Positions 1-64,000 of a stretch of 64,000 bases of DNA are shown piece by piece. The DNA lies in NCBI GenBank assembly GCA_965243025.1, contig CBDETY010000003.1, positions 1,728,001-1,792,000 of the forward strand. The letters run 5' to 3'. The translations under genes and the position numbers were made by a program. This DNA is from Candidatus Latescibacterota bacterium. Its GTDB lineage: Bacteria; Latescibacterota; UBA2968; UBA8231. The first letter of the stretch is position 1, and each line of letters starts with the position of its first letter. Below the pieces are notes generated by a model that did no database searches, was not told where the DNA came from, and saw only the letters and a list, made by a program, of their open reading frames with translations.

Positions 1-77
1 AAAACAGACATATGGTGTTTCCGAATCGATTCAGAATTCCACCGACTGAACCGGATCCCAATTCGGAACGGATCTCG

Positions 78-106
78 ATAATAACCAAACCCCCAGGGGA
101 TGTCAA
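78..106 (-). promoter_or_regulatory. sigma70-type promoter for a gene starting near position 11 and running off the window
   Basis: Minus strand TTGACA-17 bp-TATTAT; ATG at position 11 on the minus strand. Confidence 0.65.
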
Positions 107-231
107 GGGAATGAAGGAGACCATAGAATCCCGCTATCGTGCTCAGGTCCAGACGCTTACGGCGATTCGTTTTCCGGGAACCCCCGCCCTTTTGGAGCCA
201 GGTTTTTCATACGGGTAAAACCGTTGAAGAG

Positions 232-1110
232 TTACCGAACGGTGTCACCCATGACGAAAACCTCTTCCAGGTCCCAGAAGTCAACCTCCGACTGCAGGAA
301 TACGGCTTTGAATAAAGGGTCCTTCCGCTGCTCCTTGACCTCGGTGACATACCCGACGGTAATGCCCTTGGGATATCGACCCCCAAGACCGGACGTAACG
401 ACGCGGTCTCCGGGCTCGATCATACTGCTTGCATCGACGTATCGAAGCTGAAACCTGCCTCCGGGAACCCACGAAACTACCCCATGAGCACGGCCTTGCT
501 GTACCACAGCGCTGACTCTGGAACGCATGATCAGCTGAACTGTAGAGGCATTCGCGTCTGCGTGAATTACATGCCCTACCAGACCAGCTGCGGTCACCAC
601 CGGCTGTTCCGTCTGAATTCCTGCCCTGGTTCCGGCGTTGACGACGATGGTGTCGTACAACTGGTCAGGGTCGCGCCCGATGACCTCGGCCGGAATCAGG
701 TTGCTGAATGGCCGTCGTTGTGTGAACTCAAGCTCCAGGCGAAGCCGGCGATTCTCTTCGACCGCCTCTCGCAGCTGCATTATTTCCAGGGACAGACGGA
801 CGTTTTCGGAAAGCAAGTACCGGGACTTTATCTCGCTTCGCGAATACCTGACTATCCGGGAGGACAGCCACTGCCCCGAATTCAGGATTGCGGACCGGAA
901 GTAGCCGGAAATTTGATCCTGGTATACTTCCGGAAGTCCCATCATCGTCAAGGACAGAACTACCGAGAGAAGGATGGCAAGCCCCTTTTTGGGGGCATGC
1001 AGCCCTCCCACAAGCAGCAGAAAAGCCTGAGAGAGACGCGGAATCAGGTAATCAACAGCCTCAGAAAAGGACCTTCTGGTAGCGGTCGAACTCATCGAGG
1101 ACGCGCGCAT
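232..1110 (-). CDS. mreC: rod shape-determining protein MreC (true start probably downstream of the mreB stop, about 1010-1060)
   Basis: N-terminal TM, coiled coil (EENRRLR), AEVIGRD, GLVG, GDRVVTSGLGGRYPKGI motifs; follows mreB. Confidence 0.92.
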   Translation of the reverse strand: MRASSMSSTATRRSFSEAVDYLIPRLSQAFLLLVGGLHAPKKGLAILLSVVLSLTMMGLPEVYQDQISGYFRSAILNSGQWLSSRIVRYSRSEIKSRYLLSENVRLSLEIMQLREAVEENRRLRLELEFTQRRPFSNLIPAEVIGRDPDQLYDTIVVNAGTRAGIQTEQPVVTAAGLVGHVIHADANASTVQLIMRSRVSAVVQQGRAHGVVSWVPGGRFQLRYVDASSMIEPGDRVVTSGLGGRYPKGITVGYVTEVKEQRKDPLFKAVFLQSEVDFWDLEEVFVMGDTVR

Positions 1111-2080
1111 TACCGCGGACTACGGCAGACAGGGGATCTTCCGTGTCGAGGTAAGTAGGCAGGCTGGTCGCGTCGATCAGACATTCACGCAATCCCCGCA
1201 GCTTTCCACCACCACCGCTCAGGACCATGCCCCGGTCGAGGATATCAGCCGCCAATTCGGGAGGGGTCCTCTCCAGGGCTCGGCGCACGCCGGCAATGAT
1301 CTGGTCGACAGGTTCACTCAGGGCCTCGCGTATTTCTCGGGAGTCTATGGTAAGGGTCTTCGGAATCGCTGCGACAAGATCTCTACCGCGTACCAGCGCC
1401 TCCTCTTCGGGGTCCAGTGGAATCGCGGAGCCGACCTCGAATTTCACTTGCTCCGCGTTTCGGGGACCAATCAGCAGGTTGTACTTCTTGCGCATCCACT
1501 CGATGATTGCGAGGTCCATCTCGTCACCTGCAACGCGTATCGATTCCGAAGTCACCATCCCGGAGAGGGCGATGACAGCGATCTCCGTAGTACCTCCACC
1601 GATGTCGATCACCATCGAGCCGACCGCCTGCTCTACCGGAAGACCGATTCCGATGGCGGCCGCCATCGGTTCAGAGACCAGGTAGACATCCCGTGCCCCC
1701 ACTCTCTCGCAGGAATTCCGCACCGCCCGCTTTTCCACCTGGGTAGCCCCGGAGGGAACGGAGACGATCATCCTGGGCCTCAGGAAGAGCTTGTTGCGCT
1801 GCACCTTCCGAATAAAATGCCGAATCATCTCTTCGGTGACCTCGAAATCGGCGATGACGCCGTCCTTCAGGGGCCGTATGGTCTCGATTTCGGAATTCTC
1901 ACGGCCCATCATCTCCTTGGCTTCAGCCCCGACGGCAATGGTCTTCTTCGTTATGATGTGTCGTGCCACGATGCTCGGCTCGTTCAACACTATGCCCTCC
2001 CCCTTGACGAAAATCAGAGTGTTGGCGGTGCCGAGATCGATTCCGATATCGTTGGAAAACAAACCATTCAGGAAGCCCAT
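1061..2080 (-). CDS. mreB: rod shape-determining actin homologue MreB
   Basis: DIGIDLGTANT, EPMAAAIG, DIGGGTTE, GMVLSGGG motifs. Confidence 0.98.
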   Translation of the reverse strand: MGFLNGLFSNDIGIDLGTANTLIFVKGEGIVLNEPSIVARHIITKKTIAVGAEAKEMMGRENSEIETIRPLKDGVIADFEVTEEMIRHFIRKVQRNKLFLRPRMIVSVPSGATQVEKRAVRNSCERVGARDVYLVSEPMAAAIGIGLPVEQAVGSMVIDIGGGTTEIAVIALSGMVTSESIRVAGDEMDLAIIEWMRKKYNLLIGPRNAEQVKFEVGSAIPLDPEEEALVRGRDLVAAIPKTLTIDSREIREALSEPVDQIIAGVRRALERTPPELAADILDRGMVLSGGGGKLRGLRECLIDATSLPTYLDTEDPLSAVVRGNARVLDEFDRYQKVLF

Positions 2081-2459
2081 TGCAGAGTACTCTTCCTCCT
2101 CACATTCCGTTAATTCGTACCGATTGCCTGGAATTCGGGAACTTTGCGGCTCGCCTCAAAGTTGACCGGCGGGGATGCCGATGGCCTGAAACACCTTCGC
2201 CCCCTTGTCACACCCGCGAATCCAGCCCAGGGTGAATCCCCGGAACAAGGGGGGTTTTGGGGGCCAAATCGTCGCGCCGAAACCTCATTTACTTGCGCGA
2301 AGCGGCGGAAAGATAAGGACACCGAACGAGGTGCGCCAACCGGGGCCATTTTCGCCTAGATGGCGCTAACCTTATATTATTGAACAGCATAAGGATGGTC
2401 AGTCTCTCGATCATCTGCGCATTTTTCGACAACTTCAAAGCCCGCCCGGGAGGCTCAGA

Positions 2460-2960
2460 ATGAACCGTGCTGCCCGCTCCGTTCTACGCAAAATCGGTAC
2501 CGATCCCAACCTCGAGGCGGAACGGGAGCGGCGCATCGAGCAGGAAGCGAATGACGCCACGAGTCGCCTGAACGAGCTGCGTCGCGAATCAGGTGCCGGC
2601 ATACCGGACGGTTTGAGCCAGGTTCCCGAAGAGATGCTCAGCGAATCCGAGAAACGCCACGAAAAGTACAGACGCCAGCAGGAGGTCGCCGGTCGTTTCG
2701 CTCCGGCAGCGGAACGCCTCCCGATCATGACTTCCGACGAGCGCAAGGAACGCGACAAGGACCGTCCCAAGTGGAAGGCCACCAGTTTCGAAGGCCCGAT
2801 CGAGAAACTGATCGAGAAATACGACCGCGATCTCGACGAGGTTCAGCGGCATCTCACCCTTGGTCAGTCCATGAAGTACGAGTTCACCGACGACGGCAAG
2901 GTTCTCGACACTGAGGGAAACACGATATTCGACGGCCAAAGAATCCTTTCGTCGCCCTAG
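2460..2960 (+). CDS. hypothetical charged, helical protein; its stop codon is shared with the MITE end
   Basis: GGGAGG RBS-like sequence before the ATG; protein-like composition; no recognised motif. Confidence 0.7.
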   Translation: MNRAARSVLRKIGTDPNLEAERERRIEQEANDATSRLNELRRESGAGIPDGLSQVPEEMLSESEKRHEKYRRQQEVAGRFAPAAERLPIMTSDERKERDKDRPKWKATSFEGPIEKLIEKYDRDLDEVQRHLTLGQSMKYEFTDDGKVLDTEGNTIFDGQRILSSP

Positions 2961-3124
2961 TGTCCCGTCGCAGAGATAGATTGACAAAATTGGGATGCCG
3001 AGGCGCCCGGCTCACAAGGCGCCTGAGCGAGTCGTACCGAGGGTGTACGGCGAGCGAAGGCAACGCCGTGAGCCGGGATGGATCGGCGTCCCAATGTCGA
3101 GATATTTCTGCGACGGGGCACTGG
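2957..3124 (+). mobile_element. MITE-like hairpin element, copy 1 (168 bp)
   Basis: Imperfect terminal inverted repeats CTAGTGTCCCGTCGCAGAGATA / TATTTCTGCGACGGGGCACTGG; inner stems CCCGGCTCAC/GTGAGCCGGG and CGTAC/GTACG; second inverted copy at 61885-62110. Confidence 0.85.
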
Positions 3125-3251
3125 CTTGCCAACGCAACGCCACAGGGCGTTGAATAAAGAGCGCCTCCTGCCTCCACCTGCCTCGCTTTCACGACCTGAA
3201 TCTCACCCGTTTCATACCCCCGCTTTCTGCGACAGCTCTGATCTGCTGTAA

Positions 3252-3506
3252 CGGGATCCCCGACTCCCCACCCGGTCCTTCGGAACGAATCGAGCTTCTT
3301 TCGAAGCGCGGGGGGCGCGGGGGGCGTATGGAAGGGCAATTTACCTCAACATCAACCCTCTCGATGCTTACCCCGGCCTCGGAGACCTGCCGGTTACCTT
3401 GGGAGAACCCCGGCTTGCCATTGAGCAGTTCGACAACGCCTTGCTGATCGATCCGCAACCGGCTGCGGCCAAATCCGGTCAGAAGCGGACGATCGAAGCC
3501 CCATGA
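3252..3506 (+). pseudogene. start-less TPR-repeat gene remnant
   Basis: Hand translation gives ...ARGAYGRAIYLNINPLDAYPGLGDLPVTLGEPRLAIEQFDNALLIDPQPAAAKSG..., a TPR-like pattern; in-frame TAA at 3249 and no ATG. Confidence 0.5.
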
Positions 3507-3643
3507 CGCCGGGTTCCTGTCTCAAGACCGGGGCGGCGGCAGGCCTGGGTGGACGAACACCAGGTTGCTCTCTCCCCTCCTTTCCCATCAGTTCCGCAAC
3601 TCCCAAACCACCCGGGTTTGCCCGAAGGGGTAGCCAGGCTATC

Positions 3644-4744
3644 ATGCGCCGGTTCGAACTGGCGGGCACCATCGTGGCGGTACTCCTTCTCGGGGCCACA
3701 TCCGGCTGCGGCTTTCGGATCGGGGACCTCCCCTACTTCTGGCATCTGGCAAAAGGCCAGCTGAGGCTGATTGTCAACTGCCGGCCGATCCAGGAGCTGG
3801 TCCTCGAGGAATCTGTCAGCGAAGACGCAGCCCGAAGGCTCGGGTTCGTTTCAGACGTAAAGGCATACGCCTTCGAGGTCATCGGGCTGACTGTTTCCGA
3901 CAACTATAGTTGCTTTGTCGACACCGAAGGCCGCCCGGTGCTCTGGAATGCAAGCGCCTCGCCACCTGACCGCTTCGACCCATACCAGTGGCGTTTCCCC
4001 ATCGCGGGGTCGGTTCCCTACAAGGGTTTCTTCCACCGCGAGCTGGCGATCGCGGAACGGGATTCCCTCCAGGCACGCGGGTACGACGCCATTGCCCGTC
4101 CGGTAGCCGCATACAGCACACTCGGTTTTTTTTCCGACCCGGTGCTCAGCACCATGCTGCAGTACCCCGAGGATGCCCTGGCGGACCTTATCATCCACGA
4201 ACTCACCCACTCTGCGCTTTACGTTCCAGATCACACGGAATTCAACGAAAGCCTGGCGACCTTCGTCGGAAACGTCGGCTCGCTGCGCTTCCTTGAGCAG
4301 CGCTACGGAGTCGACAGCCAAGCGGTTGCCAGGGCTCGGGCCCGCCGCGCGGACGTGGAACTGTTCCGACTCTTCATGCACCAAGTGGTGGCCGACCTCG
4401 ACAGTCTCTACAACCAGCAGCTGCCACGGGAACAGGTCCTTCGCCTCCGGGTCGAACTCTTCGGCGCCTGGCAGCGGCGATTCGAAGCGAAGCTCCAGGA
4501 GTTTTCCGATCCGTCGCGGTATCGGGGATTTCTCGACTGGGAGCTGAACAACGCCCGCCTGTTATCCTACCGACGCTACCACAGCGGCCAGGAAATCTTT
4601 GCGGAACTGTACCGCTTGACAGGAAATGATCTGCGCCAATCCTTGGAGTTGCTCAAAGATTGCGAGGAGGCCGAGGATCCCTGGAGGTTCGCGGAGGATC
4701 TCCTTTTCAGACTCCGCGACCCGGGTAACCCCGGCGAGACCTGA
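3644..4744 (+). CDS. putative zinc aminopeptidase lipoprotein
   Basis: Signal with LLGATSGC lipobox-like motif; WRFPIAGSVPYKGFF, AYSTLGFFSDP, HELTH (HExxH), FNESLATFVG. Confidence 0.85.
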   Translation: MRRFELAGTIVAVLLLGATSGCGFRIGDLPYFWHLAKGQLRLIVNCRPIQELVLEESVSEDAARRLGFVSDVKAYAFEVIGLTVSDNYSCFVDTEGRPVLWNASASPPDRFDPYQWRFPIAGSVPYKGFFHRELAIAERDSLQARGYDAIARPVAAYSTLGFFSDPVLSTMLQYPEDALADLIIHELTHSALYVPDHTEFNESLATFVGNVGSLRFLEQRYGVDSQAVARARARRADVELFRLFMHQVVADLDSLYNQQLPREQVLRLRVELFGAWQRRFEAKLQEFSDPSRYRGFLDWELNNARLLSYRRYHSGQEIFAELYRLTGNDLRQSLELLKDCEEAEDPWRFAEDLLFRLRDPGNPGET

Positions 4745-4754
4745 TGGAGGCAGA

Positions 4755-5525
4755 ATGAAATCGGTGCTGGATCGATTCCGTATAGACGGCTCCGTGGCAA
4801 TGGTGACGGGGGCAAGTTTCGGACTTGGAAAGGCCATGGCAGAGGGGCTGGCGGAAGCGGGAGGCGATATCGTCGGAATCAGCCGCGAACGGGGGAATCT
4901 TGCGGAGGTCGAGAAGGCGGTCACAGCCTGCGGGCGCCGGTTTCTCGCCCTGGAATGTGACGTCGGGGACCGGGGCCAGCTGCGGGAAGCCGTATCCGCT
5001 TCCCACCGCTGGCAGAACCGGCTGGACATACTGATAAACAACGCCGGAATCATCCACAGGGATGCCGCCGCCGAACACCCGGAAGAGGCCTGGGACCAGG
5101 TTCTGCGCGTCAATCTCGACGCCGTCTGGTTCGGCAGCCAGGAAGCGGGAAAGGTGATGCTGCAGCAGGGCGGCGGGAAGATCATCTCGACCGCCTCGGT
5201 TCTCAGCTTTTCCGGTGGGATTCTCGTTCCCGGGTACGCGGCCAGCAAAGGGGCCATCGCGCAGCTGACCAAGGCCCTCGCCAATGAATGGGCCCCGCAC
5301 GGGGTCAACGTAAACGCCATTGCTCCCGGTTACATGGTAACCCGGAACACCGATGCCCTGCGCGCGGACAGCTCCCGCTCGCAGGCGATTCTCGAGCGCA
5401 TTCCCGCCGCCCGGTGGGGCGACCCGGATGATCTCAAAGGGGCCGCGGTTCTACTTTCTTCTTCGGCCGGGGATTACATACACGGGCACCTGCTCGTGGT
5501 CGACGGGGGCTGGTGTGCCAGGTAG
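4755..5525 (+). CDS. kduD: SDR, 2-deoxy-D-gluconate 3-dehydrogenase-like
   Basis: TGASFGLG, NNAGII, GGILVPGYAASKG, LANEWA, VDGGW; GGAGG RBS. Confidence 0.85.
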   Translation: MKSVLDRFRIDGSVAMVTGASFGLGKAMAEGLAEAGGDIVGISRERGNLAEVEKAVTACGRRFLALECDVGDRGQLREAVSASHRWQNRLDILINNAGIIHRDAAAEHPEEAWDQVLRVNLDAVWFGSQEAGKVMLQQGGGKIISTASVLSFSGGILVPGYAASKGAIAQLTKALANEWAPHGVNVNAIAPGYMVTRNTDALRADSSRSQAILERIPAARWGDPDDLKGAAVLLSSSAGDYIHGHLLVVDGGWCAR

Positions 5526-6405
5526 CTCACAGAACCCCGCGCTCCGCGGCAGCCGGATTCTCGTCTATTTAATTGTAATGGCGGGGCTGGGGGCGTCCGG
5601 GTGCGGTTACGCCCGCAGCCGCCTCGCCGAATCCCTGATGGCCGATGTCGCTGCCGCCACGGCGAAACACGATGACGTCACGCTCGTTTCGCAGGCCGTT
5701 CCGACGTTTCTGTTGCTGCTCGAGGGAATGATTGAAGACGACCCCGACAATCCCGGACTCCGGACCGAGGCTGCCAAGGGATATACCAGCTATGGTGTTC
5801 TCGTCGAAGCGGAAGATCCGGAGCGCGCGCGCCGGGTCTACCGCCGCGGCATGGATCACGGTCGCCGTGCCATGGTGCGGAACGACCGCGCCGCGGCGCT
5901 CCTGGATTCGCCGTACCCGGAATTCACCTCCATCACCCAAGTCCTGGAAAAGAAGGACCTCGAGGCTGTCTTCTGGGCGGCGAGCGCCTGGGGAGCATGG
6001 ATCAGCCTGAACACCGGATCGATGGCGGCACTCGCCGGTCTCCCGCGCGTCATACTGTTGATGGAGTGGGTGCTGGAACAGGACGAGACCTACCAGGGCG
6101 GCAGCGCCCACATCTTTCTCGGCATCTACTACGCCGCCCTGCCGCCGATGCTGGGCGGGCAGCCGGAACAGGCCCGATTCCATTTCGAGCGTGCCCTGGA
6201 ATTGACTGAGGAGCAGTCCGCCATTGTATTGGTCCAGATGGCCAGGTTCTACGCCGTGCAGCAATTCGACCGGGAACTCTACGTCTCCCTGCTGGAACGC
6301 GCCCTCGCCATTCCGGCCGACTCGGCCCCAGAGCTGACCTTGCAAAACGAGGCCGCTCACCGACAGGCCCGCCGGCTTCTGCTGGAAACCGACGATATTT
6401 TTTAG
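5515..6405 (+). CDS. TRAP transporter TatT component (TPR-like lipoprotein)
   Basis: Lipobox GASGC; LLLLEGMI, PPMLGGQPEQARFHFERAL motifs; directly upstream of dctPQM. Confidence 0.85.
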   Translation: MPGSSQNPALRGSRILVYLIVMAGLGASGCGYARSRLAESLMADVAAATAKHDDVTLVSQAVPTFLLLLEGMIEDDPDNPGLRTEAAKGYTSYGVLVEAEDPERARRVYRRGMDHGRRAMVRNDRAAALLDSPYPEFTSITQVLEKKDLEAVFWAASAWGAWISLNTGSMAALAGLPRVILLMEWVLEQDETYQGGSAHIFLGIYYAALPPMLGGQPEQARFHFERALELTEEQSAIVLVQMARFYAVQQFDRELYVSLLERALAIPADSAPELTLQNEAAHRQARRLLLETDDIF

Positions 6406-6595
6406 GTCGGCACCCGCTCGAGAGGAAACGCGGAGTCCTGTCCGGATTCTGTTTCGCCGAAAGATACCCGGGAAAGGCAAACATTTTTTCACGTCGCAGG
6501 GGCCAGCAGCCCTGTCTCCGGTACAATTCGCCGAATCGGCGGATGGCGGGTTGTGCGGATTATCGATCCAGGAAATAGCTGTGCAAACCACAAAC

Positions 6596-7654
6596 ATGAC
6601 ATCTGTTTTCGGAGCGGGCTCATGCGGCCGCCCCACACGCAGGTCCAGAACCTTCGCGGCCGCGGTGGCAACTGCAATCGGACTGGCGGGCTTCGCCCAT
6701 GGTCAGACGCTCAAAATCGCCACCCTGGCGCCGGATGGCAGCGGCTGGGTCAACACCTTGCGAGACATCGACAACGAGGTGCGGGAACGCACCGGGAACA
6801 AGGTGCGCCTGAAAATCTATCCGGGGGGAGTTCAGGGCGACGAGGACGTGATGATCCGGAAAATCAGGGTCGGCCAGCTGCACGGCGGTGGATTCGGGGG
6901 AACCGGCACTTCGGCGATCTTTCCCGACGTGCTGGCCCTGGAAATGCCGTTCCTGTTCGAGGATTACGACGAGATAGAGCATGTCCTTGCCCAAACTCAA
7001 GGGTATTATCGCCGCGGGTACGCCGAACAGGGCTACGTCCTCCTCGGCTGGTTCGATATAGGTTTCGTGTACCTGTTCTCCCAGAAGCCGATCGCCGGAG
7101 TTGACGACATCCGGGGGCTGAAAGTCTGGCGTCTTCAGGGTGAACCGGTAAGTGAGGTCCTGTTCGCCAGAATCGGCGTCACCTCCGTGCCGCTGTCCAT
7201 TCCCGATGTGCTTCTCGGTTTGCAAACCGACCTGGTCGAAGTGGTCTACACCTCTCCGGCGGCAGCGATCGTGCTCCAGTGGTTCACCCGCGTCGGTTAC
7301 TATTCGACCCTGCCTATCAACCACGTGCTCGGCGCCTTCCTCGTCGACCGACGCGCCTTCGCCAAACTCTCCGAGGAGCATCAGCAGATTCTCAGCGAGG
7401 TTTCCGACCGTCACATCCGCGCACAGAGGACCCTCAACCGGGCGGAAAACAAGGAGGCCCTGCGAGTTATTTCCAACCACGGTGTCGTCGCAGTCGACTT
7501 TCCCCCACCGGAGGTCGAATCGTTCGAGCAGGTTGTCGCCGAATCATTGCCCGACCTGAAAGGCCGCGCCTTCTCCGACGAATCGTACGAGATGGTGCAT
7601 GGATATCTGGGTGAGTACCGGCAACGACGGGCCGAGGTTCAACCGGAGGAATAG
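6596..7654 (+). CDS. dctP: TRAP substrate-binding protein, TatP-type DctP
   Basis: KIATLAPDGSGW, YPGGVQGDE, GLKVW, ALQWF-like motif. Confidence 0.9.
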   Translation: MTSVFGAGSCGRPTRRSRTFAAAVATAIGLAGFAHGQTLKIATLAPDGSGWVNTLRDIDNEVRERTGNKVRLKIYPGGVQGDEDVMIRKIRVGQLHGGGFGGTGTSAIFPDVLALEMPFLFEDYDEIEHVLAQTQGYYRRGYAEQGYVLLGWFDIGFVYLFSQKPIAGVDDIRGLKVWRLQGEPVSEVLFARIGVTSVPLSIPDVLLGLQTDLVEVVYTSPAAAIVLQWFTRVGYYSTLPINHVLGAFLVDRRAFAKLSEEHQQILSEVSDRHIRAQRTLNRAENKEALRVISNHGVVAVDFPPPEVESFEQVVAESLPDLKGRAFSDESYEMVHGYLGEYRQRRAEVQPEE

Positions 7655-7660
7655 AACTTT

Positions 7661-8152
7661 TTGTCCGCTCCCCGGGCTCCCTTGCATCACCGTATCGAAG
7701 ACGGGGTCCTCACCTTCCTAACATTCTCCCTCGTCCTGCTGGCGGTGGGTGAAATACTGTTGCGGAACCTGTTCGAGCTGACTCTCCTGTGGGGGGATCC
7801 GGCAATCCGCCACCTGGTGCTGTGGGCGGGTTTCGTTGGCGCAGCCGTGGCCGCCCGCAATGGCAGGCACCTGCGCATCGACGCCGTTCTCCGGGTCCTG
7901 CCTCCCCGCCTGCGGGGGTGGGCCGACGGCATCGGTTCGCTGTTCTCATGCGGCATCTGCTTCCTTCTCTGCCACCTGGCCGTGCGTTTCGTCAACGACG
8001 AACGGACCTTTGGCGCCGCCGGGGACCTCGCCGTGCCCACCTGGGTGCTTCAGCTCATCTTTCCCGTGACCTTCGCCATCCTCGCCCTTCGCTTCGGGGT
8101 AGAGGGGTGCAGCAAGCTTCTCGGCAAAAAACCGTTGGATGAGGGGCCGTGA
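7661..8152 (+). CDS. dctQ: TRAP small permease DctQ
   Basis: Four TM segments; LVLWAGFVGA...HLRID motif. Confidence 0.9.
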   Translation: MSAPRAPLHHRIEDGVLTFLTFSLVLLAVGEILLRNLFELTLLWGDPAIRHLVLWAGFVGAAVAARNGRHLRIDAVLRVLPPRLRGWADGIGSLFSCGICFLLCHLAVRFVNDERTFGAAGDLAVPTWVLQLIFPVTFAILALRFGVEGCSKLLGKKPLDEGP

Positions 8153-9408
8153 CCGCCTTCGCCGCGGTCCTGCTCGCCGCCTTCGGCACCCCCCTGTTCG
8201 TCATCATCGCCGCGCTTGCCCTGGCCGGATTCGCCGCCGGCGAGCTCGACCTCACCATTCTCTTCATCGAGATGTACAGACTCGCCGACACCCCGGTGCT
8301 GTCGGCGATACCCCTGTTCGCCTTTACCGGCTTCCTCCTCTCCCACAGCGACGCCGCGCGTCGTCTGGTGCGGCTCTCGGAGGAGCTGCTCGGGTGGCTT
8401 CCGGGCGGTCTGGCGATCATGGCCCTGGCAGTTTGTGCATTGCTGACGGCTTTCACCGGGGCCTCGGGAATGACCATCGTCGCCCTCGGGGGGCTGCTGT
8501 ATCCGGCTCTGAAGGCCGCCCGGTATCCGGAGCAGTTTTCACTCGGCCTGCTGACGACGTCAGGATCCCTGGGCCTGCTGTTTCCTCCAAGCATACCGCT
8601 CATTCTCTACGCCATCGTCGCTGAAACCCCCGTAGACCAGTTGTTCATCGCCGGAATCCTTCCCGGCCTCCTGCTGGTGCTTGCCCTTTCGATCTACAGC
8701 TACACGATCGGGATGCGGATTGCCCCGGCCAGGCGCAAGGGGTTCTCCGCTGTCCGCGCCTTGCGGGCGGTTCGCGCCAGCGCCTGGGAGCTCCTTCTGC
8801 CTCCCGTGGTCGTCGGCGGCATCTACGGCGGCTTCATCGCCGTGAGCGAAGCGGCTGCCCTGAGCGCGCTCTACGTCTTCATCATCGAAGTTGCAGTACA
8901 TCGGGAAATCCCGGTGCGGCGGTTGCCTGCCATCGCGCGCGATACCATGGTTCTGGTCGGCAGTATCCTCATCCTTCTAGCCGCCGCCCTGGCCTACACC
9001 AACTACGTCGTCGACGCCGAGATCCCCACCCGCCTTCTGTCCTTCATCCAGGGAGAAATCTCGAGTCGTTTCCTGTTTCTCATCCTGCTGAATCTCTTCC
9101 TCCTGGCGGTCGGTTGCATGATCGACATGTTCGCGGCCCTGGTAATCGTCGTCCCCCTCGTCCTTCCGATCGCCAAAGCTTACGACGTTCACCCCGTTCA
9201 TCTCGGGATCATTTTTCTGACCAATCTCGAAATCGGATACTCGACTCCCCCGGTGGGCATCAACCTCTTCATCGCCAGCGCCCGTTTCGATCAGTCCGTG
9301 CTCAAGCTCTACCGGGCATCGCTCCCGTTTCTCGCGATTCTGCTGGCGGCTCTTTTCGTCATCACGTACGTGCCGGAACTGAGCCTGTTGTTCGTCGGCA
9401 TGGATTGA
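8149..9408 (+). CDS. dctM: TRAP large permease DctM
   Basis: AIPLF, SLGLLFPPSIPLILY, HLGIIFLTNLEIGYSTPPVGINLF. Confidence 0.95.
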   Translation: MTAFAAVLLAAFGTPLFVIIAALALAGFAAGELDLTILFIEMYRLADTPVLSAIPLFAFTGFLLSHSDAARRLVRLSEELLGWLPGGLAIMALAVCALLTAFTGASGMTIVALGGLLYPALKAARYPEQFSLGLLTTSGSLGLLFPPSIPLILYAIVAETPVDQLFIAGILPGLLLVLALSIYSYTIGMRIAPARRKGFSAVRALRAVRASAWELLLPPVVVGGIYGGFIAVSEAAALSALYVFIIEVAVHREIPVRRLPAIARDTMVLVGSILILLAAALAYTNYVVDAEIPTRLLSFIQGEISSRFLFLILLNLFLLAVGCMIDMFAALVIVVPLVLPIAKAYDVHPVHLGIIFLTNLEIGYSTPPVGINLFIASARFDQSVLKLYRASLPFLAILLAALFVITYVPELSLLFVGMD

Positions 9409-9447
9409 ACCGGCGGGCCAGGCTCCCGGCAAGGAGGATCCTGTAGA

Positions 9448-10656
9448 GTGTCGAAGATCAAGGAGATTCGCTGCATCAGAAGCCGGGCAGGGGGCCACTG
9501 GGTCATCGTCAAGGTGATCACCGACCAGCCCGGGTTGTGGGGAATCGGTTCGGCAAACGACTACCACCACTCATCCGCGGTGGTAACCGCCATGGAGGAA
9601 GTCGTCGCCCCCCGTCTGATCGGCCGCGACGCCGACGACATCGAGGATATCTGGCAGAGCACCTTCACCAGCGCCTACTGGCGCAACAGCTCGATTCTCA
9701 ATGTCCTTCTCGGGGGCATCGACATGGCACTGTGGGATATCAAGGGGAAGGAAGCCGGCATGCCGGTCTACCAGCTGCTCGGGGGCCGCTGCCGCACCGC
9801 AGTCCCGTGTTACGCCCACGCCAGCGGCAACGATTTCGAGAGCCTCGCCGATGATATCCAGCGCTACCTCGAAGAAGGCTATCCGGTGGTCCGCTGCCAG
9901 CTGGGCGGGTACGGCGGCGGCGGTTTCATCGAGTCGGAGCGCGCTGCCCGCCCGAAAAACGCCTGGCCCGCCTCTCACGTCTTCGACGACGAGGAGTACC
10001 TGGCAACGATCCCGAAGATGTTCGAACACCTCCGGGCGAAGCTCGGGTTCGGTCCCAAACTGACTCACGACGTACACGAACATCTCAGGCCGCAGAGTGC
10101 GGTGGCGCTGTCGAAGCTGCTGGAACCCTGCCGCCTGTTCTTTCTCGAAGACGTGCTGCCGCCGGAGCAGATCGCCTGGTTCCGGATGATCCGCGAGCAG
10201 TGCACGACCCCGCAGGCGATGGGTGAGCTCTTCGTCAACCCGCACGAGTACGTGCCCCTGATAACGGAGCGGCTGATAGACTACGTGCGCGTGCGAGTGT
10301 CGAAGGCCGGAGGAATCACCCCTTGCCGCAAGATCGCGGCGCTGTGCGAATTCTTCGGGGTTCAGACCGCCTGGCAGGAAGGAGGGGACAACGATCCGGT
10401 AAACCAGGCGGCGGCGATGCATCTCGACATGGCTTCACCCAGCTTCGGCATTCAGGAGGAGAACCACTTCAGCGAAGAGGAGCTCGAGGCGTTCCCCGGC
10501 CATGCCGTGCTGGAAGGTGGATACCTCTATCCCAGCGGCAACCCCGGACTCGGAGTCGACGTCGACGAGGAGAAAGCAGCCTCCCTTTTCGACCGGCCCC
10601 GTCCGACTTACGCCGCCGAGGACCGGCGCGCCGACGGTTCGGTGGTGCGCCCATAG
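9448..10656 (+). CDS. enolase-superfamily acid-sugar dehydratase (RspA/ManD-like)
   Basis: IDMALWDIKGK, LLGG, HDVHE, FFLED, MGELF metal-ligand motifs. Confidence 0.88.
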   Translation: MSKIKEIRCIRSRAGGHWVIVKVITDQPGLWGIGSANDYHHSSAVVTAMEEVVAPRLIGRDADDIEDIWQSTFTSAYWRNSSILNVLLGGIDMALWDIKGKEAGMPVYQLLGGRCRTAVPCYAHASGNDFESLADDIQRYLEEGYPVVRCQLGGYGGGGFIESERAARPKNAWPASHVFDDEEYLATIPKMFEHLRAKLGFGPKLTHDVHEHLRPQSAVALSKLLEPCRLFFLEDVLPPEQIAWFRMIREQCTTPQAMGELFVNPHEYVPLITERLIDYVRVRVSKAGGITPCRKIAALCEFFGVQTAWQEGGDNDPVNQAAAMHLDMASPSFGIQEENHFSEEELEAFPGHAVLEGGYLYPSGNPGLGVDVDEEKAASLFDRPRPTYAAEDRRADGSVVRP

Positions 10657-10696
10657 CCCGGACATATTCCCGGTCGGCTGCGTGCAAAACGGGAAG

Positions 10697-12061
10697 GTGG
10701 TCTCATCCATCATCGCGCTGGTCCTGCTGGGCATCGGGCTGGCGGCACCCTTCGACCTCCTTTCCCCGGCGGCGCAGCGAGCCCTCGGGGTGACTGTCTG
10801 CGCGGTGATCCTGTGGACGGCGCGGCCGATCCGGATCGAGCTGACATCACTCCTCCTCCTGCTGCTGATACCCCTGGCCGGGCTGCTCTCCTTCAAGGAG
10901 ACTTTTCAACCCTTCGCCAATCCCACGGTCTGGCTCGTATTCGCCGGCCTGGTGCTGAGTCTCGCCCTCTGCTTCTCCGGCCTCGACCGCGCCCTGGCGG
11001 CGAGGGCGGGGAGGGTGCTGGGAGGCAGCAGGTTGCGAATGCTTGTCTCACTCCACGCCATGGGCCTGGCCGCCGCTCTCCTCATCCCTTCCGGAGTCGT
11101 GCGGGTCCTGCTGCTCGTGCCCTTCGGCGTCGCTCTGGTCGAACGGGGCCGCGGCAAAGGCAATCCCCTTCTCGAAGTGACGGTTCTGCTGTCGCTGGTC
11201 TGCAGCACGTACTACGGAGGCTGCGGCATCCTCACGGGAGCGGTGCCCAATCTCGTGGTCGCCGGAAGGCTGGAAGAGGTCACCGGCCGCGTTCTTTTCT
11301 GGGGGGAGTGGCTGCAGTGGATGTTTCCCGTCATCGGCGTGCTCCGTACGTCCCTCTGCCTCGGAGTTGTCTGGGTGCTGTTCGCACGCCGCCTCCCCCC
11401 CTCCAGCCTGGAAACCGGGCCGCAGGTTTCCGTTGCACCCCTGGACGCTCCCCAGCGCCGCATGCTGGCAATCCTTCTCTCCGGGGTGGCGCTGTGGGCG
11501 ACGGATACAATCCACCACCTGCCCCCGGTGTACGTAGGGCTGATTCTCGTGGTTGCCTGCCTTTTTCCACGGTGGGGGCCGTTGCGTATCGCGCAGATCC
11601 GCCAGGCCAACCTCCCCTTCCTTTTCTACCTGGTGGCACTTTTCGCAATCGGCAACATCCTGCAGCAGAGCGGCTTCACCGGACTCGCCCTGGACTTCAT
11701 GCTGTCCCGCGCGGACATCGACTCGCTCCCGGCCCCGGAGCAGCACCTGGCGATAACGGCGGTGGTGCTGCCCCTGGATTTCCTGATGGATATCGCAGCC
11801 GTGGCGGCTGTCGTGACACCCACCATGCTCGAACTGGCCAGCCTGCACGGACTTTCACCGGTTGCCGCGGCCATGAGCGTCGCCATGGCCACGACCCTCG
11901 TTTTCCTGCCCTACCAGTCCGCCCCCTTCATGGTAGCCCTCGAGTTCGGGCGTTTCACCATGGGGCAGCTCGTCTCCTGCATGATGGCGATATCGATTCT
12001 CTCCGTCCTGGTGTTGTGTCCCCTGAACGTTCTGTACTGGTATGTTTCGGGGTTGATCTGA
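10697..12061 (+). CDS. SLC13/DASS-family anion permease
   Basis: Many TM segments; FANPTVWLVFAG, LTGAVPNLV, FLPYQSAP motifs. Confidence 0.8.
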   Translation: MVSSIIALVLLGIGLAAPFDLLSPAAQRALGVTVCAVILWTARPIRIELTSLLLLLLIPLAGLLSFKETFQPFANPTVWLVFAGLVLSLALCFSGLDRALAARAGRVLGGSRLRMLVSLHAMGLAAALLIPSGVVRVLLLVPFGVALVERGRGKGNPLLEVTVLLSLVCSTYYGGCGILTGAVPNLVVAGRLEEVTGRVLFWGEWLQWMFPVIGVLRTSLCLGVVWVLFARRLPPSSLETGPQVSVAPLDAPQRRMLAILLSGVALWATDTIHHLPPVYVGLILVVACLFPRWGPLRIAQIRQANLPFLFYLVALFAIGNILQQSGFTGLALDFMLSRADIDSLPAPEQHLAITAVVLPLDFLMDIAAVAAVVTPTMLELASLHGLSPVAAAMSVAMATTLVFLPYQSAPFMVALEFGRFTMGQLVSCMMAISILSVLVLCPLNVLYWYVSGLI

Positions 12062-12254
12062 CAAGCCCCGGGTGATTTTTCGGGCGCTGGCGATCATCGA
12101 TTTCAGTGGTTATTATCTGCAAATACGGTTGCCGCTTTCCGTAGAACCACTCCGGACCGGGCTCCAGCCGGATGGTTTCCGCGATTGCCGAGCTGGCTTC
12201 CCGTATCTTCCCCCCTGCTTTTCGCTCTAAAGCCCACTCCCCCCGGATCGCCCG

Positions 12255-13682
12255 ATGACGGACCGCGTCGACAACGTCCTGGCCTCCCGCTACGCGAGCC
12301 GGTCGTTGCGCCGCCTGTGGTCGGAGCACGGCAAGATCCTGCTCGAGCGCGAGTTGTGGATAGCCGTGCTCAAGGCGCAGCGCGACCTCGGCCTGAACAT
12401 TCCCGCCGATGCGATCGAGGCGTACGAGCGCACCAAGGAGCAGGTCGATCTCGCTTCAATCCGTCGCCGCGAGGCCGGGACAAGGCACGACGTCAAGGCC
12501 AAGATCGAGGAATTCTGCGCCCTGGCAGGTCACCAACAGATCCACAAGGGAATGACCAGCCGCGACCTCACGGACAATGTCGAACAGTTCCAGGTCCTGA
12601 AGAGCCTTCAGCTCATCGCGCCCAAGTACGTCCACCTCCTCGACTGCCTGAGCAGGCGCAGCCGGGAGTGGCAGGATCTCTCCGTGGTCGGCCGAACCCA
12701 TCACGCCGCGGCTCAGCCGACCACAATGGGAAAACGGCTGGCAATGTTCGGCCAGGAGATGGTGCTCGCCTTCGGCCGGCTCGAGGAACTGGTCGAGCGC
12801 TATCCCCTGCGCGGACTGCAGGGGGCGGTCGGTACGGGTCTCGATCAACTGACCTTGTTCGAGGGGGATGTCGAAAAGCTTTCGCGGCTGCAGCGGAAGG
12901 TTCTCACCTGTCTCGGGTTCCGGGGCCAGCTGGTCGCGGTGGGCCAGGTCTACCCGCGCAGCCTCGACTTCGACGTCATCAGCTGCCTCTACCAACTGGG
13001 CGGCGGCATGGCAAACCTGGCGCGCACGCTGCGACTGATGGCGGGGGCGGAAACGGCGACGGAGGGTTTTGCCGAAGGTCAGGTAGGATCCTCGGCCATG
13101 CCGCACAAGATGAACACCCGCAGCAGCGAGCGCATCAATGGACTGGAGGTGGTCCTTTCAGGGTACGTGCAGATGGCGGCCGGAATGGTCGGCGACCAGT
13201 GGTTCGAAGGGGACGTCTCCTGCTCGGTGGTGCGCCGCGTCGCCTTGCCCGACTCCTTCTTCGCTTTCGACGGCATGCTCGAAACCGCCCTGCACGTGGT
13301 GGAGGACATGGGGGTCTACCCGGTCGCCCTGCAGCGGGAGCTGGAGAAGTACATGCCCTTCCTGGCGACCACCACCCTGTTGATGGAATCGGTGCGCCGC
13401 GGCGCCGGTCGCGAGCAGGTCCACGAGGCGGTCAGGGAACTGGCCGTCGACGCCGCCCTGCGCATCCGGGACGGCCGCGAAAGCGACGGCAGCGGGCTGA
13501 TCGAACGGCTCGGGGAGGACGGCCGCATTCCTTTGACGACCCGGGAGATAGAAGAGATACTCGCCAACCGCGATTTCGTCGGGGGAGCCCGCGACCAGGT
13601 GAGCCGTTTCATCGCGGAAGTCGATGCTCTCGTGAACCGCTATCCGAAATCCCGGGAAGTCTCCAAAGGCCGCCTTTTGTAG
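12255..13682 (+). CDS. purB: adenylosuccinate lyase
   Basis: TRHDVKA, HKGMTSRD, GSSAMPHKMN signature. Confidence 0.96.
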   Translation: MTDRVDNVLASRYASRSLRRLWSEHGKILLERELWIAVLKAQRDLGLNIPADAIEAYERTKEQVDLASIRRREAGTRHDVKAKIEEFCALAGHQQIHKGMTSRDLTDNVEQFQVLKSLQLIAPKYVHLLDCLSRRSREWQDLSVVGRTHHAAAQPTTMGKRLAMFGQEMVLAFGRLEELVERYPLRGLQGAVGTGLDQLTLFEGDVEKLSRLQRKVLTCLGFRGQLVAVGQVYPRSLDFDVISCLYQLGGGMANLARTLRLMAGAETATEGFAEGQVGSSAMPHKMNTRSSERINGLEVVLSGYVQMAAGMVGDQWFEGDVSCSVVRRVALPDSFFAFDGMLETALHVVEDMGVYPVALQRELEKYMPFLATTTLLMESVRRGAGREQVHEAVRELAVDAALRIRDGRESDGSGLIERLGEDGRIPLTTREIEEILANRDFVGGARDQVSRFIAEVDALVNRYPKSREVSKGRLL

Positions 13683-13698
13683 GCGGCCTTTTTTTTTT
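13665..13698 (+). terminator. Rho-independent terminator overlapping the purB stop
   Basis: AAAGGCCGCCT-tttgt-AGGCGGCCTTT followed by a long T run. Confidence 0.85.
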
Positions 13699-13737
13699 GC
13701 AGCACAACCAGTCGGGAACCAGGAGACTGCAAACCGG

Positions 13738-14481
13738 ATGAAATACGAACGGGTCTTGTTGAAGCTGAGCGGGCGGGCGGTTTCGGGAGCGCGGGAGTTC
13801 GGATTCTCTCCCGAGTCCCTGGAGCATATTGCCGACGAGGTTCTCGCCCTGCACGCAAGGGGGGTGCAGATCTCGATCGTCATCGGGGGCGGCAACATCT
13901 TCCACGGCCACCTCGCCGCCCAGTGGGGGATCGAGCGAGCCGAGGCGGACAACATCGGCATGATGGGGACCATCATCAACAGCCTGATGTTGCGAGGCGT
14001 CCTCAAAGGGCGCTCCAACTCGTCTGTCGAAGTCCGGGTCATGACCGCAATCCCCGTTAACACGGTCGCCGAACCGTTCATACGGCTGCGCGCAGTCCAC
14101 CACCTCGAAAAGGGCTACATCGTCATTTTCGCCGGCGGTACCGGCAACCCTTACGTCACTACCGATTACACCGCGGCGCAGCGAGCTCTCGAAACCCGTT
14201 GCGACGGTCTCCTCTTCGCCAAGAACAGGGCGCGCGGGATCTTCACCGCCGACCCGCGCGAAGATCCGTCCGCCCGCATGTATCGCCGCGTGAGCTACGG
14301 TACGATCCTGCGCAACAATCTCACCGTGGTCGACCAGCAGTCGGTCATCCTCGCCAGGGACCATCATCTGCCGTTTCACGTCTTCGACTTCGCCGAAAAG
14401 TCGACGATCGCCCGCCTCTGTTGCGGCGACACCGAGACCGGAACCTATGTAGGCGACGTCGGAGAGGACGAATTGGCCTGA
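13738..14481 (+). CDS. pyrH: UMP kinase family protein (divergent PyrH)
   Basis: LLKLSG, VIGGGNIF, DNIGMMGT, GTGNPYVTTD. Confidence 0.8.
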   Translation: MKYERVLLKLSGRAVSGAREFGFSPESLEHIADEVLALHARGVQISIVIGGGNIFHGHLAAQWGIERAEADNIGMMGTIINSLMLRGVLKGRSNSSVEVRVMTAIPVNTVAEPFIRLRAVHHLEKGYIVIFAGGTGNPYVTTDYTAAQRALETRCDGLLFAKNRARGIFTADPREDPSARMYRRVSYGTILRNNLTVVDQQSVILARDHHLPFHVFDFAEKSTIARLCCGDTETGTYVGDVGEDELA

Positions 14482-14671
14482 TCCTGTCTTTCGAGCGGCA
14501 CCAGGGACCGCTCTACCCGGCCACACCTGCAACCTCCGCGGCTTCCGTCAGGTTCCGTTGGAGCAGGTTGACAGCACCAGATCGGTTGAACCCTTACAAT
14601 TTCAAGATTGAAAACGACTGTTTGCGACGGCGGATGTTCCGCCCGAACCACGGCAACCATGGAGGAATGAA

Positions 14672-15310
14672 TTGACTGCGGCTGAAATCAAGGCAACCAA
14701 CATCACCTGGCACGAGGGCCACGTGGCGAGGCAGCAACGGGAGGCCCGGCTCGGCCAGAGCGGCGTCCTGGTCTGGCTCACCGGACTTCCCAGCTCCGGA
14801 AAGAGCACGATCGCCTTCACCGCCGAACACGCCCTGGCCGCCCGCGGCTTCCACGCCTACGTCCTCGACGGGGACAACATCCGCCATGGCCTCAACTCGA
14901 ACCTGGGGTTCTCCGCGGCAGACCGCGCCGAGAACATCCGCCGCATCGGCGAGGTAGGAAAACTGTTCGTCGATGCCGGCATCATCACATTCAGCAGCTT
15001 CGTGAGCCCGTACCGGGAAGACCGGGATAATGTGCGCGCCAGTCTCGGCGAGGGGGACTTCCTCGAGGTCTTCATCGACACCCCCGTGGAACTGTGCGAG
15101 GAGAGAGACCCGAAGGGGCTGTACGCCAGGGCGAGGGCGGGTGAAATCCCGAACTTCACCGGTGTTTCGGATCCGTACGAACCGCCCGAAAACCCCGAGC
15201 TGGTGATCTCCACGGCATCCTGCACCCCGTTGGAAGCTGCCGCCGTGCTCCTCGATCTCCTCGATGAGCGGGGAAAGACCGGCACGAATCCTGAAAGCCG
15301 TTGCGGGTAA
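14672..15310 (+). CDS. cysC: adenylyl-sulfate kinase
   Basis: WLTGLPSSGKST, LDGDNIRHGL, RDPKGLY, FTGVSDPYE; TTG start after GGAGG. Confidence 0.95.
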   Translation: MTAAEIKATNITWHEGHVARQQREARLGQSGVLVWLTGLPSSGKSTIAFTAEHALAARGFHAYVLDGDNIRHGLNSNLGFSAADRAENIRRIGEVGKLFVDAGIITFSSFVSPYREDRDNVRASLGEGDFLEVFIDTPVELCEERDPKGLYARARAGEIPNFTGVSDPYEPPENPELVISTASCTPLEAAAVLLDLLDERGKTGTNPESRCG

Positions 15311-15314
15311 GGTC

Positions 15315-15755
15315 ATGTCTCTGGTTGACGAAATCCGGTTCGACTCCGCCGGCCTGGTGCCGGCAGCGGTAACCGACTGCGAATCGGGGCGCCTGCTCGT
15401 CCTCTGCTACATGAACGCCGAGGCCCTCGAGAAGACCCTTTCGGAAGGTACAGTCCATCTGTTTCGGCGTTCCCGAGGGGAGGTCGTACCCAAGGGAGTC
15501 GACTCCGGGCACGTGCAGGAGGTCGAGGAGATCCGCATCAACTGCGACAGCAACTCCCTCGAAATCAGGGTGCGCCAGAAAGTTGCAGCCTGCGCATACG
15601 GTTACTACTCCTGCTATTTCCGCCGTTGGGATGAGGAAAACGAGGTTTGGGTCGTCGAAGAAGAGCAGGTCTTCGACCCTGACGAAGTCTACCGCAAGCG
15701 CCAGGGTTATCGATCGGGGACCCGGAAGGAAGCCAAGCGCGCCGGGAAAGGATGA
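15315..15755 (+). CDS. hisI: phosphoribosyl-AMP cyclohydrolase-like protein with a divergent active site
   Basis: GLVPA, YMNAEAL, SRGEVVPKGVDSGHVQ; three Cys retained in NCDSNS...ACAYGYYSCYF. Confidence 0.7.
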   Translation: MSLVDEIRFDSAGLVPAAVTDCESGRLLVLCYMNAEALEKTLSEGTVHLFRRSRGEVVPKGVDSGHVQEVEEIRINCDSNSLEIRVRQKVAACAYGYYSCYFRRWDEENEVWVVEEEQVFDPDEVYRKRQGYRSGTRKEAKRAGKG

Positions 15756-15989
15756 AGGAGATCGCACGCAAGGTTCAGGTGGACGGAACTGCGATCCCTC
15801 AATGAAGCGGCGGAAATCGGCGCCGAAGCACCCGCGCAAGAACCATTCTCCGTATTCCGCATCCGCGTTGGGGACCCGTGCCCAGGCAAGTCCCAGGGCT
15901 CCCTTCTCGTCCATCCTGCGGCAGGATGGCGATAAGCCCGGGTCATCGCTCCGTCGCGCTGCGAAAGAACAACTGCGGCCCGCATTCTG

Positions 15990-17000
15990 GTGATCGCTTC
16001 ATTCAATCGGCTTGCCCGCTACCTCGTCAGCCTGGCCTTGATGGGGATGTTCCTGTACTGGGCGTTCCATGGGATCGACCCGAGGGCTCTGTGGGAGTCG
16101 ATCCAACTGATCTCGGCGCCCTGGGTGGCTGTCATCGTCGCGACCACCCTCTGCACCATCGCTCTGCGCGCCTGGCGATGGATCGCCCTGATGCGTCCGT
16201 TCACTCGCGAGGTCTCACTTCTCGACGCCTGCCTCGCACTGCTGATCTGCTACGCCGCAAACATCGTCATACCCCGGTCGGGTGAGGCCCTGCGGGCATT
16301 GAGCCTCAACTGGAGACGTGGAGTCAGCATCGGCTCCGTGCTGGGAACGGTGGTCGTGGAACGCACCCTCGACATGTTCTGGCTGGTATTCCTGGTCGGT
16401 GCGACCATACTGCTGCTGCGCGAACAGATCGACTTGCTGTTTCCGTGGATGGAGCCGCTCGCCCTGCTGTCCCTGGCAGGCTGCATGGCGATCCTGGTCC
16501 TTCTTGTAGCGGTTTCGGTGTACCGCGACAGTGCGGTCGCCCGGGTCCACGCACTGCTCGGCCGGCTGTCGCACCGGTTGGCCGACCGGGTAACCGGTTT
16601 TCTCGATACTTTCGTGCATGGCCTTCAGGCCCTGCACGCCCGGTCTGCGTACGCGGAGATCCTGACCGCTTCGCTGCTGCTGAATGCCGGATACCTGCTG
16701 ATGATCTACCAGGCCTTCCTCGCCTTCGGATTCGACGAATCCCCCCACTTGCTGGGGATGATGGCATCCTTCGTGGTCTCGGCGATCTCCTCGCTCGGAA
16801 TGGTCCTGCCGACCGCCGGGGGGATCGGATCGTACCATTTCTTCTTCGCCGAAACCCTCGAACAGCTGTATGCGGTTCCGCAGGCCTCGGCCCTGGCCTG
16901 CGCCACCGTCCTTCACGCCATTTCCACGGCGACGTACCTGGTCTTCGGAGGCCCGGGCTTCTTCATCCAGCGCCGCTTGAGCAGGCGATCCGGCGATTAG
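15990..17000 (+). CDS. lysylphosphatidylglycerol synthase TM-domain (UPF0104, flippase-like) protein
   Basis: RAWRW, ANIVIPRSGEALR, VVERTLD, PTAGGIGSYH motifs. Confidence 0.85.
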   Translation: MIASFNRLARYLVSLALMGMFLYWAFHGIDPRALWESIQLISAPWVAVIVATTLCTIALRAWRWIALMRPFTREVSLLDACLALLICYAANIVIPRSGEALRALSLNWRRGVSIGSVLGTVVVERTLDMFWLVFLVGATILLLREQIDLLFPWMEPLALLSLAGCMAILVLLVAVSVYRDSAVARVHALLGRLSHRLADRVTGFLDTFVHGLQALHARSAYAEILTASLLLNAGYLLMIYQAFLAFGFDESPHLLGMMASFVVSAISSLGMVLPTAGGIGSYHFFFAETLEQLYAVPQASALACATVLHAISTATYLVFGGPGFFIQRRLSRRSGD

Positions 17001-17137
17001 CGCCGGATGCAGTTCCGGAGGTACGCGGAAATCATCCGCGAACCTGGGCGCTCGCAGTCTCTTTGTTCCGGGAACTTCAGGGACGGGGCCACCCGTCCGG
17101 GGTGGCTGCAGATGCGGTCAGCGGCGGTTGGGGGCGT

Positions 17138-17983
17138 TTAGAAAACCCAGACAATGAGCATCGATCCGCCCACGTATCCGAACGCCTCCAGCAAACCCGC
17201 TCCGATCCTCGGAGTCTCTGCGGTCTGTTCTCCGGCGAGACTCACCCCGGGGGCGAGAAGCAGGTCGGTCAGTTTCTTGATGAGGTAGAGAGCGACCAGA
17301 CCGAACAGGACATCCGCGGCGAACAACTTCAGGCTCTCCGCCCACCCCGTGAAGTCTCCGCCGACCGAGATGCTGACGATGTTTCCCATGCCGACCAGAA
17401 CGCCGCCGAAAGCAAGGCCTACGGCGGCGTTGTCGCGCTCGAGCTCGTCGTGGATGCTGTGCGACGTGGTCCACTCGTACAGCAATCCCGCCAGCAGCAG
17501 AACGACCTGGGCGATTGCCCAGAACGCGATTCCGGTCTGCCAGGCACCCGCCCCCTGCTGTATTGACAGAAGGATCAGTCCGTTGGCGATATGCAACCCC
17601 GCCTCGACGAAGGCGGTCCCCAGGTTCTGGTCCTCGACGATCTCCTTGGTGTTGTCGAAATGATGCAGCAGCAGCTTTTCACAGATGAAGCTGGCGACAA
17701 GCATCATCACCACCGTCTGCAGGCCGAAGAGGGCGATGGAGGTCAGGTCGGCCTGCAAGCCCGCGGATGGCCCCGTGAGAACGCCCCCGAGGGCGATGAC
17801 GATCCCGAGCAGGTACCCGGCGGTCGAAACCGCGAGGGCGCTGTTCGAACGCCCGAAGATCTCATCCTTCAGGGAAACCCGCCTGTAGATGCGGGTATAG
17901 GCGAACTTGGCGATCCACATCAACACGAACGCTTCGAGGACGTAGACCGCGGAGCGGCCCATGAAGCCCAGTTGTTCTGCCAT
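17138..17983 (-). CDS. DUF350 membrane protein (duplicated domain)
   Basis: Repeated EI..xN.A motifs (DEIFGRSNSALA, KEIVEDQNLGTA, DELERDNAAVG); about 8 TM segments. Confidence 0.8.
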   Translation of the reverse strand: MAEQLGFMGRSAVYVLEAFVLMWIAKFAYTRIYRRVSLKDEIFGRSNSALAVSTAGYLLGIVIALGGVLTGPSAGLQADLTSIALFGLQTVVMMLVASFICEKLLLHHFDNTKEIVEDQNLGTAFVEAGLHIANGLILLSIQQGAGAWQTGIAFWAIAQVVLLLAGLLYEWTTSHSIHDELERDNAAVGLAFGGVLVGMGNIVSISVGGDFTGWAESLKLFAADVLFGLVALYLIKKLTDLLLAPGVSLAGEQTAETPRIGAGLLEAFGYVGGSMLIVWVF

Positions 17984-18057
17984 GCCTACCGAATCCTTCC
18001 CCGGCTGTCAGCCGAACCTCGGGTTGTTCCGGATAAAACCACTTGACAGGCGGCCGT

Positions 18058-18747
18058 TCATTTTCCCCGGCCGAATCCACCCCGGAAAGAGGCGCTCCGC
18101 GCCCGCGTCCCGAAACCGCGCCCCCCGGAGCTTACGCGCTGGCGGTAGCGATTGTAAAAACCGGGACGCGTTTTCTGCGTAACGCTGCCGCGCGTGCCGA
18201 AGGCCGGCCGTCCCCTTTCCTTGGGGCCGAAGTACGGACGTCCGCGCTCGTAGTTGCGCCGGTAGTTCTGGTAGTCGTTCCGCCCGATGTTCCAGCCCCC
18301 GAGCATCTGGCTCATGAAGGCGTACTGGCCGTAAAACTGCCAGAATCCCCCTCCTCCCCAGTATCCGTAACTGGAATTCCCGACGTACTGGTAAGCGGGG
18401 GGATGGGCCTGGCGGACGCCGGTGGTGCGGCCGTCTTGGGATTTCGACGACACCACCATGCCGAGGTAGTGCTGGTAACGGGCGAAGGTCTCCTCGGGAA
18501 CCTCCATCCACTCCGTGGTCTTCGGCTCGTACACGAGGGTGTCCCGCCCCGCGATCCGCTGGCCGGACGCGGTCAGCACTCGAAAGCGGATGAAATAGTC
18601 GGGAAAGAACCCGTCTTCGACGCGCAGGTCGTCGACAATGAGGGAGTATTCCGGGTAGCGGCCCAGATCGCGGACAAGGGTGTCCACCGGATCGGCTGAT
18701 CTGCCGCAGCTGAAGGCGCCGGCGAGGCAGAGCGCCGCCGCTGCCAC
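18058..18747 (-). CDS. lipoprotein with a Gly/Tyr/Arg-rich tail (start uncertain, about 18747-18795)
   Basis: LAGAFSC lipobox; PPAYQYVGNSSYGYW...FWQFYGQYA; C-terminal SFRGGFGRGK. Confidence 0.75.
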   Translation of the reverse strand: MAAAALCLAGAFSCGRSADPVDTLVRDLGRYPEYSLIVDDLRVEDGFFPDYFIRFRVLTASGQRIAGRDTLVYEPKTTEWMEVPEETFARYQHYLGMVVSSKSQDGRTTGVRQAHPPAYQYVGNSSYGYWGGGGFWQFYGQYAFMSQMLGGWNIGRNDYQNYRRNYERGRPYFGPKERGRPAFGTRGSVTQKTRPGFYNRYRQRVSSGGRGFGTRARSASFRGGFGRGK

Positions 18748-18805
18748 CCGAAGCAGGAGGCAGGCCCCCCGGCTCCGACGGGGCCCGGAATCAACCGGGC
18801 CGGGG

Positions 18806-19360
18806 CTAACCGGCAGGCAGGATGTTGGTGAACTGGTACTCTTCGACATACTCACCTTCGTAAGCGGAAAAGTCGCGGTCCCCGGACTGGACGACGTAGA
18901 GAACGCGCCCTGCCTCGCTTTCGTAGCTCCAGCTGACGAACTCCCGGGCTTGCGACGCTCCCGAGGGCCCGGCGTTCTCCACCATGGTGCCGGATCCGGA
19001 TTCGACCGCGGCGTACTCCCCCTCTTCGAACCGGACCTGCTCAGGGGGTTCCCCTTCGTCGAGGATGGTCCCGGCGACGTCCCCGTCGACATCGCGAAGT
19101 GAAATCCGCCGGGTCAGCGTCCACTCGACCTTGCCGTCCTCAGAAGCGCGCTCGAGGAAACGCACCCGATCCCCGCTGGAAATCTGCCACTCGCTCGTCT
19201 CCTGGCCGTCGTAGTCGAACGATGTCATGGCGGTCACCTCCCAGGTCAGGAGGTCGTAGTCGACGAAGAAGCCGATCCTCATCTTGTCGAGAGTGTAATC
19301 GACCAGCGGGTCGATCTCGGGTTCTTTTTCCCGGCGCCACAGCTTCTTGAAACTCACCAT
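18806..19360 (-). CDS. DUF4178-like protein
   Basis: VDYDLLTWEV...EW, FVSWSYES, YEGEYVEEYQFTNILP; located in the PspA operon. Confidence 0.72.
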   Translation of the reverse strand: MVSFKKLWRREKEPEIDPLVDYTLDKMRIGFFVDYDLLTWEVTAMTSFDYDGQETSEWQISSGDRVRFLERASEDGKVEWTLTRRISLRDVDGDVAGTILDEGEPPEQVRFEEGEYAAVESGSGTMVENAGPSGASQAREFVSWSYESEAGRVLYVVQSGDRDFSAYEGEYVEEYQFTNILPAG

Positions 19361-19415
19361 GCGGATTCACCCAGGGATCCGGGCGGAGACCTCGGGGGAG
19401 ACCGGCTCTCGTCCC

Positions 19416-20969
19416 CTACCAGCGACCCCAGTCCTCCCTATAGTACTGCGCCAGAAGGGGCCGGTCCAGGCGGTTCGCCTCTACCTCCACCGGTGCCATG
19501 TCCGGTGGAAAAACCGTCATCGCCGGCAGCATCTCGGGCCGCAGGTAACGCGTAGGCACCGTCAGAGGCGCCTCCGCAAGGGGAGGCGCGGCCGCACCGG
19601 CGGCGAGGAAGAATCCCCATTCCCCCAGCGTCGGCACCGGAACGCGGTAAGGAACCGCTCGCAAACCCGCCTCCGCAAGGGATTTTCCGATGCTCCAGAA
19701 GGTCTTTCTGGTGAAATACGGACTGGTCGCCTGGGTCGCCAGCATACCTCCCCGGGCCAGGTGGCGGCGGAGAATCCGGTAGCCTTCGACCGAATACAGC
19801 TTGCCAAGCGAATCGATCCGGGGATCGGGAAGGTCGACGATGATGACCCCGTAGGGGATCAGATCCTGCTGGATGAACCGGAAGGCATCCTCGTTCAGGA
19901 TGCGGACCTCGGGGCGGTTCAGGGAATTTCGGTTGAGGTCCGTCATGCGCACGTCGCGGCGGGCGAGGTCGGTCACCGCCTCGTCCATGTCGACGAGATC
20001 GACCGCGACGACATCGGGATACTTCAACACTTCGCGCGCCGAAAGGCCGTCTCCGCCGCCAATTATCAGCACCCTGTCCCGGCTGCCGGCGAGGGACATC
20101 GCCGGATGGACGAGGGCTTCGTGGTAGCGGTACTCGTCGCTCGACGAGAATTGCAGATGTCCGTCGAGGAACAGGCTGATCTCCTCCTTCCACTGCGTCA
20201 GCACCACTCTCTGGTACGGTGATTGGGCGCTGTAGACGATGCGGTCGCTGTAGAGATTGCTTTCCCAGCGCTCGCGCAGTGCCTCGGCGCGCAGCAAAAG
20301 ACCGCCGAGAACGGCGCCGAACAGGACGGACTGCAGCGCGAGCAGGCGCACCCGTCCCCCGTTCAGCACACCCCGGAAGGCGACCAGCAGCACCACCCCG
20401 ATACCGACGTTTATCCCCCCGGTGACGAGGGCGGTATCGAAGGTCCCGAGAAGCGGCAGCAGCAGGTAGGGAAAAAGAAGGGCGGCGATCAGCGACCCGA
20501 TGTAGTCGAGAGACAACAGGTCGGCCAGCACCTGCCTCAGGGTTCCGTACTGACGAAGGATGCGCGCCAGCAGGGGCAGCTCGAGCCCGACCAGGCCCCC
20601 GATAACCAGGATGAAGAGGATCATCCAGTAGCGGTACTGCCCCGAGTACGAGTAAACCGCGTACAGGGCCGGGACCGAACACCCCCCGGCCAGCCCGAGC
20701 CAGAGCTCGATGGATATGAATTTTGTAATCAGGTCGCGCTTGCAAAGCCTTGAGATCCAAGAGCCTGCCCCCATCGCGGCCAGAAAGAAGCCGATTGTAA
20801 GAGAAAACTGTTCGACACTGTCGCCGAGGAAGTAGGAGGAGATGGTGCCTATGAGGAGCTCGTAGATGATCGCGCAGCCCGCCGCGGCGAAAATCGAGGC
20901 GAGCAGCAGCGCGACCCCCAGGCGGGATGCACCGGGGTCGGTGGAGCCGGGGACCGCCTCGTCAGGCAC
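19416..20969 (-). CDS. speE: membrane-anchored polyamine aminopropyltransferase (spermidine synthase-like)
   Basis: About 7 N-terminal TM segments; LQFSSSDEYRYHEALVHP, IIGGGDG, VIIVDLPDP. Confidence 0.9.
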   Translation of the reverse strand: MPDEAVPGSTDPGASRLGVALLLASIFAAAGCAIIYELLIGTISSYFLGDSVEQFSLTIGFFLAAMGAGSWISRLCKRDLITKFISIELWLGLAGGCSVPALYAVYSYSGQYRYWMILFILVIGGLVGLELPLLARILRQYGTLRQVLADLLSLDYIGSLIAALLFPYLLLPLLGTFDTALVTGGINVGIGVVLLVAFRGVLNGGRVRLLALQSVLFGAVLGGLLLRAEALRERWESNLYSDRIVYSAQSPYQRVVLTQWKEEISLFLDGHLQFSSSDEYRYHEALVHPAMSLAGSRDRVLIIGGGDGLSAREVLKYPDVVAVDLVDMDEAVTDLARRDVRMTDLNRNSLNRPEVRILNEDAFRFIQQDLIPYGVIIVDLPDPRIDSLGKLYSVEGYRILRRHLARGGMLATQATSPYFTRKTFWSIGKSLAEAGLRAVPYRVPVPTLGEWGFFLAAGAAAPPLAEAPLTVPTRYLRPEMLPAMTVFPPDMAPVEVEANRLDRPLLAQYYREDWGRW

Positions 20970-22638
20970 GCGTCAATCCTTTCAGGGAGCTCTCGCAGGG
21001 GATATCGAGAAGATCGAGACACTCTTCCGCCGCGCGAAGGCCGTGAAATACAGCCTCTTCGAACAGGGGAAGCCCCGACACGTCGCAGGTTGCAAAGGAA
21101 ACGGCACCGCAACGGAGCTGCCTGAGTTCGAGGTCGTTTCCCCACATGACGCCGGGTTCCGGTCTCACCATGGCGTGGCCCCACAGGTAGAGGTCGAGGC
21201 GCTCGACGAGGTCCTCGAGTCCGGGGTGAGCGGCGGTCAGGTCGGACATCACCGCGTCTGCCCAGAACCGGTGAGACCGCTTCAGCAGGGCATGCCGGGC
21301 CACTTCCGGATCGCTGGCGAAGGGCAGGTAGTAAACCAGGGTCCTTCCCCGCTGCGACACCGACCCCTGATGGCCGGCGTCGAGATAGCCGACGGACGGA
21401 CCATCGTACAGGACGTTGTCCCATGCGAACCGATCCGGCGACAGGTCTCCGCCACCCCCCTTTTTCAAATGCAGGGCAGCGACCAGCCAGGGAGAGTAAC
21501 GCAACCGCGACATGGCCAGGCGCTGCCCAGCTGGCAGTTCCCGAACGACGAACGGAGCGGTGTGCAGCTTGCCGGCATAGACGACGGAGCGGGCACGAAC
21601 CCGGTAGCGCCGTCCTGAAACCAGGTCGATACAGGCAAGCTCCGCCCCTTCGGGGGCCGGGCCGATGGCAACCACAGCGGTGAGTGTGCGCCGTTCTTCG
21701 GGAAGCATCCGGCCCGCCAGCGCCTCGGTCAGGTAACCGTTTCCCTGTTCCCAGGTCAGGGTGTCGCTGGGATACTGCTCGGAGACCCGCCGGTCGTAGA
21801 GCCTGCAGGCGAAGTAATGGATCCCCGCCCAGGCCGAGACATCCCGGCCGAGACAGCCGTAGTCATCCCGGCAACAGTAATCCACCAGCCATCGCAGCGG
21901 CGCAGCCGTCCACTTCCGGCTTTCCATGTAGTCGGCCATCGATATCCGGTCCAGGCCGCGAACCTTCGAATCGGCGGTGCTGTAGGCGGCCGGCATGGCG
22001 AAACCCCGGCGTCCGTCGGCGCCCGCCAGAATCGTCCAGCGCAGCATGTCGTCCTCGAACTCCCGCCACTGCTCCACCGCTTTCGAACCGGCGTTGCGGA
22101 ACGGATCGAGCCCTTCTTCCCAGTCCCCGTCGAGGAAGAGCCGCTCCCGGGGGTGTTTTACGAGGTGGTCGGGATTGACGCGCGGCCTTCCGGATGCGTC
22201 GTACCCGGTGATGACCCCGATGTCGGCGAGCAGCTCGTGGATGCAGTCCGCCTCTGCCGGAGGAACGTTGATGTAGTGGGCGCCCCACGGAAATGCGCGG
22301 CCGTTTGCCGATCCCGATATCGAGGTTCCACCGGTCCGCGACTCGAGCTCGAACAGGCAGAGCCTGCCGACTCCGGCGGCCTTGAGCTTCCAGGCCGCCG
22401 CAAGTCCCGAGACACCCCCGCCGGCGATGGCTGTATCGAGGACCGGCTCGGCGGCTGCCGGGAATTCCTCGAGCACATGCCGGGAGCGCAGCAGGTGCCC
22501 CCGTTCCGCCGAGCTGCCGTTGACGATCTCTCCGGGGATACCGAAGGAGCGGTTCGGCCTGTCTCCGGCGCCTCCGCAGCCGAGGGCCAGGCCACCTGCA
22601 AAGGCCCGCAGAAAGGCCCTCCGCGTCAGAGGTCTCAT
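20962..22638 (-). CDS. Tat-exported FAD-dependent amine oxidase-like protein
   Basis: TRRAFL twin-arginine signal; GGGVSGLAAA, ELESRTGG, PWGAHY, WGHAM, LFEEA. Confidence 0.85.
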   Translation of the reverse strand: MRPLTRRAFLRAFAGGLALGCGGAGDRPNRSFGIPGEIVNGSSAERGHLLRSRHVLEEFPAAAEPVLDTAIAGGGVSGLAAAWKLKAAGVGRLCLFELESRTGGTSISGSANGRAFPWGAHYINVPPAEADCIHELLADIGVITGYDASGRPRVNPDHLVKHPRERLFLDGDWEEGLDPFRNAGSKAVEQWREFEDDMLRWTILAGADGRRGFAMPAAYSTADSKVRGLDRISMADYMESRKWTAAPLRWLVDYCCRDDYGCLGRDVSAWAGIHYFACRLYDRRVSEQYPSDTLTWEQGNGYLTEALAGRMLPEERRTLTAVVAIGPAPEGAELACIDLVSGRRYRVRARSVVYAGKLHTAPFVVRELPAGQRLAMSRLRYSPWLVAALHLKKGGGGDLSPDRFAWDNVLYDGPSVGYLDAGHQGSVSQRGRTLVYYLPFASDPEVARHALLKRSHRFWADAVMSDLTAAHPGLEDLVERLDLYLWGHAMVRPEPGVMWGNDLELRQLRCGAVSFATCDVSGLPLFEEAVFHGLRAAEECLDLLDIPCESSLKGLTRA

Positions 22639-22750
22639 GTGAGGTGACGGAAAAGAACGCCGGGCGGGACGTCATCCCGATGCGAGGGCGCCCGGCAGTG
22701 GAGAAGAACCCGCGATGTTACGGGGGGAGCAGGCCCTGCCGGTCGCGGGG

Positions 22751-23458
22751 CTACGACATCCCCATCTTCGACTTGAGCTGGGCCAACGAGTCGGTGGCCT
22801 TGGAGGAGGACTGCCCGGCCAGAGCCTTGTCGATCTCGTCGTCGACCGAGCGCGAGGAATCTGCCATCTCCCCGTACGCTTCGGCCAGCGACTCCTGCTC
22901 GTCAACTTTTTCCTTCATGCGTTCGAGCAGGGCAACCGTGCCGCGGGAATCGACGTTTGCCAGCCTCTGGTTGATCTTCCGGGTCGCGTCCGCGGTCTTG
23001 GCGCGCGCCTTGAGCGTTGCCAGGTCGTTTTCGTACGAGGCGAGCTTCGACTTCAGCTCGTTCACATTGGCCTGGATCTTGTCGACCATGGCGTGCTGGG
23101 CCTGGGACTGCCGGGTCGACTCGAGAGCGCGGGTGGTTCCCTCCTCCTTGCGGGTCAGGGCCTCGGTGGCGAGACGCTCTGCATCGGCCATTTCCATATC
23201 GCCGGACTGCGCCCTCTGCAGCAGCAGCATCGCCTTGCGCTCGTAGTCGCCGGCGAGCCGTTTTGCATCTTCGGCCTCCTTGTCCATACGGATTGCCAGG
23301 GCCTTGACCTCGGCAAGGCTCTTGAGGCTGTCGGCGAGATCGTTCTTGAGGTCCCGGACCGCCTGCTCGCTGATCTTGATGGGATCTTCGAGCTTGTCGA
23401 CAAGGGCGTGCGCTTCGGCCTGTCCGGTCTTGAACAGACGTTGAAAAATACCGGCCAT
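22751..23458 (-). CDS. pspA: PspA/IM30 family protein
   Basis: GIFQRLFK amphipathic start, DKLEDP, long coiled coil, LKSKMG end. Confidence 0.92.
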   Translation of the reverse strand: MAGIFQRLFKTGQAEAHALVDKLEDPIKISEQAVRDLKNDLADSLKSLAEVKALAIRMDKEAEDAKRLAGDYERKAMLLLQRAQSGDMEMADAERLATEALTRKEEGTTRALESTRQSQAQHAMVDKIQANVNELKSKLASYENDLATLKARAKTADATRKINQRLANVDSRGTVALLERMKEKVDEQESLAEAYGEMADSSRSVDDEIDKALAGQSSSKATDSLAQLKSKMGMS

Positions 23459-23478
23459 GAGTTCCTGCTCCTTCCGTT

Positions 23479-23895
23479 CTAGGCTTTGGGCGCCGACTGT
23501 TCCGCGAAGCTCAGAAGCTCTTCCCCGTTCTCGGCAAGGCCGAGGCTGAGAGCGTTGATGGTGGTTTCGAGCTCGCTGAGGTCGAGGGTGTCGAGGGCAA
23601 GGGTGTTCCGGTACAAAAGGGTATCGGCGGCATCGTTGAGGACGAAGGCTCCGAAAACCAGTTCGCGGTTCATCTGCAGAATCCGCCGGTACATTTCCGC
23701 CCCGGCTCCGGAATCGACCTTCATGATCAACTGCTCGAGCACGAGCACCGACTCTTCGCAGTCGATGACGAGATTGTGAATCCCGCGCTCGTGGTCGTTG
23801 ATGAGGACGATCTCCTCCTCGGGGATTTCCTCGTCGATTTCGAAACCCAGCTCGAGGACGTATTCCTTGACCATGTCAAAGCGCTCCGACATCAC
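23479..23895 (-). CDS. CesT/Tir-chaperone (YbjN-like) protein
   Basis: Small acidic protein; ILQMNRELVFGAFVL, LDLSELETTINAL. Confidence 0.78.
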   Translation of the reverse strand: MMSERFDMVKEYVLELGFEIDEEIPEEEIVLINDHERGIHNLVIDCEESVLVLEQLIMKVDSGAGAEMYRRILQMNRELVFGAFVLNDAADTLLYRNTLALDTLDLSELETTINALSLGLAENGEELLSFAEQSAPKA

Positions 23896-24257
23896 TGCTC
23901 CTTTTCCCGGTTTGACAGCGCCGTTTCCAGCTCCCTGTAGGCGCGGGTGAGTCGCGCCGTCAGCTCGTCGGCCGTGCGGCGCTTCTCCTCGTCCCGGGCG
24001 TGTCTGTCAGGGTGGTACTGCTTCATCATCCGGCGCCATGCAGCGCGCACGGTCTCCAGGTCCGACCCGTACGGCAATTCGAGGTTCGCGTAATACTCGG
24101 CCAGGGCCGGGTCGACATCGGACCGCCGGCTCCCCGGCTCTTCCCGGGGACCGTTTCCCCGTCCGAATTCTCCCGCCTCAAAACGGGGTGTCTCACCGCG
24201 CAGGCGATCGTAAAGCCGCGAGCGGCCGATTTCAATGAGGCGGCGGAAAAGGTCCAT
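23892..24257 (-). CDS. small protein with a C-terminal J domain
   Basis: YYANLEL...WRRMMKQYHPDRH (HPD motif). Confidence 0.88.
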   Translation of the reverse strand: MDLFRRLIEIGRSRLYDRLRGETPRFEAGEFGRGNGPREEPGSRRSDVDPALAEYYANLELPYGSDLETVRAAWRRMMKQYHPDRHARDEEKRRTADELTARLTRAYRELETALSNREKEQ

Positions 24258-24421
24258 GGCCCTGGGTGAGAACGAATCGAATATAGAAGTGCCCGTTCCC
24301 CTGGTCCATACGGGAACCGGACTGGTCTGCCCCCGGTCAGTCAGCCTGCGACCTGGGCCCCGAGCCGGGGATCAACGGAGGTGCAGGGGCGACCGATTCC
24401 GCGGATTTACCCGTGTCCATA

Positions 24422-27076
24422 CTAGTACGGCAGGGCCGACACTGCCTTGCTGATCATCGCCAGGGCGGCGCAGAACATGCCGATCAGCGCCATCCCTACC
24501 CCGAAGCCGACGCTCAGAACCATGGCGTAGCGGCGCCACTCCTGTTTGCCGTACCGCTTCCAGAAGTAGAAGCGCGCCATCAGGGCTCCGACGATCTGCG
24601 GCAGCAAAGAGTGAGGAATTCCGTTGACGCTCTGGACGTACCCCCAGATCAGGAAAATGGGCAGCCCGAGAAATGCCATGGTGAAGTAAGCGACAAGGCC
24701 GAAGCCGGCGGCGAACAGCGAGATCGGCCACTTCCGCCCGTCGAACGGATGGTGCATGTCGGACTCGTCCGTGATCCCGTCGCCGTCGTCGTCCAGTCCG
24801 TTCTTCAGCTCTTCGTCGATGAGCCCGTCGCCGTCGTTGTCGCGCCTGTCCCCGGTGAAGGTCATGTCGCGCCAGTGCGCCTCGAAAAGCAACGGGATGT
24901 CGGACGACCGCTGCAGGAACTCGCCATCGAATGAAGGCAGGCGGTCGACCTCGAAGTAGAACTCGACCGAATCCTGCGGGGCTTCGCTCAGGCGGGCATC
25001 GAAGTTCGGGTTCGGCGTGTCGATGATGTCCCCCGGACGGGGCCAGACAATCCCGGGGGCAGACGGCTGCGCAGACGATGATTCGGAGGGAGGTGAACGG
25101 GGTGGTAACAATCCCAGGTGAGGCGCCTGGGGAGCATCGGGAGCTCCCCTGCCGCTGAAATCGGTGTAGAAATAGCCGGTCTGCGACCACTCGCCGTAAC
25201 GGCGCTTGTCCGGGTCGGGGATATGGACGTCGTACGAGGCGCGCACCCTCCAGTACCACCAGTGCTTGTCCTGCAGGTTGTGCGGACTCCATACGACCTG
25301 ACCTCGCGAGATGGCAGTGCCATCCGAGAGGATCTCCCCGGCTCGCCAGCTGCGGCTGTACATCGTGCTGGAGAAAAACAGGGCCTGTTGGTACGCCTTG
25401 AGGGGCCACATCAATTGGGCATAGGGGTATCGTTCCGAGGGGATCGGGCCGAGCCGCCACAGCATGCTCCAGTACATCATGCTGACCACGAGGATGATGG
25501 GGAGCATGAACAGCTCGGCCTTGAGCAGGCTGGTGAAACGCATCCCGGTCAGCTCGACCACCCGGAACCCCTCGGCGTGGCCGCCGTAGTTCCGCGTCGG
25601 AAACGGCACGAACCAGACATCTACCCCGCGGTACCCGGTAAGAAAGATGACCGCCTCGTTGACATAGGGAATGGAGACTTCGCGGCCGATCATGCCGTCG
25701 AGTCGGGCGCTGACGAACGACATGATCGGGGCGTACACGAAGGCGATGCAGAAGAAGGTGAGGAGCAGCCCGGTGGTGACCAGCGTGGGAAACAGGGTCT
25801 TGGCGAGCACGATCGGGTAGAAAGCGGCGAGCCCGAAAAGCACGAGGCAGAGCCAGATGTTGAAGTCGCCGCGGCCGAGGTGGGTAAGGCAGTAGCCGCG
25901 CACCTCGGAGGGCCGGTTGCAGCCGTCGTGCCGGCAGGTTCTCGGGTACTCTTTGCGCTCGCCGATGACCCTTTCCCGAGCCTCGGCGCGCTGGCGGCGG
26001 CCGCTGGCCAGGAGGTTGTAGAAACTGATGACGGTGACCGCGAGAGTGATTCCGACGGAGAAGGCCTGCCAGAAATCGATGCTGGTGGCGATCTGGGTGT
26101 TGATCGTCGTCATCCCAGGGGCCCAGCTCGGAAGCAGTCCTTTCCAGTAGAGGAAGGGGCTGACCACGGTGTGCACGATGACCCCGGAGAATGAGCCGAT
26201 AACCGCCCAGAAAGGCATCAGCAGGCCGGCGAAGATCGGACCGAGATGGAGAGTGATACCGAGCGGGGTGGCCGGCAGCAGACTCCCGAAAAACGGGGTC
26301 AGATCCCAGAACGGGATCGGGATCACCTGGATCCTTGAACCCATCGCCGCGGTTACCTCGGGGATCCCTACGTACACCGAGCCGAAGATCCCGCCGATGA
26401 CACCCCCGATGCTGAAAACCGGCCACTTCCAGGTCTCGGCCTCGTCGCCGCTCTCCTCGGCGAGGGCCATGGCCGACAGGGCGGACATCGGCGCAGTCGG
26501 AAACGGCAGTTGCTCCCGGTCCGACATCAGCCGGAACAGCAGGTACCCGGAGGTGAACCAGGAAATGCGGCCGACGATGGTGCCGATGATGAGGAGGCCG
26601 ATCGGCCACAACCAGTCCGGGTGCAGGAAAGTGCGCTCGGCGAGGGCGACCGAGTCGGGAGGCGGCGCCCACCACGTCGGCAGGAGCCTGGAGATGCCGA
26701 ACTGTTCCGCCTCGGCGGAGCGCACGAAGTACTGGCGCCACAGCAGGTCGAGAAAAGCCCCTTCCTCGCGCGCCACCAGGGCGCTGGCCACGTACACGAG
26801 CAGGAAGATCTCCTGCCTCTTCAGGGACGTGAAGGAACGCTTTGCGACCTCGAGAAAGAGGATGACCGTGACCCACTGAGCGGCATCCCCTATTCCCCCA
26901 CCGGTAACGAGGCCGAGGTACATCTCCCCCGGTGTCATGATCAGGGAGATGAAGAGAACCCCGATGATCGTCCGGATCGTGAAGCCGTCCTCGAACTTGT
27001 CGGGAGCTTCGAGGAGCGCGCGGTACTCCTCTACCTCCTGCCACTGATTCTGCTTGAGTTTGCGCCTGAATTTCAT
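24422..27076 (-). CDS. OPT-superfamily-like peptide transporter with inserted soluble domains
   Basis: FEDGFTIRTIIG, AAQWVTVILF, EQLPFPTAP motifs; many TM segments; inserted CCCH and DxDxDG modules. Confidence 0.78.
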   Translation of the reverse strand: MKFRRKLKQNQWQEVEEYRALLEAPDKFEDGFTIRTIIGVLFISLIMTPGEMYLGLVTGGGIGDAAQWVTVILFLEVAKRSFTSLKRQEIFLLVYVASALVAREEGAFLDLLWRQYFVRSAEAEQFGISRLLPTWWAPPPDSVALAERTFLHPDWLWPIGLLIIGTIVGRISWFTSGYLLFRLMSDREQLPFPTAPMSALSAMALAEESGDEAETWKWPVFSIGGVIGGIFGSVYVGIPEVTAAMGSRIQVIPIPFWDLTPFFGSLLPATPLGITLHLGPIFAGLLMPFWAVIGSFSGVIVHTVVSPFLYWKGLLPSWAPGMTTINTQIATSIDFWQAFSVGITLAVTVISFYNLLASGRRQRAEARERVIGERKEYPRTCRHDGCNRPSEVRGYCLTHLGRGDFNIWLCLVLFGLAAFYPIVLAKTLFPTLVTTGLLLTFFCIAFVYAPIMSFVSARLDGMIGREVSIPYVNEAVIFLTGYRGVDVWFVPFPTRNYGGHAEGFRVVELTGMRFTSLLKAELFMLPIILVVSMMYWSMLWRLGPIPSERYPYAQLMWPLKAYQQALFFSSTMYSRSWRAGEILSDGTAISRGQVVWSPHNLQDKHWWYWRVRASYDVHIPDPDKRRYGEWSQTGYFYTDFSGRGAPDAPQAPHLGLLPPRSPPSESSSAQPSAPGIVWPRPGDIIDTPNPNFDARLSEAPQDSVEFYFEVDRLPSFDGEFLQRSSDIPLLFEAHWRDMTFTGDRRDNDGDGLIDEELKNGLDDDGDGITDESDMHHPFDGRKWPISLFAAGFGLVAYFTMAFLGLPIFLIWGYVQSVNGIPHSLLPQIVGALMARFYFWKRYGKQEWRRYAMVLSVGFGVGMALIGMFCAALAMISKAVSALPY

Positions 27077-30000
27077 GCCGCAGGTATGGGCGAGGCGAGC
27101 ATGGCCTCGGCCTTTTCCCGGTGATAGGCGCGCGCGTCCGCCCGGAGGGTATGCCAGAGGAGGAACTGCTTGCGCAGGGTGTTCATGAAGCGCTGGTTGA
27201 CCCGCTGCCAGTAGGTATCCTGGCCGCTCAGCCGCTGAATGAACACTTCCACCATGTAGATGCCGCTGCCGTCGGCGGCGGGAAGGAAGTCGAGCTGCAG
27301 GTACTGGCTGACCCCCATGTCGAACGGGGCGAGCCAGGTGAGCATCTGCAGCGAGTACTGCGGAGCACCGGGCGTCTGCTCTTCACTGACGAGGGTGACC
27401 TTTTCCGCATAGAAGTCGCCGATCGATTCCTCCTTGTAGGCGTCGAAGAAGTTGCCCAGGAAACCGCAGATTCCCACAACCTCCCCGGAGCTGACCATGA
27501 ACGGGAACTCGAACTCCCAGCGGTCTCCCGTGGGCCGGGGAGGCTTCCACCGTCTCACCAGATCCGGAACTGCTGCCCGCGACGCCACCCGGGCCGGATA
27601 TACCGTCGAGGCGAGGACAACCGCCATGACCACGGCTGCGGAGGCGACCGCAGCGTACGAAGAGTAGTTGAGGTTGACCCCGGCGGAGAGGTGGAAAGTG
27701 ACGATCGCCTTCCCGAGGGTCTGGCCGAGAAGGTACCCCATGGTGACTCCGATCACTGCGTACACGCAGGCCTCTGCAATGAAGAGGAGGGCGATGTGCA
27801 TCGGCGCCAGCCCGACGGCGGAGTAGATGTCGATTTCGCGGAAGCGCTCGTACACCGCCCCCATCATGGCGTTGAGAACGATCAGCCCGGCGATCAGCAT
27901 CGGAATCACCAGCGCCTGGAACCCTTCGACCGCGGTAAGCCCCACGGAGGTGTACGAGGCGACCGCAATGCGGTCGGTTTCCGGGTCGCGCGTCCCCGCG
28001 AACAGCGTCATCGGAGTCTGGGTGATGAACCCTTCGATCATCCCCCGGATGTCGCCGCCGGGTTCGAAACGCATGGCCACGGACCGCAGCTCTCCTCCCG
28101 CACCGCGCAGCGTCTCGAAAGGCAGGATGACCACGTTGTCCGGGTGCAGGTGCACGAAGGCCCTGGTCTCCTCTTCCCTTTCCGAGGTGTCCTCGACCTG
28201 CTGCGGCCGGGAGCCCATCAGCTCGGCAGAGGAGCGGTGAAAATCGACGGGAGTCAGCGGTTCGTCGTCGAGGTCGTGCAGGGCGAAAAAGGCATCGGCA
28301 TCGAACAGTCCCCGCACTCGCAGCATGGTCCCGAGGACGCGCACGCTGTCCCCGGGAACAAGCGCCGCATCGACACCGAGAATCTCGGCCATCTCGAGGG
28401 AGAGCAGGCAGCTTTTTTCATCCGGGGAATCGAAAAAATCTCCAGCGGCCAGGGCGGTGTGAACGCCCGTTACTCCCCGTTCCTGCGGGGACAGGCCGAG
28501 CAGGGCCGTCGACAGCGAGGAGCCTTCTCCATGGCTGATCCGGATGTACCCCTTCTCCTCGGACTGGGCGATGTACCAGTTGCGGGGGGAAAGAACGGCG
28601 CGCTCGCCGAAGTAGGACCTCGCCGCCTCCATCTTCCACCTTCCGATCCAGTCCCAGTTGTGGTGCCGGATCAGGGCCCCTTCGTAGGCCCCCTCATGCC
28701 GGTGTGAGAAGGCGAAAAACTGGACGTCCGGCTTGAAGGAGGAGAACGACAGGACCGTGAAGGTCAGCAGGGTGATCGTGCCCAGGGTCAGGCTCGTCCG
28801 CAGCTTGCGACGGCGCATGTTGGAAATTCCGAGCATGAAGGCGGTGTAGGCGGCGCTGAACCGGCTTATGTCGGTCTGGTGCACTCTCGCCTGCTCGGCG
28901 CGGTATTCCCGGAGGTAGCGGTTGAAGCGGGTCACGACCATGAGCAGGACGAAAACCGCCATCGCCATGATCGCGAAGGCGAGCAGGACGACCAGGGGGT
29001 GGGCGATCGCGAAGGCGGGATGGACCTGGGAAATTATCGCCCAGATCACTATGAGGACGGCGACGAAACCGGTCAACTGCATGCGGATATCCGGCGATGC
29101 CAGGACCAGCCGCTCGGTGAAGAAGGCTGCGGGAATCACCAGAGCCAGAAAAAACACCATCCCCTTGATCACGTCGTTGAGGGTACCGATCACCTCCGGA
29201 TAGGCCCGGAAGATCATTCCCCCCGCTTCGCGTATGTCCCTTGTGTAGTCGTCCCAGCGGTGCTCGGCCATGGCAGCCTCCGCACGCTGCAGCAAGCGGC
29301 GCCCGTTCTGCTGGAACCGGGAAACGCTGTGGTTCTCGATGGCGTGCTTGCGCATCGTGTGCAGGCGCGCTTCGTTGAGGCGCATCATGTCGCGAATCAC
29401 GTAGAACTCCGTCGGAGTCAGGGTGTCGCGTCTGAAGTGGTAGCCGATCCCCCGGGCGGTGCTCTCGTCATTGCCGCCCGGGCTGTTCAGAAGATAGCGG
29501 GCACCTCCGAAGGTTCCGGCCATGACTTTGAGACCGTCGGTCTGCTCCGGAAGGTCGCGGTCGGCGTAGACCAGGGCTGCAAAACCGCTGCGGGAGTACC
29601 CGAACTGCCTCGGGGCGCGGCCGCTCCGGTCGAGAATCTTGAAGCTGTCGGAGCTCCCCCCCAGGCCGAACAGCCTGCCGGGGACGCAGGGAAACAGGAC
29701 CAGGGTCTTCTCGTCCGCCGTCCACCGCGTCACCCATGGAATCTTCCCGCTGAACCCCGGTTCTCCCGCGAACTTCTGCGCTCTCTCACTCAGGTCCGGG
29801 GCAAACAGGACCTGCCCTGTCTCCCTGTCGAGAACGAAGGCGGAAACACCGGTGGTGTACCCGACCACCAGGCCATGCAACGTCACGTCCCCGTCCTCGT
29901 TCGTCAGGTAGTACCGTTCCTGGTGGACTCCCTTGTCGACGAGGTCGTACCCTTCGCTGACCACGGCCTGGGGCACGGGGCGGTTCGGCATCTGCGCCCG

Positions 30001-31503
30001 CCTCGGGAAGGAGCGCACCTTGACCTGATGGGTGCGCAGGTTGTCCCGGAGAACGGGATCGAACTCATCGAGATTCTCCAGCAGCTCCGGATCGTCGAAA
30101 GCCAGGGACAGGATGCCGTTGAGAAACCGGATCTGGGCGGCGAGCTGTCCGAAGCGGACCTCCCCGGCCCGGTCGAGGGGACTGTTGAGGGAGAGCCTGG
30201 CGTCGTGGGTGGTGACGAAACTGAGGGCGAGCTGCCCGGCTTCCATCGCCACCTTTCCGCTCGCGGGCACTCCCCCGGGGGCCAGCGTAGACCAGTCGAT
30301 CCCCTTGATCGGGCTGATGCCGTTGGCGAAGGCGGCGGTTGGCTCTCTCCCCTGAACTGAAGCAACTTCCTTCGCGTACCGGGTGAATCGGCGCGAGAAC
30401 GGAACGAACAGCCGCTTGAGTTCGAACCGGTCCGAGTTGTTCCAGACGGCGACCTGGTCTGTCCGCGAGCTCAGGTCGAGACTGATGAAGAGATCGACTT
30501 CGAGCGGCTCTTCCATCCACCTGGCGTACTCCTCGTTCTTTCTCGCGTGGCGGTTGAGGAAATCGATCATGCCGCGTTGCCCCTGGAAGTGGGCACCCGT
30601 CGCGGACAGAATCACCGTGCGGGCCGGCGGGTTCGATTGCAGGTGCCGCGCAAGCTCCAGGAGGGCGACGATGCTGCAGGAGGTCTCCGCCGAAGGAGCG
30701 AGGGCGGGAACGATCGAAATCCCGTCGTAGTAGGCGTCGACTACTATGGTCTGGTCCCGCAGTTCCGGGTCCGACCCGACCACCTTGCCCCGGATGTTCC
30801 AGGCCGGCTGCTCGCGCCAGTCCATGCGGCTGTGGACAACCACGGAAACCGGGTCCCCGCCGGCGACCCGGCGGCGAAGTTTCAGTCCTGACTCCCGGTC
30901 GATCCAGAACCGGGGAATGTCCAGGGGAACACTGGCGACCTTGTCGAGGGTTTGCAGGTACCCGGTATCCTCAGGCTCGATGAAGATGAAGGCGCGGGCT
31001 CCGAACCGGGCTGCCCGAGTCCACAGGTCCCAGCTGTTGAATTCCATGAGCACGGCGCTGCCGTTGAGTGGAAGTCCCTCGAAGTCGGCGTACTCCCCCC
31101 ATCCCCCGTACACCAGCGGCAGCTCGATTCCTTCCGGGGGTGTCGTGGTGGTACGCACGTGATTCGGCCACAGGCCGAAAACCGGAAAGACCTCGCCGGA
31201 GCCGGAAAGCACCAGCCGGCTTCCTTCCTCGACCGGAACCGCTACCCTGTACTGCTCCCGGCGCATGTCGACGCAGCCGTTGCGGCGCAGCCCCTCCTCG
31301 ATATACGAAGCGGCGCGCGCGTTGCCGGGGTATCCGGTTACCCGGGAACCCGATGCGAGGGTGTGGACCGCTGCTTCGACACGAGCGGTGAGATCGGGAG
31401 CCTCAGCCGGCTGGGAATCCTGGGAGGCACCGGCGGCGGAGACGGCCACTGCTGCCGCCATGAGGGCGGTGCGGCGGTAGGAGGGCAACTTGATTGGGGG
31501 CAT
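27073..31503 (-). CDS. giant M28-peptidase-like/PA domain plus FtsX-like permease fusion
   Basis: Signal peptide; SRVTGYPG, VDAYYD, ALLELA; TM block; NMRRRKLRTSLT and VYERFREIDIYSAVGLAP FtsX-type motifs; overlaps the OPT start by 4 bp. Confidence 0.8.
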   Translation of the reverse strand: MPPIKLPSYRRTALMAAAVAVSAAGASQDSQPAEAPDLTARVEAAVHTLASGSRVTGYPGNARAASYIEEGLRRNGCVDMRREQYRVAVPVEEGSRLVLSGSGEVFPVFGLWPNHVRTTTTPPEGIELPLVYGGWGEYADFEGLPLNGSAVLMEFNSWDLWTRAARFGARAFIFIEPEDTGYLQTLDKVASVPLDIPRFWIDRESGLKLRRRVAGGDPVSVVVHSRMDWREQPAWNIRGKVVGSDPELRDQTIVVDAYYDGISIVPALAPSAETSCSIVALLELARHLQSNPPARTVILSATGAHFQGQRGMIDFLNRHARKNEEYARWMEEPLEVDLFISLDLSSRTDQVAVWNNSDRFELKRLFVPFSRRFTRYAKEVASVQGREPTAAFANGISPIKGIDWSTLAPGGVPASGKVAMEAGQLALSFVTTHDARLSLNSPLDRAGEVRFGQLAAQIRFLNGILSLAFDDPELLENLDEFDPVLRDNLRTHQVKVRSFPRRAQMPNRPVPQAVVSEGYDLVDKGVHQERYYLTNEDGDVTLHGLVVGYTTGVSAFVLDRETGQVLFAPDLSERAQKFAGEPGFSGKIPWVTRWTADEKTLVLFPCVPGRLFGLGGSSDSFKILDRSGRAPRQFGYSRSGFAALVYADRDLPEQTDGLKVMAGTFGGARYLLNSPGGNDESTARGIGYHFRRDTLTPTEFYVIRDMMRLNEARLHTMRKHAIENHSVSRFQQNGRRLLQRAEAAMAEHRWDDYTRDIREAGGMIFRAYPEVIGTLNDVIKGMVFFLALVIPAAFFTERLVLASPDIRMQLTGFVAVLIVIWAIISQVHPAFAIAHPLVVLLAFAIMAMAVFVLLMVVTRFNRYLREYRAEQARVHQTDISRFSAAYTAFMLGISNMRRRKLRTSLTLGTITLLTFTVLSFSSFKPDVQFFAFSHRHEGAYEGALIRHHNWDWIGRWKMEAARSYFGERAVLSPRNWYIAQSEEKGYIRISHGEGSSLSTALLGLSPQERGVTGVHTALAAGDFFDSPDEKSCLLSLEMAEILGVDAALVPGDSVRVLGTMLRVRGLFDADAFFALHDLDDEPLTPVDFHRSSAELMGSRPQQVEDTSEREEETRAFVHLHPDNVVILPFETLRGAGGELRSVAMRFEPGGDIRGMIEGFITQTPMTLFAGTRDPETDRIAVASYTSVGLTAVEGFQALVIPMLIAGLIVLNAMMGAVYERFREIDIYSAVGLAPMHIALLFIAEACVYAVIGVTMGYLLGQTLGKAIVTFHLSAGVNLNYSSYAAVASAAVVMAVVLASTVYPARVASRAAVPDLVRRWKPPRPTGDRWEFEFPFMVSSGEVVGICGFLGNFFDAYKEESIGDFYAEKVTLVSEEQTPGAPQYSLQMLTWLAPFDMGVSQYLQLDFLPAADGSGIYMVEVFIQRLSGQDTYWQRVNQRFMNTLRKQFLLWHTLRADARAYHREKAEAMLASPIPAA

Positions 31504-31869
31504 CCGCAAGCCCGCCGGTCGGGGGGGTGCGATGGTTGAGAACAGCCCCTGGTTCGAGTTGGACGGGTGGGAACAGGAGCCAAGGTATTCCTTCGATAAA
31601 GATTGGGCAATCTGAATTTCGGGCGTTTCCGGGTTGAAACAGGTTTGACGTGTCATCGACCTTGCTGAACCAGCGATGCTCCCGCCATGCCCGTTCACTG
31701 CCCGCTGTGGATCTTGCCGGGTTGCGTCCCCGTGGCCGCCTGCTCACCCCGGTTGCCATCTCGGGCTCCGGTGCCGGATGGCACTTGCTTTTTCCTCTTC
31801 CCAGCTTCGTATTCGGACTCCCCCGGCAAGTCCCGGGCATCGGAACCCGATCGAGCAGGAGAACGGCCA

Positions 31870-33060
31870 ATGGGTGTCACCGACGGCAAACTGGAAAAGC
31901 GGTTTCTGCATCACGCCCGGCGGCTGATGCCGCTCCCGACGGCCCCGTTTCGCGAGCAGTTCGTGATGGAAGCGATCTCGCGCCAGGCAGCGGAGCTCGG
32001 TCTGGAGACTCAGTCCGATGCCGTGGGGAATCTCCTGCTCGTTTACCGGGGGAACCGGGATTCGGGATTCGTCCCCCGGGTGATATTCACCGCCCACATG
32101 GACCACCCAGGTCTGCTCTACTCCCGGCCTCTCTCCCCCCGCGACCACCTGTTCGAGCTCGCCGGGAACGTGAACGTCGATCTGGCGAAGAAGAGCGAGG
32201 TCGACATCTACGACCCGGCAGGAACCGCGGACCAGGTTCCGGTTCGTGGTGTCGTCGACTCGTATGCCGGGCCTGAGGGCGGACGGCCGGTTTTTTCGGT
32301 CCGCACCGCCAGGGCGGATTCCGGGCTCCTGACACCGGATTCGTTCGCCATGTGGCGGCTCCCCGTGCTGCGGCAGCAGGGACGCCTTCTGAGAGGCCGC
32401 GCCTGCGACGACCTCGCCGGTGTGACGGTGGGGCTCGCTGTCATGGACCATCTGCGCCGCAGTCGATCCCGGACCTGCGCCGGCCTCCTGCTGACGCGTG
32501 CGGAAGAGACGGGATTCGGCGGCATGATGGCGGCCGTAAGGGGCGACTGGCTGCCGCGAGGGCCGCTCTACATCAACATTGAGTGTTCGAGCCGGCGCGC
32601 CGGGGCGGAGCTCGGGGCAGGTCCGGTCATTCGCGTCGGAGACCGCATTTCGGTATTCGACCCGCGTCTCTGCGCCGGGCTGGTCGCCATGGCGGAGGGT
32701 GAGGCGGAAGGCTTCGAAGGTCGGGGATTGCCATACCAGCGCAAGCTGATGGATGGGGGCGCGTGTGAAGCAACGGTCCTGGCGCTGGCCGGTTTCCAGG
32801 TCGGGGCGGTTGCCCTTCCACTCGATCATTACCACAATTGGGGAAGAAAGCGCCTGCGACCCGAAGCAATCGACATCGGAGACGCCGGCGCCCTCGTCAA
32901 ACTGCTGGTTCGCGCCGCGGTCTGCCGGGAAGGAGTTGCCGGCAGCGGCGAGGGGGCGCAACGCAACGTCGAGCGCAGGCTGGAAACCCGCTACCGGAGC
33001 CAGCGGCCGCGCCTGGAGGAAGCCCGTTCACCCCGTCCCTTGGGAGGAACAATGTCATGA
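31870..33060 (+). CDS. M20/M28/M42-family metallopeptidase or hydrolase
   Basis: DAVGN, TAHMDHPG, RACDDLAG, TRAEETG, GGACEAT, YHN motifs intact. Confidence 0.82.
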   Translation: MGVTDGKLEKRFLHHARRLMPLPTAPFREQFVMEAISRQAAELGLETQSDAVGNLLLVYRGNRDSGFVPRVIFTAHMDHPGLLYSRPLSPRDHLFELAGNVNVDLAKKSEVDIYDPAGTADQVPVRGVVDSYAGPEGGRPVFSVRTARADSGLLTPDSFAMWRLPVLRQQGRLLRGRACDDLAGVTVGLAVMDHLRRSRSRTCAGLLLTRAEETGFGGMMAAVRGDWLPRGPLYINIECSSRRAGAELGAGPVIRVGDRISVFDPRLCAGLVAMAEGEAEGFEGRGLPYQRKLMDGGACEATVLALAGFQVGAVALPLDHYHNWGRKRLRPEAIDIGDAGALVKLLVRAAVCREGVAGSGEGAQRNVERRLETRYRSQRPRLEEARSPRPLGGTMS

Positions 33061-33821
33061 TGGAAACCGTCGATCTCGGGCTGAGCGGGATCAGTACCTC
33101 GCGTCTGTGTTTCGGAACCGGTACCCATGGGTGGCACCACCGTTCGAACCAGGGCGATCTCGGCGTCGAGCGGCTTTCGTGCCTGCTGCGCTACGCCCAC
33201 GAACGCGGAATCACCTTCTGGGACACGGCCGACATGTACGGAACCCACCCCCATGTGGCCGACGCCCTCCGCCAGGTCGAGCGGGAGTCGGTGACAATAA
33301 CCACGAAAACGGTTTCGCGGACTGCTTCGGAAGTGCGTTCCGACGTCGAGCGGTTCCTGGCGGAACTCGGCACCGATTACATGGATATCCTGCTGCTCCA
33401 TTGCCTGACCTCCGCCGATTGGCCAGGGGAAATGAGCGGGCCTATGGACGTCCTCAGTGAGTTCAAATCCCGAGGTCAGGTGCGGGCCCTGGGCTGTTCC
33501 TGCCACGACTTCGGGGCGCTGAAAGCGGCTTCGGAGTGCGACTGGGTAGACGTCAATCTCGTCCGCATCAACCCGGCCGGGCACGCCATGTGCGCTTCTC
33601 CCGACCAGGTCATTCCGGTGATCGAGGCGATGGACGCCCGGGGCCAGGGAGTCTACGGGATGAAAGTCATGGGGGGTGGCAGCGAACTGGCGGCCGATCC
33701 CGGCGGGGCGATCGAGTACGTCATGGGTCTTCCCGCGGTTCACGCCTTTGTCATCGGCATGATGGACGAAGGGGAGATCGAGTCCTGCCTGGAGTTCACC
33801 AACCTCCCCGTCCTGGTCTGA
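33057..33821 (+). CDS. aldo/keto reductase
   Basis: SRLCFGT, WDTADMYG, ITTK, LGTDYMDILLLH. Confidence 0.9.
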   Translation: MMETVDLGLSGISTSRLCFGTGTHGWHHRSNQGDLGVERLSCLLRYAHERGITFWDTADMYGTHPHVADALRQVERESVTITTKTVSRTASEVRSDVERFLAELGTDYMDILLLHCLTSADWPGEMSGPMDVLSEFKSRGQVRALGCSCHDFGALKAASECDWVDVNLVRINPAGHAMCASPDQVIPVIEAMDARGQGVYGMKVMGGGSELAADPGGAIEYVMGLPAVHAFVIGMMDEGEIESCLEFTNLPVLV

Positions 33822-33871
33822 ACCGCCTCGATTCCCTTCAGCCTGACCGGTTCTCGCCGAACCGGCCGGCA

Positions 33872-34648
33872 CTACACGATGGTCCAGCCTCCATCGACGA
33901 CGAGGGTGTGACCTGTCACCATGCTGGCCGCTTCGGAAGCGAGGAAGATCACCGGGGCTGAAATCTCCTCCGGTTCGGCGAGATCTCCTCGCAGCAGGTT
34001 CTTGGTTCTCACCGCTTCGCGAAACGCCGCACTCGACTTCAGGGCTCCCTCGGCCAGGGGCGAACGGGTCACCGTGGGTGCCACCGCGTTAACGCGGATT
34101 CCGAACTCCGCCCACTCCGCTGCCATCGTGCGCGTCATGTTGTTCACCCCTCCCTTCGCACCGCTGTACGGACCCCGCTCGGGAGCACCCACGACGCCTG
34201 CCTGCGAAGATATGTTGACGATACTGCCGCCTTTGCCGGCGGCGATCATCTGCCTGGCGGCGATCTGGCTGCAGAAAAAGACGTTCTTGAGATTGGCGTC
34301 GACGATCTCGTCGTAGAGCTCCTCGTCGCAGTCGAGGATCTTCCCGAGCTTGTTGTAACCGGCGTTGTTGACGAGCACGTCGAGAGGCCCTGCCTCGGCG
34401 GCCACGGCGTCGAAAAATGCCTGTATCGAGTCTACGTCAACGACGTCGAGACGGTGGCAGAAGCAGTTCCTCCCCATCTTTTCGATTTCGACGGCCAGTG
34501 TTTCCAGCTCGGTAACAGTGCGGCTGCCGACCGCCAGGTCCGCGCCGGAGCGCGCTGCATCGAGGGCGATGGTGCGACCTATACCGCGGCCGGCACCGGT
34601 GACCACGGCCATTTTATCCTTCAGTTCGAACCGTTCCAGATGTCCCAA
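33872..34648 (-). CDS. SDR family oxidoreductase
   Basis: TGAGRGIG, NNAG, YSGAKGG, VDGGW. Confidence 0.93.
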   Translation of the reverse strand: MGHLERFELKDKMAVVTGAGRGIGRTIALDAARSGADLAVGSRTVTELETLAVEIEKMGRNCFCHRLDVVDVDSIQAFFDAVAAEAGPLDVLVNNAGYNKLGKILDCDEELYDEIVDANLKNVFFCSQIAARQMIAAGKGGSIVNISSQAGVVGAPERGPYSGAKGGVNNMTRTMAAEWAEFGIRVNAVAPTVTRSPLAEGALKSSAAFREAVRTKNLLRGDLAEPEEISAPVIFLASEAASMVTGHTLVVDGGWTIV

Positions 34649-34697
34649 TTCCCGTTCCTTCCGTTGGTTTGCGAGGGCCGAGGAATTTGCAGGGCTC

Positions 34698-35459
34698 TTA
34701 CGAAAGGCCCATGGCCCGCAGGTTCTTCAGGCTGGTCTCCAGGCTCTCGAAAGGGTCGCCCTGACAGTGGTCCTGCTCGACCAGAAAATGTTCGATGCCG
34801 GCTTCCCTGCACGCGTCGAGGATCGGCCCCCATTCGAGATTGCCCTGGCCCACCTCTGCGAACAGCTGGCGGGACCCGCTCATCGCCATGTCCTTGAGGT
34901 GTACCAGGTGCATGCGCCCGTTAAGCCGCCGGAGCCAGGAAACCGGGTTCCCTCCTCCGTGCTGTATCCAGTAGGTGTCCACTTCGAAGGAGAACACCTC
35001 CGGGTCGCTCTCGGCGGCGAGTATCTCCAGCCCGGTACGGCCTCCGAAGCGCTCGAGCTCGAAGCTGTGGTTGTGGTAGCTGAACGTCAGTCCGGCATCG
35101 ATCAGGGGGCGCGCCACCCGGGAGGCCTCCGCTGCGAAACGGGCGAAGCCCCCGGCGCTGCGGTAGTCCGGGGGCATGCCGCCGATGCCGACGTGCCGGC
35201 AGTTCCACAGCCGGTGTTCGGCGACCACCGCCTCGACGTCGTCCCGTATGCGGTCATAGCTGATGTGGGTGGCGACGATGGCGACCTCCGCCTCCCCGGC
35301 AAACCCGGCGATCTCCTGCGGGGTTCCCGCGCCGTGACCTGAAAGCTGGACCGTGGAATATCCCAGCTCCCTGACCTTTTTGAGGGTTGCGCGGATGTCG
35401 TCCGTGGTCCGGAGGAAATCACGGAGGGTGTAAAGTTGCGCTCCAATTGCCGGTGACAC
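34698..35459 (-). CDS. sugar phosphate isomerase/epimerase (xylose-isomerase-like TIM barrel)
   Basis: GAQLYTLR, YHNHSFE, EVDTYW, HLKD, VEQD. Confidence 0.9.
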   Translation of the reverse strand: MSPAIGAQLYTLRDFLRTTDDIRATLKKVRELGYSTVQLSGHGAGTPQEIAGFAGEAEVAIVATHISYDRIRDDVEAVVAEHRLWNCRHVGIGGMPPDYRSAGGFARFAAEASRVARPLIDAGLTFSYHNHSFELERFGGRTGLEILAAESDPEVFSFEVDTYWIQHGGGNPVSWLRRLNGRMHLVHLKDMAMSGSRQLFAEVGQGNLEWGPILDACREAGIEHFLVEQDHCQGDPFESLETSLKNLRAMGLS

Positions 35460-35525
35460 GGTCTGCGGTCTCCATTCGAGGGTAGAAGGGACCAACCATA
35501 GGCAGGCTTCCTGAAACCGGTCAAA

Positions 35526-36779
35526 TCAACTCGATCGCGGTGCGGGATTTTTTTGTTGAACGAATCCCCGCAGGCCGAAGGCGACGCCGGCAATTGCCGA
35601 CAGGGCGGCCGCGGCCATGCAGCCTACGGCCACCGGGGCGCTGAAGTTCTCGGCCATTCCCCCCGCCAGGATGCGTCCCAGGGGTCCGAATCCGATGGCG
35701 ATCACCAGAGTCCCCATCGCCCGCGCCCGCATCAGGTCGGAGGACTCGACGAGGATGATCGTGCTCTGCATGACGCTGAATCCCGCATGACCGACGCCAA
35801 CAGCGACCAGAATCGAAAGAGACACCGGTAACGAGTCCGACTGGGAAAACCCGATGAGCCCCATGCAGGAGACCATGGCCGCCGTTGCGAAAATCCAGGA
35901 CAGGCTCCTGGTCTTTCGCAGCCAGGAAATCAGGAGCATGCCCCCCAGGTTTCCCAGACCGCTGGCAGCCCCGAGCATGCCGAGCCCGAAGGCATCCGTT
36001 CCGAGGATGTCACGGGCGAATACCGGCAGCAGGTCCATGTAGGGAAACGCCCACAGGTTCATGGCCACCGTGATCAGAAGCACTCCGAGGATGGTGCGGT
36101 TGCCGAAGACGTAGCGGAGGCCATCGCGGCAGCGTCTCGCCGAATCCGCCAGACCCCCGGGTCTCTGTGGGGAGCGCGACCGGGTCCGGATCCCGGCCAG
36201 TACGAGAACCGAAACGCCCGCCGATACCGTCAGGGCGGCCAGGGCCCCCCGGGTGCCGATAACGGCAACGACAGCCCCGGCCGACAGCGGCCCCAACACC
36301 CGGGTTACGCTCTGAAGCAGGTTGTCGAGGAACATCGCGTCGACCACCCTGCTCTTTCCGAGCAGGTCCGGGAACAGCGACCGGCGCGTTGGCCAGTCGA
36401 GGGACCAGACCGTGCCGGTAACCATTGCCGCCGCCGCGAGATGCCAGTAAGCCAGCGCTCCGTGCAGGTGCAGGAGCGTCACCGTGCCGATTGAGAGAAA
36501 AGTGACGCTCTGGCCGGTTACGATTACCCGGCGCCGCTGAAATCGCTCGACGATCACCGGGCCGAATATCCCTGCCAGCGGCATCGGGGCCGATCGGAAA
36601 AAACCGATCAATGCCACCCACCAGGCTGAATCGGTCAGAGCCAGCGCCAGCCATCCGATGACGACCTGCTCGACCCCCATTGCCTGCCACCAGAGGCCGT
36701 TGCTGATGAGCAGGCGCAGGAAGTCGCGGTTTCGCAGCGGTGCCAGGAAGCCGTTGTCGCCGGCCGCGGAGCTATCCAT
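35526..36779 (-). CDS. MFS transporter
   Basis: 12-TM pattern; PLRNRDF, ERFQRR, DWPTRRS, MRARAMG. Confidence 0.9.
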   Translation of the reverse strand: MDSSAAGDNGFLAPLRNRDFLRLLISNGLWWQAMGVEQVVIGWLALALTDSAWWVALIGFFRSAPMPLAGIFGPVIVERFQRRRVIVTGQSVTFLSIGTVTLLHLHGALAYWHLAAAAMVTGTVWSLDWPTRRSLFPDLLGKSRVVDAMFLDNLLQSVTRVLGPLSAGAVVAVIGTRGALAALTVSAGVSVLVLAGIRTRSRSPQRPGGLADSARRCRDGLRYVFGNRTILGVLLITVAMNLWAFPYMDLLPVFARDILGTDAFGLGMLGAASGLGNLGGMLLISWLRKTRSLSWIFATAAMVSCMGLIGFSQSDSLPVSLSILVAVGVGHAGFSVMQSTIILVESSDLMRARAMGTLVIAIGFGPLGRILAGGMAENFSAPVAVGCMAAAALSAIAGVAFGLRGFVQQKNPAPRSS

Positions 36780-37216
36780 GCTTCGGTTCAAGATCCGGAC
36801 CCGCAACCGCGACCGGGGCTGCATTCGCGTCTGGCCGCGGCGAACGGGTGTGCAAGTGATGGTGCGTGGAAACGAACCTCAGCCTGCCTGGCCGGGTCGC
36901 TGGCAAGGGAGGGCCGACTGCCTTGTGCGGGGCTCTCTTTCCGCTCACGCCGCCCGACCCGGTCTGCCGGAAGACCGGGGGCGGGCTGCTGAAAGCGGAA
37001 CCTCTGCGGGTTCGGGCGAGCTGCCGAAGGCGAGAAAGCTCCCGGGTCGGGCACACCATCCGGGCCGGGATCCGGCGGATGGATGCTGACAATCAAACTC
37101 CGGACAAGATCTTTGCGGAAGTCGACAGATCGCTTCCCGGTCGGGGTGCCAGCCCGGATTCAGGGCTCGCAGGGGAAGCGGGAGCGTCCGGACGGCATTC
37201 TCGCTGTCAGGGCCGG

Positions 37217-39178
37217 CTATTCTTTGCTGCCTCGGTCGTCCGCAGCAGAAGGGGTTGGTGCGAGAGAGTCGGTTGCAACAGGATCGGCACCGACGGCCGG
37301 GTCGCCGGTTGTTCCATTGCCTGAGGAATCCGGGCCGGTTTCCGAATCCCCCTGTTTTTCATCCGCGGCATCGGGAAGCCGGTCAACTACTTCCCCGTTG
37401 AGCAGATGACGCAACTCTTCCCCCTCCATTATCTCCTTTTCGAACAGCACCTCCACCACCTTTTCCAGCACCTCGCGACGGTCGACGAGCACCTCCTTCG
37501 CCCTGGCGTAAGACTCGTCGATTATGCGCGCCACCTCCCCGTCGATCCGCCTTGCCGTGTCCTCGCTGTAGAGTTTCTCCCCGTTGGGAACCCCCAGAAA
37601 CGGCTGCTGCCGGCTCTCGCGATGGGCTACCAGTCCGAGCTTGTCGCTCATGCCGTATTCCTTGACCATGCTCTCGGCTATCTGGGTCGCTTTCTGAAGA
37701 TCGTTCGCCGCCCCGGTCGAAATTTCCCCGAACACGATATCCTCGGCCGCCCGTCCCCCCAGCAGGGCACAGGTGGTGTCGAGCAACTCTTCCCTGGTCA
37801 TGAGGTAGCGGTCTTCCGTCGGCATGTTCAGGGTATATCCGAGGGCACCCACACCCCTGGGGATTATGGAAATCTTCTGAACGGGATTCGCCTCCTCGAG
37901 CACTTCTCCGACGATCGCGTGACCCGCCTCGTGATAGGCGACGATGCGGCGCTCCTTCTCGTTCAGGACGCGGCTCTTGCGCTCCAGGCCGGCGACGGCT
38001 CGCTCAACCGCCTCGCTCAGCTCGTCCATGGTGATCTTCTTCTTGTCGCGCCGGGCGGCGAGCAGGGCCGCTTCGTTGACGACGTTGGCGAGGTCGGCCC
38101 CGGCGAATCCCGGAGTCTGGATCGCAACTTTTTTCAGGTCGACGTCATCGGCGAGCTTGGCTGGCCGGGCATGAATCTCGAGAATGGCGGTCCGTCCCTT
38201 TACGTCGGGACGGTCGACGGTAACGGTTCGGTCGAAGCGACCCGGCCGCAGCAGAGCGGGGTCGAGAATCTCCGGCCTGTTGGTCGCCGCCATCAGGATG
38301 ATTCCCACGTTGGTGTCGAACCCGTCGAGTTCGGTCAGGAGCTGGTTCAGGGTCTGTTCGCGCTCGTCGTGGCCTCCGAATGAACCGACTCCCCTGGCCT
38401 TGCCCAGCGCATCGAGCTCGTCGATGAAGATGATCGCGGGGGCGTGTTTTTTCGCCTGCTCGAAAAGATCGCGAACGCGCGCCGCCCCGACACCCACGAA
38501 CATCTCGACGAAATCCGAACCGCTGATCGAGAAAAACGGTACCTCGGCCTGCCCGGCCACGGCCTTTGCCAGAAGGGTTTTTCCCGTGCCTGGAGGTCCG
38601 ACGAGCAGCACCCCGCGGGGAATGCGGCCTCCCAGGGCCTGAAACCGCTCGGGAGTCTTCAGGAACTCGACAACCTCCTCCAGCTCTTCCTTGGCCTCGT
38701 CGATCCCGGCAACGTCGTCGAAGGTTATGCCCGTCCCCTTTTCCATGTACACCTTGGCCTTGCTCTTTCCGATCGACATCAGGCCGCCGGAGCCCCCGCC
38801 CATGCGGCGGGCCATCAGCATCCAGATACCGACGAAAATCAGAGCCGGGAGGATCCAGGAAAGCAGCGTCGTGAACCAGGTGCTTTCGACCTTGCCGGAA
38901 AAATCGATGCCGTGTTCGGCCAGGAGGCTGACCAGCTCCGGGTCATCTACCCGCGTCACCACGAAACTCTTCTCGGAACCATCGGAAAAATAGGTGCCTG
39001 TTATCGAGTCGGATCCGATGGAGACTTCCCGGACCGCCCCTTCGGCGACCATGGCCCGGAAATCGCTGTAGGAAAGCGTATGCACCTGGCCCTGGAGGTA
39101 ACTCTGAATGACGAGAAGGAGAAGAACGGTCAGTATCGCGTACGCGATCGACAGCTGCGTCCGGCGATCCAGTCTCAC
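37217..39178 (-). CDS. ftsH: ATP-dependent zinc metalloprotease FtsH
   Basis: Two TM segments; [28 protein letters not shown]. Confidence 0.97.
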
Positions 39179-39229
39179 TGGAAAATCGTCCTAAGAAGTT
39201 GAAGAAACAAAAGTTACGTGCGTCTTTGG

Positions 39230-39258
39230 AAAATAACCTTGCCCTGTACCGGGGTCAA
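39230..39258 (-). promoter_or_regulatory. putative sigma70 promoter of ftsH
   Basis: TTGACC-17 bp-TATTTT on the minus strand. Confidence 0.5.
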
Positions 39259-39304
39259 GAAGACCAGCCGCAACCGGAGCTGAAGCGGGACTCGGGAATC
39301 CCTG

Positions 39305-40582
39305 CTACGCCAGAAGACCCGGGGTCTCGAGGGTCTGCTTCAGACGGCCGAGGAAACGGGCACAGGCGGCACCGTCGAGGGCGCGGTGATCGGCTGCCAG
39401 CGTCATCGACATCTGGGGCCGCACCGCCATTCCGTGGTTCTCGATTGCCACCACCCTGTCCTCCAGGCTGCCGACGGCCAGTATGGCGACTTGAGGGGGA
39501 TTGATGATGGCGGTGAACCGGGAAACTCCGAGCATTCCCAGGTTTGAAATGGTGAATGTTCCCCCGGTCATGTCGTCCGGCTGCAGGCGGCCGTTCCGGG
39601 CCGCATCCACGAGCCGCCTGGACTCGGCTGCAATCTGCTCCAGTGAAAGGCCGGGGACGTTGCGGATTACCGGAACCATCAGCCCCCGAGGGGTGTCGGC
39701 GGCGATCCCGATGTTGACCTCGCCAAGCTGTGTCAGGGTGGTTCCGTTCAGCACGCTGTTGAATCGGGGCTGCTCTTCCAGAACCTTCCCGAGCGCCCGT
39801 ACGATCAGGTCGTTGTAGGAGATCTTTTTCCCCTCGATGGCATACCCCTGCCGGAACTGCTGGAGCCAGACCCCGGATATTTCCATTCCGATATGGATGT
39901 GGGGAATCTGCTGATAGCTGGCCGTAAGGCGTTCGGCGGCAACCTGCTGGGCACGAGTCAACTCGACGGGCCCCGACGCGGGGGCGGCGACCGGCGCGGC
40001 CGCAACTGTCCGTACTTCGGGAGCCCCGACAGCCTGCGGAACCGCTGGGCCCGCGTGAGCCTTCAGGTCGGAACTGACGATCCGCCCCCCGGGTCCCGTG
40101 CCCGCAACGGCTGTCAGGTCAAGGCCGAGGGCGGCCGCCATCTTGCGGGCCTTGGGGGATGCCCGATGAGGCCGCCCCGGGACCGCAGGCTGGAGCGGTT
40201 CAGGTTCAGGTGCCGGAGAAACGGTTTCGACCTTGGCTGGTGGCTCAGACGGCGAGGCGGCCGGTTCCGGGGACTGGCCTGGCTCCGGTTCCGCCTTCCC
40301 TGCCTTTGCCGCGAGCCGGGACTCGAAATCGCCGATTTCTTCCTCCGCCCCGGCGATGATGCCGATGGGAGTCGTGACTGGCACTTCTTCACCTTCCGGT
40401 ACCAGGATTCGGCGCAGGACGCCGGATGCCTGGGCTTCCACTTCCATCGTGACCTTGTCGGTGACGACCTCGAGAATCGGTTCCCCGCGCGTCACTGTTC
40501 CCCCTTCGGATACCAGCCACGCTCCTATCGTCCCGGTCTCCATGGTCAGGCCCAGCTTGGGCATGACGACTTCCGTAGCCAT
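39305..40582 (-). CDS. dihydrolipoamide acyltransferase (E2 of a 2-oxoacid or acetoin dehydrogenase)
   Basis: Lipoyl motif VTDKVT, E3-binding ASPKARK...GTGPGGRI, catalytic DHRALDG. Confidence 0.94.
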   Translation of the reverse strand: MATEVVMPKLGLTMETGTIGAWLVSEGGTVTRGEPILEVVTDKVTMEVEAQASGVLRRILVPEGEEVPVTTPIGIIAGAEEEIGDFESRLAAKAGKAEPEPGQSPEPAASPSEPPAKVETVSPAPEPEPLQPAVPGRPHRASPKARKMAAALGLDLTAVAGTGPGGRIVSSDLKAHAGPAVPQAVGAPEVRTVAAAPVAAPASGPVELTRAQQVAAERLTASYQQIPHIHIGMEISGVWLQQFRQGYAIEGKKISYNDLIVRALGKVLEEQPRFNSVLNGTTLTQLGEVNIGIAADTPRGLMVPVIRNVPGLSLEQIAAESRRLVDAARNGRLQPDDMTGGTFTISNLGMLGVSRFTAIINPPQVAILAVGSLEDRVVAIENHGMAVRPQMSMTLAADHRALDGAACARFLGRLKQTLETPGLLA

Positions 40583-40710
40583 CGAATCTCTCTTTGTCTT
40601 TCGCCTGTCTGATTGAAGGGGTTGTATGCCTGGGGAATCGCGGCTGCCTGCCCGCGGCTTCGGATGTTTTCGGCAGTCTGGCGCTTTGGAGTGCCGGCCG
40701 GGATCTGACG

Positions 40711-41775
40711 CTACTCTGTGGCAGCCTGGTCCAGTGCTTCGAGAACCTCGCTGATCCTCAATGTCCCTATGTCTCTGGTCCGGACAACCGCGACTCGATC
40801 GTTTCCCGGATGGATCCAGCGCCTGGGATCTTCATCGAAGATGGCAACAGCGGGAACCTCGAGGAAAATCGACAGATGCAGCAGGTCGGAATTGCAGGAA
40901 ATCACTGCGCGACAACCTTCCAGAAGTGCGGCCACCTCGTACAGATCCCCAAGGTCAAGGGCGAGAATCCGGTTGCCGAAAATCGATCTAAAATAGTCGA
41001 CCTTTTTTCTCTCCGCGAGGGTAAAGAACAGGATCGCCCTTTTTCCCGCTTCCATCAGACCCCGGACGATATCCTCGACCTGACGCCTCGCCAACCCCTT
41101 CCCATCCCGGCGGGACAGGTCGATGCCGACGAGATTGCCGGTAGCGAATTCCCCGAAGAAGTAGCGGCACCGCACCTCCCATGCGCGGGCTTCGGGTACC
41201 GACCAGCCTGGGTTTTCTCCCCTTTCCAGCCGAAAAAGGTCCAACAACACCTCGTAATGCCCTCCCTCGTAGGCATTCCTGTCATTGCACTCGATCTCGA
41301 TGTTGAACCAGCCTTCCGGACCCGGGCGGCTGAATCCGACCCGCAGCCGGGCTCCGCTTCGGGCGCATACCATGCCAAGTCGAAAGCTGCAGTCCGACCC
41401 CAGGCATATTGCGAGATCGAACCTGCGGCTGCGCAGGGACCGGGTGAGTCTGCTTACGGGAGATTTCCAGAACGGACCGGCGTCCAGTTCGGCGGTGATA
41501 ATGTCGTCAAAGTCAGGTATCTGCCTTGCCAGGGTGGCCAGGTGTTCCTGGCAAACGATGGAAATCTCAGCTTCCGGATAGGACTGGCGAAGTCCCTTGT
41601 AGACCGGAATCCCGAGAAAAAAGCCTCCCGGACGGTCACTGGGAACTACCAGAATCCGCTCCGCCTTCCGGAGCTCAGATAAAACGTCAAGCGTCTCTTT
41701 CTCGGGGCGAAACACCGATCCCCATTTGAGAAGCGCCTTGTCCCACAAGGATCCGTTTTCCCAAGCCTGATTCAT
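40711..41775 (-). CDS. glycosyltransferase family 9 (heptosyltransferase-like), divergent
   Basis: ILVVPSDRPGG..., LRQSYPEAEI, FDLAI, ARLRVGF, VISCNSDLLHLS. Confidence 0.78.
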   Translation of the reverse strand: MNQAWENGSLWDKALLKWGSVFRPEKETLDVLSELRKAERILVVPSDRPGGFFLGIPVYKGLRQSYPEAEISIVCQEHLATLARQIPDFDDIITAELDAGPFWKSPVSRLTRSLRSRRFDLAICLGSDCSFRLGMVCARSGARLRVGFSRPGPEGWFNIEIECNDRNAYEGGHYEVLLDLFRLERGENPGWSVPEARAWEVRCRYFFGEFATGNLVGIDLSRRDGKGLARRQVEDIVRGLMEAGKRAILFFTLAERKKVDYFRSIFGNRILALDLGDLYEVAALLEGCRAVISCNSDLLHLSIFLEVPAVAIFDEDPRRWIHPGNDRVAVVRTRDIGTLRISEVLEALDQAATE

Positions 41776-42078
41776 CGTCCGGGGGAACCCTTCAGTTTAC
41801 CTGAGTGTCGAGGGGGTTGGCCGGCCCCCCTCCCTTCAAATTGTATTGCCCGGATTGACCTGGAATGCGGTACCGCTTGAGGTGGGGGAAAATGTCCGTG
41901 GCGGGATTTCCAGGTTGGAGAAGTTGATGGTTTACCAAATTAGATGAAAACCTCGTGGGGGGTTAGAATATCCTGCCCCTCGGGGCCATGTCAAAGGCCG
42001 CTCTGCGGCCAGCAGCAATCGACTCCCCGCTTCCCGGAAGGGTGCGGGGGAAAATGTGTGTGCAGGCACGAAAATTCC

Positions 42079-42527
42079 ATGACCGTTCCCTCCAGGGACT
42101 TCACTGCCACCACTTTCGTCGTCCAGGATGAAAAGGTTCTGTTGTTGTGGCACAACAAGATGAAAGCATGGCTCCCCCCCGGAGGTCACATAGCTGAAAA
42201 CGAGCTCCCCGAGGAGGCGGCGGTTCGGGAAGTCCTCGAGGAGGCGGGACTCGAAGTCAGGCTTCTCGGAAACCGGAAGGTCGTTGGAAACGTGACCGTG
42301 CTGACTCAGCCCTCATGCATTCTTCTCGAGGATATCGAGGCGGGACACCAGCATATCGATCTCATCTACTTTGCCGAGGTCAGCGGCTCCGGGGAGGTGC
42401 TCCTCAACGAACGTGAGGCCTCCTGTTTCAGGTGGTATGACTGCGAGCAGCTGCAGGGGGACGAGATCGCCGAAGACATCCGCCATCTCGGTCGACGGGC
42501 GATCGCCGCAGTCCGCGGCCAGGGCGC

Positions 42528-42531
<4 letters not shown>
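42079..42531 (+). CDS. NUDIX hydrolase
   Basis: Nudix box PGGHIAENELPEEAAVREVLEEAGL; HQHIDLIY. Confidence 0.92.
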
Positions 42532-43475
<944 letters not shown>

Positions 43476-43496
43476 GCCGGACCGGAAACAGTTCCG

Positions 43497-44186
43497 CTAA
43501 TCAGCCGGGGGGCTGGTCAAGACATGGATGTCGATCCCCTGTTCCTGCCCCCGCCAGCGTACCGCCACCGTCTCCCGACTGTGGTCGAACCCCCGGTCGC
43601 GTAGTCCGGAGATGAAGTTGGCGGCAACAGGCCTGCGGGGGTCGCTGAGGTAGAGCCTTCCCCCGGGCTTGAGGAGCGATTTCAGAAGGCGGTTCAGGTT
43701 GGGGTGGTCGCGGGGTTCGTACGCGATATCGGACGCGACCAGGCACTCGCGGGGTTTTCCGACCGGGTGCCGCCAGTCGAGATAGGCGACCTGGTGACCT
43801 GGACCTGCCCGGTTCCTGACCGCGTTGTGGGTGGTGAAAATCAGTGCGTCTTCGACGTAGTCCGTCGCTTCGACGCGCCAGCCCAGGCGCGCCAGCGTTA
43901 TGCCGACGAGCCCCAGTCCACAGCCCAGCTCGACCGCATCCACGGCTGGCAAACGCCTTTCGAACAACCATCGGGAAAGGCCCAGGGCGGCAGGCCACAC
44001 CTCGGCCCAGTACGGAAACCGCGGATGGGAATCCGGCTCGCGATCGAGGAGCCGGTCGAGAAGCGCGTAGGCATCCACGGTCTCGACGATGGTGAGCTCG
44101 AGGCCTGTACCTACGGCTACGGTGGTCTCCCGGGTATCGTACTTGCCCAGGGTGCGTTTCAGCTGTCGCGGTGAATAGCGCTTCAA
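43497..44186 (-). CDS. SAM-dependent methyltransferase (METTL21/lysine methyltransferase-like)
   Basis: PYWAEVWPAA, ELGCGLG, ATDY, LDW, ASDIAYE; TTG start inferred. Confidence 0.82.
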   Translation of the reverse strand: MKRYSPRQLKRTLGKYDTRETTVAVGTGLELTIVETVDAYALLDRLLDREPDSHPRFPYWAEVWPAALGLSRWLFERRLPAVDAVELGCGLGLVGITLARLGWRVEATDYVEDALIFTTHNAVRNRAGPGHQVAYLDWRHPVGKPRECLVASDIAYEPRDHPNLNRLLKSLLKPGGRLYLSDPRRPVAANFISGLRDRGFDHSRETVAVRWRGQEQGIDIHVLTSPPAD

Positions 44187-44199
44187 GCGCCTGGATCCG

Positions 44200-44718
44200 T
44201 CAGTCCCGGTCGCGCTTTTCCCGAGTCCCCTGGCCTTCGCGCCACCTCCAGCCGCGGCCCTCGGATGCCCGCATGCCTTCAACGATCTCGCGAAGGTCGC
44301 GGCGAAAATGGTCCGAAAACAGGACGAGCTTTGCCCGTTGCCGGATCGTCAGGTGGCCCTCCAGGCCCTTTTTGAACTCATCGTCGGCCATCCGCAACCG
44401 TCGGTCGAGGTCGACTACCTTTTCCATGGCGGCGAGCAACTCCGAATCTTCTGGAGATTCTCCCCCCAGAATATGCCTGAGGTCGCCGGCGGCCTTTTTT
44501 CTCTGAACCCTCAGCTCTTCCATTTTGCGGTGGTGCCGGCTCAAGAGCGGAAACAGCACGGCGGCCTGGTCGACGTCGATTTCGAGCTGGTCGACGAGCC
44601 TCCACATTTTCAGGAACTGAATGCGGTCCAGGGAACGCCCGCCCTCGGAAGACAGTTGACTCCAACCCGCCTCCGGGAGAGCGAGCACGAGGATTACGAG
44701 CGCCGCGGTTGCTTTCAC
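44200..44718 (-). CDS. periplasmic Spy/CpxP-like helical protein
   Basis: Signal peptide; helical body with LTIRQ (LTxxQ-like) motif; follows the anti-sigma gene. Confidence 0.65.
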   Translation of the reverse strand: MKATAALVILVLALPEAGWSQLSSEGGRSLDRIQFLKMWRLVDQLEIDVDQAAVLFPLLSRHHRKMEELRVQRKKAAGDLRHILGGESPEDSELLAAMEKVVDLDRRLRMADDEFKKGLEGHLTIRQRAKLVLFSDHFRRDLREIVEGMRASEGRGWRWREGQGTREKRDRD

Positions 44719-45362
44719 TCTGCCTTCTCCGCTGTCAATGCGTAAATGTCTTCCCCCTCGACCAGCAGCTGCATCTGTTCAAAAAGCTCCGATTCGCTCG
44801 CCGTTTCGAGAAGGTACCGGGAGACCTCGGAATCGAGATCGGGAGGGCTGGACTCCGCCAGGAAATCCCCTCCAAACAGCTGGACTTCGTCCCCGTACCA
44901 CAGGGAGACTGATTCCAGGAACTCGTCCACTCCCGGGGAATCCGGGGATTCTTCCCCACCCTGTTCCCCGACAAGGCCGGTACCCGCTGGCAGCCCGGGT
45001 TCGACCAGGGAGAGCCGATCGCTTGCTGCCAGGACCAGCAGCACGGCGGCGGCACCGGCGACCGCTCCGGAAAATGCAGGAGACCACCGCCTCCCCCATG
45101 ATCTCCAGCCCGCGTGTTCCTCGATTCGACGCCGCACCCGGGCCCCGAATCCCGAGGAGACGAAGGGGTCCATGGCCGGTACTGGAACTGTCGAGGTCAT
45201 GGCCAGTGTCTGCTCGAAGCCGGCCAGATTCCGCCGGCAGGCCTGGCACCGTTCGAGATGGCTTTCCACCAGGGGGCGCCGGTGGACCGGCAAACTCCCG
45301 TCCAGAAACTCGACCAGGGACTGTTCGTCGCAGACCGCAGCGCCAGGCTTGTCGGTAGACAT
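44715..45362 (-). CDS. zinc-finger (HxxxCxxC) anti-sigma factor
   Basis: HLERCQAC motif, single TM segment, acidic periplasmic tail. Confidence 0.88.
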   Translation of the reverse strand: MSTDKPGAAVCDEQSLVEFLDGSLPVHRRPLVESHLERCQACRRNLAGFEQTLAMTSTVPVPAMDPFVSSGFGARVRRRIEEHAGWRSWGRRWSPAFSGAVAGAAAVLLVLAASDRLSLVEPGLPAGTGLVGEQGGEESPDSPGVDEFLESVSLWYGDEVQLFGGDFLAESSPPDLDSEVSRYLLETASESELFEQMQLLVEGEDIYALTAEKAE

Positions 45363-45988
45363 TACCCCTCCTCCGCGCCGGATTCCCCAGCGGTGCTCTC
45401 GGTGAGGGCAGCGCGCAACTTGCGGACCGCGTGAAAATACCCTGCCCGGACCGACCCCTCCGACCTTCCGATCACCTCGGCGATCGCTGCGTGCGACAGG
45501 TCGTCAAAATGCCTCATCACAAAGATGCTTCTCTGCCTGGGTGGCAGGTCCCGGATCGCCGCCTGAATCGCTGCGATCCGCTGTTTCATCATCAGCTCGC
45601 TTTCGGGGTCGCAAGCATGGAGCCGACGGTGTTCAATGGCGGTCTCCGCTTCGGAATCGAGAAACAACCTGTTTCTCAGCTTTTTCCTGCGCATATGGTT
45701 GAGAGATGTATTCAAGGCAATTCTGTAGAGCCAGGTATACAGGGAGGAACGCCCGCCGAACCGGTGCAGGGATCTGTAGGCTTTCACGAAGGTTTCCTGG
45801 GCGAGGTCCGCGGCCTCGTCGGAGTCTCCGACCATGTGGGCCAAAAAGCGAAAAATCCGGTCCTGGTAGCGGCGAACGATGGCGTCGAAGGAGGATTCCC
45901 GCCCTTGCCTGAACAGGCTGACCAGCTCGGCATCTGAGGTGGTCTCACCTGGCGTGGGCTTGGTTATGGCTGTCGCCTCTCCGGTCAT
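45362..45988 (-). CDS. ECF RNA polymerase sigma factor
   Basis: DLAQETF, TWLYRIA, LPPRQR, region 4 HTH. Confidence 0.93.
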   Translation of the reverse strand: MTGEATAITKPTPGETTSDAELVSLFRQGRESSFDAIVRRYQDRIFRFLAHMVGDSDEAADLAQETFVKAYRSLHRFGGRSSLYTWLYRIALNTSLNHMRRKKLRNRLFLDSEAETAIEHRRLHACDPESELMMKQRIAAIQAAIRDLPPRQRSIFVMRHFDDLSHAAIAEVIGRSEGSVRAGYFHAVRKLRAALTESTAGESGAEEG

Positions 45989-46041
45989 GATGCATCAGCC
46001 CCAGTGCTGGCGGCGGCAGTACTCCGACTCGTTCAGGACCA

Positions 46042-46071
46042 TTAGACAATGCAGCCGGGATGAGCGTTTAA
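46042..46071 (-). promoter_or_regulatory. possible autoregulated ECF promoter
   Basis: Minus strand TAAAC...GTCTAA (AAC/GTC pattern typical of ECF promoters) upstream of the sigma gene. Confidence 0.3.
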
Positions 46072-46110
46072 CAGGTTCCCTTTCCGCGTCCGAGGGGCCG
46101 TCGGACACGA

Positions 46111-47142
46111 TCACTTCAACCCTTCAGCCTGCTCGCTCCCGGCGGCTGACCTGGCCTCGGCGATCAGTTTTTCGTTCATCTCGAAGGTTTGATTGCCTGC
46201 CTCGGTAAGGCGGCCGGGGGGGAAATAGGACCGTCCGTACATGGGATAGGCCTCGCTGCGCAGATGAGCCAGGCCCAGGTGTGCGGAGCGCCGCCGGCGC
46301 TCGTGGCGCAACGCCCCCAGGTCGATCGTCGTCACCACGATCTTCTCTCCGGGTCCCGGGTCGGCCTGGGCAAGAATCCGGCCCTCGAAATCGACTATCA
46401 TGCTCCCTCCAGGCCAGGAGAACGGGGCGTAGTGGCAAAGCGAAGCGCCCTGGTTTGCGCCGACGACATAGGCGGTGTTCTCCAGCGCGCGACAGCGGTT
46501 TACCACCGTCCACCAGTCCATCGGCGGAGTAGCTCCCCAGGGGTCCATGTAAGCGGAAACACGAACCAGTATTTCGGCCCCGTTGGCGGTCAACTGCCGC
46601 AGCGGTTCGGGGAAGATCCAGTCGTAACAGATCGCAGCCCCTATGCGGCCGATCTGCGTCGCGGCCACCGGAAACAGCTCCTCGTCGTATCCGTCCAGAT
46701 CGTGCGGGCTGGCATGCACCTCCCAGGGGATCCAGGGATTGACCTTCCGGTACTTCGACAGGATACCCTCCGGACCGACCAGGCAGGTCGCATTGAAGAC
46801 CTTGCCGGGCCACTTCGGATCTTCTTCCAGGAAGCTTCCGGTCTGAATGTAGATTCCGAGCTCCCGGGCCTTCGCCACGTAGCGCTCGGTGTGCTCGTTC
46901 GGTATGGGGACGGTCAGCTTCGCCAGCAGGCTGTTCGCGGTCGGATAAATGGGAGCGGCGTGGCCGAATTCGGGAAAAGCGATCAACCTTACGTCGGTAA
47001 AGGGCCGGTAACCCGTCACCGCCATGTCGATCATTTCGATCATGCGGTCCGTGCTGCGGTAAATCTCGCGGCGCGACTCGGGGTTAGGCTGGTCGACCTG
47101 ACAGGCCGCCACGCCGTAGCGCAGTGAGCTGTCGGCCGTCAT
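46111..47142 (-). CDS. nitrilase / carbon-nitrogen hydrolase
   Basis: Glu-Lys-Cys triad in FPEF, YRK, ICYD. Confidence 0.88.
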   Translation of the reverse strand: MTADSSLRYGVAACQVDQPNPESRREIYRSTDRMIEMIDMAVTGYRPFTDVRLIAFPEFGHAAPIYPTANSLLAKLTVPIPNEHTERYVAKARELGIYIQTGSFLEEDPKWPGKVFNATCLVGPEGILSKYRKVNPWIPWEVHASPHDLDGYDEELFPVAATQIGRIGAAICYDWIFPEPLRQLTANGAEILVRVSAYMDPWGATPPMDWWTVVNRCRALENTAYVVGANQGASLCHYAPFSWPGGSMIVDFEGRILAQADPGPGEKIVVTTIDLGALRHERRRRSAHLGLAHLRSEAYPMYGRSYFPPGRLTEAGNQTFEMNEKLIAEARSAAGSEQAEGLK

Positions 47143-48275
47143 GCCCCCGCTCTCTTGGTCTTCCACTCCTTCACCCTGCCCCGGCGGACCTCGATCAGCT
47201 CGGCAACGACACTTATTCCGATCTCCTCGGGAGTGTCGGCGCCGATGTTGAATCCGATCGGTGCGTAGACCTCCTCGAGGCGACTGCGGTCTCCGCCCCT
47301 GCTTTCGATACGGTTCCAGAGGATCAGCTTCTTGCGCTCACTCCCGAGCATTCCGATGTATCGCGCCGGTGTTCTGATTGCCAGTTCGACGACGATCTCG
47401 TCGTGCTGGTGACCGCGGGTGGCGGCAACGACGTAGGTCTGGTCGTCGAACGGAAGGCGCTCGAAGACCTCCTCGATCTCGGCGGCCACGCACTCGTCTG
47501 CCTCAGGGTGGCGTTCGGGGTTGGCGAACAGCGGCCGATCGTCGATTACGACGACATGAAACCCCGAGTTCTTGGCCAGGCTGCAGATCTGCGCGCCGAC
47601 GTGACCACCGCCGAAAACGTAGAGCACCGGGGGTGGCATGAAGGGCTCGAGGTACACCTCGACCCCCTCCAGTCCCGCTGCCCCGAGCGCCTCCCGGCTG
47701 CGGGAGTCGAGGCCAGGGGATTCCTCCGGCAGACTGAAAACCCGTGGTTTCTCCCGCTGCAGAACTTCCGCAGCCCATTGCTCGACGCACTCGTTCAGGG
47801 CAGCCGCGCCGAGACGCCCCAGCCGGTCTCCATCCGGGAACAGGAGCAGCTTGTCCGGCTCCCCATCAGGCAGCTTCTGCGAAGCGAGCACCGTCGCCAT
47901 CACACACTCGCGGCGCCTGGATCTGGCGTCGACTACAGCGGCAAACAGGTCCGGTTCGGTATCCGGTTCGACCGGTTCCGTGTAGATACGCACCGTTCCT
48001 CCGCAGTTGAGCCCGCTCTCACCGGCCTGCTTCTCGGTCATTGTGTAGCGCGTCGTATGCGGACGTCGGGTGGACAAGACCTCCCTGCCGACGGTGAGAA
48101 TCTCCGCTTCGAGACAGCCCCCCCCTATGGTTCCGGCGACGCTGCCGTCGTCCCGGATCAGCATCTTGGCGCGCTCACTCATGGGAATCGAACCGCTGCT
48201 TTCCACCAGGGACGCCAGGGCTCCGCGCCCGCCCTCGCGGCGCATCGCCACAACCTCCTGCAGCACGTCTTCCAT
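47139..48275 (-). CDS. xdhC: XdhC/CoxI family Moco-insertion accessory protein
   Basis: GTIGGGCLE, CGGTV, FGGGHVG, TRGH, YIGMLGS, APIG. Confidence 0.92.
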   Translation of the reverse strand: MEDVLQEVVAMRREGGRGALASLVESSGSIPMSERAKMLIRDDGSVAGTIGGGCLEAEILTVGREVLSTRRPHTTRYTMTEKQAGESGLNCGGTVRIYTEPVEPDTEPDLFAAVVDARSRRRECVMATVLASQKLPDGEPDKLLLFPDGDRLGRLGAAALNECVEQWAAEVLQREKPRVFSLPEESPGLDSRSREALGAAGLEGVEVYLEPFMPPPVLYVFGGGHVGAQICSLAKNSGFHVVVIDDRPLFANPERHPEADECVAAEIEEVFERLPFDDQTYVVAATRGHQHDEIVVELAIRTPARYIGMLGSERKKLILWNRIESRGGDRSRLEEVYAPIGFNIGADTPEEIGISVVAELIEVRRGRVKEWKTKRAGA

Positions 48276-48348
48276 TGCCTTCAGTCCGATTCAGTTCTGC
48301 CGGGACCTGGACAGGTTGGCCGCTGACACGGCAACCTTTCTGCTTCCT

Positions 48349-48957
48349 TCAATCAATTGCGAAACGAGTGCCGAGGCGGAGGTAATCTGCGGGCGTGTCC
48401 AGATCTTCCAGCACCTCGGCCGCATCTACTTCCAGCTCGACAGTGTCCCCTGCGTGTCTCCCGGTGACGGTGTTGAGCCCCTTGTCCGCCGGCAAAGCAA
48501 GGATCTCGTCCCGGTAGCGGCCGCAGATGTAGACCGGATGACCCCTCTTTCCGCGATGCGTCGGCACCACAATGCCCGCTCCCGCAGACCGGGAGCAGTG
48601 GATGATCCTTGCGACGACCTCGGTGTTGAGATCGGGTTGGTCGCCGAGGCAGACAAGGTATCCGGCGGATTTCGGGTCGGCGGACCGGACTCCCGACTGC
48701 ACCGAAGTCACCATCCCCTGGCGAAACCGCTCGTTCACGACACAGGCGAGATCCCGGTTTCCCAGCCGCCGTTCGACCTCGCTGGCCCGATGGCCGAGAA
48801 CTACCACGGTAGCGAGCTCGAAATCCCGCCCGGCAACGGCGCCAAGGCGTTCGACCACAGTCTCTACCACCGTGCACCCGTCGAGGGGAAGAAGTTGCTT
48901 GAACCTCCCCATACGCCGGGACTGCCCGGCGGCCAGAACGATCGCCGTAACCAACAC
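48349..48957 (-). CDS. mocA: molybdenum cofactor cytidylyltransferase-like nucleotidyltransferase
   Basis: LAAGQSRRMG, GMVTS, LGDQP, RGHPV, DLDTPADY; next to xdhC. Confidence 0.85.
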   Translation of the reverse strand: MLVTAIVLAAGQSRRMGRFKQLLPLDGCTVVETVVERLGAVAGRDFELATVVVLGHRASEVERRLGNRDLACVVNERFRQGMVTSVQSGVRSADPKSAGYLVCLGDQPDLNTEVVARIIHCSRSAGAGIVVPTHRGKRGHPVYICGRYRDEILALPADKGLNTVTGRHAGDTVELEVDAAEVLEDLDTPADYLRLGTRFAID

Positions 48958-48996
48958 TATTTCAACTCTAACTTGTTGTGGAAAATAGACTAATGG

Positions 48997-49025
48997 AGTT
49001 TATCGGGAGGGTTTTCCGGTGTCAA
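48997..49025 (-). promoter_or_regulatory. sigma70 promoter of the mocA-xdhC-nitrilase unit
   Basis: TTGACA-17 bp-TAAACT on the minus strand. Confidence 0.6.
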
Positions 49026-49192
49026 CTGGCCGTCTGCTTCCGAGCCGGCTGAATCGAACCCCACTCGCAGTCCCCCGCCCACCAACCCCGTGCCGGTGAG
49101 CGAGCTCCCGGTACTGAACCCCGAATTCCAGCCGGATTCACCCGGATCCCTGTGCACTTGCGGAATCAGGGAATCCCGGAAACTTCGGTTTC

Positions 49193-49221
49193 TTGCACAG
49201 ACCGTTTCACTGGCTTATCAT
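49193..49221 (+). promoter_or_regulatory. sigma70 promoter of the 797-aa gene
   Basis: TTGCAC-17 bp-TATCAT. Confidence 0.5.
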
Positions 49222-49308
49222 TGAAATTTTCCCAATTTACGAACCGTACCAACATTCCGCAGGCCCGCTTTTCGCCGGGGAGGCGAGGAGAGCGCCGCCG
49301 GCAAGGAG

Positions 49309-51702
49309 ATGGTTACGACCACGCACGTATCCAGTGCCGCATCTCCGAACCCCGGCCATCGGCCCTCATCGCCGGCGGCAATGGAATCCGGGACGGATGG
49401 TTCTTCACGAATTCTGCGGATACCGAACCCTGCCATGTTTCCGAAAGTAGCTGAAGAAGTCTCGAACTCGGTCGAGAAGGAGGGCATCTCCTTCATCTTC
49501 GAAGCGCGCTCGCTTTCCGCTGTCGTTCGCTATATATACACCCCTCTCGAAGGCAATCTCTCCGACATCGAGGTTGAGATCAACAACTCCGAGGCGATCA
49601 AGTTCGCCGAGGGGGGCGGCATTGCGATCGAGATGGGCGGAAAGATCTGGTCAGCCGACGATGAAGAGGTCGAGCGGCACTTCGTTTCATGTGAGCCTGT
49701 GGGCGACTGCATCGAGGCGAGGTGGCATTGGAAGCACGGGGAAGAACTCGCCGATTTCCTGTACCGCATCCGAATCCATCAGAAGTCGCTCGTAGTCGAA
49801 CTCGAAGGCGGCAACGGCAAGGCAAGCGGTGTCGATCTCGGGTACGTTTCCGGGGCCGTTCACCCACGCGTAATCCAGGTTCCCTATTTCTCCTTCGGCG
49901 ACGGGTCGCCGCTCCTGCTCGCCACCTCAGGGGTGTTTGTCTCCAGTGTCCTGGACTGGAGCGAAACCGCTGCCGCGCAGATTTACGCCCCCCCTGCCCA
50001 CGATCCGTCGCATGAGATTCGGCTCGGCGGGGGATGCTTCTACCATCCGGCCTCCGACGGCCGCCGGCGAGCGCTGCGCGAACGCTGGATTCTGACCGTC
50101 TCACGCCAGTTCGAGGAGGTCCTTCCGACCATCCCGGTACGCCAGCGCCCATCAGGGAGCGCGGAACTCGACGACCTCGTCTGGTACCAGGTTCCGGCTC
50201 TTCCCCCCTCCGAAGAAGCCTACGTTGAGGTTTACGAGCAGCTGCGGTCGTTCAAGCAATGGGGCCTCGAACAGCTTCTCGTCAACCATCCCGCCGATGT
50301 ATGGGAAGACGGCCTCGGTATCTCGCTCGGGGGCTCCGAGGCCAAGGGGGGAGACGACGCCCTGCTCGAATACCTCGAAGCGGTCGAGGACCTCGGTTAC
50401 AGATACACCCTGGCTTCAGGGTACACGGAGTTCTCTTCGGAAACAGAAGGCTGGGACAAAAGCAGTGCCGGCCTCGGCTCGGACGGGAATCCGATCGCCA
50501 GCGGCGGCAACCGTTACCTGCTCAAGCCCTCCGCGGCGAACGACACCGCAAAATCGCATCTGCCGACGCTGTTTCAGCGTTTTGAAGGTGCAGGCGCCTT
50601 CGTCAGTGGTCACGCCGCCGCCCCGCCGTCGAGCCGAATCGATTATGACTCGAACACCCTGGACTCGGCGAGTTTTTCCAAGTCTCTCGACCAGGAGCGC
50701 CGGCTGCTTGAGGGGCTTCAGGAAATGGCCCGAGACTCATCGCGCCTGATCGTAGGCGAAGGCGGCAGCCATTGGATGTACGCGGGTCTGCTCTCCGGAT
50801 ACCTGGCCGGCCTTTCCGGACCGAATCCGTACCGAATCCCGCTCCTGCTCGATTTCGACCTCAAGCTGCTGCACGGAGCCCATGTCAACGCCGGGGTGGG
50901 AACGACCGGACTGTTCTTTGGCAAGAATCCTCCCCCCGTTTCCGAGCGCACAAGCCGCAGCGCCTGGCTCGATCGCTACATCGCCACCACTGTTGCGTAT
51001 GGACATGCCGGAGTCTTGCCCGAAATCGATGACTGGGGCCTGGCCGCGGTGATGAAAACCTACTACCTCCTGGTGAAACTTCAGAACCAGTATCTGAACA
51101 CGGAAGTCGAGTCAGTTCTCTACCATCGCGACGGCAGTATGCTCGAAGTTGCCGAGGCCCTGGTTTCCGGCGTCTATGAAGACAGCCAGGTCGAGGTGTT
51201 GTATCGAAACGGGCTGCGCGTATGCGTCAACGGCAGCTGGTCAAACGATTGGACGGTCGAGCACCAGGGCAGGGAGTACAGGCTTCCCCCGGCTTCCTTC
51301 CTCGCCCATGCCCCGGATGGTCTTCTCGTCTTTTCAGCCGACCAGGGCAACGGGCGTATCGATTTTGCGGATTGCGGTGATTTCTTCTATTGCGACACCC
51401 GCGGAGAGCGAGCTTCCCTGGGCCCGGTCTCCCTTTCGGGAGCAGCCGCCGTCAGAACGGAAGCCTGGCAGATTGACGTCTATCCCATCGAATGCGAAGG
51501 CGACATCGAAATCAGACCCGAAAACCTGTGGCCTGACCGCAGGATGCCGCGTCTTCGCATCCTCGCCTTCCAGGAGGACGAGGACCAGCCGCAGGTGATC
51601 GCAGCAAACGTCTCGGCGGCATCTGTTACCCTGGAGCCCCGCGAGGGGATATGCAAATTCCGAATCACCCTTCCGGAATGGATGGTCGAACCGGGGAAGT
51701 AG
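49309..51702 (+). CDS. large hypothetical protein, glycoside-hydrolase-like (DUF5696/GH101-like barrel, inferred)
   Basis: GGDDALLEYLEAVEDLGY, RIDYD, GEGGSHWMYAG, LDFDL, AYGH motifs recalled from GH-like barrel proteins; no signal peptide. Confidence 0.55.
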   Translation: MVTTTHVSSAASPNPGHRPSSPAAMESGTDGSSRILRIPNPAMFPKVAEEVSNSVEKEGISFIFEARSLSAVVRYIYTPLEGNLSDIEVEINNSEAIKFAEGGGIAIEMGGKIWSADDEEVERHFVSCEPVGDCIEARWHWKHGEELADFLYRIRIHQKSLVVELEGGNGKASGVDLGYVSGAVHPRVIQVPYFSFGDGSPLLLATSGVFVSSVLDWSETAAAQIYAPPAHDPSHEIRLGGGCFYHPASDGRRRALRERWILTVSRQFEEVLPTIPVRQRPSGSAELDDLVWYQVPALPPSEEAYVEVYEQLRSFKQWGLEQLLVNHPADVWEDGLGISLGGSEAKGGDDALLEYLEAVEDLGYRYTLASGYTEFSSETEGWDKSSAGLGSDGNPIASGGNRYLLKPSAANDTAKSHLPTLFQRFEGAGAFVSGHAAAPPSSRIDYDSNTLDSASFSKSLDQERRLLEGLQEMARDSSRLIVGEGGSHWMYAGLLSGYLAGLSGPNPYRIPLLLDFDLKLLHGAHVNAGVGTTGLFFGKNPPPVSERTSRSAWLDRYIATTVAYGHAGVLPEIDDWGLAAVMKTYYLLVKLQNQYLNTEVESVLYHRDGSMLEVAEALVSGVYEDSQVEVLYRNGLRVCVNGSWSNDWTVEHQGREYRLPPASFLAHAPDGLLVFSADQGNGRIDFADCGDFFYCDTRGERASLGPVSLSGAAAVRTEAWQIDVYPIECEGDIEIRPENLWPDRRMPRLRILAFQEDEDQPQVIAANVSAASVTLEPREGICKFRITLPEWMVEPGK

Positions 51703-51808
51703 GCGGAAATCCCCCGCTGAAAACCCGGGATTTCAGAAAGCCACCCTCCCGGCGTCTTCCACTGGCGGCGCCTTGGACAGGCTGCGGGGGCTGCGGATCA
51801 TTCGAGGT

Positions 51809-52867
51809 GTGTCCCGGCTGAACAATACACCGGCACCCGGTGACGGAAAGGGATCCGCATTCCTCAGAGTCTGCGCCGGCCAGGCGGTTCCGCGTCGGCC
51901 GGTGTGGCTGATGCGCCAGGCCGGAAGAATCCTTCAACCCTACCGCGATCTCAAGAAACAGACAGGATCGCTTTCAACCCTTTTCAATACCCCTGAGCTT
52001 GCCGCCCAGGTGACGTTGATGCCCGTCGAGATTTTGGGTGTCGATGCCGCCATCCTGTTTGCCGACATCTTCACCCCGGTCGAACCGATGGGCTGTGAGC
52101 TCGTATTCCAGCCTGGCCCGGTGTTGGCTTCTCCCGTACGCACCAGGAGCGACGTCGATCGCCTCCGCACCATCGACCCCGAGGAGGACCTGCCTCACGT
52201 GAGGCGGGAGATTGAGCTTGTCCGCGCGGGGCTTCCGCGCGGTGTGCCGCTCATCGGTTTCGCCGGCGCCCCGGTTACCCTGGCTACCTATCTCGCCGAA
52301 GGAACGGGCGCGCGCGAGTTCACCCGCTTCAGGAGGTTGCTCCACGCGGACCCGGATACCGCCGGTCTGCTTCTGGCCAAGCTTGCCGACGTGGCCATCA
52401 CCTACCTGGAAATGCAAGTCGACGCCGGAGTCGATGCCGTACAGCTCTTCGACACCTGGATTGGCCAGCTCTCAAAAGCGCAGTTCGAACGCATAGCACT
52501 GCCCGGCCTGGAACGGATCTTTGCGCGGCTCAGTCGCTTGCAGGTCCCGACCATCTATTTCGCAAATGATTCCGCTCACCTGCTGCCACTACTGCCGCGT
52601 ACCGGGGCAGATGTCTTCAGCATCGACTGGCGAACGGATATGCGACTGGCCCGCGACCTGTTCGGCCCCTCCAGGCCGCTGCAGGGCAATCTCGACCCTG
52701 CCGCCTTGTTCGCACCGAGGGAACAGGTTGTAACCGCGACCCGGGAACTGCTGGACATGACCCGTGGTACACCCCATATCTTCAACCTCGGCCACGGCGT
52801 CCATCCGGAGACACCGATCGATTCCGTGCGAGCCATGATCGATACGGTGCATGAATACGCCGGCTGA
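51809..52867 (+). CDS. hemE: uroporphyrinogen decarboxylase
   Basis: PVWLMRQAGR, DAAILFADI, LIGFAGAP, QGNLDP, FNLGHG. Confidence 0.95.
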   Translation: MSRLNNTPAPGDGKGSAFLRVCAGQAVPRRPVWLMRQAGRILQPYRDLKKQTGSLSTLFNTPELAAQVTLMPVEILGVDAAILFADIFTPVEPMGCELVFQPGPVLASPVRTRSDVDRLRTIDPEEDLPHVRREIELVRAGLPRGVPLIGFAGAPVTLATYLAEGTGAREFTRFRRLLHADPDTAGLLLAKLADVAITYLEMQVDAGVDAVQLFDTWIGQLSKAQFERIALPGLERIFARLSRLQVPTIYFANDSAHLLPLLPRTGADVFSIDWRTDMRLARDLFGPSRPLQGNLDPAALFAPREQVVTATRELLDMTRGTPHIFNLGHGVHPETPIDSVRAMIDTVHEYAG

Positions 52868-52897
52868 ACGGGGGATCCCTCTTCAGGAGAACAACCG

Positions 52898-53131
52898 ATG
52901 AACAGCGAAGAACAGGGGGTAACCAGGACGCACGTTTTTTTCTGTGTCGACAAGGAAAGGCACGCTCAGTACGGCGGCGAGAAAGTGATCGGCGCCCAGC
53001 CGAAGACGATCACCGTGCTCGGGAAGCGGGTAGATGGCTGGGTTATTACCACCGAGCTTCCGGTGATCGACAAGACCATAACCTTGAGAGAGTCGCTCGA
53101 CGGGGCCCGGGACGTGCAGGATCCCGAGTAA
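52898..53131 (+). CDS. small hypothetical protein (77 aa)
   Basis: AGGAGA RBS; beta-rich, protein-like composition; fills the intergenic gap. Confidence 0.65.
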   Translation: MNSEEQGVTRTHVFFCVDKERHAQYGGEKVIGAQPKTITVLGKRVDGWVITTELPVIDKTITLRESLDGARDVQDPE

Positions 53132-53173
53132 GCCGGCCTTCTCTACACAGCGGCGGCACGCGGTCGAACCAGT

Positions 53174-53665
53174 TCAATCCCGCCATTTGAGGCGGTCTTT
53201 ACGCCAGACTGCAACCTCCTCAGGCAGGGCGTCGAAGTCTTCACCCGGTTTCAGAAAGATCCCGCTGAAATCCCCCCGCGAGTCGAAACCGGGCCACAGT
53301 TCCGGAAACTCCTCGCGAAGCAATGTCATCGCCTGGTTCAGTATTCCCTCGGCGTGGTAGGAAAGGACACGCTCCGACTCTCCCCGGCCTGAATCCTCGA
53401 GGTGCTGGGCGAGCGGAGCGCTGAGGAAAAAATCAAAAGCGATGACGTTGGACTGGTTGAGGTAGAGGGAAACCCTGTAGGCCGGGTAACTGAGGCGAAG
53501 TCCGAGGAGTTCCAGCTTGAGGTTCAGCCAGTCGCGCTCCGTGACGGAACGGATAATCGTCAGGTCCTCCGAGCGGAGTTCTGTCGATCCCCGTGTCGGC
53601 ATGAGAAATACAGTCCCGGCGACGGCGAGGAAAATGACTGCGGTAAGGCGGCGAATTCTTGGCAT
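53174..53665 (-). CDS. hypothetical exported or membrane-anchored protein
   Basis: N-terminal signal-like segment; GGAG RBS. Confidence 0.7.
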   Translation of the reverse strand: MPRIRRLTAVIFLAVAGTVFLMPTRGSTELRSEDLTIIRSVTERDWLNLKLELLGLRLSYPAYRVSLYLNQSNVIAFDFFLSAPLAQHLEDSGRGESERVLSYHAEGILNQAMTLLREEFPELWPGFDSRGDFSGIFLKPGEDFDALPEEVAVWRKDRLKWRD

Positions 53666-53768
53666 TTTCGAACTCCGACCTTGACGTATGGGAAAAAAAA
53701 CGAGGCTCAGCGAAAACAGCCGAACCTCGCGAGTTCAGTCCCGGTTGCCTCGGACTCCTTCGGGTCCG

Positions 53769-54326
53769 CTATTCCGGGGACGAGAGCATTTCCTCCATGA
53801 AACGGACAATATCCCTGAATGAAATGTAACCGACCGGAATCCCGTCCTCGTCGACCAGTGGGACATGGCGGAAACCGTGAATCCCCATCAGATGCAGGGC
53901 ATGGCTGATGGGATCGGATGGTTTGAGCGCTGACGGTCCAGGCGTCATCAGGCTCTCGACCGGGATGGCGGGGAGGTTTTCAATCAACCCCACCACCTTG
54001 TAGAGGACGTCCCGTTCGGTAAAAATACCGGCAAGCTCACCGCTGTTCCCGGTCACCAGCACACATCCCATGTTGCGGCCCTTGAGACGCGATATCGCTT
54101 CCTCTACGGATGTCTGCAGTTTTACGCATTCTGCCGGTCGCGGGTTCAACTCGAGCAGGGGACGCGTAAAGATGCTGGTCTCCGCCGCGGTCTCGACATC
54201 CTCCATGTACTGCTCGGAGAGGCTCTGGTTGCACTCCTCGCAGACATCGGTTCCGGCGATGTTGTCGTACCCGCACGCAGGACAGATGGCACCCTGGCTT
54301 TCGACATTTCCGGAAAATCCCGTCAC
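53769..54326 (-). CDS. zinc-ribbon plus CBS-pair protein
   Basis: CPACG...CEEC; GIFTERD, FRHVPLVD. Confidence 0.88.
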   Translation of the reverse strand: MTGFSGNVESQGAICPACGYDNIAGTDVCEECNQSLSEQYMEDVETAAETSIFTRPLLELNPRPAECVKLQTSVEEAISRLKGRNMGCVLVTGNSGELAGIFTERDVLYKVVGLIENLPAIPVESLMTPGPSALKPSDPISHALHLMGIHGFRHVPLVDEDGIPVGYISFRDIVRFMEEMLSSPE

Positions 54327-54611
54327 TGCGCTGTCCCATCCAGGTGTTCTTCCCCGGCAGATGGCGAGCTCCCGGGTGTGAAGGCTCCCCGCTCACAGGG
54401 CGCCCGGGCGAGTGCCGGGGGCTGACCGCAAGCAGGGCCAACGCGGCCAGCCGCGGTGAATCGGCGCCAGGATTTCAAGGTCTGGATGGGGCAGAGCGAC
54501 AGAAACCGGGTGCCGGATTCCCGCCGCCGAAGCTCCGGCCTAGGCAAGATCACTGAGCCACTCGAACCGGTTTTCCCGGAGAACCCCGGGAAAATCGGGG
54601 GCTGTCGGCCA

Positions 54612-55634
54612 TCAGATTTCCTCCCAGGTATCGGCGCTGTGCAGAAGACTGTTCAAGTCGCCCTCTCCGTTTTGCTCTATGGCCGTCTCTACCTGCGCTG
54701 TCAGGAGATCCGTGTATGCCGGTTTTTCCACGGAGCGAAGGATGCCGAAAGGCAACGGGAATTCCGGGTTCTCCATACGCGACAGCATGTACGCATAGCT
54801 GGTATTTTCCACCGCTTCCTCGTGCACGATCAAGTCACTCTCGCTCACTCCGTTGCCCAAAGCCACCACCTCGGGATGCTGGCCGCTCATGCGCACACCC
54901 ATGTCCCGGTCCTGGCCGAAGACCAGGGGCTGGCCTTCCTCGACGAAAACGATATTGTCTTCTCGCACATGGGTGTCCGTGGTGTGCTGCCATGCGGTCG
55001 GATGGTAGACTACACAATTCTGAAAAACCTCGACGAACGCGGTTCCGCTGTGCTCGGCCGCACGACGCAACACCTCGCTGAGGTGCTTGGTGTTGGTATC
55101 CTGGGTGCGGGCGACAAAGGTGGCCTCGGCTCCAATCGCCACCGAGATCGGCTGCAGGGGATAGTCGATCGAACCCATCGGGGTCGATTTCGTGCGGTGA
55201 CCGGTCAAGGATGTCGGGGAGTACTGCCCCTTCGTCAGGCCGTATACCCGATTGTTGAAGAGGATGATTTTCAGGTCGACGTTGCGCCGCAGGCAGTGCA
55301 ACAGGTGATTGCCCCCGATCGACAGCCCGTCTCCATCCCCGGTGATGACCCAGACACTCAGGTCCGGGTTGACCGCTTTCAGCCCGGTTGCAATTGTCGG
55401 CGCCCTGCCGTGGATGGAGTGTATTCCGTACGTGTCCATGTAGTAGGGAAACCGGCTCGAGCAGCCGATGCCGGAGACGAAAACGATCTTCTCCCTGGAA
55501 ACACCCACCTCGGGCAGTATTTTCTGCATCTGTGCCAGAATGGCGTAGTCACCGCATCCGGGACACCATCGCACCTCCTGGTCTGACACGAAGTCCTTTC
55601 GCGTCAACTTGGTTTCAGCAACTACCTCACTCAT
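54612..55634 (-). CDS. korB: 2-oxoacid:ferredoxin oxidoreductase beta subunit
   Basis: WCPGCGD, SGIGCSSR, HGRAP, GDGDG...NN, TKGQYSPT. Confidence 0.95.
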   Translation of the reverse strand: MSEVVAETKLTRKDFVSDQEVRWCPGCGDYAILAQMQKILPEVGVSREKIVFVSGIGCSSRFPYYMDTYGIHSIHGRAPTIATGLKAVNPDLSVWVITGDGDGLSIGGNHLLHCLRRNVDLKIILFNNRVYGLTKGQYSPTSLTGHRTKSTPMGSIDYPLQPISVAIGAEATFVARTQDTNTKHLSEVLRRAAEHSGTAFVEVFQNCVVYHPTAWQHTTDTHVREDNIVFVEEGQPLVFGQDRDMGVRMSGQHPEVVALGNGVSESDLIVHEEAVENTSYAYMLSRMENPEFPLPFGILRSVEKPAYTDLLTAQVETAIEQNGEGDLNSLLHSADTWEEI

Positions 55635-55657
55635 GTCGTATTCCTGACGGCGGTTTC

Positions 55658-57532
55658 TCACTCCAGTACGTCATCGATTTTGGCGGCAATCTCCCGGATC
55701 TGGAACGGCTGCCCCTGCACCTTGCTCAACGAGATAACCCTTACCGGGTAACGCCCCTGAATCAGCAGGGCCAGCTGCCCCAGATTCAATTCCGGTACCA
55801 AAACCTGGCGGTAACGGCCGAGGACGTTTCCGAGATTGCGCGGGAACGGGTTCAGATAACGCAGGTGGGCACTGGCTACCGACTTGCCCTCAGCGGCCGC
55901 TTGACGAACCGCCGTTTTGATCGCTCCGAACGTACCTCCCCAGCCCAACACCAACAAATCGGCCTGATCGGGGCCTTCGACTTCCAGTTCGGGGATGAAA
56001 TCGGCGATGCCGGCTATCTTTTGCGCCCTCCTGGCGATGATTTCCTCGTGGTCGAGTGGAGCATACGACACATCCCCGGTACCGTCCCGCTTGCCGAGAC
56101 CGCCAATGCGGTGCTCCAGCCCCGGGGTTCCCGGCAGGACCCACGGTCTCGCCAGAGTCTCGGAGTTTCTCATATAGGGTTGGTAACCTGAAGGGTCGGT
56201 GCGGTGCTCGACGACCATCGGTTCGATCTCGTCGACATCGGGAATCTTCCAGGGTTCCGAGTTGTTGGCGAGGTAGCCATCCGACAAGAGGTAAACCGGG
56301 GTCATGTAGCGTACGGCGATGCGAAAAGCCTGAAGGGCGAGGTCGAAACACTCCCCCGAGGTAGCCGCCGCGAGCACGGGGACCGGACTTTCTCCGTTGC
56401 GGCCGTACAAAACGGACAGCAGATCAGCCTGTTCGGTTTTTGTCGGCAGACCTGTGCTCGGACCTCCGCGTTGGACATCGATCACCAGCAGAGGAAGTTC
56501 CAGAGCGACAGCCAGATTGACTCCCTCGCTCTTTAGCGAGATTCCGGGACCACTGCTCGCGGTGGCGGCCAACGCCCCGCCGAAAGCGGCGCCGATCACC
56601 GATCCGATGGCGGCGATTTCGTCTTCAGCCTGAAATGTGCGGACGTTGAAGTGCTTGAGGGTGGACAGCTCCTCGAGTATGGGACTGGCCGGTGTGATCG
56701 GATAACTCCCGTAGAAGAGCGGCTTGCTTGCCTTTCTGGCGGCGGTCACCAACCCGAGAACAAGGGCTTCGTTGCCGGTTATGCGGCGGTACGTGCCGGG
56801 CTCCACGTGCGTGCGTCCGGGGACGCGCAGGCGCGACTGAAACGTCTCGGTTGTCTCGCCGAAATGGTAGCCCGCCTTGAGAGCGCGGGTGTTTGCCTCC
56901 ACGACCTGGGGATTCTTGCCAAACTTTCTCCGGTAAAAATTCAGAGTCGTTTCGAGCGGCCGGTCGAACATCCAGAAAGCCAGCCCAAGCGCAAAGGCAT
57001 TTTTGCACAAGTCCTTTTGCTGGTTCGACATGCCATCGATGCCCTCGAGCGCCCTGCGCGTCATGGAGGTCAGGGCGACCTCATGCAATTCGTAGCCGTT
57101 GAGGGAATCCCCATTGAGCGGTGACTCGGCGTATCCGGCTTTTCGCAAGTTGGTTTTTGTGAAAGCATCGCTGTTGGCGATGATGACCCCTCCCGGCTCC
57201 AGGTCTTCCAGGTTTGCCCTGAGTGCCGCCGGGTTCATTGCCACCAGAACCTGGGGTTGATCCCCTGCCGTGAAGAGATCGGAAGAGCCGAAGTGGACCT
57301 GGAAGCCGCTCAGGCCGGGAATCGTCCCTGCAGGTGCCCGGATTTCCGCCGGGATATCGGGAAAGGTACTGACGTCGTTGCCGAAAACCGCGGAGGTGTT
57401 GGTGAACTGCTCCCCCGTCAACTGCATTCCGTCTCCGGAATCCCCGGAGAAACGGATGACGACGGATTCGCGGGTTTCGGCCCCTTCATCTTTCCCCGAG
57501 GGATGCAGCTTGGAAGGCGCCGACTCTGCCAT
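55658..57532 (-). CDS. korA: 2-oxoacid:acceptor oxidoreductase alpha subunit (gamma-alpha fusion)
   Basis: GDSGDGMQ, YPITPAS, QAEDEIAA, QRGGPSTG. Confidence 0.95.
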   Translation of the reverse strand: MAESAPSKLHPSGKDEGAETRESVVIRFSGDSGDGMQLTGEQFTNTSAVFGNDVSTFPDIPAEIRAPAGTIPGLSGFQVHFGSSDLFTAGDQPQVLVAMNPAALRANLEDLEPGGVIIANSDAFTKTNLRKAGYAESPLNGDSLNGYELHEVALTSMTRRALEGIDGMSNQQKDLCKNAFALGLAFWMFDRPLETTLNFYRRKFGKNPQVVEANTRALKAGYHFGETTETFQSRLRVPGRTHVEPGTYRRITGNEALVLGLVTAARKASKPLFYGSYPITPASPILEELSTLKHFNVRTFQAEDEIAAIGSVIGAAFGGALAATASSGPGISLKSEGVNLAVALELPLLVIDVQRGGPSTGLPTKTEQADLLSVLYGRNGESPVPVLAAATSGECFDLALQAFRIAVRYMTPVYLLSDGYLANNSEPWKIPDVDEIEPMVVEHRTDPSGYQPYMRNSETLARPWVLPGTPGLEHRIGGLGKRDGTGDVSYAPLDHEEIIARRAQKIAGIADFIPELEVEGPDQADLLVLGWGGTFGAIKTAVRQAAAEGKSVASAHLRYLNPFPRNLGNVLGRYRQVLVPELNLGQLALLIQGRYPVRVISLSKVQGQPFQIREIAAKIDDVLE

Positions 57533-57624
57533 GGAGGAGCTACTCCTGCCGATCGGAGGAGAATGAAAGGAGAGGGTACCGCTGATCCACATCCAGTCCC
57601 CGGGAGCCCGCGCAGGCCATCACC

Positions 57625-58092
57625 TCACGCACCTTCCCGTGTTGTCGGAATCATCTCGGGATCCGGGGGCAAGTTGTAGATCTCTCGGGGAAAATGGTCG
57701 GTCAGAAACGTTATCATTGCCTGTTGCGACAGATTGCCGATCACGGCACCGGATTGGTCGCGGACCGGGACGTTTCGGTAATCGCCGGCGTTCATCAGCT
57801 GCAGGGCGCGACCGACCGATGTGTCGGACGTAACTGTCTGCGGATCAGCCGTCATCAGGTCATCGACCACCTGGTCGAGGGCGGACGGGTTGTCCGCCAC
57901 CTTGAGCAGAACGTCCCGTTCGGTGAAAATTCCGATCAGGCCGTTCCCGTTCTGAACCAGGATGGCACTGACTCTGCTTCGGCGCATCCGCACCAAGGCT
58001 TCACGCACTTTGGTGCCGGTCTTGACGGTTGCGAAAGAGGTGAGATCGAGGTGGGTTACTCGCTGTTGTTGCAGATCGATTTCGACGGTCAT
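57625..58092 (-). CDS. CBS-pair protein
   Basis: GIFTERDV, YRNVPV, NLPPDP...REGA. Confidence 0.88.
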   Translation of the reverse strand: MTVEIDLQQQRVTHLDLTSFATVKTGTKVREALVRMRRSRVSAILVQNGNGLIGIFTERDVLLKVADNPSALDQVVDDLMTADPQTVTSDTSVGRALQLMNAGDYRNVPVRDQSGAVIGNLSQQAMITFLTDHFPREIYNLPPDPEMIPTTREGA

Positions 58093-58142
58093 GGGGAGGT
58101 TTGCAAAATCGTGTAATTCGCCGAAAACACAGTGGTTACACC

Positions 58143-58170
58143 AATATACAGCCGTGCATTACAGCGTCAA
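58143..58170 (-). promoter_or_regulatory. putative promoter of the CBS-korA-korB unit
   Basis: TTGACG-16 bp-TATATT on the minus strand. Confidence 0.5.
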
Positions 58171-58222
58171 GCAATCCGCCCTTCCGACCTGTGCCGAAAG
58201 GGCTTTTTTCCGCACCTCCCCT

Positions 58223-60532
58223 TCACTGAGGGGTTCCTTCGGCCACAATCCTCCCACCATCCGCTCCGCTCCCGGGGCCAAGAACCAGGATCCAACCAGC
58301 GTTTTTCACCAGCTCGGGATGGCGGTCCGCGACGATGACGGTGGCCTTTTTCGACACAATCTCAGCGAGCAGCTCCACCAAGGCGGATGCGTCTTCCGGA
58401 TGCGCTCCCGCCAGGGGAGCATCCAGGAGCAGCAGGTCCTTCTCCGATGCCCGCCAGAGTGAGGCTGCAAGTTCGAGCCGAAGCCTCTCGGCGAACTCCA
58501 GCCTGCCTGCAGATTGGCCCAATCGGTATCCCCCCATTCCAAATCTGGAGAGCGTATCCAGGGGCGGGGCAATTCTCCCTTCCCGACTGAAATGCCGCCT
58601 TGCCTCATCCACGGTCATGTCGAGGATATCGTTCGGCGAGCGGCCGCGGTGAGTGATCTTCCCTGCTTCCTCGGAGTACCTGCCTCCTTCACAGCCGGAA
58701 CAGGGTGCGGCAACGTCCGCGAGGAAATCGATGGGCAAGCGGAGCCGGCCGGTGCCTTCGCATATTCTGCAGCGTCCACCTGGCCGGTCCAGGTGAAACC
58801 ACCCCGGTTTCAGGCCGAGGGCTACGGCAGCCGGCTGCCTGGAGAACAGGGCGGCAACCGGCCCCAGCAGTCGGATTGTTTGAACCACTGGTTCATCTTC
58901 ATGGCCCCGCAGGTCCCGCAGATCGGTCAGGCGCCGGAGGCTTGCCGTCCTGGCGGAGGCAGGGCCACGCCCCGCTCCTGCGCGCCGCAGTCCGGAGCCG
59001 CCTCCTGAACCCCCAGGCCGTATCGATGGAGCGATAATGTCTCGCAGCAGGCTGGTTGCCCCGGCTCCGGAGCCTCCGGTCACAACGACAAGCCTTCCCG
59101 TGGGAATCTCGACGTCGACCGGGCCCAAGTTGCTGTTTCCCCGGTCTCCCGGATCGCGAATGATAATCGAGGTCGCCGACTCCCCTGGTTCCGAGCAGCC
59201 GACCAGGGGGACGGCCTTCTTTCCGCCAGCACCGCCGACTACCGGATCGGGAGCGGCAAAAACCTCCCCGTGTCGGAAAGCGGAAACCCGGTCGCTTGCG
59301 GCAAACACCGCCGGGTCATTGTCCAGTACAACCACGGTGTTGCCGCCAGCGGCCAGCTCTCTGAGGACCCGAATTGCCTCCCCCAGATGGGTCTCCTCGA
59401 GTCCAGAGCAGGGCTCCACCACGTAAAGGACGCCCGTCAGTGCCCTGCTCGCAGTCAGTGCAAGCACCAGCCGCAGCCACTCTCCCGAGGCCAGGTCCCC
59501 TGTCGACCGGTGCAGCGGAAGGTGATGCAGGCCGAAACCTGAAAGACGGGACAACATGGCGGTTGCTTCTTCCAGGGCCCCTTCAGAGAGCGCGTCCCGC
59601 ATGCCGGAGGTTGAGTCGCGCACATCGCCAAGCCAGGAGATGGCCCGATCAATTCCCATCTCCAGGACAGCCTGGAGGGCACTCCCGGCCAGGGAGAATC
59701 CGACGCCGCTGCTGTCGGATACAGCATCGTCGGTTTGCAGCAACCCCTCACCCGACACGCCGGGATATTCCCGGCCGCAGGAGGTGCAGGTGAGTTGCTG
59801 GTTCAGGGGTATGGTTGCTTTCTTCACGACCAGCAGGGAGCGCCCGCCCGACATGACACGGGCGGTCCGCAAGGCTTCGCCGATGCGACCGAGGGCGTCA
59901 TCGCCGATGTCGACGCGGTCGACCACTACCTCCAGAGTATCGCCGAGCTCTGCCACGGCTTCCGAATCGACCTCCTCACTCCGCCGGACCCCCCCGTTGA
60001 CCAGGATGCGGGGAAAGCCGGCTCGCCTGATTTCCTCGAGAACTGCTGCCGGCTCGCCCCCTGCCTGCAATGCTACCGGGGCTACAACGAGTGCCCGGGT
60101 TCCCGCGAATGAGTCGACGGCATGCCGCGCCGCCTCGGCAACCCCGTAACCCGTACAGCGGCCGTCGCATGCGGGACATGTACTCTCCCCGAGGCGTTCG
60201 AACAGCACCGAAGCCAGTTCTGTGAACCGGAGGAAATCCGCGATCGTTCGGCGCGGCGGGGTTCCCGGAAGCAGTATCGCCGGTGGAAGTCCGAGGATCT
60301 CCTCCACTTCGGCTTTCTGAAGACCGGAATGGAATTCGCGTTCGAATGCGGAAAGTGCCTGCAAGTAGCGCCGTCTTCCCTCGCGGTACAGGACATCGAC
60401 GGCAAGCGTCCGGGCACCGCCACCCGCCGGACCCGTGAAGCAATTGAGCTGGCCGAGCGGAATGTCGAGATCAACCCCTTGCAGACATCCTTCGCGTGCT
60501 CCGCGGATGGCGATCACACCCTTCTCACTCAT
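58223..60532 (-). CDS. UvrA-like protein with degenerate ATPase motifs
   Basis: IRGARE, EGRRRY, VVVDR, GGRCRICEGTG, LGPGSGADGGRIVAEGTP are UvrA hallmarks; Walker and signature motifs are altered. Confidence 0.85.
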   Translation of the reverse strand: MSEKGVIAIRGAREGCLQGVDLDIPLGQLNCFTGPAGGGARTLAVDVLYREGRRRYLQALSAFEREFHSGLQKAEVEEILGLPPAILLPGTPPRRTIADFLRFTELASVLFERLGESTCPACDGRCTGYGVAEAARHAVDSFAGTRALVVAPVALQAGGEPAAVLEEIRRAGFPRILVNGGVRRSEEVDSEAVAELGDTLEVVVDRVDIGDDALGRIGEALRTARVMSGGRSLLVVKKATIPLNQQLTCTSCGREYPGVSGEGLLQTDDAVSDSSGVGFSLAGSALQAVLEMGIDRAISWLGDVRDSTSGMRDALSEGALEEATAMLSRLSGFGLHHLPLHRSTGDLASGEWLRLVLALTASRALTGVLYVVEPCSGLEETHLGEAIRVLRELAAGGNTVVVLDNDPAVFAASDRVSAFRHGEVFAAPDPVVGGAGGKKAVPLVGCSEPGESATSIIIRDPGDRGNSNLGPVDVEIPTGRLVVVTGGSGAGATSLLRDIIAPSIRPGGSGGGSGLRRAGAGRGPASARTASLRRLTDLRDLRGHEDEPVVQTIRLLGPVAALFSRQPAAVALGLKPGWFHLDRPGGRCRICEGTGRLRLPIDFLADVAAPCSGCEGGRYSEEAGKITHRGRSPNDILDMTVDEARRHFSREGRIAPPLDTLSRFGMGGYRLGQSAGRLEFAERLRLELAASLWRASEKDLLLLDAPLAGAHPEDASALVELLAEIVSKKATVIVADRHPELVKNAGWILVLGPGSGADGGRIVAEGTPQ

Positions 60533-60782
60533 TGCCCCTAACGGCCCCTCCTGCAATCTCGGACAATACCCCTCGATTCATACGGGTTCCCTCCGCCTGC
60601 CCCATGGCAGCCCGTTGATAAAGTTGCTCTGCAGGCGAGGCCGAGTCATGGCGGTCGAAGACAAGGCGCGCGACCGAGTCGAATCGAGGGATTCGGGGAG
60701 GGAGCATAACGCCGGATTCGACCGCCAGGGCCGGCCGCAGCCCGGATGGACTTTTTCAACGGGCTGATAGGCATCGGGTGTC

Positions 60783-60811
60783 TTGACGCTCCCAGCCGGC
60801 TGGCGTATGAT
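60783..60811 (+). promoter_or_regulatory. sigma70 promoter of the sigma gene, with a palindrome in the spacer
   Basis: TTGACG-17 bp-TATGAT; spacer contains the perfect palindrome CCAGCCGGCTGG. Confidence 0.6.
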
Positions 60812-60901
60812 TCGCCGTGCTGACCTCGCAGCAGGCAGCAGTTCGTTGCCGGCCGGCTTGATGCCGACTCCACTCCCCTACCGCAACTGGAGATCGAGTT
60901 C

Positions 60902-61888
60902 ATGCTGGATTCCATGCACGACGGCGAAAACGCCATCCGCCTCTACTTCAGCGACATTACCGATTCCAAGCCGCTCTCGCGCGAACGGGAGGTCGAGCTT
61001 TCGGCGCGGATAAACAAGGGTGATATGGAAGCCCGCAACGAGCTCGTGCAGGCGAACTTGCGCTTCGTCATCGACGTGGCCAAGAACTATCAGAACCGCG
61101 GCCTCTCCTTGCCGGACCTCATCAGCGCCGGCAACCTCGGCCTGTTGACTGCGGCGGAACGCTTCGACGGCACCCGGGGTTTCAAGTTCATCTCGTACGC
61201 GGTCTGGTGGATCCGCCAATCCATTTTGCAGGCGGTTGCCGACCAGGCGCGAACCGTTCGCCTTCCCCTGAACAAGCTGTCTCAGTTGCGGGAGATCTCC
61301 GAGGCAGCCCGCAAGCTCGGGCAGGGACGCGAGAACGAGCCAAACGTAGACGACATTGCGGAGGAACTCGAGATACCCGCGCAGGATGTCGTAAACACCC
61401 TGTTGAGCGGACGAAGCGTACGTTCCCTCGATGAGACCTTCGAAAAGGACGACGACCGAAACCTGCTCGATACCCTGACCGATGCCGCTCAGAGCATGCC
61501 GGACAGCGGCCTTGTGGGAGAATCCGCCCGCGCCCAGATCGATGAGATCCTGCAACACCTCGACGGGCGCGAAGGATACGTCATCCTGCGCTACTTCGGC
61601 CTTGACGGCGACGAACCGCTGACTCTCGACCAGATCGGGGACCAACTGGGCGTTACCCGAGAGCGCATCAGGCAGATCAAAGAAAGGGCGCTCAGCCGCC
61701 TGCGTCACCCGTCCTGCTATCCCCCCTTCTTCGGGGGCATCCCTCAGAACGGGCTGCCCGGGCTCGACGAACCCGAACTACCTGGTCTTCCACACCTTGA
61801 AGGGGGGCCGGCCTTCGACCCCTTTGACCCGGCTCCCCCGGAAACCGGTGCCCCGCCCGATACGGATTCAACCGACAACGACTTCTAG
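60902..61888 (+). CDS. RpoD/SigA-family sigma factor lacking region 1.1
   Basis: ANLRFV, KFISYAVWWIRQSI, RTVRLP, GVTRERIRQI. Confidence 0.93.
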   Translation: MLDSMHDGENAIRLYFSDITDSKPLSREREVELSARINKGDMEARNELVQANLRFVIDVAKNYQNRGLSLPDLISAGNLGLLTAAERFDGTRGFKFISYAVWWIRQSILQAVADQARTVRLPLNKLSQLREISEAARKLGQGRENEPNVDDIAEELEIPAQDVVNTLLSGRSVRSLDETFEKDDDRNLLDTLTDAAQSMPDSGLVGESARAQIDEILQHLDGREGYVILRYFGLDGDEPLTLDQIGDQLGVTRERIRQIKERALSRLRHPSCYPPFFGGIPQNGLPGLDEPELPGLPHLEGGPAFDPFDPAPPETGAPPDTDSTDNDF

Positions 61889-62110
61889 TGTCCCGTCGCA
61901 GAAATATCTCGACATCGGGACGCCGATCCATTGAGGGGAAAAATCGCGGTTTAATGAAACCCTCATCCGGTGCGATTTTTCCCCTCAATCCCGGCTCACG
62001 GCGTTGCCTTCGATGGCCGTACACCCTCGGTACGACTCGCTCAGGCGCCTTGTGAGCCGGGCGCCCCGGCATTCCGATTCTGTCAATCTGTCTCTGCGAC
62101 GGGACACCAG
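61885..62110 (-). mobile_element. MITE-like hairpin element, copy 2 (inverted, with an extra internal segment)
   Basis: Reverse complement of 2957-3124 with about 11 substitutions (hand count) plus a 58-bp addition. Confidence 0.85.
61932..61987. repeat. 56-bp palindromic mini-element nested in MITE copy 2
   Basis: Perfect 16-bp inverted repeats TGAGGGGAAAAATCGC/GCGATTTTTCCCCTCA, flanked by AT on both sides; absent from copy 1. Confidence 0.75.
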
Positions 62111-62117
62111 CTTCCTG

Positions 62118-62960
62118 GTGCGGGCGGCTCTACCCTTCCTCGTCGCGGCGCTGCCGCTCAGGGGCATTGCGGGGGAAACCCCAACTGCTCCATTCCCTCA
62201 CCAAATCCTCGACCGCGTCCTCAAGGAGCACGTCGCTGACACAGGTGAGGTAGATTACCGCGCTCTGCAGTTACAGCAGCACGACCTCGCCGCCTACGTC
62301 GACAGCCTGGCCCTGGTCAGCCCGAAGTCCCACGGCAGTCGATTCTCAGGAACCGGAGACAGACTCGCCTACTGGATCAACGCCTACAACGGCCTGGTCC
62401 TGAAGGGGGTGGTTGCGGCGTATCCGGTGGCCAGCGTAATGGCGATCGTCACCGAGGGGTGGTTCTTCAGGGAACAGAAGTTCGTGGTAGGCGGAGTGGA
62501 GATGACCCTCGATCACCTCGAGAACCGGATCATCCGTCCGGAATTCAGGGATGCCCGTATCCACTTTGCCATCAACTGCGCGGCAGCGAGCTGTCCGCGG
62601 CTCGAGAATCGCGCCTTTGACGGTCCCACCCTCGAGCAGCGCCTCGAAGCGGCGACGAAACGCTTCTCCCGTACTGCTTCCCACGTACGTATAGACCGGG
62701 ATGCGCGGATCGTGTACCTGTCGAAAATCATGGAGTGGTTCGCCCGGGACTTCCAAGCGGATTCTTCAGCGCCGAACCAGAACGGACACGGGGCCCTGAG
62801 CCCGCAGCTACGCTTCCTCCTGCCCTATCTGCGGCCGAGCGACGCGGAATACCTCAGGGGGAATCCCGACATTGCCGTAACCTTTGTCGAATACGACTGG
62901 GCGTTGAACGACAGAGTGTATCCCGACCCTGAACCGGACCGGGATTCGGGGGCTAATTGA
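62118..62960 (+). CDS. DUF547 domain exported protein
   Basis: VDY, LAYWINAYN, TLDHLEN, DARIHFAINCAAASCP, LSKIMEWF, YDWALN. Confidence 0.9.
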   Translation: MRAALPFLVAALPLRGIAGETPTAPFPHQILDRVLKEHVADTGEVDYRALQLQQHDLAAYVDSLALVSPKSHGSRFSGTGDRLAYWINAYNGLVLKGVVAAYPVASVMAIVTEGWFFREQKFVVGGVEMTLDHLENRIIRPEFRDARIHFAINCAAASCPRLENRAFDGPTLEQRLEAATKRFSRTASHVRIDRDARIVYLSKIMEWFARDFQADSSAPNQNGHGALSPQLRFLLPYLRPSDAEYLRGNPDIAVTFVEYDWALNDRVYPDPEPDRDSGAN

Positions 62961-63795
62961 AAAACGGGTTGTTCGTTTTTTCTTCCCCCACGGTCGTCGC
63001 CGGCCCATGCCCGGGGTAAAGGATCACCTGGTCTTCCAGCGCGAGGATGCCTTCGCGAACCGCTTGGCGCTGCCCTTCGTAGGCGACGCGGCTTCGCGTT
63101 CCCCCGAGGGATCCGGCAAACAGGGCATCCCCCACAAATGCGAAATGGTCGTGGACGATGGTCATCCCTCCCGGTGTGTGACCGCCCGTGGCGGTCACTG
63201 TGAACTGGAGATTGCCAACCGTCACAATCTGCCCTTCTTCCAGTTCACCTTCGATCTTGGTGCGCAGATTCCCGAGCATTGGGGAATCCGCACGACTGAT
63301 GAAGGCGGGAGCACCTGTCGCCTGACATACCTCGGACAGCGCCCCCGTATGGTCTCCGTGGCCATGCGTGAGAAGCACTGAGACAATGCGGAGATCCAGC
63401 GTCTCTACGGTTTTCAGTATTTTTTCCGCCTCGAATCCCGGGTCGATGACCGTTCCCTGTCCGGTTTCGGCGCAGCCAACGACGTAACCGTTCATCAGGA
63501 AATCGCGGCCGAGCACCAGCATCTCCACGACCGCCCCGGCGACCGGACGCCCTGCCGGGAACAGCGGAAAAAACCGTTTACCCGCACTCGCCCGGAGTTT
63601 GTCGCGAGCGAGGCCCAGGATGTCGGCCAGGCGGTCAACCGCCTCGACGTGCGGGGTCAGCCGATACTCCTCGATCCGGTTCAGATCTTCCTCGCTCAGC
63701 CCGGAAAGACGGGCGAGCCGCGCTGTAGACATCTCCTGCCCGCGACGAGCTTTACCGACCACGTCCCCGAACTCGTCCTCAAGCTGCATGTACAT
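62953..63795 (-). CDS. XRE-HTH plus metallo-beta-lactamase-fold hydrolase fusion
   Basis: N-terminal HTH (DVVGKARRG...LARLSGLS); THGHGDH, GHTPG, GDALF, PGHG. Confidence 0.88.
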   Translation of the reverse strand: MYMQLEDEFGDVVGKARRGQEMSTARLARLSGLSEEDLNRIEEYRLTPHVEAVDRLADILGLARDKLRASAGKRFFPLFPAGRPVAGAVVEMLVLGRDFLMNGYVVGCAETGQGTVIDPGFEAEKILKTVETLDLRIVSVLLTHGHGDHTGALSEVCQATGAPAFISRADSPMLGNLRTKIEGELEEGQIVTVGNLQFTVTATGGHTPGGMTIVHDHFAFVGDALFAGSLGGTRSRVAYEGQRQAVREGILALEDQVILYPGHGPATTVGEEKTNNPFFN

Positions 63796-64000
63796 GTTTG
63801 TTCCCTTTCCTGAAATCCGTGCCGGTCAGCGCCGAGGGCAAAGCCCGGGCTGTGCTATCCCCCCATTTCGAGGGAAGCCACCAGCTGTTCGAAATCGACG
63901 GTCCAGAGACCAACGGAAGCCTGGGAGCCAGTCAGTTTCAGGTGGTAGACGGTATTTCCTGCCCTGACAATGGCTGCAAGCATGCGGAATTCCGGTACGA

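Follow-up and report, generated by a model that had tools for sequence, protein, structure and literature searches.

A degenerate-peptidase FtsX-type permease and an OPT-fold protein encoded by overlapping genes: a candidate ATP-driven cell-envelope machine in Latescibacterota and Desulfobacterota

Type VII ABC transporters (MacB, LolCDE, FtsEX, HrtBA, YtrEF, and YbbAP) have in common an FtsX domain, four transmembrane (TM) helices, and an ER-x-x-EIG coupling helix. Few have been characterized, and their jobs differ: lipoprotein sorting, control of division hydrolases, efflux, and lipid extraction. To our knowledge, none of these systems has an OPT-fold protein as a constant partner, and we know of no importer among the characterized type VII systems. 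Characterized members of the OPT/YSL family (PF03169), to which barley YS1 belongs, work alone. YS1 is a homodimer, and the characterized OPT/YSL proteins are importers (PMC9691689).

The locus described here joins both kinds of protein. Gene A encodes a protein with the FtsX domain, four TM helices, and coupling helix of type VII permeases, to which it adds about 770 N-terminal extracytoplasmic residues, three further TM helices, and a C-terminal cytoplasmic domain. Gene B, unlike the genes of the self-sufficient OPT/YSL proteins, is tied to this ABC-type permease and encodes a protein with the OPT/YSL fold. With a third gene, D, that usually accompanies them, they look like an undescribed ATP-driven cell-envelope machine. 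We know of no described transporter that combines a type VII ABC motor, a pseudo-peptidase, and OPT-fold carriers. Full-text literature searches for DUF6785 and DUF6784, the Pfam families of D, found no paper, and among the matches listed for FtsX with OPT or M28 (Latescibacter, Desulfovibrio) there was nothing on an A-B system. These searches agree with an earlier reading made from the sequence alone (the sequence-only reading), which had called the system a candidate for an undescribed one.

The gene pair and the anatomy of protein A

The features below lie in a 64-kb stretch of DNA (the window).

27073..31503, minus strand: gene A, 1,476 aa, MacB/FtsX-type (type VII ABC) permease with a fused, degenerate PA/M28 ectodomain (open reading frame, homologues, domains)
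31420..31503, minus strand: probable signal peptide, aa 1-28 (sequence: basic n-region, Ala-rich h-region, AGA-SQ)
30184..31386, minus strand: PA/M28-like domain with a remodeled metal site, aa ~40-440 (family profile against PDB)
29194..30183, minus strand: beta-rich domain and three-helix stalk, aa ~441-770 (AlphaFold2 model)
28888..29193, minus strand: family-specific block of three TM helices, aa ~771-872 (hydropathy, model helices, invariant residues)
28729..28887, minus strand: cytoplasmic helix with SNMRRRKLRT motif, and FtsX TM1, aa ~873-925 (hydropathy, conservation, model)
27925..28728, minus strand: MacB-type periplasmic domain, aa ~926-1193 (Foldseek)
27574..27924, minus strand: FtsX TM2 to TM4 with coupling-helix motif VYERFREIDIYSAVGLAP, aa ~1194-1310 (Pfam FtsX, alignment with MacB 5gko)
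27076..27573, minus strand: C-terminal cytoplasmic alpha/beta domain, aa 1311-1476 (model pLDDT mostly 80-92)
27073..27076, minus strand: ATGA, stop of A over start of B
24422..27076, minus strand: gene B, 884 aa, divergent OPT-superfamily membrane protein (intermediate sequences and fold)
25880..25942, minus strand: zinc-ribbon-like insert C-x4-C-x11-C-x2-H in an Arg-rich loop of B, aa 379-399 (sequence)
24731..25354, minus strand: lineage-specific beta-rich insert of B, aa ~575-782 (alignment of relatives; model strands 575-711)
24758-24841, minus strand: acidic DxDGDG repeats in the B insert, aa 746-773 (NCBIfam acidic repeat, 2.8e-4)

Gene A (27073-31503, 1,476 codons) and gene B (24422-27076, 884 codons) overlap on the minus strand, and the open reading frames and the sequence at 27076-27073 confirm the ATGA junction of the sequence-only reading. 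The frame containing gene A spans 27073..31698. The ATG at 31503 is the most plausible start because it gives 1,476 aa, matching the nearest homologue, P0123 (1,477 aa, 96% identity, 100% query coverage); homologues of A range from 1,430 to 1,512 aa, with 46 to 96% identity to the window protein. GC3 is 0.82 in A and 0.86 in B, similar to that of neighboring genes. Within 23800-32000 there are 3 promoter-like sites (1.1 expected) and 5 terminator-like sites (5.4 expected).

The proposed layout of A (signal peptide, M28/PA-like domain, TM block, MacB/FtsX loop, and soluble C terminus) was confirmed, the signal peptide by sequence only: the N terminus, MPPIKLPSYRRTALMAAAVAVSAAGA, reads as one. 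The approximately 500 further extracytoplasmic residues once assigned to A come instead to about 330 ahead of the TM block, with the M28-like fold reaching to around residue 440. Hydropathy, the AlphaFold2 model (pLDDT 79.7), and Foldseek agree on three extra TM helices, TM1, the periplasmic domain, TM2 to TM4, and the C-terminal domain. In the beta-rich/stalk region, the model has strands at model residues 79-261 and long helices at 288-390. Model helices 340-390, 396-423, and 426-462 form the three-TM block, which contains a conserved QVHPAF-IAHP loop. The middle and C-terminal domains are both kept in both phyla (A_mid and A_Cterm HMMs), and searches of PDB sequences with either domain returned nothing below E 0.1. 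Neither received an assignment in the Foldseek list of the A model, which was filled by MacB-type matches, and the C-terminal domain had no usable ESM Atlas match.

The permease portion is recognizable at several levels. Window A scores 43.4 bits (E 4.2e-11) with Pfam FtsX (PF02687), for which the gathering score is 25.5, and in its model a large periplasmic domain separates the first two of four TM helices. Foldseek matched the model to MacB 5gko (1.7e-10) and to LolC/E, HrtB, YtrF, and YbbP, with E values of 1e-10 to 1e-5 against whole MacB, LolC/E, HrtB, and YtrF. The periplasmic domain matched those of MacB (5c59, 2.6e-4; 3ftj, 5.1e-4), and sequence searches, including those with the family profile, matched MacB, LolC, and YtrF. 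The stretch before TM1 aligns with its counterparts in MacB and YtrF and is not significant alone. Between TM2 and TM3, the coupling helix VYERFREIDIYSAVGLAP aligns with MacB VTERTQEIGVRMAVGA, and 55 sequences, from loci with and without a linked ATPase, all keep its E, R, E, I, Y, G, A, P, and H. We read A as the permease of a type VII (MacB/FtsX-class) ABC machine with OPT-fold partners. In a Pfam scan of window A only FtsX was found; neither Peptidase_M28 nor MacB_PCD matched, both of which occur in homologues (MacB_PCD in P0129, 1.5e-7; PF04389 in several). The HMM checks proposed with the sequence-only reading were positive in the window proteins for FtsX, whereas Peptidase_M28 and OPT were detected only in homologues or relatives.

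Window A alone is only weakly similar to PA/M28 proteins (2ek8, E 8.6e-4); its family profile matches them clearly (2ek8, 4.8e-13; YwaD 6hc6, 6.3e-10). An M28 site has co-catalytic zinc ligands His, Asp, Glu, Asp, and His, and a catalytic Glu. We mapped these positions through the family-profile alignment and tallied 60 family members. The first His position holds Y, F, S, or P in 60/60. The catalytic Glu is replaced by H in 52/60 and is never E, the EE pair reading H-F or H-A; the position after the catalytic Glu holds F/Y/C/H or A/G/S/N in 58 tabulated members. N, T, or G mostly take the place of the last His. At the bridging Asp position the residue stays acidic (E or D), and at the second Asp position it can be D, E, or H. 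In the same domain D260, P270, and R436 are invariant, A272 is present in 59/60, and E/D273 and H305 are near-invariant. Since the canonical set of ligands is not kept, we do not class A as an active M28 peptidase, and the earlier description of a dead peptidase applies in that the canonical site is missing across the family. Judged by its residues, the pocket would be a ligand receptor and not a peptidase. Nicastrin and the transferrin receptor are inactive M28/PA ectodomains used as receptors; they too carry this fold without the canonical di-zinc site outside a membrane complex, although, unlike A, they are eukaryotic and single pass. The catalytic site in the LytM domain of EnvC is likewise degenerate.

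The OPT-fold partner and gene D

Protein B is very highly conserved: its best 120 homologues are 66 to 99% identical, and identity across the phylum is 66 to 77%. Apart from the weak zinc-ribbon match given below, window B has no Pfam hit, OPT included, even with E values as high as 1 allowed. It has no PDB sequence match, and its family profile found nothing significant among PDB sequences. The label "OPT-like" proved correct by way of intermediate sequences and the predicted fold. Six of 15 distant B relatives match Pfam OPT, five of them above the gathering score, and those five are phmmer matches of B at 5.6e-139 to 6.2e-42. The model (pLDDT 84.5, pTM 0.84) matched barley YS1 in Foldseek with probability 1.00 (7wst, 5.6e-8 over 567 aligned columns; 7wsr, 1.2e-7), at target-normalized TM scores of 0.54 and 0.56; the next match had an E value of 0.014. 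The ESM Atlas gave for B nothing but proteins like itself ("Peptide transporter family protein," score 0.90).

B differs from OPT/YSL proteins in its lack of a Pfam OPT match, its insert of about 200 aa, and its zinc-ribbon-like loop. The latter matches Pfam Zf_WRKY19 weakly (0.041 in the window; 0.0011 in P0106 and P0243). Undecorated relatives of 620 to 700 aa align only to aa ~6-578 and the C-terminal helices, and the Desulfobacterota forms of about 650 aa are too short for the inserts of B. In other lineages, the loop that holds the beta-rich insert carries PDZ domains or Reg_prop repeats.

The usual companion of A and B is gene D, a DUF6785+DUF6784 protein (PF20581, PF20580; "DUF6785 family protein" at NCBI) found in A/B operons. 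It was not found in the 64-kb window, so the usual three-part core is incomplete there; elsewhere it lies adjacent to A or is fused to it. A+DUF6785+DUF6784 fusions of about 2,100 aa account for seven of the 120 best A homologues, and in these proteins the DUF6785 part comes straight after the C-terminal domain of A. On profile comparison, D is a remote paralogue of B: hhalign aligned the two families end to end over 570 columns with 94.5% probability (E 8.2e-8; 116 versus 71 sequences), compared with 0.2 to 0.4% for reversed and unrelated membrane controls and just 14.5% for shallower alignments of 24 versus 7 sequences. D resembles the undecorated B relatives of about 650 aa in length and has the motif E-[RKQ]-L-x-[FY]-P in common with B. 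BLASTP of a fused protein (P0202) against B gave nothing significant, and window B is not a member of PF20581 or PF20580, having no match to either at E up to 1.

Co-conservation and the missing ATPase

We fetched 80 loci. Of the 67 that reached 3,000 nt or more beyond the start of B and were thus assessable, 66 have A upstream of B on the same strand. These loci come from Latescibacterota/Gemmatimonadota-labeled MAGs and from Desulfobacterota; the A-B set is conserved as a unit across two or more bacterial phyla. Pairwise distances in A and B are correlated (r = 0.92 over 57 loci), and the A and B trees contain the same two paralogue groups. One MAG holds one triad of each group (L003, L010), which, with the matching trees, indicates that A and B duplicated together. 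Four-base overlaps are common in compact genomes, as would suit unrelated neighbors that overlap by chance, but the adjacency in two or more phyla, the fusion of A to the paralogue of B, and the joint duplication speak against that explanation, to which we give next to no weight. The A-B pairing is not chance, and the co-conservation across genomes that the sequence-only reading had proposed as a check is that of a co-duplicated unit. A complex prediction for full-length B with the three-helix TM block of A (residues 762-872) scored 0.03 and 0.01, where 0.32 is the mark, and tips the question of contact neither way. The contigs of one A (P0132), one B (P0012), and a partial D (P0437) are 9,773 nt each.

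In all 48 Desulfobacterota A-D-B operons that were assessable for it (8,700 nt or more upstream), the gene immediately before A encodes a LolD/MacB-class ABC ATPase. This ATPase has its highest scores with the LolD (1.2e-69), MacB-NBD, and FtsE models but does not reach their equivalog cut-offs. In 47 of the 48 operons there is also a minimal FtsX gene (approximately 216 to 245 aa), and this second, smaller FtsX protein recalls the LolC/LolE pair. In the window, unlike these orthologous operons, no ATPase is linked to A. The absence of an adjacent ABC ATPase gene, already remarked on in the sequence-only reading, extends to the whole 64 kb, where no transport-type ABC ATPase was found and only a UvrA-like ORF (58223-60556) matches. 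Neither the ATPase nor the small FtsX gene was found in the window or in 18 Latescibacterota/Gemmatimonadota-type loci, so ATP drive in the organism of the window is argued from another phylum; on that footing we consider it rather likely. We infer from the orthologous operons that the ATPase of A is encoded elsewhere in this genome, unlinked.

The same absence could mean that this lineage has no ATPase and that the OPT-fold subunit supplies proton-gradient energy or translocation for the FtsX-type giant, with the extra conserved cytoplasmic domain of A substituting for a nucleotide-binding partner. An OPT subunit in place of an ATPase had indeed been suggested earlier. That suggestion sits poorly with the ATPase gene in 48/48 orthologous operons and with the invariance, in both types of locus, of the coupling-helix motif, where the ATPase docks in MacB-type proteins, and an unlinked ATPase gene would explain the absence. 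The system is probably not an ATPase-free device run by an OPT protein, an arrangement that we regard as very improbable.

A possible mechanism and its rivals

We postulate, with a probability of roughly 0.4, a primary/secondary hybrid in which an ABC motor and a receptor-like pseudo-peptidase are physically coupled to paired OPT-fold carriers, with ATP gating or feeding transport. That A and B belong to one physical complex is probable. A would be the mechanotransmitting permease of a type VII ABC transporter, in which ATP hydrolysis by a LolD/MacB-class ATPase would move the periplasmic domain and the large N-terminal ectodomain. Under ATP control, the pseudo-peptidase ectodomain could catch or release a peptide-like ligand outside, and the ligand would then be passed to the OPT-fold carrier for uptake. 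B would serve as the conduit across the cytoplasmic membrane, probably in a B-D heterodimer or, here, a B homodimer, by analogy with the dimeric yellow-stripe transporters; the YS1 homodimer makes a B-D or B-B dimer plausible.

As to cargo and direction, we favor, tentatively, a peptide-like ligand that moves inward; peptide capture, which the sequence-only reading had put forward, is a reasonable candidate function. The suggestion draws on the OPT/YSL fold of B and its Pfam OPT-matching relatives, and on the import activity of characterized OPT/YSL proteins (PMC9691689). It draws also on the aminopeptidase fold that M28/PA represents, with a pocket that keeps D260, R436, E/D273, and H305, and on the PDZ domains in the insert loop of B orthologues and the peptidase genes that flank several loci. 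An M42-like gene is divergent upstream in the window and in L001, L003, and L006, an M42 gene lies downstream in L008, and an M24 gene is directly upstream of A in L041. These cytoplasmic-type peptidase genes occur in some Latescibacterota-type loci only, mostly in one syntenic clade.

A system of this kind would extend the type VII ABC transporters by a further function and by partners of a new sort, and its hybrid architecture would span Latescibacterota to Desulfobacterota. It would also give DUF6785, DUF6784, and a large branch of bacterial OPT-like proteins their first functional context. The operon is present in cultured sulfate reducers and can thus be tested without uncultured Latescibacterota; cultured carriers include Desulfopila sp. 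IMCC35008, Desulfacinum hydrothermale DSM 13146, and Maridesulfovibrio sp. FT414.

The main rival to peptide import is export or assembly, in which the complex works outward: the OPT-fold proteins would carry a small molecule, glycolipid, glycopeptide, or modified peptide across the membrane, and the MacB-type module would extract or push it from the outer leaflet or periplasm to the ectodomain for the envelope. The type VII ABC systems characterized so far, such as MacAB-TolC, LolCDE, FtsEX-EnvC, and YbbAP-TesA, are known to work outward or on periplasmic partners (PMC12646458), and the Foldseek neighbors of A are of this company. Directly before the small FtsX gene and on its strand, 29 of the 48 Desulfobacterota operons encode a MurG-like GT28C glycosyltransferase, a DUF2334 deacetylase-like protein, or both; B is followed in most of those operons by another three genes, one of them with a PqqD-like domain. 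The GT28C/DUF2334 pattern fits glycoconjugate synthesis and export better than peptide uptake. However, the glycosyltransferase, deacetylase, and three downstream genes are all missing from the 18 Latescibacterota-type loci and the window and so do not belong to the conserved core, we saw no gene for an adaptor or an outer-membrane duct, and characterized OPT/YSL proteins import (PMC9691689). We consider an outward-working complex unlikely.

We give less weight still to a regulator of the FtsEX-EnvC kind, in which the ATP-driven FtsX module would switch the degenerate ectodomain, activating or holding a separate periplasmic hydrolase (for example, of cell wall or proteins), and the OPT-fold proteins would merely recover products or act as anchors. 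A degenerate peptidase fold on an FtsX-type permease follows FtsEX-EnvC logic (PMC7668044), the metal site of A is remodeled yet conserved, and YbbAP-TesA is a type VII ABC transporter paired with a hydrolase. FtsEX-EnvC and YbbAP-TesA thus resemble A in coupling an FtsX-type permease to a hydrolase-fold extracytoplasmic part; theirs is LytM/M23 or SGNH and is bound to the periplasmic domain, whereas that of A is M28/PA and fused. No amidase or lipid-hydrolase partner is evident for A, and in neither phylum does the core come with a conserved hydrolase gene. The A-D fusions and the strong conservation of B (66 to 77%) point instead to the carriers as central, and we find the regulator improbable.

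We also considered a PspA/DnaJ-like/YbjN-like cluster as part of the system and rejected it; downstream of B it occurs only in a single syntenic clade made up of the window, L003, and L006.

Anatomy of A and B

Gene A encodes a PA/M28-like ectodomain joined to a MacB/FtsX-type permease, and gene B encodes an OPT-like protein. Their GC contents at the third codon position (0.82 in A and 0.86 in B) are like those of neighboring genes. We consider ATG 31503 the most plausible start of A because the resulting protein is nearly the same length as the closest homolog, P0123 (1,477 residues, 96% identity over the whole length).

27073..31698, minus strand: open reading frame of A, 1,476 residues from ATG 31503, by match to homolog length
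27076-27073, minus strand: ATGA, the overlap of the A stop codon with the B start codon
24422..27076, minus strand: open reading frame of B, 884 residues by translation

The N terminus of A reads as a putative signal peptide. The only Pfam match in A is the FtsX C-terminal domain (E = 4.2e-11), and searches of PDB sequences with the single protein retrieved MacB (8.7e-6); the PA-domain M28 aminopeptidase 2ek8 was a weak match (8.6e-4). The peptidase relationship is clear from a family profile built on an alignment of 25 members, which matched 2ek8 (4.8e-13) and YwaD (6hc6; 6.3e-10) in addition to MacB, YtrF, LolC, and LolF. An AlphaFold2 model of residues 411 to 1476 (55 sequences, pLDDT 79.7, pTM 0.66) places a beta-rich domain first, followed by a three-helix stalk running into three transmembrane helices, a cytoplasmic helix, FtsX TM1, a periplasmic domain, TM2, a short coupling helix, TM3, TM4, and a C-terminal alpha/beta domain; the hydropathy of A is consistent with this layout. 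Foldseek neighbors of the model were MacB (5gko, 1.7e-10), LolC/E, HrtB, YtrF, YbbP, and isolated MacB periplasmic domains. No relatives could be assigned to the beta/stalk domain or the C-terminal domain by Foldseek or PDB sequence searches or, for the C-terminal domain, in the ESM Atlas.

The di-zinc site of M28 peptidases includes a first zinc-ligand His, a bridging Asp, a catalytic Glu with an adjacent ligand Glu, and a last His. These positions were read off the family alignment to 2ek8 and 6hc6 and tabulated over 60 members, 14 of the Latescibacterota type (window included) and 46 of the Desulfobacterota type.

M28 site positions and the residues found in the A family
First zinc-ligand His: Y, F, S, or P in 60/60
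Bridging Asp: E or D retained
Catalytic Glu: His in 52/60, Glu in 0/60
Adjacent ligand Glu: F/Y/C/H or A/G/S/N in the 58 members tabulated
Last His: N, T, or G in most members

With most of these positions substituted, the canonical site is gone, but the pocket is conserved: no member varies at D260, P270, or R436, and 59/60 keep A272. We read the ectodomain of A (aa ~29 to 770) as a putative ligand-binding pseudo-enzyme.

For B itself, no Pfam match or PDB sequence match was found. Exhaustive phmmer searches returned 938 cluster representatives at E ≤1e-3 (260 at E ≤1e-30), many of them undecorated proteins of 620 to 700 residues that align to B residues ~6 to 578 and its C-terminal helices. 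Among 15 of these scanned against Pfam, six matched OPT; five exceeded the gathering score (including P0317 at 1.3e-17, P0385 at 7.3e-15, and P0343 at 5.7e-13), and phmmer retrieved these five from B with E values of 5.6e-139 to 6.2e-42. The AlphaFold2 model of B (72 sequences, pLDDT 84.5, pTM 0.84) had strong PDB neighbors only in the barley yellow-stripe 1 transporter (7wst, E = 5.6e-8; 7wsr, 1.2e-7), at probability 1.00, 562 to 567 aligned columns, and a target-normalized TM score of 0.54 to 0.56; the next match had an E value of 0.014. These intermediate sequences and the fold match bear out the description of B as OPT-like in the sequence-only reading. B is a divergent sister branch of OPT, not a Pfam-level member, and carries two lineage-specific decorations.

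B aa 379-399: zinc-ribbon-like C-x4-C-x11-C-x2-H in an Arg-rich loop
B aa ~575-782: beta-rich insert of ~200 residues, with acidic DxDGDG repeats at its end

Other lineages have PDZ domains or Reg_prop repeats in the loop equivalent to the beta-rich insert, and such modules usually lie outside the cytoplasm.

A conserved locus and its third partner

We collected loci around B relatives, one genome per species (524 pattern matches, 508 confirmed relatives), and examined the best 80 of at least 508 relatives with flanks of up to 10 kb (L numbers below), scoring all six-frame ORFs with HMMs of five A regions and the other components. The loci carry Latescibacterota, Gemmatimonadota or Gemmatimonadaceae, one Armatimonadetes, and many Desulfobacterota labels, the last including the cultured Desulfopila sp. 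IMCC35008 (L029), Desulfacinum hydrothermale DSM 13146 (L044), and Maridesulfovibrio sp. FT414 (L079). A lies upstream of B on the same strand in 66 of the 67 loci with ≥3,000 nt upstream of B. In 11 loci no A was found; the sequence upstream of B spans ≤2,570 nt in all but one of these. The sole assessable locus that separates B from A is that of a Desulfatirhabdiaceae MAG (L028:10019-14037), where the B homolog is followed by three small genes; A, the third gene D, the ATPase, and the small FtsX were not found within 10 kb upstream, which is occupied by ETF and SpoIIE-phosphatase genes.

Pairwise distances of A and B are correlated (r = 0.92, 57 loci), and the two trees agree on the paralog groups. 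At least three paralog groups are present among Latescibacterota/Gemmatimonadota-labeled loci. Two complete paralogous D-A-B triads occur in one MAG (assembly JAPYQE01; L003 and L010), with B proteins 70% and 54% identical, respectively, to that of the window. Because these two triads fall in different paralog groups, A and B duplicated as a pair, an argument that is independent of the species tree.

Some homologs of A depart from the usual length. In three loci (L004:5497-9979, L017:2969-7805, and L078:3156-7922), the reading frame of A is broken into at least two ORFs. The breaks are either assembly errors or frameshifts and stop codons of true pseudogenes. Two others (L018:4001-9835 and L041:4504-9999) have much longer homologs, with open frames of ~1,945 and ~1,830 residues (roughly 1,800 to 1,900 aa when counted from the first start codon). 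The added length consists of ~400 N-terminal residues in one and of inserts in the M28-like and middle domains in the other. D was not found in the flanks of either locus.

The third partner is found as a fusion in 7 of the best 120 A homologs, proteins of ~2,100 residues in which A is followed by the Pfam domains DUF6785 and DUF6784. In most loci it is a separate gene, D, of about 660 to 720 aa alongside A and B.

Gene orders at the examined loci
A-D-B: 51 loci, Desulfobacterota labels
D-A-B: 10 loci, Latescibacterota/Gemmatimonadota labels
A-B-D: 1 locus (L004), Latescibacterota label
D on the same strand, any order: 70/80 loci, all labels

When profiles of the B family (116 sequences) and the D family (71 sequences) were aligned, the probability was 94.5% (E = 8.2e-8) over 570 columns end to end, with an E-[RKQ]-L-x-[FY]-P motif in common; controls with reversed alignments and an unrelated membrane profile gave 0.2 to 0.4%. 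By this end-to-end match, D is a remote paralog of B. Barley YS1 is a homodimer (PMC9691689), and by analogy a B-D heterodimer would be a natural inference.

HMM scoring found no D anywhere in the 64-kb window. At the three loci closest in synteny, D lies between a divergent M42-like peptidase gene and A (L001:3337-5487, L003:3382-5535, and L006:3410-5566); only 183 nt, without D, separate these two genes in the window (31504-31686). None of the best 120 D-family clusters was traced to a contig that carries one of the window's nearest A or B relatives, which hints weakly that the window's whole sub-clade may have lost D.

ATPase, cargo, and direction

The observation in the sequence-only reading that no ATPase gene adjoins A and B holds for the entire 64-kb window, and no ABC ATPase was found in the flanks of 18 Latescibacterota/Gemmatimonadota-type loci. 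An ABC ATPase gene directly precedes A in all 48 A-D-B Desulfobacterota loci with ≥8,700 nt upstream, and in 47 of these it is itself preceded by a gene for an FtsX protein of 216 to 245 residues with almost no periplasmic loop. The best NCBIfam scores of this ATPase, all under equivalog cutoffs, are to LolD (1.2e-69), MacB-NBD, and FtsE, the partner class of FtsX-type permeases. Given these operons and the coupling-helix residues of A, which are invariant in 55 sequences from both locus types, we infer that a cognate ATPase is probably encoded elsewhere in the window's genome. The ATPase-free machine of the sequence-only reading, with the OPT subunit supplying energy or translocation, is very improbable.

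The family shares a core of three conserved parts (A, D, and B); an ABC motor accompanies it in one phylum, and the ectodomain of A is a pseudo-peptidase. We tentatively favor uptake of peptide-like cargo, at a rough probability of 0.4: the ATP-controlled ectodomain of A would capture or release the ligand outside, and the OPT-fold carriers would then import it. This reading is favored by the OPT fold of B, the aminopeptidase-fold ectodomain with its conserved pocket, the PDZ inserts in B orthologs, and the cytoplasmic-type peptidase genes flanking some loci. An M42-like gene is divergent upstream of A in the window, L001, L003, and L006; an M42 gene lies downstream in L008, and an M24 gene is directly upstream of A in L041.

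31687-33060, plus strand: M42-like peptidase gene of the window, 457-aa ORF with a start probably called too early, partial Pfam match (E = 1.1e-12) at residues 229-384

Among known systems, this one comes closest to the type VII ABC family, in particular to FtsEX-EnvC and YbbAP-TesA, in which a permease is paired with a pseudo-hydrolase or hydrolase. A regulatory role like that of EnvC seems improbable to us. To our knowledge, and in part according to PMC12646458, every characterized type VII system acts outward or on periplasmic partners, which speaks for an export or assembly machine. Pointing the same way, the small FtsX gene lies immediately downstream of a gene for a MurG-like GT28C glycosyltransferase, a DUF2334 deacetylase-like protein, or both in 29/48 Desulfobacterota operons, and most of these operons have three more genes after B, including one that is PqqD-like. 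These extras were not found in Latescibacterota-type loci and so are not core. We rank export or assembly next after uptake, as somewhat unlikely. Many Desulfobacterota loci resemble L029.

L029:3-1681, upstream in the operon: GT28C (MurG-like) glycosyltransferase and DUF2334 deacetylase-like gene
L029:1794-2444: small FtsX gene
L029:2481-3224: ABC ATPase gene
L029:12173-14038, downstream: ~210-aa protein with an N-terminal hydrophobic segment, ~290-aa Cys-containing familyless protein, and ~140-aa PqqD-like protein

The complex of A with B and D is putative, and its cargo and direction are predictions from sequence, synteny, and models. We could find no described counterpart of A's fused M28/PA ectodomain, its extra TM block, or its C-terminal domain, or, above all, of the constant OPT-fold partners. 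Full-text searches found no paper on DUF6785 or DUF6784, and combined terms for the A/B/D system found nothing among the matches listed. Public annotations of the family read "FtsX-like permease family protein," "M28 family peptidase," "hypothetical protein," or "DUF6785 family protein," and in one case only [quoted passage not shown]

Neighboring genes

A membrane-stress-type cluster lies directly downstream of B in the window.

17138-24257, minus strand: DnaJ-domain, YbjN/CesT-like, PspA/IM30, flavin amine oxidase, spermidine-synthase-like, unknown 344-aa ORF, and DUF350 genes

We rejected the PspA/DnaJ cluster as a component of the system. Its DnaJ-YbjN-PspA(-spermidine synthase) part follows B only in the window, L003, and L006 and therefore looks like clade synteny. 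Farther downstream of the operon in many Desulfobacterota loci, the opposite strand carries genes for a STAS protein, an anti-sigma-type kinase, a cNMP-binding protein, and an ABC exporter of ~840 aa. Two other ORFs of the window appear unrelated to A and B: the sole ABC-type match, a weak ABC_tran match in a UvrA-like ORF (58223-60556, minus strand, 777 aa), and an ORF of 797 aa (49309-51702, plus strand) in which no Pfam family was found.
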